In this document: positions 1 through 64,000 of the stretch, in pieces
Layout of the letters: every line of letters begins with the position of its first letter
Numbering within the stretch: the stretch's first letter is position 1
From: Sphagnum compactum
Lineage: Eukaryota
Length of the DNA stretch: 64,000 bases
Direction: 5' to 3'
NCBI GenBank assembly: GCA_965153455.1
Contig: OZ234493.1
Span: 7,368,213 to 7,432,212 of the forward strand
Program-made: the position numbers and the translations under genes
The notes under the pieces: model-generated
The model's input: the letters and a program-made list of their open reading frames with translations, nothing else
Told to the model about the DNA's origin: nothing
The model's database searches: none

Positions 1-1663
1 CATGCAAAAACATAATCTTCAAAAAATTCTCTAAAAAGAAACCGAAATCTTTCAAGATATTATAACTCTATAATAACTTATCTCAAGTTTTAACACAAGC
101 CAAAATGTCATAGTTCAAAAATCCTCATATAAAAATAGACCTCATTACCTAGGGGCCAAAATATCCCTTAAGCTACTATACTCTATAATGAATCTAAACA
201 CAATATCCTTTTTTGCCTTGGTAGGCAAGGCCAAAAAAAGGGCAATGTAGCTGATACAACACTATGCCTCCTAAGCATCTAGGGTAGACCTTTTGACTAC
301 AAAGTAAGACACTTAAACATATTTTTTGGAGTGTATTTGGAGGGCACCTTATATTCCTTAATATGGGTCTTTTTAAGATGGATCTTACACCTACTCCCTA
401 AGAGTGGGAGGGATGAACTTATGCCTACATCTATCTAGATGGAAGATCCCTCCAACTAACTCTCAAGGAGTAGGTGTAAGAACCTTATGCAAAATCAAAA
501 GTTAGGTTTTGTGGAGCTACTCATTCATACAAGTGGGAATATGATATCGTATTCCCACTTGTATGAGTAGCTCCACCCGTACCCGACATTTGGCCCAACA
601 ATATTTCTCACATCCTTAAATAATTTTTACTTATTTATTTTACTCCAAACCCCACCCCTAAACGTGAACCCATGATAGTAAAAGGTTGGAACTTTCTAGT
701 AACGAATCATCTAGACCATTCAATATATCTAACGGATCAAGAGTAATTGAGAATACATGTTGTGACTTTTGCCAACCTCATGATATTGAATAAGAATCTT
801 GAGCCACAATAATTTTATTGAGCTTGCCAAGATTTTTTAATAAAAAAATTCATCCAAAACATAATGTCCAATGTGCTTCTAGTGGTCTACTACTTCCATG
901 TCTTCATCATGCTTTCTTAATAGCTTTAGACAAAGTTCTCAAGAGCCTTTTTTAGAGATGCTCTAACAATGCACAAGAGGTATTGCCCTAGTACCTTAAC
1001 AAACTCATGGGCAATTTCTATTTTTTTTGAAAATTGTTGATTTTTTGAAAATTTTAGTTCCCAAAGTGTTGAAAATTTGAAATTTCAAGTTGCATAATGT
1101 CGAACATTTTGGAAACCTAAGAGTTATATAAGTCATGGTCATTAGCATGTTTTTTCATTTATTCTTCTTTTGTCATGACAATTATTATATATGTTTCATT
1201 TGACCAATAATAAAACTTTTAACTTTGGTGGATAATTGGATATTATTGTTGGTGCAAATGTTTGGTGGATATCATTTTGTAAATATCAAAATCTGACACA
1301 AGATTTATTTAGGAAACACATTTCAATGAAAATAATCACTATTTAGAGCTTTCACCCATAGTCAATGTTATTAACTTTTTTGCATGCATCCTAATTCAAT
1401 CCATTGTATTTTGAAATCAATAGATGTGAACTAAAATGTGGAAAAAAAAAAAAAAAAAAACAAAGAACATAAAGGCAAATGCAAAACAAGTATCAAGAAA
1501 TGTAAATTCATTAATATTATGTATCAAAATGATTGAAATCTTCATTCATGCAAAATTGTTAAATATCTTTGAAATGTGTCAAAGATCTTGAAAGTTTTAT
1601 ACTAGATGCCAAAATCATACAAATAAATAAATAGACTCCAGTGTAGGTGTTGGTTGAAGGTTC

Positions 1664-1894
1664 ATCAAGGCATCATGATGTGGTTGGTCACCCTGGCCAT
1701 GTGATGTGAACAGACCATTTATGAATGAATGGGGAATGCTTTTTTAAAGGTAGCTGAATTTGGCTTAGGGTTAGGGTTAGGGTTAGGGGTTTAGGGTTAT
1801 CAAGGCATCATCATGATGTGGTTGGTTACCCTGGCCATGTGATGTGAACAGCCCATTTATGAATGGGGAATGCTTTTTAAAAGGTAGGTGAATT
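1664..1894. repeat. Direct duplication (~95 bp x2) separated by telomere-like TTAGGG/TTTAGGG repeats
   Basis: catcatgatgtggttggt(c/t)accctggccatgtgatgtgaacag...ggggaatgcttttt...aaaggtag occurs at ~1664-1759 and ~1799-1894; ttagggttagggttagggttaggggtttagggtt lies between them (1765-1798). Confidence 0.85.
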
Positions 1895-4260
1895 GGTGTT
1901 GACATGAAGTAGACATATACCTACCCTAGTTCACAACACATGGTAGAGTAGGTAGTAACTAGGGTAGGTAGTAACCTTTAACAGTATGCCATGTGAAAAG
2001 GTTTTTTTTTTTTTTTCCTGGCTAAATTTAACCAATTGACAAAAAAATCTGTAATTTCTTGGCTTTCTAGTAGTCGCCAAATTTTGGAAATATACATAAT
2101 TTTTTGAAAATCTGCCAGAATTCTATAATGGGTTCTTTTTTTGCGTGTTTAGCCAGAAATGTCAACGATGCTTCAAAGAAATTTACTTTCACATCCTCCT
2201 GTTTATAGCCAAATTTGGCTAAACTGTCATCGGAATATGGATGATTTGCCACTTTAGCTACATATTCCAAAATTGACAAAGAACAATATTGGATGTGAGT
2301 GAGCAAGAGTCCACTTCAAAGGGTTGAATGTGATGTGATGGATGTGATGTTTGAATTAAGATGTTTCTATTGATGGTTTGATAGTGAAGGGAAAGCCTTG
2401 AATGACTTTGACAATCCTTCATCATTTGTTGTTCCCCATTGTTGTCCTCATCATCCCATCATCTATTGTTCCTCGTTGTAGTTGTCCCCATCATCTTTTG
2501 TTCCCTTTGCCAACTTTCTTCTTGTCCCATTGTTGAACTCATTATCCAAGTCATCGTCCACTATCATTGTCTCATGGTAAGTTTGTAATATGACTCGTTG
2601 CATGTGTAATGAATAACGTGCTTATAAATTTTCAACTCAACTTAAGATTGAATAAATTTTTTATGTAACCTACGTATTGTGATGTAATATACATTCGAGA
2701 ATGACATAGAAAAGAATATAAGTCCCTTCTATCAATATTTTTCAAGGTGAAAAAAGACTATCACCCAGAGCAGATGTTTGCTGAATATATCTCTCAGCAA
2801 AGTTTGCAAGAGACTTAACATGAACCATAATCCATGCATGTTGAGGAGCACCTTGATTTGACTGCATTTGCAGTGAACCTTAAGTTGAGTGCATTTAGAA
2901 TAATGCCTTATAATTCGCTTCATGGTTTAGACTGCATCCACTTTTCACAAATCCTGGTTAGGGACACTCAAAGCAATCACAGCAAGAGCAAGCCCAAAAC
3001 AAGCTACAATCTTCACATTAGTGCCCATTCACCTACAGCAAATGTTGCAGGCTACTTGGAGCTTAGTTAGAAACTAGAAACCCTCATGCAAGTGTTGTGG
3101 GCTACTTGAAGCTTAGCTAGAAACTAGGAATCCTCCTCATGCAGTCTACTCCCAGTACCTGGTGAGTCAACACTCCCACACCAAGTAGCAGATGTAAAGC
3201 ACTAAATGAATATTGGAGCTGGGAATCATTCAGGACAGAGACTTGTTTCAGCTTCATGGGCACAGTAGTGTCAGAGTCCCAGTCTCCTGTATTAGAAGAA
3301 TGGCTCCACATTGATGATTTTGCCTGCACATTCTCACAATCTGTGCATCCTCTCCCCACTCTCTGTATACACGGGTAGTGTTGAGCTGACTTCACATCTA
3401 ATTATGAAAGCTATATTTTGACCCAACTTCAGGAGAATCTGTTCTTAACAGTCTACTACACTGCTGTCGTTCAGAACATGTGTTATTGAAAGGGTCTATG
3501 ATCTTTCACAGATGTGTCTCGATAACAATCTCCTATCTCATGAGTTTCAATGGGTACACACTTAAGCAATCAGCAAGGTGCAGGAAAAAAATTCACTCAA
3601 TACACCCCATACCCTTCACCACTATTGAGAAGTAACAGAATCCTGAGTGTGACTTGGACATGATCAAATATGAATGATTTCAAATTGCCTCTGGCTCTGA
3701 AAGGTAATTTTTAATAGTCACTCTCAAATTCAATAATCAACTATAAAGCCTGTGCATCAGTCTCTAGGGTTTAGCTTTCCAATTATTCAATGGAGCCCAC
3801 AAAGTTTTTCTTACAAAGAGTGACAATTTGATGCACAGACCCCTTTGCCACTCTGCAGCATTGCACTCATCTAACCTTCATGCCCCTTCTCAACAAGTTT
3901 CTTGCTTTTGATCCTGTGGATAGGGTGCACTCATTGGAGTGATGGTTGCTTTCAATCTTACTGGCAGAGACACTCACTGGAGTGACAGCTGCAACTCCCT
4001 TATTACACATAAGAAACCCACATAACCAAAGTGGGGCGCTCATGAAACTGTAACAAATCACCTGCACCACTTGCCACATGACATGTGCTTAAATCAAATC
4101 TGTCAACAATTGAGCAAGATGCATTGACTATGGAAACCTGAAAAAATCCAAACCACCAACTCAACCAATCCTGTTTGTGTGTACAAGTCCAGTATCACAA
4201 ATAATTCCATGCCGGTGTCTCAAACACATCCGTGGAAATCACCTTATATCCAGATGGTTG

Positions 4261-7200
4261 TTAGGTCGTTGAGTTTGTCTTGGTCAAATGGACTGCAGCA
4301 TGATCCTCCAAATACTCCACACCCTGCATTTCTGTCAATCTGTGCACACACAATAAAAATTCACACGTCTTTAACAGATTCTAACCAAACGGAACAAATG
4401 TGACCACAAGAAACCTGGACTGGACTATCACAGCAAAAGACAACATAACAAGACGATGCTGACATTCTGAGTCTGCAGTGTGACAATTGAACTTTCTGAA
4501 CAGTAAAATGCAAATTTTACCTGCTACAAGTGCGATCCTTGGCAAACCCCAACTCATTGTCCACCAACAGATCCGCATCATCACTATGACTTGAGCGGGA
4601 ATTTTTCCTGCGGGGTGCATCTCGAATGGTCACCACCTTTGCAAACAGCTCCAATGCTGGTGCTTCTGCTGAACATAGGAAACGAGCTCTATGCTCATAC
4701 ATAACCTTCCCAACCAACCAAGCACACACTTAGAAACTTGTGACTGCCAGCCTATACGAAGCTCTAACCCATACGCTTGGCACCAAGCTTTGACCACTAA
4801 CCCTAGGTCACATTGTACACGTGCAAAATTGGGTGTTCAACTCTCCTCCAAAATATAGCATCACTCAAATAGGCAGTGATGTAATTCCCAAGTTCACAAT
4901 TACAAGTATTTACTATAACAAGAAACAGAGAGGATCTTACATCCACAAGAGTTACAAACCGATAAGCTGAGGAGCGGTTATGGGAACCAAACACAGGAAC
5001 ACCATCCAATGCCAGAGTGTGAAAACTTTCTGCTCCTCCAAGCCACACACAGTGCAATCCTCCATCAGCTAACTTTATGGATGCCATTGCCTTCTGCTTG
5101 TCTAATCAAGAGGCAAATGACATTGGGGTCCCCCACAAAATTCAGGGTCAAGGTCTCAAGTTCAGATCAATTACGGAAGAGTCCAATGTAGTCAGCTGCA
5201 CCCAATGGCATATCACACAGCTCGTGAAACTGGAAGAAGGCACACCCAGCAGCTGACAAAGGGACCTGCATGATCAGAGGGATGCCAACAACTTTCAAAA
5301 CCAGAATTGGCAAAGTAGTGCCATCTGTCTCTTATTATAAGCTGCTTGAAACACTGACCTGCAGTCTTCTACCCATAACCACTTCCACAGTTGTTGGCAC
5401 TGCTTTTTCATCGTGTAGCAGAGACTGAAATTTCATTTGCAATAACTCTGATGCTCCAGGACCAGTGAAATAGTGGCCTGCCACAGCCTGCAAAGCAAAA
5501 AATCTTTTGTTATTGATTCATGGGTTGTGGATGTGATCCAATGCAGATTCAATATGAATTTTGGGTATGCTGCTGATACAGAATGTTTTGAGAAGTTTGA
5601 AGTAGATTACCGCAGCCAGCTTCCGGTAATCAGTTGCTGAATCTATTTTGTGTATCACACACCTATCCTGCACATGAACAAAACATGTCAACAACAAATG
5701 CATTTGCCAACTGAAAAAAATGAAAATTCAACACTAGGAGAATGTGCAACCACCATGAGCTACAAGGATATAAAAGGACCAGCTGATTTCACACCAGATC
5801 ATCTAGAAGGTTCACATTAGACACAAAGGAGAGGATTGTTTGTGTCACAGTACTTTCAGACGAGCAATAAATGGCAGAAATAAATCCCTCTGCAAGCCAC
5901 CTTCATAGAGTTGATCAGGTGCCCTATTAGATGTTGATACTAGAACCTGTCACATGATCAACTGCGCATGTCAACTCATTGTACTGAGATTCCTTCCAGC
6001 ATCCAACTTCACTTCGGCTTCAGTAGCTTGAGATCCAGGGATGTTGAAGCTATGAACCTTGCTAGGCTGCACTGCTAGCACATTTAATATCTTTCATAAG
6101 AATAGAGAAATCTCCATTCTCACAACGAAGAAAGAACACAGCCAGGTTAACACTTCCTCAAGAAGCCACAGAAAGTTCCAAACTAGGAAAGACAAAAACA
6201 AAAAACAACAGTATGAACAAAAGTGCCAGTCTCACACTTGTTCAGGGACCATCAAGAGTAGTATGTATGCTAGCACATTTAACTACAAATCCCATCATGG
6301 TAGTATGTGAGATCTAAAATTGGGGCAGTGAAGATATGTACTTCCACAGCAAGAATAGTGTGCAAAAAACAGCTATATTACTCATAAGAGTGCAGAAATA
6401 CTCACAAGTCCTTGTTTGAACAGGTGGTCAAAAAGCCGATTCAAGATGAGAGCATCAGCAACATCAGTAACCTACACAACCATAAAGAAGATCAATCCAG
6501 CCTTCGAGGAGCCCCTTGATGTAAACTGCCAGATTGACAACAAAATAAGTGTCCGCTGATACATGCTCCCAAGATTTGCTCTGGGAATGAATATCCAAAT
6601 TAAAAACTGGTTCATTTTCAGGAGAGCCAACCATAAACTCGTCAATACAGAGCAAAATAGACTCTTCGACAATGTCCTCAGCCACAACCTCCAACGGATC
6701 CGTCATTCCTCTGCTTCTCTGTATTGTCACAGATCAACAAAACAAAAGTCTAGCTGAGTATGCTTAAATTCTTTTAACTGGAATACAAAAAAATAAAATG
6801 AGACGGCAAATTACAGCCCCCACAAATTCTTTAGCTGTTGTTAAACTTACATGAACAGCTGCTATAAATTCCTCAATATATGAGCTCGAAGCTAATAGAT
6901 CCCTAGACTCACACCTGTTGCTCCAAGGCAGTGTCATACAATTTAGCATGCAGCTTTACAAGAAACCCTAGTTTATAACTATTCATAGACTGCTCACTAA
7001 TTGCTAATAAGACAAAAGTGATTTGTCCAGGGTTTTGAAACAACAGCTTACTTGCAAACGAGTGTGTACATTGATCATGAAATCATGAAAGTGAATCCTT
7101 CTCTTTCTCCATGTCTTGGGCCTTGCAGATAAGGAATGAAACCATGTCAGTACCATTTCGTGCTGGAAGAAATAATGACAGAAGCTGAGAAACACTTAGT

Positions 7201-8626
7201 AAAGGGCCAGGAAAGCATGGAAGAAGAAGAAGAAGCTCACAGTTGTTCATAAAACATATCCATGAGCATGGTCTTCCCAGTGCCTACACCTCCATACATA
7301 TATAACCCACGAGGAGATGCTGGTGAAGATCTGCGCATCAAGCGTTGCCATAGCCAACCTCCAGCACTGCAGCCCACACAACCCTAAAAATAATCAAACA
7401 CAAGGTAGCACTGTGATACCATGCACTCTCTGGAACTCGTCACAACTTGATGCAAATGACCCAAAAAATGGTGGCCCATTCATTATACCTTCTACTATAA
7501 GACTGTGGGACAGGCAACCTGCTGTCGAGCCCAATATCATCAGATTTGCGCCAAAGCTCATCGTACAAATCTTGCAGTGCATTTACTGTGCTTTCCTACA
7601 AGACACACCAAAAGAGGCTTTCAACTCTGTTGAGAGTGAGCTGTGAAGGAGAGAGAGCATGCCAGAAAAAAATTCCATAGACTCTCTCACTCATGCACCT
7701 CAATCAATGATTTTGTAACAAAACAAACAAACAAAATTGGGTTGTGGTTCAAAGGCCTTCTTCTTCCTTCTTCTCTTGACTCCTTGGATTTTTTGGGTTT
7801 AGGGTTGGTCAACTGGGGATTTCTTTCATTGCCATAGCTGGGCTTCCAAAACAACAAACAATCTTCTTCTGCAAAGCTTGGGCAAGATTTTGTTGGACAA
7901 AGAGGGGGAAAAAAAAACACACCTGAAACTTGTCTTGACTCCTTGGATTTTTAGGGTTTAGGGTTGGTATCAACAGAGGATTTCTTGCATTGCCATAGCT
8001 GGGCTTCCAAAACAACAATTCTTCTTCTGCAAAGCTTTGGCAAGAGTTTGTTGGACAAAGAGCGGAAAAAAACACACACACATACCTGAAACTTGTCTCC
8101 TGGATGAACATCTCCAGAAGCGATGCGACGCTCGTATTCCGCCATAGGACTGAACTTGAACTCCTGCCCAGTTGTTTCAGCAGCTGCTGCTGATTCACAA
8201 CAACAACAGGAAAGGTGCACTCACCAAATTGAAGACCCACCATCGCCATCTCCGACAACAAAAACCAAAAATACCCATAAAACAAAAGAACCAATATATC
8301 TCTACGTGAACATATCTTTGGAAGCTTACTTACATACCTTCATAGCTTGGCGCCGAAGACGAAGCAGCCCTCCTCCACCAGGCCTCATAAGCGGCAATCT
8401 TCCGGTTGCTCAAGGGAAGCATGTATTTCTGCTTCACACATGATGAGCAGTGGTCATACTTCTTGTCATGACATTCCAGTGCACTTGGTGGGACAGTAGC
8501 AGTAGCAGTAGTAGTGATCAACGAGCTCCACTGCCCCTCCTTGTTGTTCTTCTTCGTCTGCTTCGCAAAATAATGTGTGCGTGCAAGCGTTTTTCCAGCA
8601 GCTCGCACTGCTGCTGCTCTCATCAT
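4261..8626 (-). CDS. AFG1: AFG1/ZapE-family (LACE1-like) ATPase, multi-exon
   Basis: Spliced exons give [20 protein letters not shown] (Walker A, ~7245-7310), [30 protein letters not shown] (Walker B), [50 protein letters not shown] and [16 protein letters not shown]...TAA (4261). The Arg/Ala-rich N-terminus resembles a mitochondrial transit peptide. Introns are GT-AG. Confidence 0.93.
6073..6282 (-). mobile_element. 180-bp intronic insertion flanked by a 15-bp direct repeat (probable 5'-truncated retroposed fragment)
   Basis: tgctagcacatttaa at 6073-6087 and 6268-6282. The insert starts tatctttcataagaatagagaaatctccattctcac, the same as the insert at 16213. Confidence 0.6.
7773..8098. repeat. 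Tandem duplication (~162 bp x2) spanning the AFG1 exon 2 donor site and the start of intron 2
   Basis: cttgactccttggattttt...gccatagctgggcttccaaaacaac...gttggacaaagag...acctgaaacttgtc occurs at ~7773-7935 and ~7933-8098. Confidence 0.85.
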
Positions 8627-9924
8627 GAAGAAGAATCCTTCCTTGCAAATCCAAAACCCTTTCTTTTGATCCGGCTGAATGGATCAATCTTTCTCACAAA
8701 TGGATCTCGAAGAAACATGGGATTTTTTATTTTTATTTTTTTTGATCCGAAGAAAGAAAACCCAACAAAATTTTAAGCAAATCCAAACAATTTATTCAAA
8801 CCTATGTTCTGGTCGATCATAGTCTTTTTATTCATTCACTCCCAAACCCAACCAAAAAACAAAAGAGGAAACAAAAAGCAGCAGTTTTGCTTCTTTTGCT
8901 TCTTGCTCCAAAATACTTAAGAACTGCTGCCCATCTCTTTTGTTCTTGCTTGCAACCCATCATCCCCATCTCTTTGGGATAAACATCTAGATTCAGAAAA
9001 GGACAGACTCCATCGTGACCCCAAGCAAAAAACAGCAAACACCCAAGAAAGAAGCAAAACTGGCACCAAATTTGGAGCTTTTTTTGGGTTGTTTGCAATT
9101 TATTTGTAGCATGATTCTCGCACATTCTCCTCTCGGCACTCCTTCCTTTTCAGATGCTTTCTTTCTTTGCAAACATGGTTGTTTTTTTTTTTTTCTTCCT
9201 TTCTTTTAAAATTTTATGATCCTCTGTCTCTCTTCAGGGCCCACTGATCCTACCAATTATTAGGCCATGACTTTCTCATTTGTTGTACTGCCTTTGACTA
9301 TGTATTTGCACAGTTTCCCACACAAGACAGTACATGAGCAAAGAGTTGTTTTTAGGTTTTGAAACCATACCAAGTATGTTTGAGATGATTCTTTATCATT
9401 GGATTTTTAACATCTTCTTCTTCAGAGGACAAATTTTTCTCTGAATGTTTCAATTGACAAAAATTTGCACATCCTTTCATTCACGTTATAAGAACTTAGA
9501 AACACAAGCATGGGAGATGTATGCAGTTTCAAATGTCACTTTATTTTGACCTTCATGCCTAAACCAATCTTTTCACACCAAATCCACATTCGAAAAAAGT
9601 GATTTTGTCGAGTTTTGGATCTCAAATCAATTGGGTAAATGAGGTTTGCCCCATGTTTTGAATTGTTAAAGAAATAACCCTCGTACGAATTCCCAACTTT
9701 TGAAAACCCATGGAATACACTCACAAGTTTACAAATTATAATAACCTTAATCAACAAAGTCATTAAACCCTAATCAACAAATCCAAGTCATTAAACCCTA
9801 ATCAACAAAACCCTGTACAAAAACAAAGTACTGTTAAAGCCTGCTTTTTCTTTTTTCCTTGTCTGCCCTTGTTGTGATTCTTTTTCTTTTTTTTTCCCTC
9901 AAACAAAAAAGATGGATTGATGCC

Positions 9925-10310
9925 CAGACACACTCTGGTGCTGCCCATCATTAATAGGACCCAAAGTCTATATATCGGGTAGCACCAAATTGTGTCCATT
10001 TTGGGTGGGTTCTGTTAAATGGGCAGCACCAAAATTGTGTCTAGGCAGCCCATTTAAACAGGGACCCAAAATCTATAATGGGCACCATAAAAATTGTGGC
10101 CATTTTGGGTCCTGTTACATGGGCAGCATCAAAATGTGTCCATATTTTGAGTCCTGTCAAATGGGCAGCACCAAAATGTCTGTAGGCAGCCCATTTAACA
10201 GGACCCAAAGTCTATTATGGGCAGCATCAAAATGTGTCCATTATCGGTCCTGTTAATGGGCAGCACCAAAATGTGTCCAGGCATCTCCAGACACATCTTG
10301 GATGGGCAAA
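9925..10310. repeat. Minisatellite with units in both orientations (foldback-like)
   Basis: Repeated atgggcagca(c/t)caaaatgtgtcc...gggtcctgtta units alternate with the reverse complement gcccattta(a)acaggacccaaa. Confidence 0.8.
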
Positions 10311-10599
10311 TGGGCAGTCAAGGAAAAAAATTATATTAGGTATTTTTTTTGCTCTGATGGTGGGTGAGAGCCCAAAAAGAAAACCTAATAATAAACTTTG
10401 ATCTCACCCTATTGTTTTTTAAGGATATGATGCTAGGTTTTTTTATAGCAATAAATATATTTAACGTGTATATAAATTAGAACCCATAGCCATTTAATTT
10501 AAGACATTCAAATGGAATGAACTATTAGAATAAAATTACTGAATGGAAAGAAAAGATGTTAAAATCACACACTTACAAAAAATTGTTATATATGTAAAG

Positions 10600-10920
10600 A
10601 AATATAGCCAATTGTGGCAATCATCCATATGAAGCAGTGTTTTTTTTTTTTGGTGAAAACATTTCTCCAAATTTCAACCTGAAAAATATGATTTCGACCT
10701 ATACAAAGGATTTTCCATGGAAAAAATGGCCCAAATTTTTCCAGACTTCAAGGGGAAAAAAAATCCAAATTGCCAAATTTTTATGATAAGTTCTTGTAGG
10801 TAGCCAAGAATATAGAAGGATTCTATTTTTTTTAAAAACTTTCATATCTAGTCTATAGCCTAATCTAGCTAAATCATCTTATGGATGATTGCCACTTCCG
10901 CTACATCACAAAATTGGAAA
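10600..10920 (+). repeat. Dispersed non-coding repeat family; related copies at ~50790-51145, ~2070-2280 and ~32090-32370
   Basis: Shared motifs aaaaatggcccaaatt...ccaga, gtagccaa(g/a)aatatagaa(g/a)gatt and ggatgat(t/c)gccactt...ctacatcaca. Confidence 0.7.
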
Positions 10921-13900
10921 AAAAAAACCTAATGCGAAGATGCACCCAAATTTGGCCATACACAAAAAAGAAAGTTAATTTTTAAAAAAATCCCTATGTA
11001 TTGATGGCTACATACTATAACCTAATAAAGAAATCTACCAAAATTTATTATTATTATTTTTCAAAATTTGAGAATATAAAAGCTTAAACCTTTCTTTTTT
11101 TCAAAATTTCTATTTTTAATTTTGCCACTAAAAATGATGCTTACCAAATGAAAGTTTAAAAACATCTCCATTGCAATAGGTTGTTTTCTTATTATTGTGT
11201 GTGTGTTTTTTAAGGGGGGATTTTTTTTTTGTCTTTTCACAATGGTGATTTCTTTTTTTTGAAGAAGTCCTTGCAAGTTTTTGAACTTGTTCTCTCTCAC
11301 CATTCATCCAATTTTTTTGTTAGGATTTTAATGCTTTTAAAAATCATCTCAATGAGGTGATTAGTTTCTTGTTTCGACTATGTATGAAGATTGTGGCATG
11401 TGATGACGGTGTTGTAACAAGTTTTAACTTTGTGCATGATCTTGTGAAGGTCCTTGGTAACGTGAAAATTTTTACATGTTTCTAGAAGGAGACCGTGCTA
11501 AAGCTTGACATTCTTGTTTGTCATATCTTGCAATGATATGAGTTTGTTGTTGCTAATAACGTGTTGTTAAGTTTGTTGTTTCTTTTTTGGGAATCTAAAC
11601 TTTTCATCATTCTTCATGCATCGAAAACATGCTTAAGTTTTGTTACTATTGCAATGTTTCTTTTTTGGTTTGCTCTAGTTGTGAGTTTTGTTTTATTTTT
11701 CATGCTTTTGTTGTTCCTAACTGAGAGCTTTGAGATCCTTGGATGAGAAGCTCTTCAACAATTGATCATCATATGAGATTTGTAAAACCGGGAATTAACA
11801 ATTTCATGCTTCACAAGAAAATTTATACTGTGCTTATGATGAGGCACACTCAACTTGCAATAGGGTTTTCTCGACTTAAACCCAACAAGCTTTTTAGATC
11901 ACCTTATCTTTTATATGATTTTTAGACCAATTTACAATGGAGATGTTCTAAAAGTTATTTTGTTGTATTTGTACCCCGTTTTATGAACATATTTCACTAT
12001 CTCTTGTCCACATTTTTTTCCCATTATGGCATAAGAAGGAGTGTAAGAGGGATTGCATTATTATGAAAAACTTGTGATTATAAATCAAAACAATGGTCAT
12101 GAATGGGTCATACGTTAGTTATAACACATCAAATGGAGAATACAAAAAATAAAGATTACAACAATATATAAAGTCACATTAACTATTAGCTCCTATTCAA
12201 ATAACCTTGTTATTTGTTTAAAATGAGCTTTAATGTTGAAGCATGTAAATTAGAACCATAACAGTAAATTTTAAAAAGATAATGACAAATAAATTCTTGT
12301 ATTCAAAACATGTCTCTTACTAAGTAAACATTTAAGACATAATTACTAAACTTTTAGATCATATCTCATTATGAATGTTTATATGAACCAATTGATGATG
12401 CATTTAACATTAGTGCATTCATAAAGAATCAAACAACTATTAGGTTCATGTGATACAATGAACAACACGATCCCAATCACATTATGCAAATACAAATGAG
12501 GTTATTTCAATATCTAATATTTTAGAAACTCATAAATGTTTGGTTATAATAAAATTATATTAAAAATCACCTTATCTTTGCACCCTTTTTCATCCCCCGA
12601 CCTCTCTTGAAGCTTCAAATGTTGTTATCCACAAACATTAAAATTAAAATTAAAATTGCGTGTGATAGATTTTGTTTATTGCACATGATTTTTCAAAAAA
12701 ATCCTTTATTGATAATAATAGTAGTGAAATTGCACAAACTTAAAGTGAAACTAATTTTACCATCAATAATGGGGTAAAAGTAGTTTCACACCATGTTCAA
12801 ATGAGTGTACTTGTCTAGTGAATGTTTTAATTACATCCTTCATTATAACCAAACTACATGTGTTATTTTATTTTTTTTACAAAAAATAAATATTTAATTA
12901 TTTGACCTACCAACAGGGCATAAACTTGTAATCACTAACTTGACATGAACAATAAATGTCCATTAGCAATTACATATCATATTAAATAGACTTGAAATGA
13001 ATTAATGAATGCTTATGTACACTGTTTAACAACATAATAAATGTTGGAATTGATGGAAATGGAACAATTGCATTCAACTATTGTTACTTTGGATTTGATA
13101 ATCCATTTGATGTGTATTATAAGTTTTTTGCAACATTGAAATGCATAATTAAATCCTTGCAATCATATCCATTTCTTTTGTACTCCATTCATGTGAAAAG
13201 AAATTTTCATTATTGTAAGATTTGATGGTAAAATTTTGGCCTGAACATGGAACTAACTAACACACCCTAGGTACTAACTCTCTATTTCAATGGTCATGGG
13301 CTGTTAATCTCTAGTGTAAAGGGGGCCATAATGGAGGTAGCTTAAGCCTAGAATTCCAATTTACAATCTTCTAGATTATATTGTCAATCAACAACCATTT
13401 TGGTGTTAAAGGATATTTTTCTTAGTATTGCCAAAGTTTATAAAAATATTGTTCACCAAAAACATCATAGCTCAAGGCTCAAATGACCTTGTATACATAT
13501 ATCAATTTTCAATTTTAAATTTTACACTAGAAAGCAAACATAGGGTGCACTTTATGATTTTCAAAAGAAAGAAAGGAATGGGAGACTAGAAATGTTCTTC
13601 AATACGGTCCCCAACACTTTTGACTCCTTATCATTCTTTTGGTCATAACTTAAGTTTCTATCTCCAAAGGGAGAACGCAAACTCATTTTCAATATTTGTG
13701 TTTCAAAACTTGTGAATGGTTTTAAGAAAGTTCAATTTGGACAATGTTTGTTATTTGCATACTTGTTTCAATGATTTTAAACATTCACAAAACTCCAACT
13801 CCCAAAGTGAAGTTTCAAACTCATTTCCTTGCACTCTCACATATTCTTATGTCCCACTTGTGAGAATGTGTTTGAGTCCATCGACATTATTTTGCCCTTC

Positions 13901-16031
13901 TCATGTCTTAAATTTGTTTGTGAGCATGTGACTAAAACACCAACAAACATGATGTGATAACACTTGGAAACTTAATTGTAATCTTTAAGCTATTTATTTT
14001 CTATCGAATTCATTTTGTAGTCACCTTATCTAACCATGTTACATTAGTGATTTCTTGTGGAAACTTTTGATTTTTTTGTGAGCTTTTTGGGGGAAAAGAA
14101 CATTTGGAAAGCAACGTTTATGGGTGTAAAACATGTCTAAAAACAAAATTCACCACTTTATGTGAAACTAAAGAGATTGAAAAAGAAATAAAGGTGGTGT
14201 TTAAAGTTTTATTACTTTTCATGATTTTTATTTTGATTTGCCATACCATGAATGATATACCATGAATTGCATGTTGCTATTCCATCTTCACATACCTACA
14301 TGGAGGGATTTTCAAGTGTGGATGACAATTCAACAACCATAGTAAACGTGCAATTAATACTAGGCAATTTCACATCCATGCCATTGACAACCTCCATGGC
14401 TCATAGGATTGGCAGCTATTACTCCCCACTCCCATCATTAACTCCCCACAATAAGTTTATGGAAATACATATAATAATTTGGCTAAAACTCTGAATAAAC
14501 AATTACAAAAAAGTTTGCATATGTAGAGTGGATTCCATAATTTGGAAGCACAAAAATAGTTACAATAAGTTGGTTGGTAGTCAAGAGACATGACTTTGTA
14601 AGAGAAGAAAAAGGGGACTCAATAGGTAGATGTTTTGGTGACCTAATCATCCCCAACAATCACCAAAAAAAGGGGCAAACGTTGAAAAGACAAAAACATA
14701 TTTGATGCAAAACAACATGTAGACGTATTAAACAATCAAGCATCAATTGTTCAAACAACCAAAAAAGCTCCCCTACAATGATTGAAACTTTCTCTTTGGA
14801 GAAACCCACAAACATGTTGAAGTACTTTTATGAGTAAAAAGTTATCCATGCACAAAAAATGGACAACCATAATGACTTTGATCCAATTCAAAATATGAAA
14901 AGAATGAGCATGCTACATTTTAAGAGCTTATGTAAAGTCTCACATATACCACTCGCATCCTCTCTCTGCGGGAATTATGGTTTCATTACTGAACTGATTT
15001 ATCTACATATCTGATTTCCCCCCAACATCATGAAATTGCATAATAACATTACCTTACTATCAATCCTTCAGTAGCAAGTGTATCATGGTTGTTAAAATAA
15101 GAGACCCATCAAATTGAGTGCCAACAACACAGCAGTGATCACCGTAGTACATTAACCATGTCTTGCAGAAAGAAACTCTACAAAAGCAGCAGCACTTTGC
15201 ACTTTGCATAGCAGCACAATGGCAGTGACTGGCTCTAATTACTTCCCCACTGAATTTGTCAGCTCATTACAGTGTACACATAAGTGTACAATAATGTGCT
15301 CAGACTTTAGGGCAAGCAGTTATATGGAAAAACCACATCTTGAGTTTCTATTGCATTTCCAGAAGCAACAGGAAAACTCAGTCATGATGTCAGATAACAC
15401 TCACAGAGGTGCATAGCCAATGAAACAAAGTTGATAGAATCCTCATTTCTTGCTGCCACAAGCTTGAGAGGCTATGCTTCATTCTAGTTCACCCCTCTAC
15501 AAGAAGCATCTACAGCAAGCCAAAGAGAGGCCTTCCTGGAGGGTACTGATTGGGGGGCCTCGTGCACCTCAGATATAACCTTTAGTAGTGTACCATAAAG
15601 AAACAAAGCCTACCATAGATTCAGGGTAGACAAATAACTAGATTGCAGCAATGCATTTCAAGCATATTTTTGTCAGTGTCCCGCATGAAGTTCCATTTGC
15701 ATGCAAAAATCTGGCCTGGTGCTATTAAACAGTTAAGTCAACAACAGAAATGGACTGCATGAAAACCCATCATTGTAAACAATATTGTCTTTTATCAACA
15801 TCCCCCAAGAAAAACTGGGATGGAAACCTCAAAATATGGTCTCTGTTGGCATCCACTGTACACAAGAGGCTCCTTTCTGGGAATGAGAACTGTGCACTAT
15901 GTATGTAAGCATACCCAATGAAGATAATATACATGAACAAACACAACAAATCAAAGGGCCACAAACAGTTTAAGAAGACAGGCACAAACAAACTGCACTT
16001 TGAAATTGTGCAAACCTTGATCAGGCCATAA

Positions 16032-17950
16032 TCAAGGCCACAAGGCATCAGAGAGAAGAAATGTTCGGATTCGCTGCAACAGTTCAGCCTTCACATTATC
16101 TGGCACCATAGCTGCACCAGTTCATTACAAAGCAAACAATCATCCAACAGGTCAATCATTCTGGTCTCACCTCAGAATAATAGGGATGGTTTTGACATTC
16201 TGCTTCATGAAATATCTTTCATGAGAATAGAGAAATCTCCGTTCTCACGATTCTGCTTCATGAAAGCAAGAAAAAGCATTGCCATTGACCACTCAACAAA
16301 GTAACCTAAAACTGAATAAGACATAAGAGGTGGGTTGTCCTCATACTGAGAGCATACCTCTGCCTTTTGGTGTTATGGTACGGACAAGGTCATCAACAGT
16401 GATGTTGGCCCGTCCTTTCTTCCTTGTGAAAGCCCTGTGTCACCCAGTCCCTCCCCGTTTACCTTCTGCAAACATATTATTGCAACAAAATGCTTACTTT
16501 CAAGCTGCCTTTGTCTTCTGATTCCATTGCTATTTCAATGCATTTTCACTTCTAATTGTATTATTGCAGCCTCCAGACAATATTGTTAATTGTTGTCTTT
16601 TCCCTCTCCTCTTCCCAAGATCTTTCAGCTTCTAACACATAACAGGAAAATCTTGCTTGAAAGCTTTTTTGTCTGTACTAGAATATCACCTCCTGTATAT
16701 TGCAGATTTTGACTTTCATACATAAGTTACAGGTTTTACTACTCCCAAAACATGAGAGGAAGAAAAACACTTAAGATTCTTCTCTTGTTTGTGTTAATTT
16801 CTTCCCATCCACAAGGGTGTCTCACCTCAAAAATACTCTCTTGAAAATGCCTCACTTTTCTATACACAGCAATAAAAAGCACAAGAGCAGAAACGGCGAA
16901 AGAAGATAACAGGATTTTAGAACAAGATGGGACATGGAAACATGTCCCTGTCCATTTTACCTGCATTGGGCCTTGAGCTCGTCTCTCCAACCACATTCAA
17001 TAAGACGCTCACGCAACAACTCTTTCAATCTCTCCTTCTCCCCACTTTCTATCAACTGAAGCCCATAAATACACAACCCATCCTGAGAATTAAGAGCACT
17101 GTAACTAAACTTTCCTGTCTCCTAAAAAAAAGATGCAGCAGGTAGGATGGGTGCATGTATTCATTCTCTCTGGAACACCAAAGCATGTGAACATGGCATA
17201 AGCAACAAAAGACAGACACAGCCTCAATGAAGAGAAAGAGTTTTCCATGTGACCAACAAAAGTTGCAAAAAACTCTGAGAAAACAGCCCAAGAAAGCTGT
17301 GACAAACACTTGACTCAGTCTTTTGTGACAGTCTTTTGTAAAACCTTAGGAGGTCTATTGATGTATCCAGAGCTGCAATTGATTACCACAGTATAGATGG
17401 GATCAAACTGCTGTGGATCATTGTTACATGCTACCATGATGTCTAAAGGAGATCCAAAAGACTACATGAAAGTTGATTTGCTCTTTTGCCCTAGTCACCA
17501 ACTGGAAAATAGCTTACACCATCATGGATTTGTGACAATCTCATGCTGTCACAGAAGGCGAAAATCTTCAATATCACCTCTGTGATGAAGACGTGATTGT
17601 GTGGATCCAAGATGACGATGGCAAGTTCCAAATTTTTCTTGTTCAAAACATAACATTATAGTCTGTTGAATGACAATTTTTTTAGCAATCCCTTTGGGTG
17701 TGGGTGTTTGTTGTAGCAATCCTCTTCTTACCTTGACATTTATGATCTCCTGAAGTGTCGGCTCTGACTCCTTGTCATTATTCACATCAGGTGTTGGAGG
17801 CCGATTCACTGATGCCCTCCTGCACAAGATTCCAATCCAACAACAACCCCTTCATCCTCTGCCCTCCCCCTCTCTCTCGGTCATCAACCCAGCTCCTTCC
17901 CAGGGTTCCCAGGCTTCTCTTCCCTGCTTAACAGTTCTCACCACCCACAT
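16032..17950 (-). CDS. ENY2: Transcription and mRNA export factor ENY2/SUS1 (SAGA DUB / TREX-2 subunit)
   Basis: Exons read [11 protein letters not shown]...[11 protein letters not shown] (17732-17819) | [32 protein letters not shown] (~16961-17056) | [25 protein letters not shown] (~16358-16434) | [26 protein letters not shown] (TGA at 16032). The start ATG is probably split by an intron (AT|G, ~17950); this is uncertain. Confidence 0.93.
16197..16265 (-). mobile_element. 37-bp hairpin-containing insertion flanked by a 16-bp direct repeat in an ENY2 intron
   Basis: attctgcttcatgaaa at 16197-16212 and 16250-16265, flanking tatctttcatgagaatagagaaatctccgttctcacg. Confidence 0.6.
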
Positions 17951-18909
17951 GGTACATACTTGTTCTCCTGCCTGGGTCTGTGTCTCAACCATCCGTCGCC
18001 GTAACTGGGTGGGAGACAAATCTCTCTGTGTCTCTGTGTCTCTATGTCTCTATTGCTGTGTGTGTCTCTCCAACACTCTCAATCTCTAGGTCTATATAAA
18101 TCCTGGACTGTGGACACAAATGGGTATCTCTCTTCTTGCACATTCGTCCGGCACCAACGAACAAAAACTCTTAATAAACACAGGTGCGGAAGATATGTCA
18201 CACGCTCGACTGACTCCTCTTCTTCTGACAAAAAACCCTAGAAAAAGAAAAAAGACCAAGACGCACAAGCGCACTCACACACACAATCTTCTATCCATTC
18301 GCCCCCCTCCTTATTTTTTGTGATTTTGCGAAAAAAGGAAACATGAAGAAGTAGCAGAAGAAGAAGAGGAAGCAGACATGACAACTTACATGGCGATTGC
18401 AACGGGGGGAGAAGGCAAAAAGCCTCCAGGAACGTCGATGGGTGCTTCAAATCGATCAAGCACTGGATACACCCATCAAGATGAGAAGCGAAAACAGCCC
18501 AAAAACAGTCGAAAAACTTGTTTAACAGCCACAAAAAAAGCCAAGAGATCGTCGCGATGTTTCGCTCCTCCTCACTTCGCTTGTTCCTCGTCGTCGTCTT
18601 CTTCTTCTCTTCGTCTTCTTCGCTTCTTCCAGAGTCCAGATACCTTCTGGCGTTTTGCGTCCCTTACCGCGCGGTGCATCACGCGGCAGCCGCACGGTTC
18701 ATTTTTGTTTTTCCCACAAAGAAGCAACTCTATGTGTGTCTGTGAGAAGGTCTAGGGTTCAAATCCCTGTAACTTTTAGGTTCCACTAGGGATCTTGCCT
18801 TTTTGGATGACATTTTCAAAAGATGATTCTAATATGAAATCTTTCAAAATTGAAGATTTTTTTTTTTGGGTCAATGTCTCTTTGTTGCAAAATGCTTGAG
18901 ATTCTCCCA

Positions 18910-19402
18910 TTTCATTGCTTCTTGTCCAAGCTCTTTTCTTCCAAGAGCAAATCATTCTAAGACCTCTTTAGTCGCTAATGTTTTCAAAGTATAATTGATA
19001 CATAGATTGTTGGAAAAACATGACCTTCAATCCCGTTTCTTTGCTTCTTGTCCAAGCTCTCTTTTTCAAAGAGCAAATCGCTCTAAGACCTCTTTAGTCG
19101 CTATTGTTTTCAAAGTATAATTGATACATAGATTGTTGGAAAAACATGACCTTCAATCCCGTTTCTTAGCTTCTTGTCCAAGCTTTCTTTTTCAAGACCA
19201 AAATCGCTCTAAGACTTCTTTAGTCATTAATGCTTCAAAGTATAATTGATACATAGATTGTTGGAAAAACATGACCTCGAATCCCATTTCTTTGCTTCTT
19301 GTCCAAGCTCTCTTTTTCAAGAGCAAATTGCTCTAAGATTTTTTTAGTTGCTAATGCTTCAAAGTATAATTGATACATAGATTGTTGGAAAAACATGACC
19401 TT
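18910..19402. repeat. Tandem repeat, ~125-126 bp x4
   Basis: The unit ttgcttcttgtccaagctct...gagcaaatcgctctaagacctctttagtcgctaatg...caaagtataattgatacatagattgttggaaaaacatgacc starts at ~18915, 19041, 19167 and 19292. Confidence 0.92.
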
Positions 19403-19884
19403 TAATGTTTGGTGGAAATATTTGGAGGCTTGTAGCACATATGAGCAATATGGACATTTCATTTGATGTTTTTTTAGGGTTGATTAGATGACTTAAATTT
19501 ATATTTACACTCTTTTGTCGCCAACATCTTCACCAACATGATGAGATTATGGATTTTTGTCACAAGATTTGGTTGGAGTTGGAAACATGTTTAAACTTAG
19601 TATGATTTTTTTCATCTTCATGTCATATCTTGCGATTCATTGTTTTTAATGTTTATTCTCCCCCTTTTCCCTCAATCTTGTGGGATTTTTTAGAGCCTGG
19701 TGATTCATAATGTGAAAAGAAAACACAAGTTGGAGTTCAACAACCCTTAATCACTTTACAGAATCATAAATACAAGTTTGTTGATACTGGGATCAATTTG
19801 AAAATAGGACTTTTGTGATTTATGTGATCACATTTTTGATGAATTCAAAAATGTTGTTTATTTAGTGTTGTTTTAATGAATGAT

Positions 19885-20760
19885 GTCATGACTCTAGCCT
19901 TAGACTTGTGACCAAAGTTAAGGCATGAGAAATGAAGAGAATCAAAATAATGTCATGGGACAAAAATACAATCACACAAGTATTCAAGAATGCAACAAAG
20001 TGAATTCTATCAACACTTCCAGATGAATTCCACCTTTGGGAGTTGGAGTTTTGCAAATATTTCAAATATCTGAAACAAAATTGCAAATAACAAACCTTGT
20101 CCAAATTGGGCTTTCTTTAGACTATTGAAAAGGTCTTGAAGCACAAATATAAAAAATGAGCTCCCATCTTTCATTTAAAGATTTAAAGGTCAAAGTTTAT
20201 GGCCAATATAATGATTAGGAATCGGATTAACTATTTGACTTTTGACCACTAAAACCCAAGAAATAGGGGGTCAAATGACCTTTGATTGGATCATGCAATA
20301 TGTCATTGGAAATTTCTTTTACATGCTTATAAAAAAATAAATTGAAAGCTCTTCAATTGGAGTTTGTATGTGGAATAATAAACTTGCAAATTTATGAAAC
20401 TTATAAGTTGCAAAAATGAGGAATTTTTGAAACTTTCATTTGGAAGTCTTGAGAATTTTTGTCACTTTGATACAATCTATCTCGCCAATCACAAAATATA
20501 TTATATAAAAAAAAATTGATGAATGTTTTCATGTCTAGGTTGTGGTAAGTTTTGTGAAAGTTTATTGTGTGTGCTTCATCCATGCATTATTTTGGTTTCA
20601 ATTTGCATTACTTGCCCTTGTTCTTTGTTGTGTAGGTTGGCTTCACTTTTAATTCAACATTTGTGAACTTGTTCTAGTCCCATCATAAAGTTCACATCCA
20701 ACCTTTTTAGGATAAAAAAAACACATTTTAGGTTTGCATTCTATTACAAAATTGAAAACT
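19885..20760 (+). mobile_element. Degenerate copy of the LTR-like repeat at 56005-56922 (a reverse fragment also lies at ~13640-13930)
   Basis: Co-linear motifs ctttgggagttggagt, atttgact...gaccactaaaa and ttctagtcccat match the 56-kb element and are more AT-drifted. Confidence 0.6.
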
Positions 20761-21299
20761 AGTTAGTTTTTTACCTTGATACCACTTGACAAACTTAAGG
20801 TGCATCACTTTTCCACCAGTTTTCATATCTTCTTAAACAATTTTTATTTATTTTTCTTTTTCTTGTTCTCCAAAATGATCTTGACATTATCATGAATATG
20901 CATAGATAATATATTGAGAAATTGTGTAATTGAATTTGAAACAAAACCACATAAAAATGAATTCACTTTCATCCAATAATTACAAGTTGTATCATTAGAA
21001 TTAACATCAATATCATCATGAACTTGAGGATAAAAATTCACAAAATTAAAGTTTTCATACATGTAGTTTCTGCAAAGAAATTTGAGTTGGAATTATAAGC
21101 ATTGTAATCACAATTTTCCTTTGGGTTATAATTATCTTGGAGTAGATTTAATCACATACATCATTGGCAATCTACAAAAAAAAATCCCATTATTACATTT
21201 CAAACATCACTAGTTCAAAAATGGGGTGTAATTTACTAGCTTAAATCATTATAGGACCTTTAAAATGAAATAAGTTCACCCCACCATCATCACTTCACC

Positions 21300-23550
21300 T
21301 TGCCTAAAGTTATTTGCCTAAAGTTATTTCGCTATAGGGTTATGATGTAATCACCATGTTTCATTACGAGCTCACATAATTTGTTATTAGTTGAAATAAT
21401 TTATTATAGTTAAATAGGTTTCTTTTGTGTTGTTGTTTTAAATACCTTAGGTTATCGTATCCTAAACTTTTATAGGTTATTTTATTTTGAGTTATTTTAA
21501 ATTTTATTTTATAATATTCTTAATTATTCTTGGTTATTCACCCTAAAGGGTGTAGGCATGGTCAAGTAGACAAAAAAGTAGTCCACCCAAAATGCAATTT
21601 AAAAATGACATTTTTTTATTATATAAACACATGAAAGTAAATGAAAAACTTGTGTAAGTAGAAATATGAAAAAACATGGCCCTCCATTTAGTTTATGGTA
21701 AGTTGAATACAAAATTTGTATGTGGATTATAACATGCATAATTTGATAGTACACAAGTATTTTCTAAGACTTTCATGATTTGAAAATGGAAAACATTCAA
21801 TATTTCATCTACTTGTAACCCATTTTATAAAATAGGACATTACCTGCAAGTAGATGCAATTTTGTAAAATATATTTAAATCTACATGAAAATGTTCATAT
21901 TTCAAATTATAATATCAAAGTGAAATTTTATCTTCATATTAATCATTGAATAAAATAATATTCCTACTATCAATGCATTAATTTTTTTTTATGTTTACTT
22001 ATTATTTTTTGTGACAAGTAACATTTTTTGTCTACTTGACCATGCCTACACCCTAAACTATTCCAAACTAGATTTTTTTCGTTATTCTAAATTATTCCAC
22101 CCTAATTTGTTTTCAGTTATTTAAGTTGAACCTTTATAAGTTATTCTATGTTATTTTAGGCTAGTTACTATAAGTTTTTATTGGTTATTTTAATACATTC
22201 CACATTAGGGTATCATGGGTTATTCTTGATTATTTTAAATTAATTTAAAATATTTTACTATATGTTATTTATAGGTTATGTAACCCTAAAACAATATTTG
22301 TGATTATTTATTCTAAGTTATTCCAAACCATTATGGGTTATTTTATCATAAGTTAATCTAGGTTGTAACCTTATGATAACTTAGGATGGAATAGCCTAAA
22401 ATAACCAACAATAACCTAAAGTAAAATATTTTATAATAACTTATAATAGCCTAGAATGAAATAACCTAAAATAATTTCAAGTGGAATAATTTAGAATAAC
22501 AAAAAAAAATCAAATCAAATAACCTAGAATATAATAAGGTGGAATAACAAAAATAACAAAAAAACAAAAAACCTAAAAGAACTTAGAATAACTAAAAATA
22601 ACCTAAGGTGCAATAACTTATAATAACTTTAAATAACAATAGGTATAATAATTTATAATAACATAAGGTGTTACAGTTGATAATAACCTAAGGTTAAATA
22701 GCCTAAAATAGCTGAAAATGACCTTATTTAAAAATAACCTTAAGTGGAAACAACCTAAAATAAAATAAAAACTCATAATAACCTAGGGTGGAATAACTTA
22801 TAATAACCGAAAATAGGCTAGGGTGAAATAACAATAAATAATAACACCAAGTAAAATACTTTCAAATAGTCTAAAATAACATAAGGTGGAATAAAAAGAT
22901 GATTGAGAATAAAATAAAATAAAAACCAATAATAACCCAAGGTAAAATAGCTTAAGATGGAATAATCTAAATATCCTAAGGTGAAGTAACTTAAATAACA
23001 TAGGGTGCAATAGTTTAAATAACTTAAGGTGGAATAATTTAGAATAATAAAAAATAAGCTAAAGTAAAATAGTCTAGAATAACATAAGGTAGACTAACAT
23101 AAAATGATAAATAATTGCCTAAAATAGCTTAAAATAGTTCAAAGTGGATTAATAAAAAATAATCTAAGGTGGAATAACCTAAAATAACAAATAATAGCTT
23201 AAGGTAAAAATAACAAAAATAACATAGGGTGAAATAATTTATAATAACTTGTAATAAGTTAGTTTAGAATAGTTGAAACCTCAAATAACCTCAAATAATC
23301 TAGCGTGAAATAATTTAAAATAATATATAATCGTTTACTTTATAAAACTAAAAATAACTTAACATAGCCTAGGGTGTAATAATTTAGAATCACCTAGAGT
23401 GGGATTTTTTTTATAATAATTGAAAATAACCTAGAATAGCCTAGAATGGAATAACCTAGAATAGCTTGGGGTACAATAACTTATAATAGTTTATAGTATG
23501 ATAAATTAGAATAACCAAAGGTGGAATAACTAATGGTGGAATAACTCAAT
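21300..23550. repeat. AT-rich degenerate microrepeat array (aataacctaa / ttaggttatt) with two arms in opposite orientation
   Basis: Units read ttaggttatt/ttattcc up to ~22365 and ggaataacctaaaataa from ~22370 onward. Confidence 0.75.
21548..22053. mobile_element. MITE (non-autonomous DNA transposon), 506 bp, 30-bp perfect TIRs, TAAA target duplication
   Basis: gggtgtaggcatggtcaagtagacaaaaaa (21548-21577) and its exact reverse complement ttttttgtctacttgaccatgcctacaccc (22024-22053); taaa on both sides (21544-47, 22054-57); AT-rich non-coding interior. Confidence 0.9.
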
Positions 23551-24820
23551 TAACTTTTAATTAACTTTTAGTTCAATTGTAATTACCCTTTAGTTAATTT
23601 TCAGTTCACTTTTAATTAAGTTTTAATTAAGTTTTAGTTCACTTTCAATTAACTTTTAGTTAATTTATGGTTGAATCTCAATTCCTTTAATTAAATCTTA
23701 GTTCACTTTTAATTAAATTTTAATTCATTATTAATTCCCACACGGATGAACATGGGCCACACATGGGTCACTCATGGATGAACATGGGTCACATGTAAGT
23801 TGATTTTAAATTTTTTTTTTTTTTTTTGAACTAGGTGTTCAATGGGTATAAATAAAAGTAGAATCCCATATTATTTTCAATGTGTTCAACACCAGTTTTG
23901 GGTATATTTTCTTGTCACAAACTTGTTTTATTCTTATTTTGTTTTTGTAATAAAATCTTGTTGGATTTTTGTTTTTATTTTGTTTGTTTCGCAATTTGAA
24001 ATTGAAATTAGGCCTACTTGTGTTTTCGTTTTGGTTTACGAAATCTTGTAGATTTGATTGTTTTCGTGCTTGTGATAGTAAAAGATCAAATGGAAAAAAA
24101 TGAAATGCATCATTTCTTGATGTATGAATTTCATATTTGTATTTTCATCACCATACAACAATCAATTTGAACATAATGAACAAAGGTTAGTGAAAAACAG
24201 TTCAAGCAACTAATGTTCATTTTTTTTAAAAGTTTGAAATTTTGTTAATTACATACAAATGATTACTTAGTGTAAGGTTGTTTCACAAAGCAAAGAAGGG
24301 GTTTGGATGAAATTTTTTTATGTTTATTTTTGGTGTGTTTGTTTTGTTCTTTTGTAACCTTTGTAGAAATTCTTAAAAGCCTTAATTTTTTTGACATTTT
24401 GGGAACTTTGTTAAGGTTAATGAAAATCATTTCAAGGAACTATTTTTCACGTGTTGTATGAAAGTCAATCATTGCTAATTATGTACAAATAACTATTTAA
24501 TTTGGGGTTGTTTCACAAGATAAGAAGGGAAGCAAGGATGTTAGCTTGTAATTTGAATATGGTTCTCAAGGTAGAGGAACAATTTTGCCAAGGTGGTCTC
24601 CCATTGTTGGACTAAAACACAAGGATTGAATGTAATTTTTTCATATTGTTTGTAGTTTTGTTTTGTTTTTTTGAGACTTTTTAAAAATTATGGAATGTCA
24701 TGCCCGTACATGGCTTCATACATGATGGCCAGTTACGGGCATGCCCATGTGTGTTTTAGGGTTGATGTATAGTCTTAGGCGACTGTACGCCATTAGATAC
24801 TTAGGATTTGTTGACGACGG

Positions 24821-24828
24821 TATAAAAG
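24821..24828 (+). promoter_or_regulatory. Candidate TATA box of the retroelement
   Basis: tataaaag ~125 bp inside the 5' end, followed by a pyrimidine-rich stretch. Motif match only. Confidence 0.4.
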
Positions 24829-25279
24829 GTCCAAACCTTTCTTTCTCCTTTAGTTTTTCTAGAATTCCTTTGTCAGGAGTTTTCTCCATCATAAGCTAGG
24901 ATTTCTAGATGCTCACGGCGGCCATTGCACGGCCACCGTCTACATACACTTCATTTCTTTCTTGCTTTGCATTTCAATTCTAGAAAAACTCTATTCCCTG
25001 TTGCTTCATGTTGAAAGCAACAGATTTCTTATGCTTTTGAAATTCTTGAGTTGTTGCTACTCGTGTTGTTGCTGTCGAAAGGAGCGCGTTACTACTGTTG
25101 CTACTCGTGTTGTTGGAGGGAGCTTTGCGTTTCTTACAACCAACCAAGAGCTTTGCGTTTCTTACAACCAACCAAGCAGGGACAAACGAAGTCGGGACAC
25201 TAGAGAGCAGGTGTCAAAACTTCTCTATTTCTCCCATTCTTTTTCGTTCTTCAAGTTGTCGGGTAAAAAAAAAAAAAAA

Positions 25280-25930
25280 ACGTTGCGAGTTGTAGCGCTG
25301 TCGGACATCGCAGCAACGCTCAGAGGCCCAGCGCGCTGCTGGACATCGCAGCAACACGCTACGAGGTCGAGCGCGCTGCGACGTCCAGCGCGTTGTTGGC
25401 CATCGCAGCAACGTTGCGACGTCCAGTGTGCTGCTGCAGCAGCGCCGCAAGAACGCTGCAAGCTGCAGTGCGTTGCCGGCCAGCGCCGCAACAATGCTGC
25501 GAGCTGCAACGCTCCCGGCCATCGTTGCAGCGTTGTGAGGAGCTGCAGTGTAGCGCCGCCGCCCGCCATTGCCGTAGCGGCGGCTGAGCTCTACACGTTC
25601 GACGTCCGACTTTCGTCGGATGTCCGTCGGATTTTCGTCCGACTTTCGTCGGACGTCCGTTCAACTTTCGTCCGTCGAACTTCCGTCCAACGTCCGGCCT
25701 GCGTCATTGCTGACGTCATCGTCCTGCGTCCGGCCTGCGTCACTGTTGATGTCATCGGCTTGCGTCCCTGCTGACGTCATCGTCATACGTCTTGCTTGTG
25801 TCATTGCTGACGTCATTGCCCTACGTCCTGCTGACGTCATCCACTTGCCGTCCTGTGCCCTGTTGTCTTGTCGACTTGACGTCCTACACCCACGTCCTGC
25901 CGCCTTGACGTTTTACGTGATACCGTAATG
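25280..25930 (+). repeat. CpG-dense microrepeat leader inside the retroelement
   Basis: Three successive unit types: catcgcagcaacg(c/t)tgcg..., gtccgactttcgtcggacgtccg and gctgacgtcatcg...ctgcgtcc. Far richer in GC and CpG than the flanks. Confidence 0.85.
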
Positions 25931-26118
25931 CAGTCCTGCCTTCTACACATTGTGGTCATGCATTTTGTGGTCTTGTGGTCTTGTGTCTTGTAGCTTATCT
26001 TGTTGCATTCTGCCGTACTACTGTCCTGCGATTAGGGAGATTCAAACCATACATTGTGTTAGAATTTTGTAATTGAGGGATTATATTGGTACAAAATTTT
26101 GGGGCATGGGACAACACC

Positions 26119-27425
26119 ATGTCCTCGGATGATGAAAGTAGCATTACTCATCCAGAGCCAAGGTATCAGTTACGAAGTAACACACAACCCTTTGAACCAA
26201 TATCTTTGAGTTCACGATCTTCACGACGGTACCACCAAACATCCAACAAGCTAGCCACGAATGGATAGAGGGAGATGAAGAAGAGATAGTTTACGCTCAA
26301 GCTACTGAAAGCTTGAGGGTGGTTCCTACTGACATTCAACATGGACCAAAGGTTTTACAAAGGTTCAAAGTAGCCCATAAGCCCTTGGTCAAAGCTTTGT
26401 CTAGTTTTGAAAGCATGGAGAGCCATGGCGAATTGATTAAGCCATTACTCCGTCAGCTAATCACCTGGACACCACCTAAGGAAGGGATTACATTACTAGA
26501 GTTCTTTGGTGTATTGGTACAGGTCTCGAAGCCCTACTACAGTCAGGGATGGTGGTTCGAAGGTATTTCTACGTAGACATTGATCCTATTGCAAGGCAAG
26601 TGGCAGCATCGAGAATGATGGAGCTCACAACCAGATTTCCACAACAGTTTACAACCACCGCATGGAAGGCCAGTTTCACTTTCTTGCCCCATGACATACA
26701 ATTAATTCAGAATAAGCATATGGAATTACTTGGCCCCGTGGACCTCATCATTTCAGGTTGGGAGTGTCAAGGATTTTCAGCAGCTGGATTTGGAGAAGGC
26801 TTGAGTGACACAAGATCCGGTCTCTTCACGGACATGGTACGATTGATCACCTGGGCTCAATCCATTTCCCCTACGCTTGGTTATGTAATTGAGAACACCC
26901 CTTCTTAGCTTGACCAGAGGGAGAAAGTCCAGGAGCACTACACACTTGTCAAACATTACCTTGGAGAGCCGCTCCTACTCGATGCGGCACAATGCGGTTC
27001 TTATGCGCACCGGCTGCGCAACTGGTGGACCAACCTTGCACCACTTTCAATTTTGCAGTTGGCTCTGAGATACACCATCAGAGACCACAACCTGCAGGTT
27101 TCTCACATATTGGATGATCAGAGCTCTTGCCAACCAGTTACAAGGCAAGATAAACCTCCTTGGTTTCCTGCGAATACAATAGGAAAACCAAGAGGTGCTT
27201 GGCCCACCTTTGTCTTTCCCTGGAGCACACGCCTTTCAGGGAGATGGACCAGGCTTGGTGTATCGTCGTGCTTCAGCCACTTGGGATGAACCAAGCCTAG
27301 AAGAAAGAGAAAGGGCTATGGGGTTCCAAACTGGCACTACTAGTCACACCAAGGTGACTAGATTGGAGCGTAACGCTCTACTGGGGAGAAGCATGGACCT
27401 GAACTCCCTTACATGGTTGTTGGTA
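26119..27425 (+). pseudogene. Retroelement-encoded C5 cytosine DNA methyltransferase domain (frameshifted, one premature stop)
   Basis: Joined frames give motif I LLEFFG/GIGTG (1-bp frameshift ~26510), II YVDID, IV DLIISGWECQGFS, DTRSGLF, VI YVIENT, a TAG at 26906, VIII SYAHRLRNWWTN, a frameshift ~27212, IX EERERAMGF and X RNALLGRSMD. Probable ATG at 26119. Confidence 0.9.
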
Positions 27426-27749
27426 ACCTGTGTACTCTTTCAAATGTACACAACACCAACACTGACTCAATCAGCTTGCAGCTCTGACGATGCAACCACA
27501 TGGCACCTCGACCAAGTACACTTGCCTATCTTCAACACTCTACATTTCACTCTCAGTGTTGGGGGGGAGGAGGTACCATGTAATTTGACTCAAGTTATGT
27601 CCAATACACCTAGAGGTACATCAGCTTCTGGAGAAACAATTACAACCTTCTACGAATCTACGGAGTTGGATAATGGAGAACCCAATACACCAGGTTCTTC
27701 AAACACACTTTCCAACTCCATTCCATGTGTTTCCAACTACCCTTTTGTT

Positions 27750-29150
27750 ATGGGGAACCAGCTCACCAAGAAGGAGAGAGACCATGTCACAGACTTGCTA
27801 ATTAAGTATGAGAATGTGTTCGCATTCTCAATGAAAGACTTAGGTAGGTGTAAGACCATGCAGTTCTCTATAGACCTTACAGATGAGACACCCGTCCATC
27901 GAAGGGGGCATAGGTTGAGCAAACATGAATGGGAATTGGTAGATGAAAGATGCAAAGAGCTCCATGAGGCCGGTCTCATTCAGCCATCAAGTTCTGATTT
28001 CGCAGTCGCTATAGTAATGCCAGCAAAGAAGAATTTAGCTGGATTATGGACTGAGAAAAGGATGTGCGGGGATTATAGGCCTTTGAACCTGGTTACACCT
28101 CAGGACAGGTACCCCATGCCCATCCCTGAAGAACTGTTTGATAGCATTAGAGACTCAAACATCTTCACAATTGTGGATATGAGGCAAGGCTTCAACCAGA
28201 TTGTGGTCGTTGCAAAGGATCGCAAGAAAACGGCATTCCATGGAAGCAACAAGTTGTGGGAATGGCTTGTGATGCCTTTTGGATTGAAGAATGCACCTGT
28301 CTTCTTTCAGCGAGTCATGGACCAGGTTCTCGAAGGGGCAGATTTCCTAAAATGCTACATAGATGATGTCCTAGTGCATAGCAAGGGATTCTTGCAACAC
28401 TTGGCTCATCTTGAGGAGTTATTCAAGAGGCTCCACGAAGTCAATATGAAGATCCATCCTAAAAAGTGTGAGTTTGCTGTCACCTTAGTAGTCTACCTTG
28501 GACATAGAATTTTGCCAAATGGTATTATGGCTCATTGGGCCAAAGTAGTAGCCATTTTGGAGATGCCCGATCCTACTGATGTTCACACTTTGAGGAGCTT
28601 CATCGGACTATGTAATTACTACAGGATTTATGTCCAAGACTTCAGTACTATTGCTCATCCTCTCTATGCATTGTTAAAGAAGATGTTGCTTGGACATGGA
28701 GTGAAGAGGCTCAGGAAGCTTTCAACACACTCAAGGAAAAGCTTTCAGAGTTCCCCATTCTGAGAAGACCTGATTTCAGCAAGGTTTTCATTCTACACAC
28801 TGACTGGAGTGCTCTTGGTATTGGTGCTGTTCTTGGCCAACTTGATGAGGATGGCAAGGAATATGTTATCGCTTATGCATCCCGAAGCAACAACAAGGCT
28901 GAGAGCAACTACTCTTCATACGAGGGGGAGTGTCTTGCTGTTGTATGGGCCGTCATACATTTCAGGCCCTATCTTTATGGCACTGAGTTCACTTTGTATA
29001 CCGACCACCAGCCTATCAAGTGGTTGATGACCAATGACAAGCTTACTGGTAAGCTAGCTCGTTGGGCGCTTATATTTCAGGAGTATGAGTTCAAGGTTAT
29101 TCACCGACCTAGTATTACACATCAGAACGCGGATACCATGTCGCGGAGAC
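27750..29150 (+). pseudogene. Gypsy-type reverse transcriptase and RNase H (frameshift ~28682)
   Basis: RMCGDYRPLN, DRYPMP, DMRQGFNQI, KTAF, VMPFGLKNAP, YIDD (28356), KKCEF, YLGH, LRSFIGLCNYYR; RNase H LHTDWSALGIGAVL, YEGECLAVVWA, YTDHQP, KLARWAL, NADTMSR. In frame with DNMT motifs IX-X within ORF 27195-28763. Confidence 0.96.
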
Positions 29151-29439
29151 CCCTCACTACCTTTGAAGATTTCTCAGAAGCCAGACAAGACTTCGACCAA
29201 ATTCCGGCTGTACATGTATCTTATGCATCTAGTTATCTTGCACTACTGCAATGTAACCTGGTTGAACATCCCATTTTGGATATATGGGAGGACTTGGACA
29301 CTTTGAGGTTTCTTCAGCATGGGGAATACCCTCCCCAAGTTACATCAAGTCAGCGGGATCGCATACAACAACGATCCAAACGCTACTCATGGAAGGACAA
29401 TCACCTCGTCCGATGCTTACCACAAGGCGACAGAGTGGT

Positions 29440-30500
29440 TCCACCACCGCATGAACAGCTTGGTCTTATTCAGAAGGTACACTCGGAGCTTGGACACTTT
29501 GGAGTTAAGCGTACTTATAGCCTTCTCGTTCCTCATTACCATTGGAGAGGTATGTATGCTCAAGTCCGGGACGTCATCGCTAGGTGTGAACAATGTGATA
29601 GAGTGAGAGCTTCCTTCTCCTCTCGACAGCTCACCCTTTCTCCACTACCTATTCAGGGCATGTTCTATCGTTGGTCATGTGATTTAGCTGGAGAATTACC
29701 ACAGACCTCCAGGGGTAATGTCTACATCATGATTATGATTGAGCATTTTTCAAAGTGGGTCGAACTTGTTGCGCTACCAGACAAGTCATCACACAGCACT
29801 AGCTAGGCTTTCTTACAACAGGTTCTAAGTAGGTTTGGGGCTTGTGCTGAGTGCCTTACTGATCAAGGATCAGAATTCAGGGGAGAATTCCAAGACCTAC
29901 TTGACCATGCTCTCATTGACCATCGTCGGACTTCAAGAGATCATCCCCAAGCTGATGGCCTTGCAGAAAGGATGGTTCAAACATGCAAGAAGGGACTTCG
30001 GAAGATTTGCCTCACTAAGAACAAAGAGGATTGGGACCTGGCCCTCCCTTACATCGCCATGGGTTACAGGATGTCCAAACACGCCTCTTTGTTTCATTTC
30101 TCCCCTTACTTTTTACTTTTTGGGAGACACCCCATTCCACTTTCTTCCATTACTGCTCAAATGCACCAGGTTGTGGACTTGGATTCCCCAGTCACTTGGG
30201 CTAGGGTCATTGCAGAAAGGGCTGCTTTATTCAGGAGGGTTATGCCCATGGCCATGGAAAACCTATCCATTGCACAACATCGAGACACCTTATGGTATGC
30301 ACACACACGAGGTGGCAGTTAAAAACCTAAGGTGAGACAATTTGATGTTGGTGATTTTGTGTATCTTCAGCGACAACCCAATGATACTTTAGACACTTCT
30401 TCCGGTCGCACTATCTTGAGGATTAAGGCGATCAGGCCTTCAGGTGTGTTGGAGCTACAAGGAGCTGACGGACGCACAATTCGGGATCATTCCAAAAATT
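29440..30500 (+). pseudogene. Integrase (HHCC zinc finger, DDE core, C-terminal region), with in-frame stops at 29804 and 30320
   Basis: VHSELGHFG...RCEQCDR; WSCDLAG, IEHFSKWVE, LTDQGSEF, HPQADGLAERMVQTCK; SPYFLLFGRHP; FDVGDFVYL. RT-RH-INT order is that of Ty3/gypsy. Confidence 0.95.
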
Positions 30501-30574
30501 ATGCGCCTTGCCACCTGCCAAACTTGGACCCTACCATCATCACGTCGACTTGGATTCCTCCACTTGATTATCCA

Positions 30575-30727
30575 TGTCAGGTATGTCAGAGGACGGACGA
30601 TGCTGATCAGATGCTGCTTTGCGACAACTGTAATGGTGGATACCATCTCTTCTGCCTCAAGCCGGAGCTCACTCAAGTTCCCGTTGGCAATTGGTACTGT
30701 TCATCATGTTCTCCTACAACACCTTGA
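30575..30727 (+). CDS. C-terminal PHD finger (C4HC3) of the retroelement polyprotein
   Basis: CQVC-x8-LLCDNC-x4-HLFC-x-PELTQVPVGNWYCSSC then TGA at 30725-27; same frame as the integrase C-terminus. Confidence 0.92.
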   Translation, partial: CQVCQRTDDADQMLLCDNCNGGYHLFCLKPELTQVPVGNWYCSSCSPTTP

Positions 30728-30768
30728 TTCCTACTCAGACCATGCCATGCTTTTCCCGGCTCAGGTCT

Positions 30769-31131
30769 GGGGGGGGGATATATGAGAATTTCATCTTAGC
30801 CTCACTTATGCATTGTATATATATGTGTGCATGCATCTCTTTTTAGTTGATTGGTTTATACATTTGACTGGCTTTAATTTTTTTGTTTAGTAAGATTTAC
30901 TCTGTATTTACATCCTTACGACACTGTACGTCACGACACTACACGTCACGACAGCATACATGAGAATTTCATCTCAGCCTCACTTGTGCATTGTATATAT
31001 ATGTGTGCATGCATCTCTTTTTAGTTGATTGGTTTATACATTTGACTGGCTTTAATCTTTTTGTTTAGTAAGATTTACTCCGTATTTACATCCTTACAAC
31101 ACTGTACGTCACGACACTACACGTCACGACA
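30769..31131 (+). repeat. Polypurine G9 tract followed by two near-identical 176-bp tandem copies (period 178) forming the element's 3' end
   Basis: G-run at 30769-30777; copies 30778-30953 and 30956-31131 (ata(t/c)atgagaatttcatct...cactgtacgtcacgacactacacgtcacgaca). Confidence 0.93.
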
Positions 31132-31679
31132 GGAATCCTAAAAATTCATGTTGAAGTTAAGATCGTTTAAGTTGAAATCATGTTTACATATTGTTGTTTT
31201 GTAAGATTTTGTGTTGATTGAGATGAGTAAACTAACATGTGCTTTTTTTTGAACCTTGTGATTGATTGGGATGAAGAATTTTAATCTTTTGAGCTTGAAG
31301 GTGGTTGTAGAAATTTTTGGAACTTTGTGATATATTTTGAAGCTTTGTTAAGTTTAATGAAAAACATTTCAAGGAACTAATCTTTATGTGTTGACAAAAG
31401 TCGTTAAATTATGTGCAAACAAACATTTAATCTAAAGTTATTTCACAAAACTATGTGTTTGTTTTGATTTAGCACATTATACCAATCTAGGATTATAGTG
31501 TCACTAGGATTTTTATTAAAGGAGGCAATAACAACTATAAGTTACAACCCTAAAATTTTAATCTATAGTTATCGATTTAGGGTTTGGAGTAGCCTTTGGA
31601 GTTAAAGTATTTGCAACACAAAAGGGTCAAAGATGTGATCATCTTGTGAAAGCTACCATTTAAAGGTCTAATCATGGTT

Positions 31680-31875
31680 AAAGGAATGGTAAAAAAACGA
31701 GCAATCATGGGTGAAGGAATGGCCAAAAATGAGCAATCCTATGTTAAGGAATAGCCAAAAATGAGCAATCCTATGTTAAGGAATGGCCAAAAATGAGCAA
31801 TCCTATGTTAAGGAATGGCCAAAAATGAGCAATCCTATGTTAAGGAATGGCCAAAAATGAGCAATCCGATGTTAA
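31680..31875. repeat. Tandem repeat, 32 bp x ~6
   Basis: Unit aaggaatggccaaaaatgagcaatcctatgtt. Confidence 0.92.
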
Positions 31876-32469
31876 TGAGTATGGAGTCGATCTAGTGATG
31901 TGACTCCTTTATGGCCATGGATGTACAAATTCAGGCTACACATTTTCAAATATTTCCCCTTTTTTCCCCCTTTGTGCTTAGAACAAACCATTTCTTAAAA
32001 AAAAAAGAAAAAGAAATCTGGCGATATTTATTTAGCCAGGAAAAAAGAAAAAGAAAAAAAGACTGATTGAAAGCTGATGTAGAAAAAATGGTGGTCATCA
32101 GTTGGAAGATTTAGCCAAATATAGCTATAAAACTGAAATAAAACTAAAATTTAATTTCATCCTTCTATATGTTTGGCTACACAATGAAAACCAAATATAT
32201 AAATATGATGATGACGACGGATAGATGATGATGATGATGATGATGATGATAATCATACTAATAATAATAATAATAATAATTTTCCCTCATTTCTGGCGAC
32301 AAAAAACCTCCCAAATCATTGTTTAAAAAAAAAACTCTTTTTGGCGAAACTTCGCCAGTAAAAGAAAAACCCGCTGGGATTCCCCCTGGCAACAACAAAA
32401 CACTCTTTGCGCACTCTCTGTTAGTGTGGTCTTGAACACATCGACGAATCGACGAGAACACACACAAGC

Positions 32470-35293
32470 ATGCTTCTGCAGCGTCTATGGCGGCTATGGC
32501 CGCAACAACAACCTCACTGCCTTCTTCGCGCCATCGCTAACAACGTCTCTTCTGCCTGCCAATCTGTGCTGCCTCACGAAGATACTGTACTCGGTGAGTT
32601 TTTCACAGTCATTAGTCTCAGCCTCTTTTAATTAATTAATTTTTTTAAAAAGAAAAAGCAATGTAGTCATGTGTTCTGGAGCAAACAACAAAAAAAGAAA
32701 GGTGAGTGAGTTTCTGTTTCCCTGTTAAGTTTTGATGTCCACTGTGTGACCAAAATTGCTTCTTGTTTTGCTTACTACTGTCTAAGAAGTTGTTCATCTT
32801 TAAAAGATGAAGGCAGTAGGTATAGAAGGTAGTAGAGAAGGGGAGTCGAAAAGTGTCTGAGGAATGTTGCACATTTCTTCCTTTCTTACATGTTGCTTGC
32901 TTCCTGCTTCTGCTCAATTCTGTTTCTAAGGACCTGGAAAGTTGTGTTGTGGCAACATGTAATGTTTCAGGCTTTTCAAAAAATAATTTAAAAAAAAATA
33001 ATTTAAAAAATATTATCATTATTATTTTCAAAAATAATTTTGAGTGCTTTAGATCAGTACCTATGTGTCAAATCTGGCAAAGTGAAGTAAGTTGAAGTAG
33101 TAGACTTCAGTAGACTTTTTTTAGAGTCAGAAATTTCTTGTTTCATGGCATCAAAACCCTCAAACGCATGATGGATGTGCATACATTTTGGATATGATGA
33201 CACTGGGTTGCTTGATTGCTATGCCCCATAAAGACCAAACCATCGGTGCTTGTCTGAGTCTGGCCATATCTTGTCATCAGCGTATTACAGTTGGCTAATG
33301 ATCTTTGATGCTCAACTACAAATGTGCAGATTCCAGAGCGTGTCGGGGGATTAGTAATGTTACTGCGAGTGCATTGAGACCATGGAGCTCCCATGCACCA
33401 TTGATTCACAGTTTGCAACGTATGTGGGCTCTGCAACCTGGATAATCAGAGCTCTAACATGTCACCTTCTCTTGATAGTCCATTCAATGTTTGACTGACA
33501 CTGCTTGTTTTCAAATTTGAGAATATTTTTCCATGAACTTGTTATATTTGTGCTCTCAGTGAATCTGTGAGATTGGAAGGGCTGAGGACTATAGTGACTC
33601 TTGACAGTATAGTGGGTGGTTCCTTCTCTGGACAGAACAGCAATTCAGCAGTTGGTGGTGACGGCTTCAGGGCCCGATAGACCAGGCATTGTAGCCAGGC
33701 TGTCAAAGCGAGTTCTTGAATGTGGAGGTAATGTGGCAGAGAGCCGGATGACAAGATTGGCTGGTGACTTTACCATTCTGATGCTAATCACATTTGATAT
33801 AGCGTAAGTCAGACCTCAATGTTTGTATCCTGTTTATTCACCTGTGTTGCCTGCTCATGCTCTTAGGTTCATGTATCTATGAATGTCACTCAGCTAATTC
33901 AGGGTTTAGGGTTTAGTCTTGCAATCCTCAAATGGGTTGTGTTTGAGTTGATGGCTATGGTGTGACAAAGGTGTCTGTTTCTTGAGTCACGAGCAGGGTT
34001 TTGTGCATAATGATGCACATTTGTGGTCTGGGTTTCCTGCTGTCATGGATTGCTCAAAGTTATGTACAGGTGTGTACAGAACAGCGCGGAAGGCAGAACA
34101 ACTGCGCAACTCTCTCTTAGAGATTGACGGTCTTCAGGTTGGTATTTGAAGTTCAATTGCTTGCCATACAAACTGTATTGTCAACCAGTGCTTGTGCATA
34201 TACAATATGCCTGGGTCACTGAACAGTTTGCAATATTGTTTGGAGAAGCTAGGGGTTTCAGTAGTGTTAAAAAGGAGGAAGAGCAATGTTCCACTTTGCA
34301 GCAATCTTATCGAAGTTATGGGTTTTTTCCAGGTTGGCACAAGATGGACATCTGATGAGCGCCTGAAAGAGACACAGCCACTTCGTAAGTTTCGAAAGAT
34401 TTTGCTGCGGGGTGCAGACAACCCAGGCATGTTGTGTCTGAACCCTTGAAGTTGCAGTCATTACCCTGTAAATGATGATATCTTTGCATTGCAGTGATGG
34501 AAGCAGAGCACTGATTTACATCAGATCATCACTGAGGCAATCTGCTCAATTCTGCTGTAATACCTTGGTTATAGGGTGTAAATTGCCTGCATACAGCTGC
34601 ATGCACCATTATCCTGCTTATCAATGTAGACAGCTATATTTGGGCTTGCTACTTGTTGTACCTTTCAATTCTGTTTCAAACCAGAGGGTGCAATTACGCC
34701 AAATGGGTACATCATCATTCATTTTGGTGCTCTGTGCTATCCTTGTGCAAGCCCTTGATTGAAAATGGTGAAGAGGAAGGTATGTGGATCCATCTCCTGC
34801 TAAGGTGCTTGTTATTTATCTGCAGCATGTGGGGAGGTGCAGGTCTTGTATACAATGTGACTGAGTATCTCTTTTCTCATGGTATCAACATTGAAAATCT
34901 GGAAACCCACACTGAACAGGTGCCAACAAGCCTTGACTCCTTGGGAGTAGTTGAATTCATCAAATTATTGAATATTCAAGATCTAATGCTGACAAATCTT
35001 CCTCCCTTGTTTTGCATATAAACTAAACTGCATGCTGACACTTTATATGCCAGCATATGTATGTAGTTTAGTTTCTGTGGGTGGGTATGACTAAACAGGC
35101 ACCATCTGGAGGAGCAACACTGTTCATGATGGCAGGAGTGATAGCAATGCCAGTGAGATTGTCAACACGCAAGCTTATTCACAACTTGGATACATTGCAA
35201 ACCACTCTGGGTGTGGATATTGCTATCTCCAACCTTCCTGTTTCTACCAGCTATAAGTTTCGGCTTCCTTCTCCACCTCTGGCTATTGTATAA
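32470..35293 (+). CDS. Double ACT-domain protein of GcvR (glycine-cleavage regulator) type with an N-terminal transit-like extension, multi-exon
   Basis: Exons read QQLVVTASGPDRPGIVARLSKRVLECGGNVAESRMTRLAGDFTILMLI | TARKAEQLRNSLLEIDGLQ | ...KILLRGADNPG | LVYNVTEYLFSHGINIENLETHTEQ | APSGGATLFMMAGVIAMP...TLGVDI...TAA 35293. The 5' exons (ATG 32470, MLLQRLWRLW...) are less certain. Confidence 0.8.
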
Positions 35294-36925
35294 TAAATGT
35301 ACCTGCAAGTATAGTGATGACATGTGGGGGTCAAGAAAATAGTGTTTTAGAATCAGAAGTCAAAGACGCTGGTTTCCTAAAACTCTTCAGGACAAGGTGA
35401 AATAGGGAATGGATCTCAACTTGCCTTGAACTGTCTTGGTAGATGGTGTCGAGGGAGAATGGTGTTATATTACAGTACTTGTCTAGAAATGTTGAGATTG
35501 GTAGAAGGTCAAGTTTGACTCGACTGGAAAATGCAGATCTACATCATAGATGGATGATGTATTGCTAATGTAGTTGTTCAGGTTTCAATTCCATGTTAGA
35601 AATTTCAGAAGTTGATTATACAGGGACAAGCTAAAATGAAATGAAGCTTACCATTGCAAGCTTGTTGCTGCTTGCATGAGTGTACTTTTTTGTTGACTAT
35701 GTTTCTTGAGTGCTAACCAGCATCACGACTGAGTCTTCCTGTCACCTCTGGAAATACAACAGAAACTGAAGAAGGGGAGTCAAGTGATGAAATGTTGGAC
35801 ATGCGGTTGCAGTGGTCCACAAGGACAAAGTGGTCACAGATTGTATACAATTGTTGGTTCATGAGGAAGGGGTGTAAGTGGGTATTGCAAACTGGTCACA
35901 GATTGTACAGGATTGTTGGTCCAGGAGGAAGGGATGTAACCGTGTATTGCCTAGTGACGGTGGATGGTCATGCCTGATATTTGTTTATGTACAGTGATCA
36001 AATTATCTGTTATTGGTTAATTTTTTAATGTTTTTCCTTGAAAAAACTTACTGCCATGCTCAAGATTGAAAACCCTTCGACATATGCATGAGGGATGAAT
36101 TGAAATTTCCCAAGGTGTCCTCTGGTCTCTTATGTGGCATGGAAGAGGATCGCTTCTGTTTATATGAGTCTCCACAAATTCAAGCAGCCATTTACATAGT
36201 TACCATCTTACAAATTTTGAAGGAATGATTATTGGAATTGACGAGGATTAGTATATTGTTCAGTTTACAGTTTTGCTTCACATGCAAGTGAGGGAATGCT
36301 TTAAGTTGAAAGTTTACCTTAAATTTTCTCAATTTCTTTTTGAAATAATATTGATGTTAAAGTGTTCTAGAAGGTTAGAGTTCACTTCTAAAAGGACCTA
36401 GTACCAACACGGTAATGAAGACGCTCTAAATCATGCCAAATCATGCAGATTTGGCCAGCATCAAAGTCTCTTACAGGAGGAGTAGGAGGAGGAAGAGGGC
36501 ATTTGTGATTGCAGCTCCCCAATGCTCAAGCTCCAGTGCTTGAGGATCGTAGGCAACCTGTCCAACAGGCTTCTACACCATCAAAACAACAAAGCTGTGA
36601 AGATGAATGTACTTCTCTACTTGTCAACAGTTTTTTCAAAAAGCTTCCAAACCTGAATAACAATTGATGCGTAAAGTCCATCTGCACCTTGCAGCAACAG
36701 CTTATTCAGTGTTTTTTATTCCAAGGGAACTATTTCCCTTTGTTGAATAAAGTGGGTTCTGCTATGGAGGTCTGCTCCCTAAAGTTGTTCCTTGGAAGTT
36801 GGACCCACTCCAGGCCCCAAAACTACAAAACCCTTTCTGCAGTCAAATCTCTAGACATAGGTGAAGAAGATTTCAGCTTCTAAATCTAAAGCTCATATTG
36901 TACAAACTCAAGTGTCTTACAGGAA

Positions 36926-39900
36926 TCATGAAAGGCGTTCCCTATGTGAAAGAGCAGTTACCAATTGCTGTAACCTGTTGACTTCAATGTTTCTAAGCTG
37001 GAGCTCGACATGGGCTTTGGCGAGTTCTAACTTTGCACAGTGCAACTCCTGAAAATGGCCACATGGACAAAGAACCTGATATCCACTTGGTAATATCCCA
37101 GCTGGTACCACTGTGTTTGGGACCCCACCAAAACTCTGAAATCCTCCAAAACCCCCACCCTGTAACATATGGACTCCAGTTGGAAGTGACAGTGCCCCAG
37201 GAAGTTCTTCAAACTTTCCACGTTTTGCAACCCTACTCTCATCCTCATTTCCTGGAAGTAGCCTTTTTCTGGAGGTGTCTATCATAGAATTCATCAATGA
37301 GGCATCTCCAAAGTCCCTGTTCTGCAGTTTCACAATGGGTGTTGTGAAATTCACCATCTTGCGAACCTGAATTTCAGCCCTCTTGGTACTGTTGTCCAGT
37401 GTCCTGACTGTCATGGCAACTGTCTTTTGTGGAAAACCAAACGAGTCCTAAAAAGAAACAGAGCACACAGATGTAACAATGTGTATCTTAATCCCAGACA
37501 CATTCCAATTGCATTCTCTTGTAATATCAAACTGCAATTTTTTTGTGATAACATAGGTCCAGAATCAGGTATCCTTATCCACATTGGGATCACCGAACAT
37601 AATAGTCAGGAATTACAGGTTCATTTCATACCTGATTTTTTTTTTCTGAACAGCATTATGTGAATTGCATATCATCACAAAGGGTAGTGAAACAGAATAG
37701 GGTTTAGACAAACAAATACCACAGCATGTAAGCCCTGTAACTGCTCAAATGCAGAATCTGCTTCCTCCCTGCTCCTGAAAACAGCATATGTGGAGCCTGT
37801 CTTGTGTTGACTTTTCACCGTAATTTCCTGTCAACATGAGATCCACAAACACAAGTTCTTTACCCCCTTGAATTATATATCATCTTGGGCTGTATAACAA
37901 TTTGTCTACTGCAAAAGTAAGGAGATTTGAGCAAAATGAGGTCCTGTATATTTAGTGCTAAATTCCCCTGATGCAAAGAACAAAGTCCAGTCCTTGCCAC
38001 AAACCATGTAGAATTGACAATAACAAACACCAAATTATCCAGCACATGAGAAAGGTGGTGAATAGAACCAACCTGGATTTCACAAGGAAATTCTGCTGTG
38101 AACAGAGTCTGTAAGTCTGAGACTGTCAAGAAATTGGGCAGCTTGTGCAAAAAGAGCTTAGACACTGAGTCTTTCTTCACCTGTAATCAGCAACACCACA
38201 TTACGATGCTGATGTTTCACCAGTATGAGTCCAAGAAACATTCTGGGCTCCTTAGACCCATTGGAATATCTAGTGCACTTACTGAAAACAGCCACAAAAA
38301 AGGGGAGAAAAAAGAACAAGAGCAAGACACTGGCAAGTCAAGAATCTAAAGGGTTTCTGAGCTCTACTTTGGAAAGTCACAACGTACCCTCTTGGACTGA
38401 GTAATATCATACTCCTCCAGGCCATGTTCAAGCCTATGCAAGACCAAGCGCATGGGAACAATAGCATCATCCAAACAGTTGTGAGGCTTTCCTTCCTCCC
38501 TGAAATCATATTGTAATACAGCCTGTTTTCCCCCAAAGGAATTTGAGAATGATCAACATAAGAAAGTCACATAAAACAATACAGTGAATCTGCTGACAGA
38601 AAAGTCCCAACAGACACCCAACGCATGTAGCACAATCAAGAAGAGATCATGCATCTTGCATGTCTATTGAGAGATCCAGAATTCCAACAGTAAAATTACC
38701 ATAGAAATCAGTAAGAAAAAATCAGCATGTACCTTACAGAGGTTGACAAGGCTGGGCAAGTGAGTTAATGCCCAAGTTCTCGGTTGGAATATAAATGCAG
38801 TGTCAATCACCCGTTGGTGATCAATTTTCAAAACTGACCACCAAAGCAAACACCATAATTAGATGTAGGCATGCATACAATAACCCTCATCACACTAATG
38901 TAGATCTGAAGTGGTCTATCCCTTTTTTCTGTTTAAGACCCGAAACCCTAAACCTGGGCAATTCTCACAGCATCAACAACCTTCTGTCAGACACCAACTG
39001 AGAAACATTCAACAGTATATATGTTGAGAATTTTCCTACTGGAAACCAGTGACACACAGTCTGTGGCAAGAGTCAAGAGTAACTGTACCACTTAAGTCAT
39101 GGTCCAAGCTGTGGCCCACAAGAATAGTGCCTGGACTCAGTATCTTCTTCACCATCCTCTGCCACTCAGAAGCAGCTCTCTTTTAGTTACAACATCTATA
39201 TTTGCACTCTCTGTCAGATTGCAGTTGCCAAACCCCTGAACCCAATGCTGGAAAATGACCTGGGCAACTCTTAAATAAGACAGTAACCTCTTTAGATTGT
39301 CAGCAGACCATAAGTCCTGAATTGATGCTGATAACAGACCTGAACAGCTTCTTGGGTAAGAGAGACTCCTTCTAGATCCTCAGCCTTGACTCCTGTGATG
39401 TGTGTGAGGTAATCCACCACCTTCTTATTTGGCAAGACAAGCTCATCAATCAATATCTGCATGCCACACCCAAGGCCATCATGATAAGTCTACTGTAAGC
39501 TCCCTTTCCAAACATAGTACATGATTAAAAACTAGAACATGGAATTCGACTGAAAATCTTGACCTGGATCAGAACTGGACTATGTGAAGCAGAGGAAAAA
39601 CAGGAAGTTCTGAGAATACATACTTACATCATAATTACAGTTAACTGCAAAAACAGTGAGTTCTGGGAATCTGTGCTTACATCGCAATTACGGTCAACTG
39701 CACAGATTTTCACAATCTGGGCTTCACCCCCTTCACAGTCCACCATTTCACAATCAAGAGAAATGATCCTTTCTGGAACATTGATTTTCCTTTCTCGCTT
39801 TGAAATGATCCACCCCTAACAATCACACCAAGTAGAAACTTTTTCAATTAGGGTTAGATTATGGTGATGATTCCACCATTTTGACAATGTGAGTCTGTAA

Positions 39901-41429
39901 AAATTAAATTTGTTTCCCGTAAAAGAACCATGGAAGTCTAGCTACAAAAGGTTACTGTTGACTCCACTGGCTGGTTCCCTCCACTCTTTTATCCCTCCAT
40001 TCGGCAAGGGGATGATTTTCCATTACACTCTTCCAAATGTGCAAACATCAACATAAAGAGTACTGTTTCCAGATAAGATGTGAGAGAACCTTCTGGTAGG
40101 AGGGGAAAGTGTATGAGGAAGGAAACCGAATATGTGCTTGAGTTAATTCCACCAGCTCCTGAAAACCCACCAGCTCTTTCAGTGGACTTCATAAAGTAAG
40201 CTAACCAGGAAGAAAATGAAACATTGCTTATTTCACTGGGGTTGTCACTCAGGATCAATATCATTCCAGGCTGCATTGCATAATCATTGATACACCCAAT
40301 TGGTTTTTCTTTCTCAATTGCACACCTGTTCAGGAGTTTTTGGCCATGGCTGAGTTGCATTCAAGAGCTCTTCCAGCTTATGACAATGAGCCCACTTGCG
40401 GATCCTCTTTACTGTCTGCATGTACATTGTTCCAGAAGGTAAGCATACTATGTAATACCAATTTTTTTTGACCATATCAAGTGCCTTCTCACAGAGACTA
40501 GGTACTTCAAGAAGTGTATTTGAAATCATTTGTATACTGTACTTCACATCTAGGATTTCATCATGCCCTTTGTACCAAACTCCCATCTCCCAGCTAACAT
40601 TTTTCAATGTAATCAAATCCTTACACTGATCTCCAACTTGCATATCTTTCAACTGTTTCTCTGGAACTGTTATCTCATTTCCTTGAGCCCACCCAAACTT
40701 CAATAACAGATAACTTCCAGAAATTGATGTTCCACAATTTGAAAAGTAGTTTTCAGTCTTCACTATTGATCCTAGTATCCTTACATGTGAGGTGTCAATG
40801 CCTGCATACAACTCAGCGAGATGCAGTCAGAAATATTAGTAAGGAACTGACCTGAATATCTTCATCATTAGTGAAGGTCTTCACAAATGCAGCAAGGACA
40901 TCAAAGCGATGGCTTGCAGGGTCAGTCTCAGAACCACCACTCTTGGCATTGACAGATGAAACAAACTCTAACCAGCCACCTATTTGTCCCTTAATCTGCT
41001 GTGCCAGTGCAGTCCTTACTATCATGATCAGGACCTGTAAAAACAATCCAACAAAACCAGCTGTATGTACCTCAGACAGAATCAATGTTTGTTCCGTTGA
41101 GGAGCCTCCAAAGCACGGGTGACAATTTTGACATACCTTGAAACAGGTCTTTGAAATCAAAGATTGACATGGAACAGTGTGGATATGATCATGTCCCAAC
41201 TTCAAGCATCATATTTTCCCCTGAGATGAAATGCCTGAATTCTGGCACTCCTAGGTTTTATGGGAAGTGCTGTTTGGTGCAGCTGACTGGTCAGAAATAC
41301 CCAATGGTGCTATTCCAAAGTCAACACTGTGGACCACAAAGATGAGGAAAGAGAATGGAAGTTAATGAAAAAGGTTCTCACATCCATGTCTGTTTCCTTG
41401 AAGCCTGTCAGATACTTTGAGCTGTCCAT
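36926..41429 (-). CDS. SDN: Small RNA degrading nuclease (SDN1-3/REXO-like DEDDh 3'-5' exonuclease with RRM-like C-terminus), module 2, catalytic residues intact
   Basis: Exons read MDSSKYLTGFKETDMD | ...GGWLEF...SETDPASHRFDVLAAFVKTF | ISLDCEMVDCEGG (ExoI) | ILIDELVLPNKKVVDYLTHITGV | TILVGHSLDHDL (ExoII) | LKIDHQRVIDTA...PSLVNLCK | PHNCLDDAIVPMRLV (ExoIII) | SKLFLHKLP | C-terminal exon ending 36926. Confidence 0.88.
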
Positions 41430-42412
41430 GACTGCCTTCCCATTCTGCTTTTTCATCCAAACCAAAGTCGAAAGCACAATTCTTAGATGAAGACTTAGAC
41501 CATGATGAGACCACAATATAGGGGAAAAATGTTGCTTGCATCCTGAGCAGTGACATCCGCTGGAAAGCACTATTCTCTTGGACTGAGCAAGAATGAAGAC
41601 AGTTGCTAAAAGGACATGGATAGAAAATATACATCTTCATTGGTTTCCTTGGAGCTTATCCAAGGTTTAGAGCCCAAAATAACTGGCCCAGTCACCTGCT
41701 TCAGAATTCACCACAAAGAAGAGTCAGATGAGTGAAGATGAGATGATGAGCTGGAAGTTATCCTCCAGCATGCAAAGATCACATAATCAGTCTGCTCTGA
41801 GTTAAGGGTTTGGGATCTACACCACAGGACAGAACATTATTGATCACATTTTTACCCAAGGAAAATAAGTACAAATGTGCTGGATGTGATCAAATAATCG
41901 TTGAGCAAAGAACCCTCCTGGAATAAAAGACTTGGGAAACCGACAGAGAACAGAAGTCAAGGAACATACAGCAGTCTGAGTGCTCACTAGGCTTGGGAAA
42001 GTCCTTGAGCGTTCCTTAGTGTTCATGGCAATCTGATTCAAAAAAATCCACACAAAATATTAACATCACAAGCTGGACCCTCCAAGCATCTCTAAGTGTA
42101 TGTGCTTCTACTTTTCTTTCATGGAAAACAGCTCAATGGATAGACTCTAGACCCAGAATCCTTAAACTTATCCTTGTTGATTCAGGAAGAGTCTGATTGA
42201 AAATACACAAGATGGTTGAATCACATACAACTAGGTAGGTCTTAATCAATACATACCATCTGTGGGAGAGGTAGGGGACGATTGCAACAGAAAGAACCCT
42301 GAAATTTCAATCAGAAAAATTTAGTCCTGGTATCTTCCAAAACTTCAAAAGCATACCAACCAACCTGCATTTTTACCAGAAACAACACTGCACAACATCA
42401 ACATTTGTAGTA

Positions 42413-45400
42413 CCATGTCCAGACGAGGAACAACACAGCTAGAGGCACCATACTGAAGACGATACAAAACCAAGCGCATTGGCAAGATAGCATCATCCAT
42501 GCAGCTGTTCAATCCTTCCTTCTGGAATCCTGTTTTCCAAACAGCCTGGATCCCCACAAGTGAAGGCATTAGTTGATGTTCTACAACCCACAAACTTGAG
42601 CTTGAACCAACTAAACATTAAGCCAACTGATGTCTCAACAAACTTTTGATTACTTCGATGTAAAGAGTAAGCATCAAAGTCATTACACTAGTGGCTAGGA
42701 CTCATGATGGGCATGATCATATTGATATATGAAGGTTACTGGTAAACAGGTCATCCAAAAAGTACAAAAAACTGAAGGAATACCAAGTCCCAAGGGAAGA
42801 AAGAGAAAACATGATGCACCCATTATGGTGGTTACAAAGGGTGCACCTTCAAAGAGATTCCCTTAGGGTGAAGAGACAGTATGTCACAGGTGGTCTGCAA
42901 AGAGAACAATCGGCTCACCTTGCACAAGGTGATGAGGGTGGGCAGTGGCCCAATACGTGAACCACTGTTGTGAAACAATAATGCTGTGTCAATCACCTGC
43001 TTGTGATCAATTTTCAAAGCTGCAATCACCCACAAAGAGGAAAGGTCATATATCCAGCTGCAAGTTTCAAGAAGCCACTTCACACTTTGGGGCTTTTGTC
43101 AGGCAAAAAAACTCAACATGGCTTGCTAATACTGTCCTTGAGTCCTTACAAAGCGGAGAGTAAGGGAGAGAGCATACTGGCCAAAGCATGATTTAAGCTG
43201 TGGCCGACAAGAATGGTTCCTGGAGTCAACAACTTCTTCACAAGCTTCTGCAATGTACAACACCACAATAGCATGACTACTGTGCAGGAGTAACAATTAA
43301 TTCCACGTATGTGACCATAGCGTCCGGCAGCCTGTTCTTTCTCTTGCACTGCAATCTCAGTTGCTTTCATTGAATAATTTTCCATGAACAGATAGATGCC
43401 AGGCATACCTGAGCAGCAGCCTGGGTAACAGCAACCTGTTCAAGATCCTTAGCTTTGACTTCTGTAATACTTGTGATACAATCTCCAATATTGGTGGCTG
43501 GCAGAACCAGCTGATTAATCAGCACCTGCATCCAAGCAAACAAAACTGCATGGTCACCTCTGATCAAAGCTAAAATGTTGCATGTAGCCAAAAAGAAAAA
43601 AATAAAAATCTCCACAATATATTTACAAAAGGAATGATACCTAATTATGAGATTGAGGAGAAAACTCCACAACAACAAAATTGCATAAGAAAAGAGACTT
43701 CCTGAACCAAATCACAATTCTTGATCTCACCTTGCAATCACGATTGACTGCACAAATACGGACAACCTCACACTGACGTCCTGCACATTCCACCACCTCA
43801 CAAGCAAGTGACACAAGTCTTTCTGGATTGCTTCCCTCTTTTGCTCTTTTTGATATTTTCCATCCCTGTAAAGCCATTACAAAATTTAGGATAAGCAAGA
43901 AAAACACAAAACATATGTACTGTGGATGGGAATGCAATCCATGGCAGACAAAAAGAGAGGTTGCAAAAATGACAGAACTGAAGAGATACATAAAAACAGC
44001 TACCATCTGTGTTCTTTTTCCCCCATATAGGTGACTTGAACAACAATACCTATGTAGCAAAATCAGAGGCAGAGTGGTGATTCGACAATCTACATCAGGA
44101 GGTGAGGTTGCAACTCTTCTATTTCAGTAATAAAACAGAAAAAAGACACTGGAACAACTGTGGCCCTCCTTGTTTCCCAAGAGAAAGGTGAACAGAAACC
44201 TCATGGTAGGAAGGAAAATTGTAGAGCTGTTGGAACAAGGGATGTGCTTGTGTTAATCCGACCAGCTCCTGCACCACCATTGGCATGTCAGCAATTCAAT
44301 ACAGATACATCATCAGGCAGATTTTGTCTGTCATCCTTCAGTACCATGCCTATACATTTTAGTTCAACACAAAACAACCACCAGAAAATCAATGAGTATT
44401 GGTTATTTTGCTAAAGAGGAACATCCGTACTTGCATGCTTGATGCAGCAACCAAACTACAAAGTTCCTACTCTGTATACTGATTTCTTTCCTCATCTTGA
44501 TCATGCTTTGGTGTCCTAAATTGCACAGACCTGTTCTGGAGATTTTGGCCCTGGCTGGGTGTCACCCAACAGTTTCAAATTTTCTGTGCGTCGAGCCCAC
44601 TTCCGGGCCCTTTTCACCATCTGCATGCTCATTTTCAAAAACAACACGAAGCACAGTTACAAGCCCACTGGTGCATCTCAACAAAGAGTTCTTAGTCATT
44701 GTTTGCTACTTCAAGGCTTGTTTCCTTGATCTCTAAAACCCTAAAGTTGCTATTCTAAAATTGATTCTTCAAAGCATCCCGGAAACTACAATCCTCCAAA
44801 TCCAGTTGAAGCCATTCTTCTCCCAGACTTCTTCAATTCAACCTGCCTCTTCTCAGAATCCAGGTAAATGCAAAGCCTTACTCATCCCAGAATCCACAAC
44901 TCTCAAGATCCAGATGACCTAATTCTTCTCCCAGACTTTCTTCAATCACACCTGCTTCTTCAGCATACATATCCAGCAATTGCAAGCAAGAATCTACAAT
45001 CCTTGATATCCAGCTGAACACATTCTTCTCCCAGACTTCTTCTAACAAACCTGCTTCTTCTCCAAATCCAGCAACAAAACACAAGCCTTGACTCTTCCAA
45101 GAAGCTACAATCCTTGAGAAGTAGTTCTTCTTCCAGAGTTCGTAAATAAAATCCACTTCTTCTCTATATCCAGCAATTGCAAAACCAAATTCTGAGACGG
45201 TTTCTTTGATCACCAGCTTCTTCTCTGTATCCAGCAATTGCAAAACCCTAATTCTGACAGCTTCTTTGATCACCAACCTTTTTCATAAAATGCTTTGTAA
45301 GCCCAATCCAGAAGCTCTCACACAGCCAAAGAAGTAGCAATTCAGAGAATTCAGGTTTTGCATACAACAATTTTACTGTGTCAAGAAAAGAAGGCAGTTG

Positions 45401-45846
45401 AAGGGGTTTAGGGTTTTGCGACCTTCTCACTCACATCAATATCTTCGGGTTTAGTGAACGTCTGCACAAAGGAGGCAAGCACATCCACGGGGTGCTTAGC
45501 GGGATCATTGTCAGAACCTCCCCTCTTCCTGTTGACACCAGCTACATATTGCTTCCAATCTCCTTTTCGCCCTCTGGTTTTCCTCCCTTGCGAGAGCTTC
45601 ACTATCTTGACCAAAACCTGTGGTTTTTTCCCCCATCCGTCGCATGCACACTTATTGTTTCACCATCTTCTTCTTGTAAAACCCACCCACCCGTCCAAAA
45701 ACACACTCACACACACACACACATACAAAAGCAGCAGCAGCAACATCCTTACTACTGAAACCGAGAGAAGAAAGCACGATGCTTACGTCTTTGTCAGCGT
45801 CCTTGAACCCCGTCAAGTACTTAGAGCCTACACCAACGCCCGCCAT
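42413..45846 (-). CDS. SDN-type exonuclease module 1, catalytically degenerate, same exon structure as module 2 (separate paralog or N-terminal half of a fusion)
   Basis: MAGVGVGSKYLTGFKDADKD | VLVKIV...GDWKQY...SDNDPAKHPVDVLASFVQTF | ...GPKSPEQ | ELVGLTQAHP...FPSY | VSLACEVVECAG | VLINQLVLP...ITEV | TILVGHSLNHAL | LKIDHKQVIDTA...LCK | LNSCMDDAILPMRLV. The exons I read are open, with canonical splice sites. Confidence 0.82.
44770..45290. repeat. Degenerate intronic tandem repeat (~100-110 bp units) in SDN module 1
   Basis: Recurrent attcttctcccagactt(c/t)ttc...acctgcttcttc...atccagcaa...ctacaatcct units. Confidence 0.75.
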
Positions 45847-45968
45847 CGCCAAAGCTTCAGATCGTTAAGAACGCAAAGAATGAAGCAGACCCAAAGCTAT
45901 TTTCTTCCAGCGACGGAAGTCTTCCTCCGCTCCGACGCTGCTGCTCTTGTTTGTTTGCTGGTTCTGCC

Positions 45969-45991
45969 AAACCCTAAACCCTAAACCCTAA
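45969..45991. promoter_or_regulatory. Telobox cluster (AAACCCTA x3) in the short divergent promoter between the SDN locus and the membrane-protein gene
   Basis: aaaccctaaaccctaaaccctaa between head-to-head starts less than 400 bp apart; similar motifs occur upstream of DUF427 (~47858). Confidence 0.55.
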
Positions 45992-46230
45992 GAGCTCCAC
46001 GCTTTGTTTGTTTCCGGAAATCCGTGCGCCCTGGAGCTTCACTGTTTGTTTGCTTGAGAGAGAGACACACACACACACACACACAGGCTCAGAGACAGAG
46101 ATCCTGAAGATGTTGTCTGAAGATTATGCACCATGGAGGAGTCAAGCGGTTTGTCTGCGTGGTTAGGTATTGTTGTCAGTTGTGGAATGGGAAACCTCGG
46201 AGGGGGGCAAAAGGAGGAAGCAGCAGAAGA

Positions 46231-46632
46231 ATGGTGATGGGGAATCACGGGGATCCATGGTTTGCACTTGATAAAGCAGAGCATTTTGTTGCTTGTTTTG
46301 CCATCACAGTTGCTGCTGCAACTGTGCTTGGGTTTGTAAGAAAAGAGTTGCGGGGATGGTTGCGTCTTGCGTTGGGCTCTCTACTGGGGTTGACAGCCGG
46401 AGCATTAAAGGAAGTTGGAGATGCAACCCATCTGTTGCCTTCGGATGGCGCCTCCATCAAAGATGGAGTTGCTGATGTTCTCGGTGTTTCGTGTGCTGCA
46501 ATTGTGCTGTACTACTACTTCTATGCACACAACAAACACAAGGACAAATCTAGAGAAAAGCTGGGAGGCGGCAGCAGCAGCAGCAACACATGGGAAGACT
46601 TCCAGCTGAACACCATCTCTGAGGATGTCTGA
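46231..46632 (+). CDS. Small intronless membrane protein, YfiM/DUF2279-like
   Basis: DPWFALDKAEHF...GALKEVGD...GASIKDGVADVLGV pattern with three hydrophobic segments. An upstream in-frame ATG at 46126 is possible. Confidence 0.75.
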   Translation: MVMGNHGDPWFALDKAEHFVACFAITVAAATVLGFVRKELRGWLRLALGSLLGLTAGALKEVGDATHLLPSDGASIKDGVADVLGVSCAAIVLYYYFYAHNKHKDKSREKLGGGSSSSNTWEDFQLNTISEDV

Positions 46633-47318
46633 AAACATAGCAAGAGTTTTATTGTTTGTGGGTTTAGAACTTTTCTGATTCTGTGTCCAGAAATCTTAGC
46701 ATTCTTTACCTCTCTGCTGCAAGTGCACAGTGAGGATTTTCTCTAGAGTTTGATGTGGCCACCATTCTTTCTACAAGTAGGGTAGTATCGATGTTGCTAC
46801 TGGTTGTCGAAAAACAGCAACCACATTTTTATTTTCCGAACAAAACGCTCGCATGACAGACAGGTTAAAGCTTTCAACCCATAAACAAAAAGAAAACCAC
46901 CTTGCTTGTTTAATTGCTTCTTCTTTCTCAAAGAAGATGATGATGAAGGAACAACTGCAAGAATGTAAACAAACACTTTGATTGATTGACGAGAAGAGAG
47001 AGTCTCCAGTAAAGGACGAAGTGCAACCAGGACCCACAACTCCTCATCCTCATCAACATTCACTCCAGAGATATCCTAAATCCTAAACCCCACACCGCAA
47101 ATACTCTATGCACACAGACAAAGCGATGCTAGCCACACCCATTTCATTACAGATTTGCTCAAAATACATTTTGTGTTTTCTGCATATTCCCCAAGCAAAC
47201 TGCAAGCATCATGGATAACTTTCAAGAGAAGTATGTAGCACCCAAAACCCTAAACTTCAGTATCTCCAACCTGAGCCCGTAATAGCACCAGTATGTAGAA
47301 GTGGTAGTAGTATGTCCC

Positions 47319-47724
47319 CTACACTGCCTGAGCTGCCGCTTTTTCGATCTTGACACCTTTCCAGAACGCAACATAATCCTGCAAGTAAGGAAAAAACAAG
47401 AGGCAGATCATCACAACCCAAGTCTCAAAAACACCTCCAATGAGTGTGAGAGAGTTTTTCTTTTCAGTAGATTTTTACCTTGATGTTGGAGGCAGCCGGC
47501 TTGGGCGCAGGGTAATACCAAGCTGCATCCTTGTTCTCCTGCCCATCAACCACCAAGGTGTAATAAGAAGCCTGGCCTTTCCAAGGACAGCTGGTGTTGG
47601 TGGAGCTCGGCTTCACGTACTGCATGTTCACAGATGAGGGTGGGAAGTACACGTTGCCTTCCACACTTTCGTATGTATCAGTAGCTGCAATCACAGCTCC
47701 ATTCCACACTGCCTTTGTTGCCAT
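47319..47724 (-). CDS. DUF427 (NTP_transf_9) family protein, 2 exons (47479-47724, 47319-47378)
   Basis: KAVWNGAVIA...VEGNVYFPP...TSCPWKGQASYY...NKDAAWYYPAPKPAASNIK | DYVAFWKGVKIEKAAAQAV*; GT-AG intron. Confidence 0.92.
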
Positions 47725-48123
47725 TTTACTTTGTTGCTCGCTCTACTTGTGCCCAGAAAAAAATTGTTCGAGGATTGATCGATCGATCCACCCACAACAC
47801 TGCTGCTGCTGTTGCTACTACTAGCTCTTCCCTTTTTTCTCTCAAGATTTAGTAAGCAAACCCTAAACCCTAAATCTTGTGAAGAAGAAACAAGCTAGCT
47901 ATGTTTGCAACGACGAACCCAACTCGAGAAAATGCTTGATTGAGATCTTATCTACAGCCACCAGTTTTTTTCTTCTTCAGCAGCAGCGACTGGGCCAACA
48001 ATTTCGGCATCAAATTCAATTTCGTGTCCGTGGGTTTTTCGTCGGAGAACTACTATTTTTGTAGGGTTAGAAGAGCAAGCGTAACCACCAGCAGTTCCAC
48101 CTACATTATTGTTGTTACATCTA

Positions 48124-48501
48124 CGAGTGTTGTGACCCGTGGCTACGCCACTCTAGCCACCCGTGGCACCTCGCCCAGCCCCCTGCAGCGGCTGCCTTGG
48201 CCGCTGTTTTTTTTGCCTCTCTGAGGACCTCGTTTCAGGTCCTCAACGATGGGTTTTTTTTCTGAGGACCTCGTTTCAGGTCTCCAACGACGAGTTTTCT
48301 TTCTGGGAACCTCGTTTCAGGTCCGTCTCGAGGTCTGGATCGGGTACTGGCCACCTCGGTTCATGACAATTTTTAAGAATTTGCTTTTCAAAGATGTTTC
48401 CTAACTGCCCTAACTGCCGTTGGTTCCGCCATAATGTTAAAACGCAGAACGTCTTGTGACACACAAACGGACAGACACCACGTTTGCTTTTATATATAGG
48501 A
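48124..48501 (-). mobile_element. Probable non-autonomous Helitron (~380 bp)
   Basis: On the minus strand: A|TCCTATATATAAAAGC... 5' end; 3' GC hairpin gtggcgtagccac followed 11 nt later by CTCG|T (CTRR-like); no TSD; internal gaggacctcgtttcagg repeats. Confidence 0.55.
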
Positions 48502-48629
48502 TTGCAACGTTGCACAAAGACGCCAAGCGCTTGTCTTGTTCCAGGCCTTGTACCATGCTGATCAGCATTTGGAGCAAATCGTTGCCTGCTGCTACTACAA
48601 ATATAAAAGGGATTCAAAGCAAAAGGCAA

Positions 48630-50470
48630 ATGCATTATTAGTGTCCACTGCAAGAGGATGTGATTTCTCTCCCACTAAAGGCTGAAGCTCATGACTCCTG
48701 TGTGAGGTAAACTTTGTGTTTTTTTTGCTTTACAATGTACAATGTATTACAATGTACAATATGTACATGTTTATGTGAGGTTTGCTTGAGGTTTATGACT
48801 CTTGGTGTGAGGTGAACTTTTGTGGTTTCATGCATTACAATGTACAATATGTGATGTTTGTTTGCTTCATGCCACAAATCTAAGGGATTGAAAGGAAAAG
48901 GCAAATGAATTTTTAGTGTCCACTATAAGAAAATGTGATCTTACACAAAATGTTGTGATTCATGACACATGTGGTAGGCTCTTGAGCTTCATTTGTTACA
49001 ATGTATAATATGTGATGTTTATTGTGTCATGTGGTATGTTAAAATTACAATTTGATATCAAGTTGTGACACATATTAATCAGGAGAGGATGGTGATTTTT
49101 TCTCTTCTCCTAGATCCTTAGCAATAGTGTGAGATCACATGTTGACAAAATAAAATTCAAACAACGATCTCATCATTTAGTAATTTCTCTTCGTGATAGA
49201 CGATGATTCAAAAAGGAAATCAATGTTTTGTGTTCATGGTTGCCACAATTTTCCTTCTTTCTATCTATCAAGTTATAGAATCATCACATGTTGTGTGATT
49301 TTGTGATTAGGTGAATGGCAAAGGCACTCCAATTCCATGGACCCAGAAGATGGAGGAAGGAAGGAAGGAAGAAGAGAAGATGGGATGGTATATGTACTCC
49401 ATTTCATAGATCCAAAAGGTCTAAGGGAGAAAGGAAAAAGGCATGGGATGTGTACCTAGCACGTAATGCTTTGATGCCAAATTGATTGAGAAGTGAAAAC
49501 TAACTTCAAACCCAACTAGGTTGAAAAGTAAAGTTGGTAACGATGATTGGATGGCACTAAGAACAACAAATACACGTGCACAATTTTGTTTTAGGGAAAC
49601 GTAGAAAGTTTGCAAGATATGTTAAAAATTGGACACACCTAATGATAAGGAAGAAACTAGAAAGAGTGCAAAATGGAGGCAATTGACACAAATGAAAGGA
49701 TTGAATAGTTTAGCAAAGAAAGGAAAATTTCCTTTCAACTCATCACTTTTTGAAAACATGAAATAGTGATTTAAAAAAAACTGATTTAAGCAAAACACTA
49801 CAAAAGGATGTGGTGTGGTTTTTCTCACACAAAAGGTCACACCTTTTGACACATGTGAGATCAACTTTGTGATTTCATCCATTACAATGTACAATATGTG
49901 ATGTTTATTGTGACACATATTATACAATCACATTGATCTTCAAAGTGATGGCAACAAATTGATATCTTTAGGTGCATCATTGCTCTCTCAATTAGAGCTT
50001 TGAAATGGAAATTTGATTGATGTGTGACACTCATTGCGTACATAGAGAATTCAACCTTGCCAAGTGGAATACCACACAATGTGTGTTTCGAAACACAAAT
50101 ACAATGGCCAACTCCATCTTGTGATGAAAAAAATTAAGAATAATAATAATTTTGAACCATGCACATATGGCTAGCATTGTTTTTTCAACTCTCTTTCTCT
50201 TTTGATCCACACAAAATTCCATCTCCATTTGCATTTTGTTCCATACAAATTTTCACACCATCTTTTTCCTTGCTCTACCACTAAACATTTTGTGTTGCGA
50301 TCGCACTTGTCAACAAGATCATAAATGTTTCAAACCAAGTACCGATAATTAATAACACAATCATTTAAAGAGAATGTGATTTTCCTCACACACAAAATTA
50401 CAAATCATGACACATGTGTGAAGAAAACTTTCATTCATTACGATGTACAATAATATGTGAGGTTCATTAT
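48630..50470. repeat. Degenerate dispersed/tandem AT-rich repeat region
   Basis: gtgaggt.aactttgtg...ttacaatgtacaatatgtgatgtt recurs at ~48700, 48810, 48990, 49860 and 50430. Confidence 0.65.
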
Positions 50471-52211
50471 GATAATTTGAACACAAAAGAAACACTAACA
50501 ATGCCAAAGGGAACTATAATTTACAAAATTTTAATATTTGCCTTAAATTTCCTCATTATAGTCACATTTTAAAATTTTAAAAAAAAAATTGCAAATATTT
50601 TGTGTTATTAATGAGTGTGATAGTGACTCTAAAAAATGGTGTTTCTTATTAAAATGAATGATTAACAAATTTTTTTAAAAAAAGTGTGACACAAACAAGA
50701 ATGTGATTAAAATGGGCATGATTATAAAGGGGGTTTACCGTAATTAAAACGACAATTTCATTAATTGATGGCACATATTACAAAATATTGAAAAAAAAAC
50801 TCCAAATCGCCAGATTTCTACTATTACTTGCAGCAGGTAGCCAGAAATATAGAAAAGACTCTGATTCGTCAAATCTGGACCTGAAAAATACGGTTTCATG
50901 AGAATTTTTATGAGAAGGATTTTTCATGAGGAAAAAATGGCCCAAATTCGCCAGATTTTGAAGTAAAGAAGGAAAAAAAAATTTCAAATCGCCAGATTTT
51001 TACTATAACTTCCAGCGAGTAGCCAAAAATATAGAAAGATTTTTTTTTTTTTTTTTTTTTTTGTTTTCCCCTACTTTCGGAATAGTATGTTACCAAATTT
51101 GGCTAAATTATTTTCTGGATGATCGCCACTTTGACTACATCACATTATCCCCGACTGAAAAGAAACCCTGGCCAGGTCCACTGAATTCGGTAAACGACAC
51201 CGCGCGGCTATAGGTTCGTCTTCCTGGGACGGCTATCGAGAATATTCGGCGTGGCCTAGACAGGCCTGCCCTGTGCATCGTCGCTTCCTGCCAAGAACTT
51301 CGCGCAAGATCATCGCAAGGAGCGCGTTTGGTTTGCAATGCGACGTCTCTCCTCTTCCTTTTCATCTGCGATTATTGTTCACCGCGGCGTTCCGGCGACC
51401 TCTCCTCTGCGGTGTGTCTTTGCTGTGAGTTTGGCTCTTTTTTTCTTTTTCCTTTTTTTTTTCCCTTTCTTCTTTTTCTTCTTTTTCTTCTTCTTCTCAC
51501 ACCTGACTATGAATTTGCGTTTTTCTTTTCCCCCGTGCTATAGATCTCTGTTTTTCTACGGGTGTCTGTAAGGAATCCTGATAGAGACACCCGGCGTCTA
51601 GAATGCAAAAATGTTCAAGAACTCTCCGTCAACAGGAAGGTTTCCGCAAGGAATTGCTCCTCATTGATTGATTGATTGATTGATTTTTTTGTTGCATGGA
51701 GCATCGAGTCTTTCGGAAGGGAGTTTTAACAATCGCCTTTGTGATGTCATAATAGTGAAGGAGTGACAAAAGGAACGAGTCAGATGCAAAGAGTATGTGA
51801 GAGCGTCGTCGAGAGAATGATAACCTCCTTTTAGCAGCATTCTTTCAGAGCACTAGATTGTGATGAGCTTTGTGTGTTACAACCACTTAATACCTACTTC
51901 ATCTCTCAACAGGTGCAACAAAACTCAAGATTGTCAGAAACAAGGATCTCAACACCTTTGTTGAACTCTGCTGCTGCTGGCCTCCTCAAACGTTCTACTA
52001 CTCATCTCACGAGGTTTGGAGCTTTTCCCATCTCTTGAGCTTAGTCAATGGAGGTTGTATTTGTGGTTTTTCTAGGTTCTACTATCAAAGTTGTGAATAA
52101 TACAGATGATGCCAGCCATGGTTAGTTCATACCGAGAGCTTCCTTAATGAATTGCCACAGGCAGGCAGCAATCAAACAACAATCTGCTTCCCTCTCCCTT
52201 GGCTTTATGAG

Positions 52212-54148
52212 ATGTGTCAGAGTGTGAGTACTCACATGAGGGTGGTTAGTTGCCGAGGGCTGGAGGTCTCAGTTGTTGTGGGACTAGCACTTGTGCTTAT
52301 AGTTGCAAACTTTCTCAGCCCTAGCTGGCCAAGCTCGATTCGTCTGTTATCTGCTTGGAGAGGAGGAACTTCCCAGTTGCACGCAATGGCCACTGACTAC
52401 ACGCCAGCAATTGTTGTCTATGTCACTGTTCCTAACAAAGAAACTGGTAATTCGTTTGGCTTCCTCAAAGGACCTTACTTCCAAAGGCTCATGATAGCAT
52501 TGCAAATTCTACAACAATCTTATTGTGGAAGTTTCTTTGCGAGCTGTGTACATCTTTTGTTATGCTTTTTGCTTTACTTTACTAGAAGTCTAGTCTCAGA
52601 GAGTGAGGGGAGAGGTGAGAAGGGAACTAGAGTCCATCCAGAAGAAAGGTTAGGATAACTCATCATGCTGGAAATGCCTGAAGAGGAACCAAGTAAAGGC
52701 CAAATCGATTGTACCTTGTAGAAGAGGACTCTGAGAAGCTGGAAGTGTATTTTAGGAGGAAGAGGAAAACCAACAGCCTGGAAATTTGCAAAGGTCATTG
52801 GAGAGGAAGAAAATGTGCAAAGGATGAGGTGGTTAGGGTTGAAGAAGAGGAAATGGAATTCCAACAATGGAAGTTGGAAATGCTGACCTTGATTTGTGTG
52901 TCTTCAGGATCAAAGCTTGCACATAGTATCATTGAAAACAAGCTTGCAGCTTGTGTGAATCAGATTCCAGGTTCATACTTTCTCCATCTGAAACAGCCCA
53001 CTCTAAAGAAAACATGCTTCTGTTGTAGTGTATTTGATGCCAGATGAGTATGGGTGTTTCTGCACTATGTGCTCTTGTTCAGTATCAATACAGACCGTAT
53101 TGAAGCCTATGAAGGAACTTTGGGTGATGCAGCATTGACTCATGGTCCACATCTCCTGTTAAGATGATTGTGGGACCTTCAGACTGCATAATTTTGTATT
53201 GCTGTATCATAAGGGGATTATTGTTACTGGATTGCCGATTTGTGTCAATCAAATTGAATAATGCAATGCTTTGTTCATTGTTAGTGAAATATTTTCTGTG
53301 GGTTTGCTTGACATGACAGGTGTGGAGTCCACATATTGGTGGCAGGGGAAGGTGAGTTACATCTTCCCACTTTGAGTCCCTTCAAGATTGTTGCAGATAG
53401 GGCTATTGACCTATATTATTCGAACATTGTGCTGTACTGTGAAACTTCCAACCCAAAGTTTCCCATTAAATGTAGATAAAAAATTTGGGCAGCTATTGTG
53501 CCATAGTTTTCCCAGAGTTAGGTAGCTTGATCCTGGCCAATCTGTAACATCATACAAGAGAGACAAACTAGAGAGGGTGAATCCTTTACTTGATGCTAAC
53601 TAGGAAATGTTTCATATTGTTTCAGGTGGAGACAGATTCAGAGCTGTTGTTGATAATCAAGACAAGGCAGAGTCTTCTGCAACAACTCACTGACCATGTG
53701 ACAGCCAATCATCCTTATGAGTGAGTATTTCCTAGATAGAGTCTTCCCTGGGAGGATGTTTGCATCACTGTGTGAACTCTATAGTTATGATTGAAAAGGC
53801 ATATTTAGGCTTAAAATTCACCTCATAGGGACTTTTTGCATTTATTTTGATCTTCAAATTTAGCCACATAGATTCCTCTTTGATTAAAAATTCACATTCG
53901 GCTTATATTATTTAATGGTTGTGACCTTATTGTTTCTTCTACTGCATAACTAGCTTTGCTTGCAGCTTACAAAAATCAAAGCAACAAAGTTCTATCAAAG
54001 TAATATATGTACGTTGCAGCAATAGGGAGCTAAATGATTCTGTGGTATGTGCAGTACGCCAGAGGTTATAGCAGTGCCTATCACTGGAGGCAGCCACAAG
54101 TACCTGCAGTGGCTAGCAGAGAGCACACAAAAGGTGCTTGAGGCATAG
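52212..54148 (+). CDS. CUTA: CutA divalent-cation tolerance family protein, multi-exon, with hydrophobic N-terminal extension
   Basis: PAIVVYVTVPNKETG | SKLAHSIIENKLAACVNQIPG | VESTYWWQGK | VETDSELLLIIKTRQSLL...HPY | TPEVIAVPITGGSHKYLQWL...TAG 54148. Start uncertain; upstream exons at ~51603-51639 and ~51913-52013 can be spliced in frame. Confidence 0.93.
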
Positions 54149-56004
54149 AATTACATCTTGTCACTTTGTACAGTCTCATATAACACAGTACATCTGGGAG
54201 ATATTGTTGACAATATGCAATTTTTGCTGGGGTATGCTGGAATCTGCTCTGCAAATTCATGTGTCGTGTCTGCCTCTTCAATCCTTGGTAAGCTTCCGCC
54301 ACTCATTTGTGTATGAGCATCTAGTTTCTGCAGCTGAAAAACCTCTGGATTTATTTCCTTCCTAGGTACAGGGTGGACCTTGAAGGGTTTTTTTCCCTGT
54401 AAGCATCTGCTTACAAGGAAGGAATTTCCCTAAATCTGTTTGCACATATGTAAAGACATGCAATCAAAAAAATAATGTAAAATCTACTTGCAAGATATGA
54501 ATAATAATACTCAAGTAAGTTTGAATACTCAAATGTGCTAGACATGAACTAGTGGTAGCTAAGAAATCATTTGAGTTCACGATATGAGAACGACCACATG
54601 AAAATCAAACTTGTTTAATTAGGGCTCTACATACCTGTGCACTACTTTGTTTGAATCCAAATGCTATGTTGGTCACCATTACTTTGTTTGCAATTTTTAT
54701 TGTGCGGAGTTGACTATTGGTCGATCGTTAAATATTTGTTCTATTATACCTTAGTTCCTTGGCCAATTCATCACTAATTATATTATTTTCAAAAATGTTG
54801 AAATTTGCGAAAATTATTTCTTCCAAATCAAAAAAAATTGTGAAGGAGAATAGTGGATATTTAGGAATATTTCATTTGTTGAAGTGAATTTTTTGAGATT
54901 AATTAATTATTTGATGGATGTGTTGAAATGGTCAAGGTACTACGGTATTATATTTTGAAGGTGTCCTTATTGATCCAAATTTACTAACACCTCGTATTCC
55001 TTGTTTAATTGGAACAAGTTAAATAACCAAAGGAGTATATAATGTTTTATTAAAAAATGCCAATTTTTATTTTGTTATGATCACCATAGAACAATGATAC
55101 CTTAGGATAAAAACAATTAATTTTCAAAACACACAATGATGACAAATTTTAAAGCAAAATTTTTTTTGCAAGTTTTTTGTAGGAACACACAAGAAACAAT
55201 ATGTACATGTAGTTGCAATCTACAAACCACGAAGAATGCAAATGTCTTTTCTAAATTCGTCTTGACATACTACTAATCAAAGTGAACAAAAGGTGACCCA
55301 AAGAAAGTCATAAGATTTGTTGTCAAACACCAATGCTTACAAATTGAGTTTAATTTGAAATGAATTGACATTTTTTCAAAAACCATATTAGTTGATAAAA
55401 AATAATTTTAATATTTCTTTTTCATTTTTACATGGTTGAAACATGTTAAAAGTTGGGGTCTTGGTTGTTTTTTTTGTTTTTTTTTTCAAAATTTTAATAT
55501 TCTAGTTAAATCAATCACAATGCACCATCTTCAACTTACTATCGTAATATACCAAATCGAAGTTTTTGAAAACCTTCATATTTTGTTGCACAAACATATT
55601 ATTATTTACAAGTGCATGTTCTTTACATTCATATAGGGCATTTGTGTTTCATTTTCTTTCATTTAACAACTAGACTTTTAGTTTAATGATGTACGAAATA
55701 ACGCATTTTTTTATATTTACAAATGAATTAAAATAAGATTTGAAATTTGATTCACCTAACGTTAGCATACATTCTCCAAATGTGAAAATCAATTGATTAT
55801 TTACCTAATTGAAATAGGATTTGAAATCCAACTCACCCAACAATAGTATATATTTTTCAAATGGGAAAATCAATTGATTATTTATTTAATTAAAATAGGG
55901 TCTAAAATAGGACCCACTTAACATCAACATACACTTTCCAAAGGGGAAAATCAATTAACTCAAGTTGTAATCTTTTTATTTTAAAAATGTGTTTAGTGTT
56001 AAGG

Positions 56005-56922
56005 TGTTGTAATTTTAGCTTTGGGCTCACAACGAAGGCAAGGGTTTGCAAAGGTGCGGGCCAAAAGTGAAGCCTACGAGTCACATTTCATGTTCCGGAA
56101 GTGTAGGAGAGTGTGAAAGAATGAACCCACACACTCCATAGTGGGCTTTCACTTTGGGAGTTGGAGTCTCGATGAACTCCTAAATTTTTAGAGGGCGATT
56201 GCAAAGGTCAAAATTCATTGAATTTAAAAGTTTATTATATTTTTAAAAAGCTCTTGAGACGTAGATGTTTTAAATGGGCTTGCATGACCCGTTTGGGTAC
56301 TTAAAACATAAGTTATGGCCAAGAGAAGGGTCGAGAGTCAAATTGTCAATTTGACTCCCGACCACTAAAAGTCAGGAATCGCCTTGATTTACTTGCATGC
56401 AGGTGGCATGCCACACATCGTTGGAAATATCTTAACGAAGGCTATAATTTTGTTTCAAACCTCACCTCGATCAGAGGTTTGCACAAGAAGTTATGGCCTT
56501 CCAAAGTTGCAGGAGTCCCAATTTCAAAAATATCGAGACCCCCAACTTGAGAGTTTCTGGACAAAATGACATTTAGGTGCAAACCCCGTGGTCAAGCACA
56601 TAAAATATTATAAAGGGGAAGGTGGTGGCTTCCTCCAAGTTCGAGCCGTGGTGAATTTTGTGCGTCCGTGTTTGCTCATGGCTCGTTCGTGCACCAAAAG
56701 TGTTTCAACTACGCATTGACCAACTTGTTATTTGGTTTGTGTAGGTTTGTGTGAATAATTGACCCACTTATCATTCATTCTAGTCCCCATTTCGGAGCTC
56801 CAGCACACCCATTTACCCTCGAAATACTACGAACGAAGGAACGTACCTCAACTCCTTATCCTTTCGTTGTTTTCACTTTTGCACTCGCAGTTGAGTCTAT
56901 CAAGGAGTTTGGGGGTGCGTCA
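56005..56922 (+). mobile_element. Probable solo LTR (~918 bp)
   Basis: TG...CA termini (tgttgtaa...gcgtca), flanks taagg/taaag (4 of 5 match), GC-richer than the flanks, no ORF, and degenerate relatives elsewhere in the window. Confidence 0.7.
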
Positions 56923-59900
56923 TAAAGACACAAAATACCACGAGAACAAAGGTCAAAAGAAAAGGTTTAAGTCTAACTTTTAAATAAAAAACAAGATAAG
57001 ATTATGTGATTCCAAAACAAGAACACAAGAATTAAGAATAAGAATACGAGGTGTGTAAGACCAACGTGAAAATAAATTTTTATTATGTTAACATATACAA
57101 ACATGAACATGAAAAGAACATGACAAGGTTATGGTGTAAAATCATGCCTAAGATTGGTGTTGAACAAATTGAAGGAAATGAAGGGTCTTACTCCTATTTA
57201 TACCCCTTTGGGGATTTAGCTCAAAGAAGTTTTCATGGAAGTCTATGTGTGCATTCGGTAAAAAAACTTCTTGAAAACCTTCCTAACTAAAAGTTGACTA
57301 TGAGTTAATTGAAATTTAATTTAAAATTAATTCAAATTTAATTAAGAGTCAACTGAAAATTAACTGGGGTTAATTATGAATTTATTAAAATTTAATTGGG
57401 ACTTAATTAAAAGTTAACTAAGAGTTAACTAAGAGTTAACTAGAAGTGAACTAAAAATGAACTACAATTTAATTAGAAGCTAACTGAAAGCAGATTAATT
57501 TAAACTACGAGTTAGATACATGTACATTACAAGTCATGGGTGAACATTCGAATGACGAACCCGATGACATTGTAATTTATGACGCCTAGCTTGGGGCCTT
57601 GTCCTACATATAATTCGATGTATAAGTTTCAAATTTTCATTTCTTATGATGTGATGTTATAATATATTTGTGCCAAATAAATGTAAATAATAATGTACTA
57701 AAAAATGCAAATATATTCCAAATTGAAATGATTTTTAATCTTTACAAAACTTTTAATTTTTATTAAATATTGTGATTCCATATGATTGAACTAAATTTAT
57801 GAACTATGTGAAGAGTTTTTTAAGGCAATGGCCATAAGTATATGATAAGAAATGTGAAATGGGCCATTTAAAAAAATTCCACTCCAAATAGTTTTTGGTT
57901 GATTAATTCAAACCCAAAACTAATGCAATCTAGTTTTTTTTAATAAAAATTTAATATTTATTTTAAATTTATCTTTTTCAAATAATATAACAATAATTTT
58001 GTGGAAATCAAAATATAAAACCTAAACACCAAAATTCAACACATTTTGAAAATGTATGCTTTTGATACATGTCATGAAAATGTCAAGTTGACCCCCTCAT
58101 AATGTGTTTTCACCCATTTGGCCTTTCTTATGAAGTACTCTAAAACCCACAATAAAATAAAAAACATTTGTTGAAATTTTGGTAAACAGAAAATTGTTCA
58201 AATTTTATAACTTTTTGAAAAAGCTTTAATCAACAAGTGTTTTGCATATGACAAAGGACTTTAAGAACATGGTCAAATCATTCCAAATTTAGAAGATTTC
58301 AACTTCACAAGCAGACAAACACAATTTCAAAAGATGAATAGAAAAAACATTGATTATAATCAATGGAGGTTTTCCAATGCAATAACATATAATTTTCATT
58401 ATTTGTCAACAATTGTTTTGGCTCCTTTTACTTTGAATACATTCATTTGTACATGGTATAAGGTTTACATATGGCAAAAGATTAGAGCTAAATCCAAGAA
58501 AATGTTTTTAGGCCTTCGGGTTCATGTGAAATCTTGTCCCTTGTCAAATCTTTTGCCTTCATATCACCCTTGAAAGTCAAAACAAATTAAAAGTTGCCAA
58601 TTAAAAGGAATTGGTCACATTCTTACTTACCATCTTTTAGAACTTAACCAACTAGTTTGGCATTACCCTTATAAGTAATGGGGATAAGTAATGGGGATAG
58701 TATACCAATGCCTTTTGAAGTTATCAAGTTGCCTTACTAGGTAAATTAACCCCTAGGCTGAAAATAACCCTTAAGCACAAAATAAATAATTAACCTCCTT
58801 TCACATTGTCTTTTATCATTTCCATGTTCCATTTCAAAGTCATTCAGAGGATTAAAAAACTAATATTTTTATATGGTTCATAATCAAATTTCATTTCAAC
58901 TGATTTATAATACACTTATGATTCAAAATAAATTTGTTCAGAATAAGCATCTTTAATGTTTAGAATGTTTAGAGGCCGGGCATGCATTTGTAGGATGTCA
59001 TATTTTGTTTCTTCTAATGAAGATTGTCCCTTTCAAGAATTCAAAGTTGCACCAAGAGTTTTGCAACATATCATTAAGAGGTTGAATCAAAAATTCTTTT
59101 CCCATTTGCAACACGTCTATGATTGTTATGAAATATTGATGACTTACAAAGAAAGACAAACTAAAAAGGTTCATAATCAAAATTTAGGATCATATGATTA
59201 GGGGAACATAACATAGAAGAAAAAAATGAAATGTGTGATGTTTTTCAATTTAAAATTCATTTGTTAATTGTTTGTGACATTGTATTTGCATTTGTCCTCC
59301 TCCTACAAGTTTAAAATCATAATCATTTCATTTGTTCCTCCTTACAAATACCTTAACATTTTTTTGCTTTACGTTGAATGTTTAAGGCCAAATCAATCTA
59401 CTCGCAAATCCTTAGTAAATTTGGGCCTTGTGAAAATGACATATTCACAAATTGTGTTTGTGTTTTTTGTTTCCATTCTCTTTTGCTCATAATTTGCATG
59501 ATTATTTCAATTTATTGCAACGACACAAATTTAAGGAATGTCAAACAAGAAGACCATTCATCAAGGTTATGTTTTATGTACAAAATAGTCACTTTAAAAA
59601 TGATTCACATAATAGAATGATTTACATAATAAAATGATATTCATAGAAAAATAATATTGTTGTCCCAACCTAAAAATTAATTTCAATTTTCTTCACATTT
59701 TATGGTTGTTTAAAAAAAGATGTCTACATCAAGCCTCCCTTATTAAAATTCCTCAAATATTATTTTTTCCATTGGTTGTGAAAAGAAAAGAAAAACATAC
59801 TTCATTAAACTCAAAATTTTAATCAAATTCATTTAATAAATTCAAGTAATTTCAACCACCATCCATATATAATGATACCATATAATTTGGGATACACCAT

Positions 59901-60981
59901 CAACCAAATGTATTTTCAAAACAAGGCATCATTAGTAACACACACCTACCATGTACATAAAATGCAATTCTCTTGCTAATTACACATGTATCTTGAACTA
60001 ATTCACATTTGTTTGTACAATTTGCAACAATAATTTCATAATGGCCTTAAACCCATGATTCATGTTGAATGCACACATGCACACATGCCCATTCCCACAC
60101 ATAGCAATCCCATTGAATCATGAACCTTGAGAAGGTACATGATGAATGTCATGCAAAACCAATGACATGTCGTCATTATTACAACAACTCATGATAAATG
60201 ATTGTATTATATTGCCTACACATATTGACAAATTAAAAACTTGCCAACAAGGTTCAACACCTACCAAACTAGTGGCCATATTAACATGCTTCAATTAAGG
60301 TCGATGTGCCAATGATAACAAGTGCACCCCTAACATTAAAATATTTAGATATTTACACATTCACACTTGTAGAGATGTTGTGTATTGATTGACACTTAGT
60401 TGATAATCAAAAGTCCCAAGATCTAATCACTCATTTGCACTTGTTAAATTACACTTCACATGAACCTATGGCAAGGATCCTAACAATTGTTCAATGCATT
60501 ACACTATGTAGGTGAAATATTGTGATACATGAGTTAACTACAAGACAATAATTCAATTACCCTTGGTATAATGGCAACCATGTCAACCCAAAGAATCAAA
60601 TTAACAACTTGAATATTACCAATTTAAATTTTGTATTATATTATCCCCTTTTTAAATGGCTAACATCATCACTAGCATTAATTAATTGATGTCAATGAAG
60701 GGTCTCATTTGCTCTTCCATCCAACCTTTTCTCCTTTCACTAACTAATGAACCAACACACATATTTATGACTATAAACATGAGGAAAACATTGCTTTACA
60801 TGCAGTATATAAGATTTCAACATGGAATTTGAAGCTTGAAAGGAATGAGATAACATTGAGAATAGTAACAAAACCAATGACCTTTCAAGTTATCCTTATC
60901 CATTGCACCATCATGATATTGTCCACCGAGATGAAATGCTAGTAAAACCCGGCATCGAAACCCACATGTAAGAATCAACAT

Positions 60982-61131
60982 CAACAAGAAAGGAAATTAA
61001 TGACGTTCAAAAGCTCAATGTAACAAATATGGCACAAAAAGATGCCATTATTCTCCAACAAGAAAGGAAATTAATGACGTTCAAAAGCTCAATGTAACAA
61101 ATATGGCACAAAAAGATGCCATTATTCTCCA
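60982..61131. repeat. Perfect tandem duplication, 74 bp x2
   Basis: caacaagaaaggaaattaatgacgttcaaaagctcaatgtaacaaatatggcacaaaaagatgccattattctc at 60982 and 61056. Confidence 0.93.
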
Positions 61132-62181
61132 CCAAATAATTGTGGGAACTTCCAAATTATATTGATGTGCATGCACTTGGAAAACATTGAATGTGATTAA
61201 GGTCATGACACAACCAATGCATAATCAAATTGGGATTTTGTGGCATAGACCACCCACCCACCTCAATGATTTGCTTCTTGCAAATGTTGATGCCTAATGT
61301 TGCCTTTGTAGAGACTCCATCTTCTTGTAAAATATGAAATAACGCTTCTATCAAATGTAAATCCGCTCCTCAACAACATGGCCGACTATTCTCAATTGAT
61401 GTAACATACATTCATTGGACCTACATTGCTTTTCATACGACTGAACATTGCCTTATGGTACTTTGCCTCACTCACATCTCTTTTGGATCTAATGCACTTG
61501 CATCAAGCACTCCAACAATACAACTATTATAAACGGAGTTTAAACCCAAAGAATGATCACAAGTTTGCATTCTTCTAGTGAAAATTTGAGAAAAGATAAA
61601 CTCATGATGTTATGTCCATGGTGTGCTTGTAATGATGAAATTCAGACTCAAAAAAGAGTGTCATAGCTCACCACCATAGTTGTTGTGCCTCACTACTCCA
61701 TAGAAGAAAATATAAGGCAAGGAAAATAGAGTTGGAAAGTGATGTAAAATGTGAGCACAGGTGAGTGTTTTCAGAAAACACAAAACAATAAATCTGCTAA
61801 ATGGAAAGGGTTGACCAAGTATCTTATTGCCTTTCCAACTTGTTGGAGGCAAGTTAATTTCTGCTGATTGTTTTCAACTTGTGCTACTCAAACTAGTGTG
61901 TGTTTTCAATAGCAAACCTTCAGACAATGCTCTGAAGATCAATTGGTTTGAGACGTATTCTGATATGTCTCTATAACACAAGAACAAAAGGGCACATTTG
62001 GATGGCTACAGATGTGGGTCATTGCAAACAGCAATGACCCACCCACAAACCCACCCACCCATCCACAACAACAGAAAGCTGAAACCTCCTCCTCACAACA
62101 CGTTGTGTCTAGAGCTTAACCCAAGATTAAACCTTTGTTCCATGGAGAATTTTGATCTTGTGTTGGGGAAGTTTTGGAGTT

Positions 62182-63786
62182 TCAATCATTGCTTTCTTCC
62201 ATTGCTCCTCCTTTGTGAGTGGACTTATGGGGCTGGAGATGTAACCGTGTCACCAAAGGTTTAGGTGCCCTTGAGGTCCGATCAAACCCACGCACACAGA
62301 CATATCCTGCACACATCCCCGCATCCATCAACACACAGTCAACATTCCTGTATAGTTACTGCAGCTATGATCCTCCACATACCATGGAACAAACAGCAAT
62401 AGAAGGGCAAGAAAAAGCACATAACAAATAGAAGACTGAAATGGCTCCCTGATAGTATGTGATTTTCAGATGGTCTCCATGGTTCTGGACATCAATTAAA
62501 AATGTTACTACATGTAAATTACACAGAAGTAAACATAATGTCCACCACCCACATACAGGGCTCAGATGGAGGCAAATTAATTACAACCCACAATTTCCCT
62601 AAATAACAAAGACAAACCATCAATGGGTTTTTTTTCTTACATCTTCTTCATAAGTACTAAGACTTCATCAATACTTATGATAGAAGTCAACCTGACAAGG
62701 ATTGAGAGAATGTGCCAAAAAGAAGGTTATTGGTTATTTCAGATTTGACAACAGAACAGCAACCAATCAGCAAACATGAAAATGAAGGAAACCCAAACCC
62801 TAAACAAAAGAGGAAACAAGACAAAAAAACAAAAATTGAGGAGTTGTTTCAATGACAGCAAAAGGCATACACATGTTCAAGGACCTTCTGCAGCAGCAAC
62901 ATGTATAGTATTGACTATTGACCACATACCATAACATCCCCAATGACTTCGTCATTGGTTCAGGGCAAGGGGTGTATATTATTATCAAACATTAAACCAA
63001 CCCACTGAGTTCCTGTCACAAGAGTGGCAGTACTGGGAAAATTCAGCCATGAATTCATTACACTTATAACCATAAGGACCTTCCTGCTCCTAATGGTTAA
63101 GTCCAAGATCCCTCCTACTCCTACCAAATTGTGATCTCCATATGCTTAGGCTGATGATAAGGTTTGCCTCATGCTTTATGTTGGGTAGGGCCCATGGGTG
63201 TGGGGAACATTCTGGAGCCCCTCATTTTTCGAATGTCTCTGCCCTGGGGCTTTACCCTACACTTATGGCTTATGTTAATGTCAACGTCATACATTCCTAG
63301 CTTATAAAAAGGCTACTGCCCTGGAGGACCAAAATTAAATTTGTACTTCAAGTTACACCCAAAAATTTATGATGTTTTTGTCAAGTCTACTGGACATGGA
63401 TTAAAGTCTGTGGGTCTCTAGTTCCAGAAGTTAACAGCTGAACCCTAAACCCTAAACATGCGCTGGAAGAACTGATAACCGTACCATTCTACAGAAGACA
63501 AGGTTGGGAAACCCAAGTCCTTGAAACTGTTGGTGTTGTGATTGGACTTCCTCAGTTTCAGGTTCTAAATTTATACCACTGTTTACATTGAACCAATGGT
63601 TTTGGCAAAGAGGCAACAGGAATTGGAGAGGTGGGATCAACCCATCCTTCATTTCTCATGAGAGCACACACTTCAAATTCCGCAGCAATGAAACTACATA
63701 TTGAGACAGAGAAACACAAAATTAGGCGTGCAAGAAGTGTAACATACCTCGCCAAAAGCATGCTTGAATCTCCTGTGTTGTCATAC
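62182..63786 (-). CDS. 3' end (last two exons) of a DEMETER/ROS1-family 5-methylcytosine DNA glycosylase; the gene continues beyond the window
   Basis: The 39-bp exon 63748-63786 (GMTTQEIQACFWR) splices in phase to 62182-62306 (GYVCVRGFDRTSRAPKPLVTRLHLQ...*). This matches the conserved DME/ROS1 C-terminus I-Q-x-C-F-W-x-G-F/Y-V-C-V-R-G-F...R-A-P-R/K-P-L-x-x-R-L-H. Confidence 0.88.
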
Positions 63787-64000
63787 CTGCACAACAATAG
63801 ATATCCACAAAACCCAAAAGCACAATTCATTCAATCTCGTTGGAACACATGACTGTGCACTCCCATATGGTTTACATACAGTGATATCTGGATTACAAAA
63901 ACACGTCCAAAGCAAAAGGAGAATATCCTCTCTGGATCTCAAGTTCTTATAAATGAACATTTTTCACTTTTATAATTTGTACAGAAACTCAAAGAAGGGG

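Follow-up and report, generated by a model that had tools for sequence, protein, structure and literature searches.

A stretch of 64,000 nucleotides of DNA from the moss Sphagnum compactum, referred to here as the window, contains a decayed, internally deleted Ty3/gypsy-type element, and comparison with related copies revealed a family in which the terminal repeats, A and B, are split and permuted. The layout, the target-site duplications (TSDs), the matching of repeats within elements, a fixed spacer, a variable join and the complementarity of a primer site are all observed in these copies. The integrated form is read here, with reasonable confidence, as a circular permutation of an ordinary two-LTR cDNA whose working LTR is B–GC–A, and which would arise when the cDNA ends are joined and the left palindrome is opened. 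The broader proposal, towards which we lean only slightly, is that in an old gypsy clade extending from chlorophytes to mosses and liverworts the integrase attachment site has left the cDNA ends for a palindrome that lies inside the LTR and is inherited, and that end-joined (2-LTR-circle-like) cDNA is the obligatory integration substrate.

Structure of the window copy

The outer ends of the window copy are TG at 24696 and CA at 31130–31131, and its features are as follows.

24692–24695 (+): left 4-bp TSD, GGAA; 4-bp TSDs also occur in related insertions
24696–24976 (+): repeat A, 281 bp, bounded by TG...CA; in the LTR equivalent it is the promoter/R/U5 part, and in intact copies it recurs between B units as A2
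24821–24827 (+): TATA-like box with a presumed promoter role, aligned in 9 related elements
24852–24866 (+): predicted RNA 5' end and self-primer, 31 nt past the TATA start; perfect 15-nt complement of 24976–24990
24976–24990 (+): putative self-priming primer-binding site, from sequence complementarity, directly after repeat A
24991–26118 (+): 5' leader with GC-rich short tandem repeats
26119–26243 (+): start of the gag frame, running into the ~2.8-kb internal gag/protease deletion at about 26238–26243
26436–27430 (+): C5 cytosine methyltransferase domain, DNMT3-like (PF00145, E 5e-09)
27740–28680 (+): reverse transcriptase, YIDD present, frameshift near 28675 (PF00078, E 7e-27)
28697–29086 (+): RNase H (PF17917, E 2e-39)
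29444–30322 (+): integrase carrying an HHCC finger and the D, D, E motifs, with in-frame stops at 29804–29806 and 30320–30322
30575–30709 (+): C-terminal PHD finger (PF00628, E 3e-13)
30769–30777 (+): polypurine tract (PPT), G9, directly 5' of B1; most of the related copies listed have a G-run ahead of B1
30778–30953 (+): repeat B1, 176 bp; in the LTR equivalent, this is the 5' part of U3
30954–30955 (+): GC spacer, which in intact copies forms the centre of the palindrome GACA-GC-TGTC; in the window copy B2 adjoins and A2 is missing
30956–31131 (+): repeat B2, 176 bp, its last bases being the terminal CA
31132–31135 (+): right 4-bp TSD, GGAA

A first-pass annotation of this DNA had placed GGAA directly outside both ends and a head-to-tail duplicate of a 176-bp 3' unit after G9, and both were recovered at the positions above; B1 and B2, with GC between them, are 96.6% identical, and their six differences are all transitions. 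Two absences that it had described were likewise confirmed: self-blastn of the window gave no direct repeat shared by the 5' region and the 3' unit, and there is no tRNA-Met-type primer site inside the element, the tRNA-Met-type motif (at most two mismatches) having three matches in the window where 4.25 are expected by chance. The element has no Rfam match and no tRNA gene. The inverted ends that had been reported are present as a similarity of ~7 nt (TGTCRTG), but no longer end-to-end arm pair occurs among the 25 longest of the 216 inverted repeats listed. The claim that both flanks belong to one older repeat is partly upheld by a degenerate unit of ~230 bp on both sides (24388–24518 versus 31324–31448, 75%), but an empty site was found neither in the window nor in 821 kb of related loci.

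The methyltransferase domain is broken by frameshifts near 26500 and 27215 and by a stop at 26906–26908; its best solved relatives are DNMT3C, HhaI and DNMT3B, and its affinity to Dnmt3 comes from a weak best match (E 1.5e-4). The gag/protease deletion is private to the window copy and has imperfect repeats at its breakpoints; a protease is present in related copies. The DNA-methylase domain, this deletion and the self-priming site are features absent from the first-pass annotation.

Repeat layout and TSDs in related copies

In 121 related metagenome loci the family layout is A–internal–PPT–B–GC–A–B, with A corresponding to 24696–24976 of the window and B to the 176-bp unit. Compared with this layout, the window copy has lost the inner A along with about 2.8 kb of gag/protease, and it is the loss of A that leaves B–GC–B. 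After removal of duplicates by flank (from 34 to 29 elements for the B alignment, and from 150 to 119 B ends), A follows B in 27 of the 46 distinct PPT-anchored B ends, and 33 of 37 distinct B–NN–A junctions run on into a B unit. The B alignment excludes L065 and L129, and the indel count excludes the B1 of L111.

The order PR–RT–RH–IN with a DDE integrase (the protease being taken from related copies), TG...CA ends with TSDs in the 4–6 bp range, and a primer site behind the left repeat with a PPT ahead of the right one, the primer site being judged from sequence to be of the self-priming type, are those of Ty3/gypsy elements; however, instead of one complete LTR per end, the repeats are split and permuted, with A on the left and B–GC–A–B on the right. 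The gene order of the clade is gag–PR–DNMT3–RT–RH–IN–PHD, the methylase being often, not always, present. The RT clade includes proteins of Marchantia, Closterium and Haematococcus, chromodomain proteins lie outside it, and the window copy, L187 and L188 represent three of its sub-branches. Scans of viral contigs yielded no family member; the 64 loci of one scan include L001–L003, the only three analysed, which are a different gypsy type.

Among 15 distinct related insertions with both ends, nine have exact 4-bp TSDs, three are one transition off and three have none, and exact 5-bp duplications occur in 0 of the 15. In a cross-pair control only 1 of 210 pairings gave an exact 4-bp match, and the boundaries and TSDs are therefore not a chance coincidence. 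These reproducible boundaries and variable 4-bp TSDs agree with the earlier suggestion of an integrase-mobilised element, and the permuted, split repeats of related copies agree with the unconventional regeneration of ends that it had envisaged.

Repeat matching within elements

In nine elements, 693 non-transition site patterns join A1 with its own A2, versus one that joins A repeats by position. For B, in 29 elements, 2056 patterns join B1 with its own B2, versus 31 by position, with a control value of 33. Within-element matching extends over the variable length of both repeats, the last ~40 nt of B being too conserved to score, and the divergences of A and B correlate (r 0.71, n=8, p 0.05).

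Palindrome, spacer and A|B join

The spacer between B and A is 2 nt long in 37 of 37 junctions (AC 15, GC 12, GT 6, AT 2, AA 1, GA 1) and is GC or a transition product of GC in 35 of them, and the palindrome between the two repeats is GACA-GC-TGTC. GACA-GC-TGTCAC was also found behind a G-run in L186, L187, L188 and L189, whose proteins are 44–55% identical to P0003; L187 and L188 look like collapsed assemblies, which display the palindrome and not the integrated layout. In L190 and L191 no palindrome junction was seen in the sequence, which reaches ~60–90 nt past the frame.

The join between A and B carries 0 extra nt in 8, 1 in 2, 2 in 20 and 3 in 3 of 33 copies, and the background indel rate is 0.001 per column. 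Join length differs between sister copies and has no signal on the A-repeat tree (13 changes, P 1.0), a poorly resolved tree with 17 of 30 inner branches open, on which a control label does have signal (P 0.008). The 0- and 2-nt classes could in part come from slippage in ATAT. Five of eight aberrant joins into B, a small sample read by eye, break inside the first 5 nt of B. Microhomology between primer site and B start is AT in the moss family and CTTGA in L187, and there is none in L188.

A putative self-priming site

By sequence, the putative primer site complements the 5' end predicted for the element's own RNA and not a tRNA. The complement is 15/15 in the window copy and at least 12/15 in 15 of 18 copies, the other three scoring just 10–11/15, and the control maximum was 11 at 1100 positions. 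In 17 of 18 related copies the best complement begins at the last base of A, and L187 and L188 have other sequences with the same primer complementarity. In folding predictions, pairing of the predicted RNA 5' end with the primer site appears only in the centroid; in the MFE structure that end pairs with a closer site.

Proposed route to the integrated form

Every biochemical step of the proposed route is one that we infer. The RNA would start in A1, about 30 nt past the TATA box, and end in A2, and its 5' end would pair with the site after A1 to prime the minus strand, as in Tf1. Plus-strand priming at the G-run would then give a linear cDNA, [B–GC–A]–internal–PPT–[B–GC–A], whose ends would have no usable TG...CA pair. 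The right end (the end of A plus 0–3 nt of primer site) would be joined to the left end (the start of B), either through ligation, which gives a 2-LTR circle, or through a third template jump of the RT. Finally, the integrase would cut both strands after CA at the palindrome in the left LTR, leaving 2-nt 5' overhangs, and would insert the product A–internal–B–GC–A–B, creating a 4-bp TSD. The window copy probably came from an error in this route, the right-hand palindrome having been cut before end joining, so that GC was kept and A lost; it is useful because its break falls exactly at the position predicted by a staggered cut.

It should be noted that several observations count against end joining. 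A symmetric circle should also yield A–B–GC–A–internal–B, yet B stands before none of the 17 leader-linked A units; only the left palindrome appears to be used, and the end-joining reading gives no account of that asymmetry. Furthermore, three of the 15 complete insertions have no TSD, the MFE fold favours the nearer site, and three of 18 primer complements are weak. Marking of one palindrome by the element's own methylase, as a cause of the asymmetry, was made less likely by L188, which has the palindrome and no methylase match in its sequenced part; L190 (74% identical to L188, with a 2152-aa frame) also has no methylase match.

Alternative explanations

Replication of the PAT/Ngaro type combined with an integrase, in which RNA would run from A1 into B2, the inner B1–A2 would template both ends and the A2|B2 join would be inherited via RNA, is improbable. 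Its attraction is that the layout equals the A1–internal–B1–A2–B2 order given for DIRS-type elements in PMC8969392 and in the Fig. 4 legend of PMC5890265; this mode of replication might also account for the single observed permutation, and B is T-rich and 3' UTR-like. However, no separately inherited B2 lineage was detected over B positions 1–150, the A|B join lacks phylogenetic signal and is unlike between sister copies, and the primer site and PPT are placed as a B–GC–A LTR requires. Still less probable is that ordinary two-LTR elements acquired these end layouts once inserted, through deletion, recombination or gene conversion, with the B–GC–B of the window as a late deletion or an assembly error. 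The copies are old (about 75–95% identity to the window copy), the A–internal–B forms (19 of 46 PPT-anchored B ends) and the solo A–B units fit repeat recombination, the window copy has a private gag deletion with imperfect repeats at its breakpoints, and its B–GC–B join was read from the assembled sequence. On the other hand, TSDs, exact or one transition off, flank the permuted ends of 12 of 15 insertions, so the layout was in place when they inserted; at the window join, which coincides exactly with both functional positions, there is no microhomology, and a collapse would leave one B, not two with six differing sites. For the window join taken by itself, late deletion is a more serious candidate, which we nevertheless consider unlikely.

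The first-pass annotation had suggested a Ginger-like retroelement that lacks LTRs, has short inverted ends and carries a tandem repeat at its 3' end only, a reading that is now barely credible. It holds for the window copy alone: in intact copies A recurs between two B units at the 3' end, so that the 3'-only tandem belongs to the damaged window copy, and the 119 distinct B ends include no further B–GC–B join. There is also a putative self-priming site, together with a PPT. Ginger DNA transposons resemble the moss family in having a gypsy-like integrase, TG...CA ends and a 4-bp TSD, but they are not known to carry an RT and have longer TIRs, whereas the moss family has an RT and an inverted similarity of ~7 nt. 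Conventional paired LTRs in other copies, the finding that the annotation had named as fatal to its own reading, did not turn up either; those copies have split, permuted repeats. Altogether, end joining followed by opening of the left palindrome is the preferred reading.

Relation to known elements

Retroviral-type integrases are understood to act on linear cDNA ends, and 2-LTR circles are mostly seen as by-products. The genomic copies of this family look as they should if joining of the ends and an internal palindrome were the normal route, a question that is testable with a defined 10–12 bp substrate. If true, this would be a natural, heritable case of a circle-junction integration route and would explain the origin of split direct repeats from an LTR. 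Abutted-end junctions with 2–4 bp spacers, on both ends of which a DDE enzyme acts, are known from IS3, IS21 and IS30; these are bacterial DNA elements, whereas in the moss family the spacer is a fixed GC that passes through an RNA intermediate. A precedent is foamy virus, whose integrase, as reported in PMC1180852, cleaves the palindromic LTR–LTR junction of 2-LTR circles, so that cutting an internal palindrome gives processed ends; that palindrome is the end-to-end junction itself, whereas the one in the moss family is inherited and lies inside the LTR, 176 bp from the join.

Families with split direct repeats in the DIRS order include PAT, Ngaro and TOC1. The layout, described in PMC8969392, is that of the moss family. 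DIRS-type elements have a tyrosine recombinase and are not known to make a TSD, whereas a DDE integrase, TG...CA ends and 4-bp TSDs characterise the moss family; no Pfam match to a tyrosine recombinase was found in the frames scanned, 8 from the window, 12 from four related copies and 6 from L187, L188 and L190. Primer sites that complement the RNA 5' end, and not a tRNA, are described for Tf1/sushi and Tcn1, the latter present in mosses, in PMC4600332 and PMC6317226. The moss family appears from its sequence to share this complement, but those elements have paired LTRs, with chromodomains in Tcn1, whereas it has permuted repeats, often a DNMT, and a PHD finger after the integrase in place of a chromodomain. 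Troyka, which PMC12440569 reports from animals only, is also gypsy-like with unusual ends; it was rejected, as its CG...CG ends, 3-bp TSDs and paired LTRs differ from those found here in end bases, TSD length and LTR pairing.

No literature was found on a "split LTR" with an integrase. In the literature searched, with Repbase, theses and subscription journals outside its scope, no match was found for a Tf1-type self-priming site or for A1–A2 and B1–B2 within-element matching in such a family, for the GACA-GC-TGTC palindrome between B and A, for a variable, signal-free A|B join, or for an end-joining and internal-palindrome route in integrase-driven retroelements. A DIRS-like layout in a gypsy element has already been noted once, in the Fig. 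4 legend of a 2018 report (PMC5890265), for KnitGypsy-Dnmt3 of Klebsormidium nitens, which carries a Dnmt3-like methylase in its Gypsy Pol; among the papers listed, the name KnitGypsy occurs only there, and no named K. nitens sequence was among the sequence matches listed. Compared by description with what that source gives, the two have in common the A–coding–B–A–B repeats, from which the window copy lacks the inner A, and a methylase in Pol that is Dnmt3-like by sequence in the moss family. The present data thus offer a mechanism for a layout noted once and left unexplained, suggest how DIRS-like split repeats relate to LTRs, and extend DNMT-carrying gypsy elements to a moss, in a clade that surveys resting on paired LTRs, e.g. 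REXdb, would miss.

Terminal structure of the element and its family

The decayed gypsy-type retrotransposon of the window starts with TG at 24696 and ends with CA at 31131, with GGAA immediately outside each end. The first-pass annotation had described these ends correctly, together with a 3' tandem of 176-bp units (repeat B) after a G9 run, a 5' region that occurs once within the window, and the lack of a tRNA-Met-type primer site there. Its claim that both flanks belong to one older repeat held in part: a degenerate ~230-bp unit is common to both, but no empty site was found in the window or in 821 kb of related loci.

Features of the window copy (window positions)
24696-24976: repeat A, revealed by comparison with metagenome copies
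26238-26243: site of a ~2.8-kb gag/protease loss
30778-30953: B1, first copy of repeat B
30956-31131: B2, second copy of repeat B

Between B1 and B2 stands GC, and the two units show 6 differences, every one a transition. Related copies were collected by pattern matching to either element end, giving at least 121 metagenome-contig stretches (long flanks for 80) from eight assembly ids, selected for intact ends, deduplicated by flank, and ~75-95% identical to the window element. Their layout is A–leader–gag/PR–DNMT–RT–RH–IN–PHD–PPT–B–NN–A–B, where PPT is the polypurine tract and NN a 2-nt spacer. Among 46 distinct B ends anchored by the PPT, 27 run into A and 19 into flank; a further 47 B ends are preceded by A and followed by flank, and solo A–B units were also found. 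The gag/protease loss and the loss of the inner A are private to the window copy, which is a defective family member.

Target-site duplications (TSDs), proposed earlier as a check on other copies, were exact 4-bp matches of varied sequence in 9/15 distinct two-ended insertions; three others differed by one transition and three had no TSD, compared to 1/210 in a cross-pair control. One right end (L126:9320-9340) is one 15-nt subterminal repeat short, yet has an exact 4-bp TSD, which suggests that an inner CA may be usable as a cut site.

A palindromic spacer, a single-LTR pattern and a putative self-primer

The B|A spacer was 2 nt long in 37/37 distinct junctions, and was GC or its transition products in 35. 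It centres the palindrome GACA-GC-TGTC, each half of which is one terminus of the element. Four distant relatives (L186-L189), whose proteins are 44-55% identical to the related protein P0003, also have this palindrome after a G-run, and L186 carries PPT–B–GC–A–B, where A and B are of unrelated sequence. The L186-L191 contigs bear a eukaryotic retroelement within four prokaryote genome records; we infer that L186-L189 are eukaryotic contaminants, and L186-L191 probably represent algal or bryophyte contamination of prokaryote bins.

The two A copies of one element (A1 and A2) match each other, as do B1 and B2. For A, 693 non-transition site patterns united the two copies of an element and one united copies by position (9 elements); the corresponding values for B were 2056 and 31 (29 elements; control 33). 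These data indicate that B–GC–A behaves as a single LTR. The number of extra nt at the A|B join ranges from 0 to 3, and most of these are the initial bases of the primer site; 13/33 joins were non-modal, versus 0.001 indels per column as background, and join type gave no signal on the poorly resolved A-repeat tree (P 1.0; control P 0.008). Five of eight aberrant joins into B break within its first 5 nt, as expected if the start of B is a free cDNA end. An inverted leader piece lies immediately before B position 4 at L172:83-160, possibly a product of auto-integration or inversion.

In the window, the 15 nt beginning at the last base of A1 are a perfect complement of 24852-24866, 31 nt past the TATA start. 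The best complement begins at the same place in 17/18 copies and exceeds the control maximum of 11 in 15/18, and the distant relatives L187 and L188 show the same complementarity with different sequences. Such complementarity, here to the predicted RNA 5' end, is the signature of Tf1-type self-priming (PMC4600332, PMC6317226). The primer pairing is present in the centroid structure of the predicted fold and absent from the MFE structure.

Coding content and phylogeny

The window frames encode a C5 methylase, RT, RNase H, integrase and PHD finger, with YIDD, integrase HHCC and D, D, E, and methylase motifs IV and VI present, and are interrupted by three frameshifts and three stops. Longer relatives, including named Marchantia and Closterium proteins, have the order gag/protease–DNMT–RT–RH–IN–PHD. 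Among solved structures, DNMT3C was the methylase's best match, a weak one. The labels of matching sequencing runs name moss. In a 50-row RT tree the window falls within a 36-row clade (SH-aLRT 95, quick search) alongside Marchantia, Closterium and Haematococcus proteins. The relatives P0047, P0048, P0049 and P0051 carry the methylase after RNase H and ahead of the integrase, not before RT, which implies either a move of the domain inside the clade or two separate captures. The apparently intact distant relative L187:3-6635 has gag-PR-DNMT and RT-RH-IN-PHD in one frame with a single stop between them (3489-3491), suggesting read-through, which would account for many ~1050-aa RT-to-PHD and ~1330-aa DNMT-only proteins among relatives. 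The window leader (25295-25841) is GC-rich, contains 40-, 11/33- and 25/36/61-bp tandem units and many ACGT/TGACGTCA motifs, and varies more from copy to copy than the coding region does.

Proposed integration route

From four sequence features, namely the fixed palindromic spacer, within-element repeat matching, the self-primer and the variable A|B join, we infer the following route. Self-primed and PPT-primed reverse transcription would yield the cDNA [B-GC-A]–internal–[B-GC-A], the ends of which would be joined as a ligated circle or by an RT template jump; cutting both strands after CA at the left palindrome would then produce precisely A–internal–B–GC–A–B, bounded by TG...CA. The main gap is an asymmetry, in that the alternative permutation was absent (0/17). 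The methylase is probably dispensable for the layout: the palindrome is present in L188, and no methylase match turned up in the sequenced part of L188 or in its close relative L190. Double cutting and later recombination are both compatible with the A–internal–B and solo A–B forms.

At the window join, GC is kept, A is gone from its first base, and the sequence continues at the first base of B, with no microhomology. A cut at the right palindrome ahead of end joining would leave just this product, and it is the origin towards which we lean; a late deletion of the inner A is a less likely source of the same join, and an assembly error is improbable.

Comparison with known elements

The family resembles self-priming gypsy elements in its way of working, DIRS split-repeat elements in its appearance and retroviruses in its integration. 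It differs from DIRS in having TSDs and in showing no tyrosine-recombinase domain in the frames scanned (8 from the window, 12 from four related copies, and 6 from L187, L188 and L190), and from canonical Ty3/gypsy in lacking paired LTRs. Ginger and Troyka were both excluded as its identity. The Klebsormidium nitens element KnitGypsy-Dnmt3 matches the family in having a Dnmt3-like methylase inside a Gypsy Pol, and its figure legend gives a DIRS-like repeat arrangement (PMC5890265); layout and DNMT cargo are already in print (also bioRxiv 10.64898/2026.05.21.726589). Chlamydomonas Gypsy-7a_cRei, with a PHD finger and 'LTR subparts' (10.1101/2022.06.16.496473), is a candidate relative by description, and foamy-virus integrase has been reported to cut the palindromic junction of circles (PMC1180852). 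The A1–internal–B1–A2–B2 layout of DIRS-type elements is given in PMC8969392, and PMC8557442 was consulted as well. No description of the internal palindrome, self-primer or permutation model was found in the open-access literature searched, the readable parts of PMC5890265 included. What makes the family valuable is how its ends are built and the implied route of integration, which is open to testing.

Other repeats in the window

A 126-bp unit is repeated four times in tandem at 18905-19406 (90% matches), and a 32-bp unit six times in the right flank at 31681-31875 (93% matches). Left of the element, 22370-23740 holds arrays of 25/35-bp and 11-bp units; the 11-bp array and ~70 bp near 23841-23910 reappear inverted near 57.1-57.5 kb (57138-57506), perhaps marking ends of older DNA transposons.

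Follow-up and report, generated by a model that had tools for sequence, protein, structure and literature searches.

A decayed Ty3/gypsy-type retrotransposon copy encoding a DNMT3-like cytosine methyltransferase domain in a moss

Cytosine methylation is the chief means by which plants silence transposons. A transposon that carries its own de novo methyltransferase is therefore counter-intuitive. In the 64,000-nucleotide stretch of DNA that was analysed (the window), a first-pass annotation had proposed, at 26119-30727, a gypsy-type retroelement with a cytosine DNA methyltransferase (DNMT) fused ahead of the reverse transcriptase (RT). Our results indicate, with a probability of about 0.88, that positions 24696-31131 of the + strand represent a single retrotransposon copy, dead and internally deleted, of a high-copy Ty3/gypsy-type family of a Sphagnum-like moss. 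The domains encoded are, in order, DNMT, RT, RNase H, integrase and a PHD finger.

Concerning the extent of the element, the interval first proposed covers the coding part, but the true unit is larger and includes terminal repeats and a target-site duplication (TSD). The TSD is GGAA, present at 24692-24695 and again at 31132-31135. The element starts with TG in terminal repeat A1 (24696-24978, ~290 bp), where the homology among copies also begins; A1 displays 89% identity to repeat A of the closest relative, a locus designated L066. The leader that follows (24979-26238) is homologous to that of L066 and is non-coding in full copies. At the other end, a polypurine-tract-like G-run (30769-30777) lies directly 5' of repeat B1 (30778-30953, 176 bp). 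Repeat B2 (30956-31131), 96.6% identical to B1, forms the 3' end of the element, and both B repeats end in CA. Alignment to L066 (window 26041-26238 matching L066 6697-6894, with the sequence from window 26239 matching L066 from 9690) revealed that ~2.8 kb, including the whole of gag and the protease (PR), has been lost at the junction 26238|26239, and no match to gag or PR was found anywhere in the window. The break near 26200, previously taken for a frameshift, is in fact this junction, which places the ATG at 26119 in the leader, outside pol. Repeat A2, which separates B1 from B2 in other copies, is also missing, leaving the pattern ABB where other loci display ABAB or BAB. The copy had rightly been called inactivated, although the loss of gag, PR and one terminal repeat had been overlooked.

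The leader differs from the coding part in composition. Its CpG observed/expected ratio is 1.2 in the window copy, as against 0.42 in the coding part, and the contrast was repeated in 15 of 15 loci. Tandem repeats are present at 25295-25841, and four TGACGTCA sites were found at 25711-25839, where 0.39 would be expected.

We then consider the coding domains of the window copy. The DNMT domain (26445-27455; 90% identity to the related protein P0002) matched PF00145 (DNA_methylase) at window positions 26480-26908 with 36.4 bits, the cut-off being 22. All of the C5-methyltransferase motifs I to X that had been read from the sequence were recovered in canonical order, with motif I split by a frameshift near 26510 and followed by VDID, GWECQGFS, ENT, HRLRNWWTN, ERAMGF and LLGRSMD; the order is linear, without the permutation typical of DRM enzymes. 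Motifs IX and X share one frame with the YIDD box of the RT in the open reading frame 27183-28763, and the claim of a true fusion thus stands. RT itself spans 27891-28646 (RVT_1, 95 bits; also supported by tblastn) and RNase H spans 28691-29122 (RT_RNaseH, 134.6 bits). The integrase (29444-30364), which displays 50.6% identity to the integrase of P0008, consists of an H2C2 zinc finger (Integrase_H2C2, 56.5 bits) and a DDE core; the latter gave a weak rve match in two pieces because a stop splits the domain. A PHD finger (30575-30709; PF00628, 50 bits) precedes the natural stop at 30725. It was the only module found at the integrase C-terminus, where the Pfam search detected no chromodomain. 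Relative to L066, 1 nt is lost after 26510, 2 nt after 27215 (both in the DNMT domain) and 1 nt after 28681, just before RNase H is entered, in agreement with the frame breaks predicted near 26510, 27212 and 28682. In-frame stops are present at 26906 in the DNMT domain and at 29804 and 30320 in the integrase.

To which subfamily does the DNMT belong? Both sequence profile and predicted fold identify it as DNMT3-like. In a profile search of the PDB, three collinear stretches were matched, with scores of 94 bits for DNMT3A, 80 for DNMT3B/3C, 57 for tobacco DRM, 45 for AtDRM2 and 41 for M.HhaI, while neither DNMT1 nor CMT appeared at E≤0.01. An AF2 model of the domain (pLDDT 95.3) gave DNMT3A, B or C as all of its best 50 Foldseek matches, with a target-normalised TM of ~0.8 for catalytic-domain chains. 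The domain shares with animal DNMT3A/3B/3C and plant DNMT3/DRM the collinear motifs I to X and the signatures of motifs VIII and X. Identity to solved DNMT3 catalytic domains is just ~20%, however, more sequence separates motif VIII from motif IX than in the animal and plant enzymes, and no PWWP or ADD domain was seen. Among family members all 118 motif IV matches kept the catalytic Cys, and 112 of 120 retained the EN of motif VI. The residue before this Cys, canonically Pro, is mostly Glu in the elements (the window copy and 73 of the 118 members). Over 46 moss copies the DNMT had a dN/dS of 0.36, but the two wrong frames gave 0.43 and 0.66, so that selection on the DNMT within the moss is not clearly evident.

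What might such an enzyme do for the element? The window copy itself is incapable of methylation or of targeted integration. For functional elements we consider it possible, at somewhat less than even odds, that the DNMT is produced together with RT and integrase and methylates de novo the element's own cDNA or its fresh insertion. Insertion is by the DDE integrase, with a 4-bp target duplication, and the PHD finger at the C-terminus of this enzyme would steer it to chromatin with unmodified H3 tails. The solved structures nearest to this PHD finger are those of WSTF, KMT2D/C, CHD4, KDM5, ATXR5, BAZ2, AIRE, PHF21A and UHRF1. PHD fingers of these types are readers of unmodified H3 tails. No gypsy-borne DNMT3 is known to be enzymatically active.

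A doubtful but serious alternative is that the DNMT is real and conserved but acts on something other than the element's cDNA. Its target could be host DNA, near insertions or genome-wide, in manipulation or mimicry of host methylation; it could be RNA; or the domain could be merely a DNA-binding or tethering module. The replacement of Pro by Glu before the catalytic Cys is in line with this, as are several alternative functions proposed by the authors who described the Klebsormidium DNMT domain, and their observation that this domain produced no DNA methylation in yeast (PMC5890265). The yeast result was called inconclusive, because human DNMT3B was likewise negative in that host (PMC5890265). 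Retention of the catalytic Cys, the motif VI Glu, the motif VIII Arg residues and the glycine signature of motif I among members only 30-45% identical also argues against the alternative, as does the fold, which is confidently predicted to be DNMT3-like.

A pattern search of moss-associated metagenome contigs gave at least 600 matches, at least 586 of which were confirmed as related stretches. A full element measures ~9.3 kb and consists of repeat A, the CpG-rich leader, gag-protease-DNMT-RT-RNase H-integrase-PHD in a single frame, the G-run, and repeats B-A-B. The full copy L066 (5558-14873) has 91.8% identity between A1 and A2 and 95.5% between B1 and B2. Among 59 sources with matches, the pattern was ABAB in 11 (and 2 variants) and BAB in 8 (and 1 variant). 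The repeat layout of the family differs from that of a canonical LTR element. Concerning classification, the PR-RT-RNase H-integrase order with gag upstream, characteristic of Ty3/gypsy elements, is present in the family, the window copy lacking gag and PR. The TG...CA ends, short TSD and polypurine tract are likewise present, whereas the two identical flanking LTRs of such elements give way to a split arrangement, A...B-A-B for the family as a whole and A...B-B for the window copy. Five of eight copies, that of the window among them, have a perfect 4-bp TSD, and in two more three of the four bases match. The G-run 5' of B1 was seen in the window and in all seven other copies shown, interrupted by A in two of them (L060 and L067). 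No tyrosine recombinase, as would be expected of a DIRS-like element, was found; Integrase_H2C2, rve and TSDs were present instead.

Conversion of the element into a domesticated gene that serves the host is very improbable. Sphagnum annotations do contain gene models over such copies (P0009, P0268 and P0296), but these are patchworks of element pieces, hundreds of copies are similarly decayed, and the window copy, besides its three frameshifts and three in-frame stops, has no start for pol. It would be harder still to regard the locus as a one-off, in which an ordinary gypsy element neighbours, or on a single occasion took up, a host DNMT gene fragment, or in which the assembly is chimeric. 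Nothing supports this positively; at most, a broken copy without gag and PR might, taken alone, hint at a scrambled locus. Against it stand the open frame that joins motifs IX-X to RT, the TSD that encloses the entire unit, and the collinearity of all 80 related loci examined, in each of which the DNMT lies directly upstream of RT, confirming the earlier claim of a lineage. Gag was found upstream in 61 of the 80, and 16 of the remaining 19 have less than 1.5 kb of upstream sequence. Fourteen runs contain at least half of the words sampled from the stretch, and the rows of holders span 14 studies. Finally, uninterrupted polyproteins with the DNMT between PR and RT are known (P0359, 2358 aa; P0364, 2352 aa; P0129, 2188 aa). 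Intact proteins of the same architecture exist, but among the moss loci the expectation of intact siblings is not supported: none of the 80 is fully intact, and L066 is the sole one with DNMT, RT and RNase H open.

The sequence relationships support a bryophyte as the host, as had been proposed. Among named proteins the closest come from Sphagnum compactum (98% identity), S. balticum (88%), S. magellanicum (87%) and the liverwort Calypogeia fissa (68%). About 0.55 of the words sampled from the stretch occurred in DNA runs from four coded organisms and from a 'moss metagenome'. Contamination by algal or other foreign DNA has a negligible probability: although the distant relatives are algal (Closterium, Scenedesmus) and many close ones metagenomic, the algal proteins display only 30-45% identity, the contigs bearing the 87-98% relatives measure 13.5 to 18.2 Mb and belong to three Sphagnum genome assemblies, that bearing the C. 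fissa relative measures 66.6 Mb, and the flanks within the window are rich in AT and poor in CpG, whereas the distant RT-RNase H-DNMT-order polyproteins are rich in Ala and Gln.

How far does this kind of element extend? Judging from sequence comparison, the family falls within a clade of gypsy elements with a DNMT that belongs to the green lineage and exhibits two domain orders. Moss, liverwort (Calypogeia) and Closterium elements have in common the order gag-PR-DNMT-RT-RNase H-integrase(-PHD), and in the majority of the remaining relatives, a Scenedesmus 'pol' among them, the order is the chlorophyte-type RT-RNase H-DNMT-integrase-PHD. The DNMT tree separates the two orders with one change, and so does a backbone tree of RT, RNase H and integrase, in which the moss-type order, including the window, occupies one side of a branch with a support of 100. 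Taken together, these observations allow a broader reading, which we put forward as a speculation considerably more likely to fail than to hold in full. An old green-lineage clade would extend from chlorophytes through Zygnematophyceae to bryophytes, with the DNMT acquired once. In the ancestry of Closterium, liverworts and mosses this domain would later have left the linker between RNase H and integrase for that between protease and RT. The Glu-Cys enzyme would be catalytically active and methylate the element's own DNA de novo, the PHD-bearing integrase would select H3K4-unmethylated chromatin, and the CpG-rich leader with its TGACGTCA sites would serve as a switch sensitive to methylation, the element thereby determining its own epigenetic state in a land plant. 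DNMT3-bearing gypsy elements would then be more than a Klebsormidium curiosity.

A full-text literature search found no description of DNMT-bearing elements from land plants; the literature found on gypsy-borne DNMT3 consisted only of Klebsormidium descriptions or of 'streptophytes' in passing. The window family is thus a land-plant addition to a kind of element hitherto described in algae alone. With hundreds of copies in peat mosses and relatives in liverworts, Closterium and chlorophytes, the role of the enzyme for the element can be tested in tractable systems, and natural intact enzyme domains exist for assay. The clade also offers an example in which to study how a domain changes place within a polyprotein. 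It points to an annotation hazard as well: in moss metagenomes fragments are automatically named 'site-specific DNA-cytosine methylase', and fragments are taken into Sphagnum gene sets as protein models.

The known system most similar to the moss family is KnitGypsy-Dnmt3 of the charophyte Klebsormidium nitens, in which a Dnmt3-like DNMT resides in a gypsy Pol (de Mendoza et al. 2018, PMC5890265). In both, the Dnmt3-like DNMT is intronless, non-rearranged and placed in the Pol open reading frame together with a DDE integrase, and the Fig. 4 legend of that report gives the A-coding-B-A-B repeats that we find in L066 and many other loci. They differ in host, here a land plant (relatives being present in a liverwort, in Closterium and in a chlorophyte), and in copy number, hundreds in moss as against fewer copies in K. 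nitens than in Symbiodinium (PMC5890265). No Klebsormidium protein was present among the named matches to the element, and direct kinship is putative. SymbioDIRS-Dnmt3 of Symbiodinium resembles the moss family, as far as described there, in its Dnmt3-type DNMT in Pol, its A-coding-B-A-B repeats and the coexistence of two domain orders (PMC5890265), but it is a DIRS element with a tyrosine recombinase, whereas the moss element has an H2C2 and DDE integrase, TG...CA ends and a 4-bp TSD. The EpiLTRs/DAM-LTRs are also gypsy-like with acquired DNA methyltransferase domains, and their description cites 'streptophytes (Gypsy-DNMT3)' as a known class (bioRxiv 10.64898/2026.05.21.726589). The EpiLTR DNMT, according to the same text, is sister to DNMT4 and lies at the 3' end of pol with an adenine methylase; the moss element has a DNMT3-like domain and no adenine methylase. 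Lastly, the chromoviruses among Ty3/gypsy elements share with the moss family a chromatin-reader module on the integrase C-terminus, presumably for target choice. Their reader is a chromodomain, whereas that of the moss element is a PHD finger, which it combines with a DNMT.

When positions 24000-34000 of the window were translated from stop to stop, the open pieces of the + strand carried, in order, C5-methyltransferase motifs, reverse transcriptase (RT, with YIDD), RNase H, integrase and a PHD finger. Pfam confirmed every domain on this strand: DNA_methylase (PF00145) at 26480-26908 (36.4 bits, cut-off 22), RVT_1 at 27183-28763 (95 bits), RT_RNaseH (134.6 bits), Integrase_H2C2 (56.5 bits), two weak rve pieces separated by a stop, and PHD at 30323-30727 (50 bits). 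As methyltransferase motifs IX-X (ERAMGF, LLGRSMD) and RT are moreover read in one open frame, the first-pass annotation was correct in describing a cytosine DNA methyltransferase (DNMT) fused ahead of RT within one element. Six other long ORFs of the window gave no Pfam match, and no second related element was found in the window.

The extent of the element was set by comparison with related loci from moss-associated metagenome contigs, among which L066 is the closest relative at the nucleotide level and served as the reference full copy. The element spans 24696-31131 on the + strand and is bounded at both ends by the identical four bases GGAA (24692-24695 and 31132-31135), a target-site duplication. 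It opens with a 283-bp repeat A that begins with TG (24696-24978), followed by a leader of 1.26 kb, and closes with two adjoining copies of a 176-bp repeat B that ends with CA (30778-30953 and 30956-31131). The ATG at 26119 falls in the leader, and what had been taken for a frameshift near 26200 is actually a deletion junction at 26238/26239. About 2.8 kb is missing here, a region that comprises all of gag and the protease (PR) in full copies. Beyond the junction, from DNMT to the PHD finger and across the 3' untranslated part, the copy is collinear with L066 at 92.9% nucleotide identity. Relative to this locus, bases are missing from the frame at three points (1 nt past 26510, 2 nt past 27215 and 1 nt past 28681), and the coding part contains in-frame stops at 26906, 29804 and 30320. 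The window copy is a fossil.

Self-comparison of the window alone revealed no flanking pair of long terminal repeats (LTRs); the repeats were recognised only by comparing other copies. A direct repeat of 59 nt, with copies at 24398 and 31335, was not counted to the element; it lies outside the target-site duplication and is part of a host repeat of about 230-bp period, seen at 24168-24518 and again beyond the element at 31335-31393. Other simple repeats of the host surround the element, namely an AT-rich array with units of about 10 to 35 bp (22350-23750) and a 32-bp tandem array downstream (31661-31910). A short open piece at 33613-33807 (+) may resemble an ACT-type regulatory domain and could be a host-gene exon.

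The full anatomy is represented by L066, in which comparison of loci placed the element at 5558-14873 (L066 coordinates throughout). The first copy of repeat A (A1, 5558-5849) is followed by the leader, gag from about 7083, the end of the PHD finger at 14176, B1 (14229-14404), A2 (14406-14697, 91.8% identical to A1) and B2 (14698-14873, 95.5% identical to B1). Repeat patterns were scored in the 59 sources with repeat hits. ABAB was present in 11 (plus two variants), BAB in eight (plus one variant), A only in 14, B only in 11, and ABA and BA in one each. In nine sources (loci L009, L011, L020, L026, L040, L043, L044, L048 and L053) the pattern was AB, with no A or B match of at least 100 bp past B1, a form that could result from B1-B2 recombination. 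The pattern ABB, with A2 exactly missing, was observed in the window alone. Elements run from TG to CA, with a run of G just ahead of B1. B1 ends with CA and A2 starts with TG one to three bases later (inserts are longer in two of seven copies), so that the B1/A2 junction resembles an end-to-end joint of the element. The 4-bp target duplications were perfect in five of eight copies, agreed in three of four bases in two and were unclear in one. CpG was near expectation in the leader (median observed/expected 0.95), whereas the coding part was depleted (median 0.36), a contrast found in 15 of 15 loci. In the window, positions 25291-25900 are 62% G+C, are built of tandem repeats and hold four TGACGTCA palindromes, against 0.39 expected for the whole window.

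We then consider the type of methyltransferase. With the window DNMT peptide, its single stop read through as X, a PDB search returned the catalytic domains of DNMT3A, 3C and 3B first (E about 1e-4) and bacterial M.HhaI next. A profile of 38 family members (profile A1, not to be confused with repeat A1) matched DNMT3A with 94 bits and DNMT3B and 3C with about 80, with lower scores for tobacco DRM (57), Arabidopsis DRM2 (45), M.HhaI (41) and DNMT2 (20 bits); DNMT1 and chromomethylases were absent from this search at E≤0.01. DNMT3A aligned in three collinear stretches, corresponding to motif I, motifs IV-VIII and motifs IX-X, and the motif order of the element DNMT is linear, unlike that of DRM. 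The DNMT domain of the related protein P0029, which is naturally intact, gave a very confident AlphaFold2 model (pLDDT 95.3, pTM 0.93), and this model was used in Foldseek. DNMT3A/B/C chains made up 50 of the 50 best matches at about 20% identity, with a target-normalised TM of about 0.8 for chains of the DNMT3 catalytic domain.

The land-plant host claimed by the first-pass annotation was borne out. The nearest relatives with a species name are from three Sphagnum species, S. compactum itself (98% identity, 13.5-Mb contig), S. balticum (88%, 17.9-Mb contig) and S. magellanicum (87%, 18.2-Mb contig), and from the liverwort Calypogeia fissa (68%, 66.6-Mb contig). Algal contamination is not supported, the nearest relatives being Sphagnum and Calypogeia proteins. 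The stretch is present wholly or partly in 20 sequencing runs from 14 studies, and 14 runs, 'moss metagenome' among them, hold at least half of its sampled words (shares 0.54-0.58). Together these matches mark the window as bryophyte DNA, most probably of a Sphagnum. We also noted that the Sphagnum protein models P0009, P0268 and P0296 are patchworks of PR, DNMT, integrase and PHD pieces of the element, and that metagenome pipelines label its fragments, including many JGI metagenome proteins, 'site-specific DNA-cytosine methylase' or 'transposase InsO'. Such labels could pass element fragments off as bacterial genes.

Metagenome contigs were scanned with P0002, the closest intact relative (820 aa, 90% identical over DNMT). 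At least 600 matching stretches were found and 586 of these confirmed, and the best 80 were taken as loci. DNMT lies directly upstream of RT in all of these best 80, which contradicts a one-off capture; the query itself contained DNMT and biases the best 80 towards DNMT-bearing copies, and of the six search patterns, four were peptides taken from RT or RNase H. A gag is present upstream in 61 of the best 80 loci, and in 16 of the 19 others DNMT lies within 1.5 kb of the start of the locus. Judged by its sequence, the window element belongs to a family and is not an accident. The suggestion that intact siblings may exist did not hold among the best 80 moss loci, none of which is intact, as every gag-pol contains in-frame stops somewhere. 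Only five have a + strand ORF of at least 400 aa, and L066 alone keeps DNMT, RT and RNase H open (847 aa). The breaks are mainly stops and seldom indels. Window 26239-30727 was compared with the 53 loci collinear to it over 3 kb or more; in the 45 of these that were listed, transitions were 4.6 to 7.7 times as frequent as transversions, with just 12-20% of the transitions in CpG context. This pattern may be a trace of methylated-cytosine deamination in several sequence contexts.

An exhaustive HMMER search gave 1648 cluster representatives at E≤1e-3, 147 of them at E≤1e-30. Mapping domains on all retrieved proteins yielded two architectures. T1, (PR-)RT-RNase H-DNMT-integrase-PHD, is that of the majority of long proteins, among them 'pol' of Scenedesmus sp. 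PABB004. T2, gag-PR-DNMT-RT-RNase H-integrase(-PHD), is that of the moss family and a minority of others, with members in several Closterium species, Sphagnum and Calypogeia and with the uninterrupted polyproteins P0359 (2358 aa, all seven domains), P0364 (2352 aa) and P0129 (2188 aa). Some algal polyproteins of T1 order (P0013, P0018, P0058, P0060, P0182, P0094 and P0351; 1848-4177 aa) have long additional stretches ahead of RT or downstream of the PHD finger. When the T1/T2 label is mapped on a DNMT tree (120 rows), a single change suffices, with all 78 T1 rows together on the same side of a branch (SH-aLRT 91). On a concatenated RT, RNase H and integrase tree of 40 rows (34 T1, random from 42 kept, five T2 and the window), a branch with support 100 separates T2, the window included, from T1. 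As both trees separate T1 from T2, DNMT and backbone diverged together. In trees built without host DNMT3 or DNMT-less gypsy RT outgroups, the sequences would most simply be read as a single ancestor that carried DNMT and a single move of the module, though two separate DNMT captures may instead lie behind T1 and T2.

As for function, the DNMT is encoded by the element as part of gag-pol. It would be delivered with RT and integrase and methylate the new DNA copy, while the PHD finger on the integrase would bias the landing place of the copy. We infer this tentatively, with a probability of about 0.4. The nearest solved relatives of the PHD finger are those of WSTF, KMT2D/C, CHD4, KDM5, ATXR5, BAZ2A/B, AIRE, PHF21A and UHRF1. 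Most PHD fingers of this set recognise H3 tails that lack modification at K4 or R2. Methylation of the new copy was itself proposed for SymbioDIRS-Dnmt3, a Symbiodinium DIRS element, in the discussion of de Mendoza et al. (PMC5890265). That the DNMT acts on host DNA or RNA, or has a non-catalytic role, is somewhat less likely, with these options taken together. Counted against DNMT activity is the result that no methylation was obtained when the Klebsormidium domain was put into yeast, which the authors term inconclusive because human DNMT3B failed there too (PMC5890265). Also counted against activity is motif IV, which in the window (GWECQGFS, about 26780-26803) has Glu-Cys instead of the usual Pro-Cys. 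In a set of 120 non-redundant domains of the family, 118 yielded a motif IV match, and every one of these has the catalytic Cys; the residue ahead of it is Glu (73), Pro (35), Ser (five), Asp (four) or Cys (one). The Glu-Asn of motif VI is present in 112. Glu-Cys and Pro-Cys forms are each found in both domain orders, and the catalytic signature persists from chlorophyte to moss hosts among members no more than 30-45% identical. A third point held against activity is the DNMT dN/dS among 46 ungapped moss copies, which at 0.36, with wrong-frame controls of 0.43 and 0.66 and an RT control of two usable copies, was set aside as a sign of purifying selection in moss.

Among the literature searched, gypsy-borne DNMT3 is mentioned only in PMC5890265 and in the 2026 preprint 10.64898/2026.05.21.726589, the latter naming the class 'streptophytes (Gypsy-DNMT3)'. 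Our literature search, with subscription journals outside its scope, found nothing on DNMT-bearing gypsy elements in land plants and no paper linking Sphagnum genomes and their LTR retrotransposons to a DNA methyltransferase. The finding is real and adds a land-plant member to the known Gypsy-DNMT3 type; it also contributes a clade of two domain orders, the anatomy of the element's ends and the range of hosts. A DIRS element is ruled out by the DDE integrase and the target-site duplications, and a chromovirus by the PHD finger in place of a chromodomain. Compared by published description, the element would work much as the Klebsormidium Gypsy-DNMT3 elements do and very probably belongs with them; no Klebsormidium sequence came up among the relatives retrieved. 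The A-coding-B-A-B layout of the moss family is the one noted for KnitGypsy-Dnmt3, the gypsy-type element of Klebsormidium, in the legends of Figs 1 and 4 of PMC5890265, where it is also described for DIRS elements; the moss family joins this layout with clear integrase footprints.

What the first reader, a model, noticed from the sequence alone, without database searches (positions are those of the whole stretch)
30332..30727. PHD finger at the integrase C-terminus: chromatin reader and DNA-methyl writer in one mobile polyprotein
Seen: an intact C4HC3 PHD sits where chromoviruses carry a chromodomain. It has an acidic residue just before the first Cys (LDYPC) and an LLCD core. Known: PHD fingers read histone H3 tails, those with this layout (AIRE/BHC80 type) often bind unmethylated H3K4, and DNMT3 enzymes use a PHD-like ADD domain for the same purpose. 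Inference: the PHD may steer integration and/or methylation to H3K4-unmethylated chromatin, a convergent DNMT3-like logic. This copy sits in a gene-free, repeat-rich interval, which is consistent with that idea.
Basis: partly seen in the sequence, partly recalled or inferred. Interest (0 to 1): 0.72.

Follow-up and report, generated by a model that had tools for sequence, protein, structure and literature searches.

The report
PHD finger on moss retrotransposon integrase
A dead copy of a recently active peat-moss jumping gene has an integrase that ends in a conserved histone-reading finger, probably used to dock on chromatin away from active genes; the same element also carries a DNA methyltransferase, but the two parts look separately employed and the element type is already known from algae.

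Summary
The PHD finger is real (30575-30709, Pfam E=3e-13) and follows the integrase's SH3-like barrel. This copy is dead: it has stops, frameshifts and lacks Gag/protease. Six sibling copies keep one 2469-aa Gag-PR-DNMT3-like-RT-RH-IN-PHD frame and are 99.2-99.96% identical. The element matches KnitGypsy-Dnmt3 (split direct repeats, DNMT3-like domain in Pol). The PHD is under purifying selection (p=0.003) and sits in 97 of 115 own-genome copies and 31 of 35 distant relatives. None of 132 relatives has the methyl-K4 tryptophan, while the H3 A1/R2 pocket is conserved. It resembles BAZ/KDM5/ATXR5 fingers more than AIRE/BHC80. The DNMT3-ADD analogy is weak: the PHD always stays on integrase, while the DNMT moves or is lost. 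The interval is not gene-free; a host gene starts about 1.3 kb away. Young copies are scarce in gene-body-like DNA and about 2.5-fold enriched near chromosome ends, with no heterochromatin excess, and selection could explain the gene avoidance. Best reading: an integrase tether to unmodified H3 tails. H3 binding is inferred, not shown. The scan reported this family three times before in this genome.

The parts
24692..24695 (+). 4-bp target-site duplication, left copy (right copy 31132-31135)
   Evidence: 7 of 7 elements examined there have a 4-bp TSD and TG...CA ends
24696..24978 (+). 5' terminal repeat A of a split-direct-repeat end (A...B-A-B in full-frame copies)
   Evidence: 81% identity to repeat A of a full-frame copy
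26119..26244 (+). start of the polyprotein ORF, followed by a deletion of ORF residues ~43-973 (Gag, CCHC knuckle, protease)
26474..27516 (+). DNMT3-like cytosine methyltransferase domain, broken in this copy (frameshifts, stop at 26906)
   Evidence: intact sibling: Pfam DNA_methylase E=8e-8, best PDB match DNMT3A E=5e-9; breaks
28050..29087 (+). reverse transcriptase and RNase H (frameshift between them)
29441..30322 (+). integrase zinc-binding and DDE core; stops at 29804 and 30320
   Evidence: fold matches PFV and Ty3 integrase
30341..30514 (+). integrase C-terminal beta-barrel (SH3-like)
   Evidence: strands in model residues 318-368; coordinates; SH3-like label recalled from retroviral integrase CTDs
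30575..30709 (+). C4HC3 PHD finger of the BAZ/KDM5-PHD1/ATXR5 type; no methyl-K4 Trp; H3 A1/R2 pocket residues present
30769..30777 (+). polypurine (G) tract before repeat B
   Evidence: sequence
30778..31131 (+). 3' repeats B-gc-B; the internal copy of repeat A found in full-frame siblings is precisely absent

Best explanation
This is a decayed copy of a young Ty3/Gypsy family of the KnitGypsy-Dnmt3 kind in a Sphagnum genome. Shown: the PHD is the last domain of the integrase, is conserved by selection, and has stayed with integrase from chlorophytes to bryophytes. Inferred: it binds the free N-terminus of histone H3 (A1, R2, and K4 when unmethylated or little methylated) and tethers the integration complex to nucleosomes outside H3K4me2/3-marked gene starts, a job analogous to the chromodomain of chromoviruses. 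Inferred: the DNMT is a separate module, probably cut away by the protease, that acts on the element's own cDNA or new copy and is not regulated by the PHD.
For: PHD downstream of 97 of 115 family-1 DNMT loci, and of 43 of 44 at >=90% identity (from 150 scored candidates of 440 and 258). PHD in 31 of 35 distant DNMT-bearing polyproteins found with the DNMT alone. In 45 copies, variants shared by >=4 copies are 13 silent: 6 replacement against 3: 16 for singletons (Fisher p=0.0025). In 132 relatives: Trp two residues before the His 0, Asp after the third Cys 123, Pro and Gly before the last Trp 115 and 106. These match ATXR5 D41, P60 and G62, which hold H3 R2 and A1 (PMC5499861; mapping inferred from the ungapped 47-residue match). 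The window copy has Asp five residues before the third Cys, the 'acidic wall' position that is nearly exclusive with the methyl-K4 Trp (PMC5415848; DPF2 has Asp at the same spacing). The PHD stays on integrase while the DNMT moves or is absent. Flanks of 46 copies are gene-body-like (CHG o/e >=1.0) in 7 of 46 against 14 of 40 random stretches (p=0.045). Copies >=90% identical lie within 1.5 Mb of a chromosome end 17 of 47 times against 7.4 expected (KS p=0.019; DNMT-based set 16 of 39 against 6.1, KS p=0.005); older copies are uniform.
Against: No binding was measured. The residues that would reject methyl-K4 are variable: acid three before the first Cys in 70 of 132, acidic wall in 53 of 132, and the second family in this genome has neither (6 PHDs). 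Flanks show no significant excess of strongly CHG-depleted DNA (13 of 46 against 6 of 40, p=0.19) or of repeats (p=0.27-0.45); seven flank measures were tried without correction, and the thresholds were chosen after seeing the data. Gene avoidance is expected from purifying selection in a haploid moss. The window copy sits 1.3 kb from a gene start. Only 31 of 123 human PHD constructs bound H3 on arrays (PMC6979384). In ATXR5 the PHD matters more for cofactor binding than for nucleosome binding.
Confidence: 0.55

Rival explanations
1. Generic nucleosome tether: the PHD grips H3 A1/R2 but does not discriminate K4 methylation. It raises integration efficiency or chromatin retention, and the scarcity in genes comes from selection.
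For: A1/R2 pocket residues are far better conserved than the K4-side acids; family 2 lacks the acids; no heterochromatin excess in flanks; older copies are spread evenly.
Against: The nearest solved relatives that were read up (ATXR5, BAZ2A/B, KDM5 PHD1) prefer unmethylated K4, and ATXR5 does so with main-chain carbonyls, so side-chain acids are not required. Young copies are unevenly placed along chromosomes.
Confidence: 0.25
2. DNMT3/ADD-like coupling: the PHD senses H3K4me0 and directs or switches on the element's DNMT3-like enzyme at the insertion site or on host chromatin.
For: Both domains share one ORF in intact copies. The DNMT is DNMT3-like with its catalytic Cys kept in 36 of 36 aligned sequences. 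In most algal relatives the order is RH-DNMT-IN-PHD, so one mature DNMT-IN-PHD protein is possible there.
Against: In this family DNMT and PHD are separated by RT, RNase H and integrase, with a protease domain present. PHD persists in full polyproteins without a detectable DNMT (P0087, P0104). The Klebsormidium enzyme showed no activity in yeast, a result the authors call inconclusive, and they favour cDNA methylation (PMC5890265).
Confidence: 0.12
3. Non-histone role: the finger binds a host or element protein or nucleic acid (a structural or adaptor zinc finger).
For: Many PHDs did not bind H3 on arrays; ATXR5 PHD also binds its own SET domain.
Against: Selective conservation of exactly the H3 A1/R2-binding positions across green plants.
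Confidence: 0.08

Closest known systems
KnitGypsy-Dnmt3 / streptophyte Gypsy-DNMT3 (de Mendoza et al. 2018, PMC5890265; passages, parts 3-4 of 7 and a supplement search read; figures not visible)
   Same: Gypsy domains, DNMT3-like domain inside the Pol ORF, DIRS-like split repeats. A Klebsormidium nitens integrase with C-terminal PHD (P0038, 55%) falls in the same clade (support 0.99).
   Different: The text never mentions a PHD (0 hits in main text and in 3 held supplements); Fig. 4c may draw it. Here the family is in a land plant, with at least 120 copies and very young members.
Chromoviruses (integrase C-terminal chromodomain, e.g. MAGGY; Gao 2008 known only through citing passages)
   Same: A chromatin-reader domain after the integrase C-terminal barrel; likely insertion tether.
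   Different: No chromodomain; a PHD would read the absence of K4 methylation, not K9 methylation; non-standard terminal repeats.
PHD-bearing Chlamydomonas Gypsy elements: Gypsy-7a_cRei and REM1 (bioRxiv 2022.06.16.496473, passages; REM1 paper not read)
   Same: PHD in a Gypsy Gag-Pol; intergenic insertions 2.6-fold enriched, with targeting versus selection unresolved.
   Different: No DNMT reported in the passages read; ordinary LTR layout.
EpiLTRs / DAM-LTRs (bioRxiv 10.64898/2026.05.21.726589; passages and section 7 read, supplements not seen)
   Same: Reader plus DNA methyltransferase(s) in one LTR retrotransposon.
   Different: Their reader is a chromodomain and their DNMT is DNMT4-related; no PHD finger is mentioned.
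ATXR5, BAZ2A/B, KDM5 PHD1, WSTF PHD fingers
   Same: Best sequence matches, same loop length, A1/R2 pocket, no methyl-K4 Trp.
   Different: ATXR5's second R2-binding Asp (after the fourth Cys) is Asn here (inferred mapping); host proteins, not mobile.

Membership tests
PHD finger | C4-H-C3 zinc ligands with Trp before the last Cys pair; Pfam PF00628 above cut-off | tested here: met
   (50 bits vs 24)
H3K4me3-reading PHD (ING/BPTF type) | conserved Trp of the aromatic cage | tested here: not met
   Gly here; Trp in 0 of 132 relatives. The cage Trp is; its position two before the His is recalled.
Unmodified-H3 readers, BAZ/KDM5-PHD1/ATXR5 type | Asp after third Cys, P-x-G before last Trp, acidic wall | tested here: met
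   all present in window copy; 123, 115/106 and 53 of 132 relatives
Unmodified-H3 readers, BAZ/KDM5-PHD1/ATXR5 type | measured binding to H3K4me0 over K4me3 | not testable with these tools
   needs ITC or a peptide array
AIRE/BHC80-type PHD | Asp two residues before the first Cys (recalled); shorter first loop | tested here: not met
   Asp is three before, Tyr two before; AIRE and PHF21A rank well below BAZ/KDM5/ATXR5 and align with a shorter loop
KnitGypsy-Dnmt3 kind | Gypsy Pol domains with DDE integrase | tested here: met
   4-bp TSD in 7 of 7 and 10 of 11 evaluable, 13 examined
KnitGypsy-Dnmt3 kind | DNMT3-related domain within the Pol ORF | tested here: met
   (by best PDB match, not by a DNMT tree)
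KnitGypsy-Dnmt3 kind | DIRS-like split direct repeats | tested here: met
   A...B-A-B in 6 of 6 full-frame copies
KnitGypsy-Dnmt3 kind | direct sequence kinship with the published element | tested here: inconclusive
   K. nitens integrases P0038 and P0113 cluster with it, but their link to a DNMT was not checked
Chromovirus | chromodomain at integrase C-terminus | tested here: not met
   no Chromo hit at E<=1 in the full ORF; 1 of 8 relatives scanned has a weak Chromo after the PHD (P0020)
Chromovirus | RT phylogeny within the chromovirus branch | not tested
   no reference set of chromovirus RTs was on hand
DNMT3 ADD-like regulation | reader adjacent to and in the same mature chain as the catalytic domain | tested here: not met
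   about 1000 residues and three enzymes lie between them in this family; cleavage itself not testable; possible in algal RH-DNMT-IN-PHD forms

The most novel reading that the evidence does not exclude
A green-plant-wide Gypsy lineage uses an integrase-borne PHD to land on H3K4-unmethylated nucleosomes and couples this to its own methyltransferases. The coupling would be most direct in algal members, where one chain may join DNMT3-like, integrase, PHD, Tudor and a DAM-like adenine methyltransferase, so that new copies are pre-marked at a chromatin-selected site: a mobile, convergent version of DNMT3's K4me0 logic.
Probability: 0.15. Interest if true: 0.75.

Novelty: new variant of a known kind. 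Interest (0 to 1): 0.42.

Why it matters
Chromodomain tethering is the one well-known way in which Gypsy elements read histones. A PHD in the same slot, kept from chlorophytes to bryophytes, would show a second route: reading the absence of an active mark. This family has at least 120 copies, some 99.9% identical, in a chromosome-level moss assembly, so insertion sites can be compared directly with H3K4 and DNA-methylation maps. That makes the open question of why retrotransposons carry PHDs and DNMTs testable in a land plant. The element type, PHD-bearing Gypsy elements and reader-plus-writer retrotransposons are each already described, which caps the surprise.

Tried and rejected
Complex prediction of the PHD (63 aa, 2 Zn) with the host's own H3(1-30): verdict 'no answer', score 0.33 against a mark of 0.34, controls 0.00-0.02; not used for or against binding. 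Expression: contigs of 4 moss/plant metatranscriptome runs cover nearly the whole element, including the PHD. They are short, diverged, rich in C>T/G>A changes, two runs look like one data set, and no silent control was laid, so transcription is not shown. Enrichment on small gene-poor chromosomes: C19 has 5 of 120 (1.5 expected), C20 0 (1.0 expected); weak and inconsistent. Heterochromatin targeting: no significant excess of strongly CHG-depleted or repetitive flanks. Sequence-specific target site: none in 38 junctions. A form with the B-A junction at the 5' end: 39 of 40 scored junction matches lie at the 3' end of a listed copy, one has no listed PHD beside it (317 candidates). A residue-level alignment to ATXR5 could not be displayed, so that mapping is inferred from spacing. 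Literature searches without a paper describing PHD plus DNMT in a Gypsy element or this family in Sphagnum: (open-access library only; Repbase, theses and figures not covered). REXdb paper: 0 hits for PHD or methyltransferase (PMC6317226). In one search variants seen in 2-3 copies were left out; split matches were collapsed (148 of 150 PHD rows and 129 of 150 listed DNMT rows entered).

Full report
Observation. The frame 30323-30727 encodes the tail of an integrase followed by a complete C4HC3 PHD finger at 30575-30709 (Pfam PHD E=3e-13). Upstream lie integrase, RNase H and RT and a broken methyltransferase. This copy is dead: stops at 26906, 29804 and 30320, several frameshifts, and loss of ORF residues ~43-973. 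The element runs 24696-31131 between 4-bp target-site duplications. The host is a Sphagnum moss: a neighbouring exon matches a Sphagnum-labelled protein at 100%.

Context. The interval is not gene-free. An ACT-domain gene begins about 1.3 kb after the 3' end, ENY2 lies about 7 kb before the 5' end, and AFG1-like, exonuclease and DUF427 genes are in the window. DNA from 32 to 48 kb has a gene-body-like signature, CHG kept and CpG depleted (this reading of the ratios is my inference).

Family. The PHD region has 150 matches among 150 scored of 440 candidates in the own genome. About 120 loci form one family and about 28 a second at ~45% identity. Six copies have an open 2483-codon frame, 99.2-99.96% identical to each other, with terminal repeats 99.7-100% identical within a copy, so the family moved very recently. 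One natural intact copy encodes 2469 aa in the order Gag region, protease, DNA methylase, RT, RNase H, integrase, PHD, with no chromodomain. The methylase is closest to DNMT3A (E=5e-9). The ends are split direct repeats, A...B-A-B, in 6 of 6. That is the layout reported for KnitGypsy-Dnmt3 of Klebsormidium (PMC5890265), whose text and held supplements do not mention a PHD (figures not visible).

The PHD is a fixed, selected part. 97 of 115 family-1 DNMT loci have a PHD match downstream, 43 of 44 among the youngest. Searching with the DNMT alone found 35 long polyproteins, 31 with a PHD; the named ones are chlorophytes. Searching with integrase tail plus PHD found 194 proteins (120 listed), including Calypogeia, Sphagnum, Marchantia, Klebsormidium, Volvox and Pleodorina. 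Among 45 copies compared with one intact copy, 31 keep all ligands without stop or gap. Variants shared by four or more copies are 13 silent to 6 replacement, and singletons 3 to 16 (p=0.0025); the adjacent integrase tail behaves alike.

What it may read. The best solved matches are WSTF, KMT2C/D, CHD4, KDM5 PHD1, ATXR5 and BAZ2B; AIRE and BHC80 rank lower. In 132 of 152 relatives that fit a PHD pattern, the methyl-K4 Trp position is never Trp (Gly in 118), Asp follows the third Cys in 123, and Pro and Gly precede the last Trp in 115 and 106. In ATXR5 the equivalent Asp41, Pro60 and Gly62 hold H3 R2 and A1, and K4 is held by main-chain carbonyls in a narrow pocket (PMC5499861 passages; mapping inferred from spacing). 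The window copy also has the 'acidic wall' Asp, a feature nearly exclusive with methyl-K4 reading (PMC5415848 passages). Against a strict K4me0 rule, the acid before the first Cys is kept in only 70 of 132, the acidic wall in 53 of 132, and the second Sphagnum family has neither. No binding was measured.

Reader-writer coupling. The model places the PHD after a beta-barrel on a PFV/Ty3-like integrase (pLDDT 83). Among 152 relatives the PHD, where present, always follows integrase. The DNMT lies between RNase H and integrase in most algal forms, before RT here and in P0045, and is undetectable in two full protease-to-PHD polyproteins. With about 1000 residues between them and a protease domain in the ORF, the two domains are probably separate mature proteins here (inference from Gypsy polyprotein processing, recalled). 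The Klebsormidium DNMT gave no activity in yeast, called inconclusive by the authors, who favour cDNA methylation. The ADD analogy is therefore weak for this family and more open for the algal ones.

Insertion sites. 3' flanks of 46 copies were compared with 40 random stretches. CHG observed/expected was lower (0.56 against 0.68, p=0.03; first kb 0.46 against 0.63, p=0.008), while GC, CpG, ORF content and repeat share did not differ. The shift comes from fewer gene-body-like flanks (7 of 46 against 14 of 40), not from significantly more heavily depleted ones (13 of 46 against 6 of 40, p=0.19). Copies of 90% identity or more are enriched within 1.5 Mb of chromosome ends (17 of 47, 7.4 expected; the excess holds at all five thresholds tried), and older ones are not. 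Sphagnum gene density is reported as largely uniform (PMC9946827 passages), so the end bias is not simply gene avoidance, but its chromatin basis is unknown. Gene avoidance fits targeting or selection equally, as noted for Chlamydomonas Gypsy-7a_cRei.

Novelty. PHDs in retrotransposons are called widespread (PMC6673714; bioRxiv 2021.11.30.470311). Gypsy-DNMT3 has been known since 2018, and chromodomain-plus-methyltransferase EpiLTRs are in a 2026 preprint. My searches found no text describing the PHD-DNMT3 pairing or this family in Sphagnum; figures, Repbase and preprint supplements were not seen. The scan itself reported the family three times before in this genome. Verdict: a real, conserved integrase-borne reader and a variant of known kinds, most likely an H3-tail tether (0.55); interest 0.42.

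Noticed in passing
P0001-P0035, tails after the PHD (e.g. P0009 residues 1770-1990, P0027 2352-2407): Many algal relatives continue after the PHD with a Tudor-like domain (Pfam PTM_DIR17_Tudor E=4e-5 in P0027) and a DAM-like amino-methyltransferase (Pfam MethyltransfD12 E=0.0035 in P0009; Atlas N6-Mtase/MTS clusters at 0.94; motif in 31 of 132). That gives RT-RH-DNMT3-IN-PHD-Tudor-DAM, a dual-methyltransferase layout not described in the EpiLTR passages I read.
   Followed up: partly
window 30778-31131; L051-L090; L021 8500-9231: The 3' end is modular. Full-frame copies end B-gc-A-B, 17 of 40 other copies end after one B (4-bp TSD in 9 of 10 evaluable), one has three B units, and the window copy has B-gc-B with A precisely missing. 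The B-A junction is a 10-bp palindrome that looks like a circle junction with two spacer bases; the replication route is unexplained.
   Followed up: partly
P0037 (Calypogeia fissa) against L021:7706-8515: The liverwort protein is 83% identical to the moss integrase-PHD, far above Marchantia (53%) and Klebsormidium (55%) relatives, and groups with it: possible horizontal transfer between peat moss and a leafy liverwort.
   Followed up: no
G000 chromosome ends: Young copies are about 2.5-fold enriched in the last 1.5 Mb of chromosomes; old copies are not.
   Followed up: partly
L144-L150: A second, older DNMT+PHD family (~45% identity), all seven sampled copies broken, with split repeats seen in several and a PHD lacking the acidic residues; its PHD closely resembles Marchantia Mp_7g09570 (P0059).
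   Followed up: partly
window 22000-23740, 18905-19406, 31661-31910: AT-rich minisatellite-like arrays (25-, 11-, 126- and 32-bp units) flank the element.
   Followed up: no
window 4803-6733, 16957-17851, 32470-35300, 36926-37447, 47464-47742: Host genes: AFG1-like ATPase, ENY2, ACT-domain protein, PF00929 exonuclease, DUF427.
   Followed up: partly
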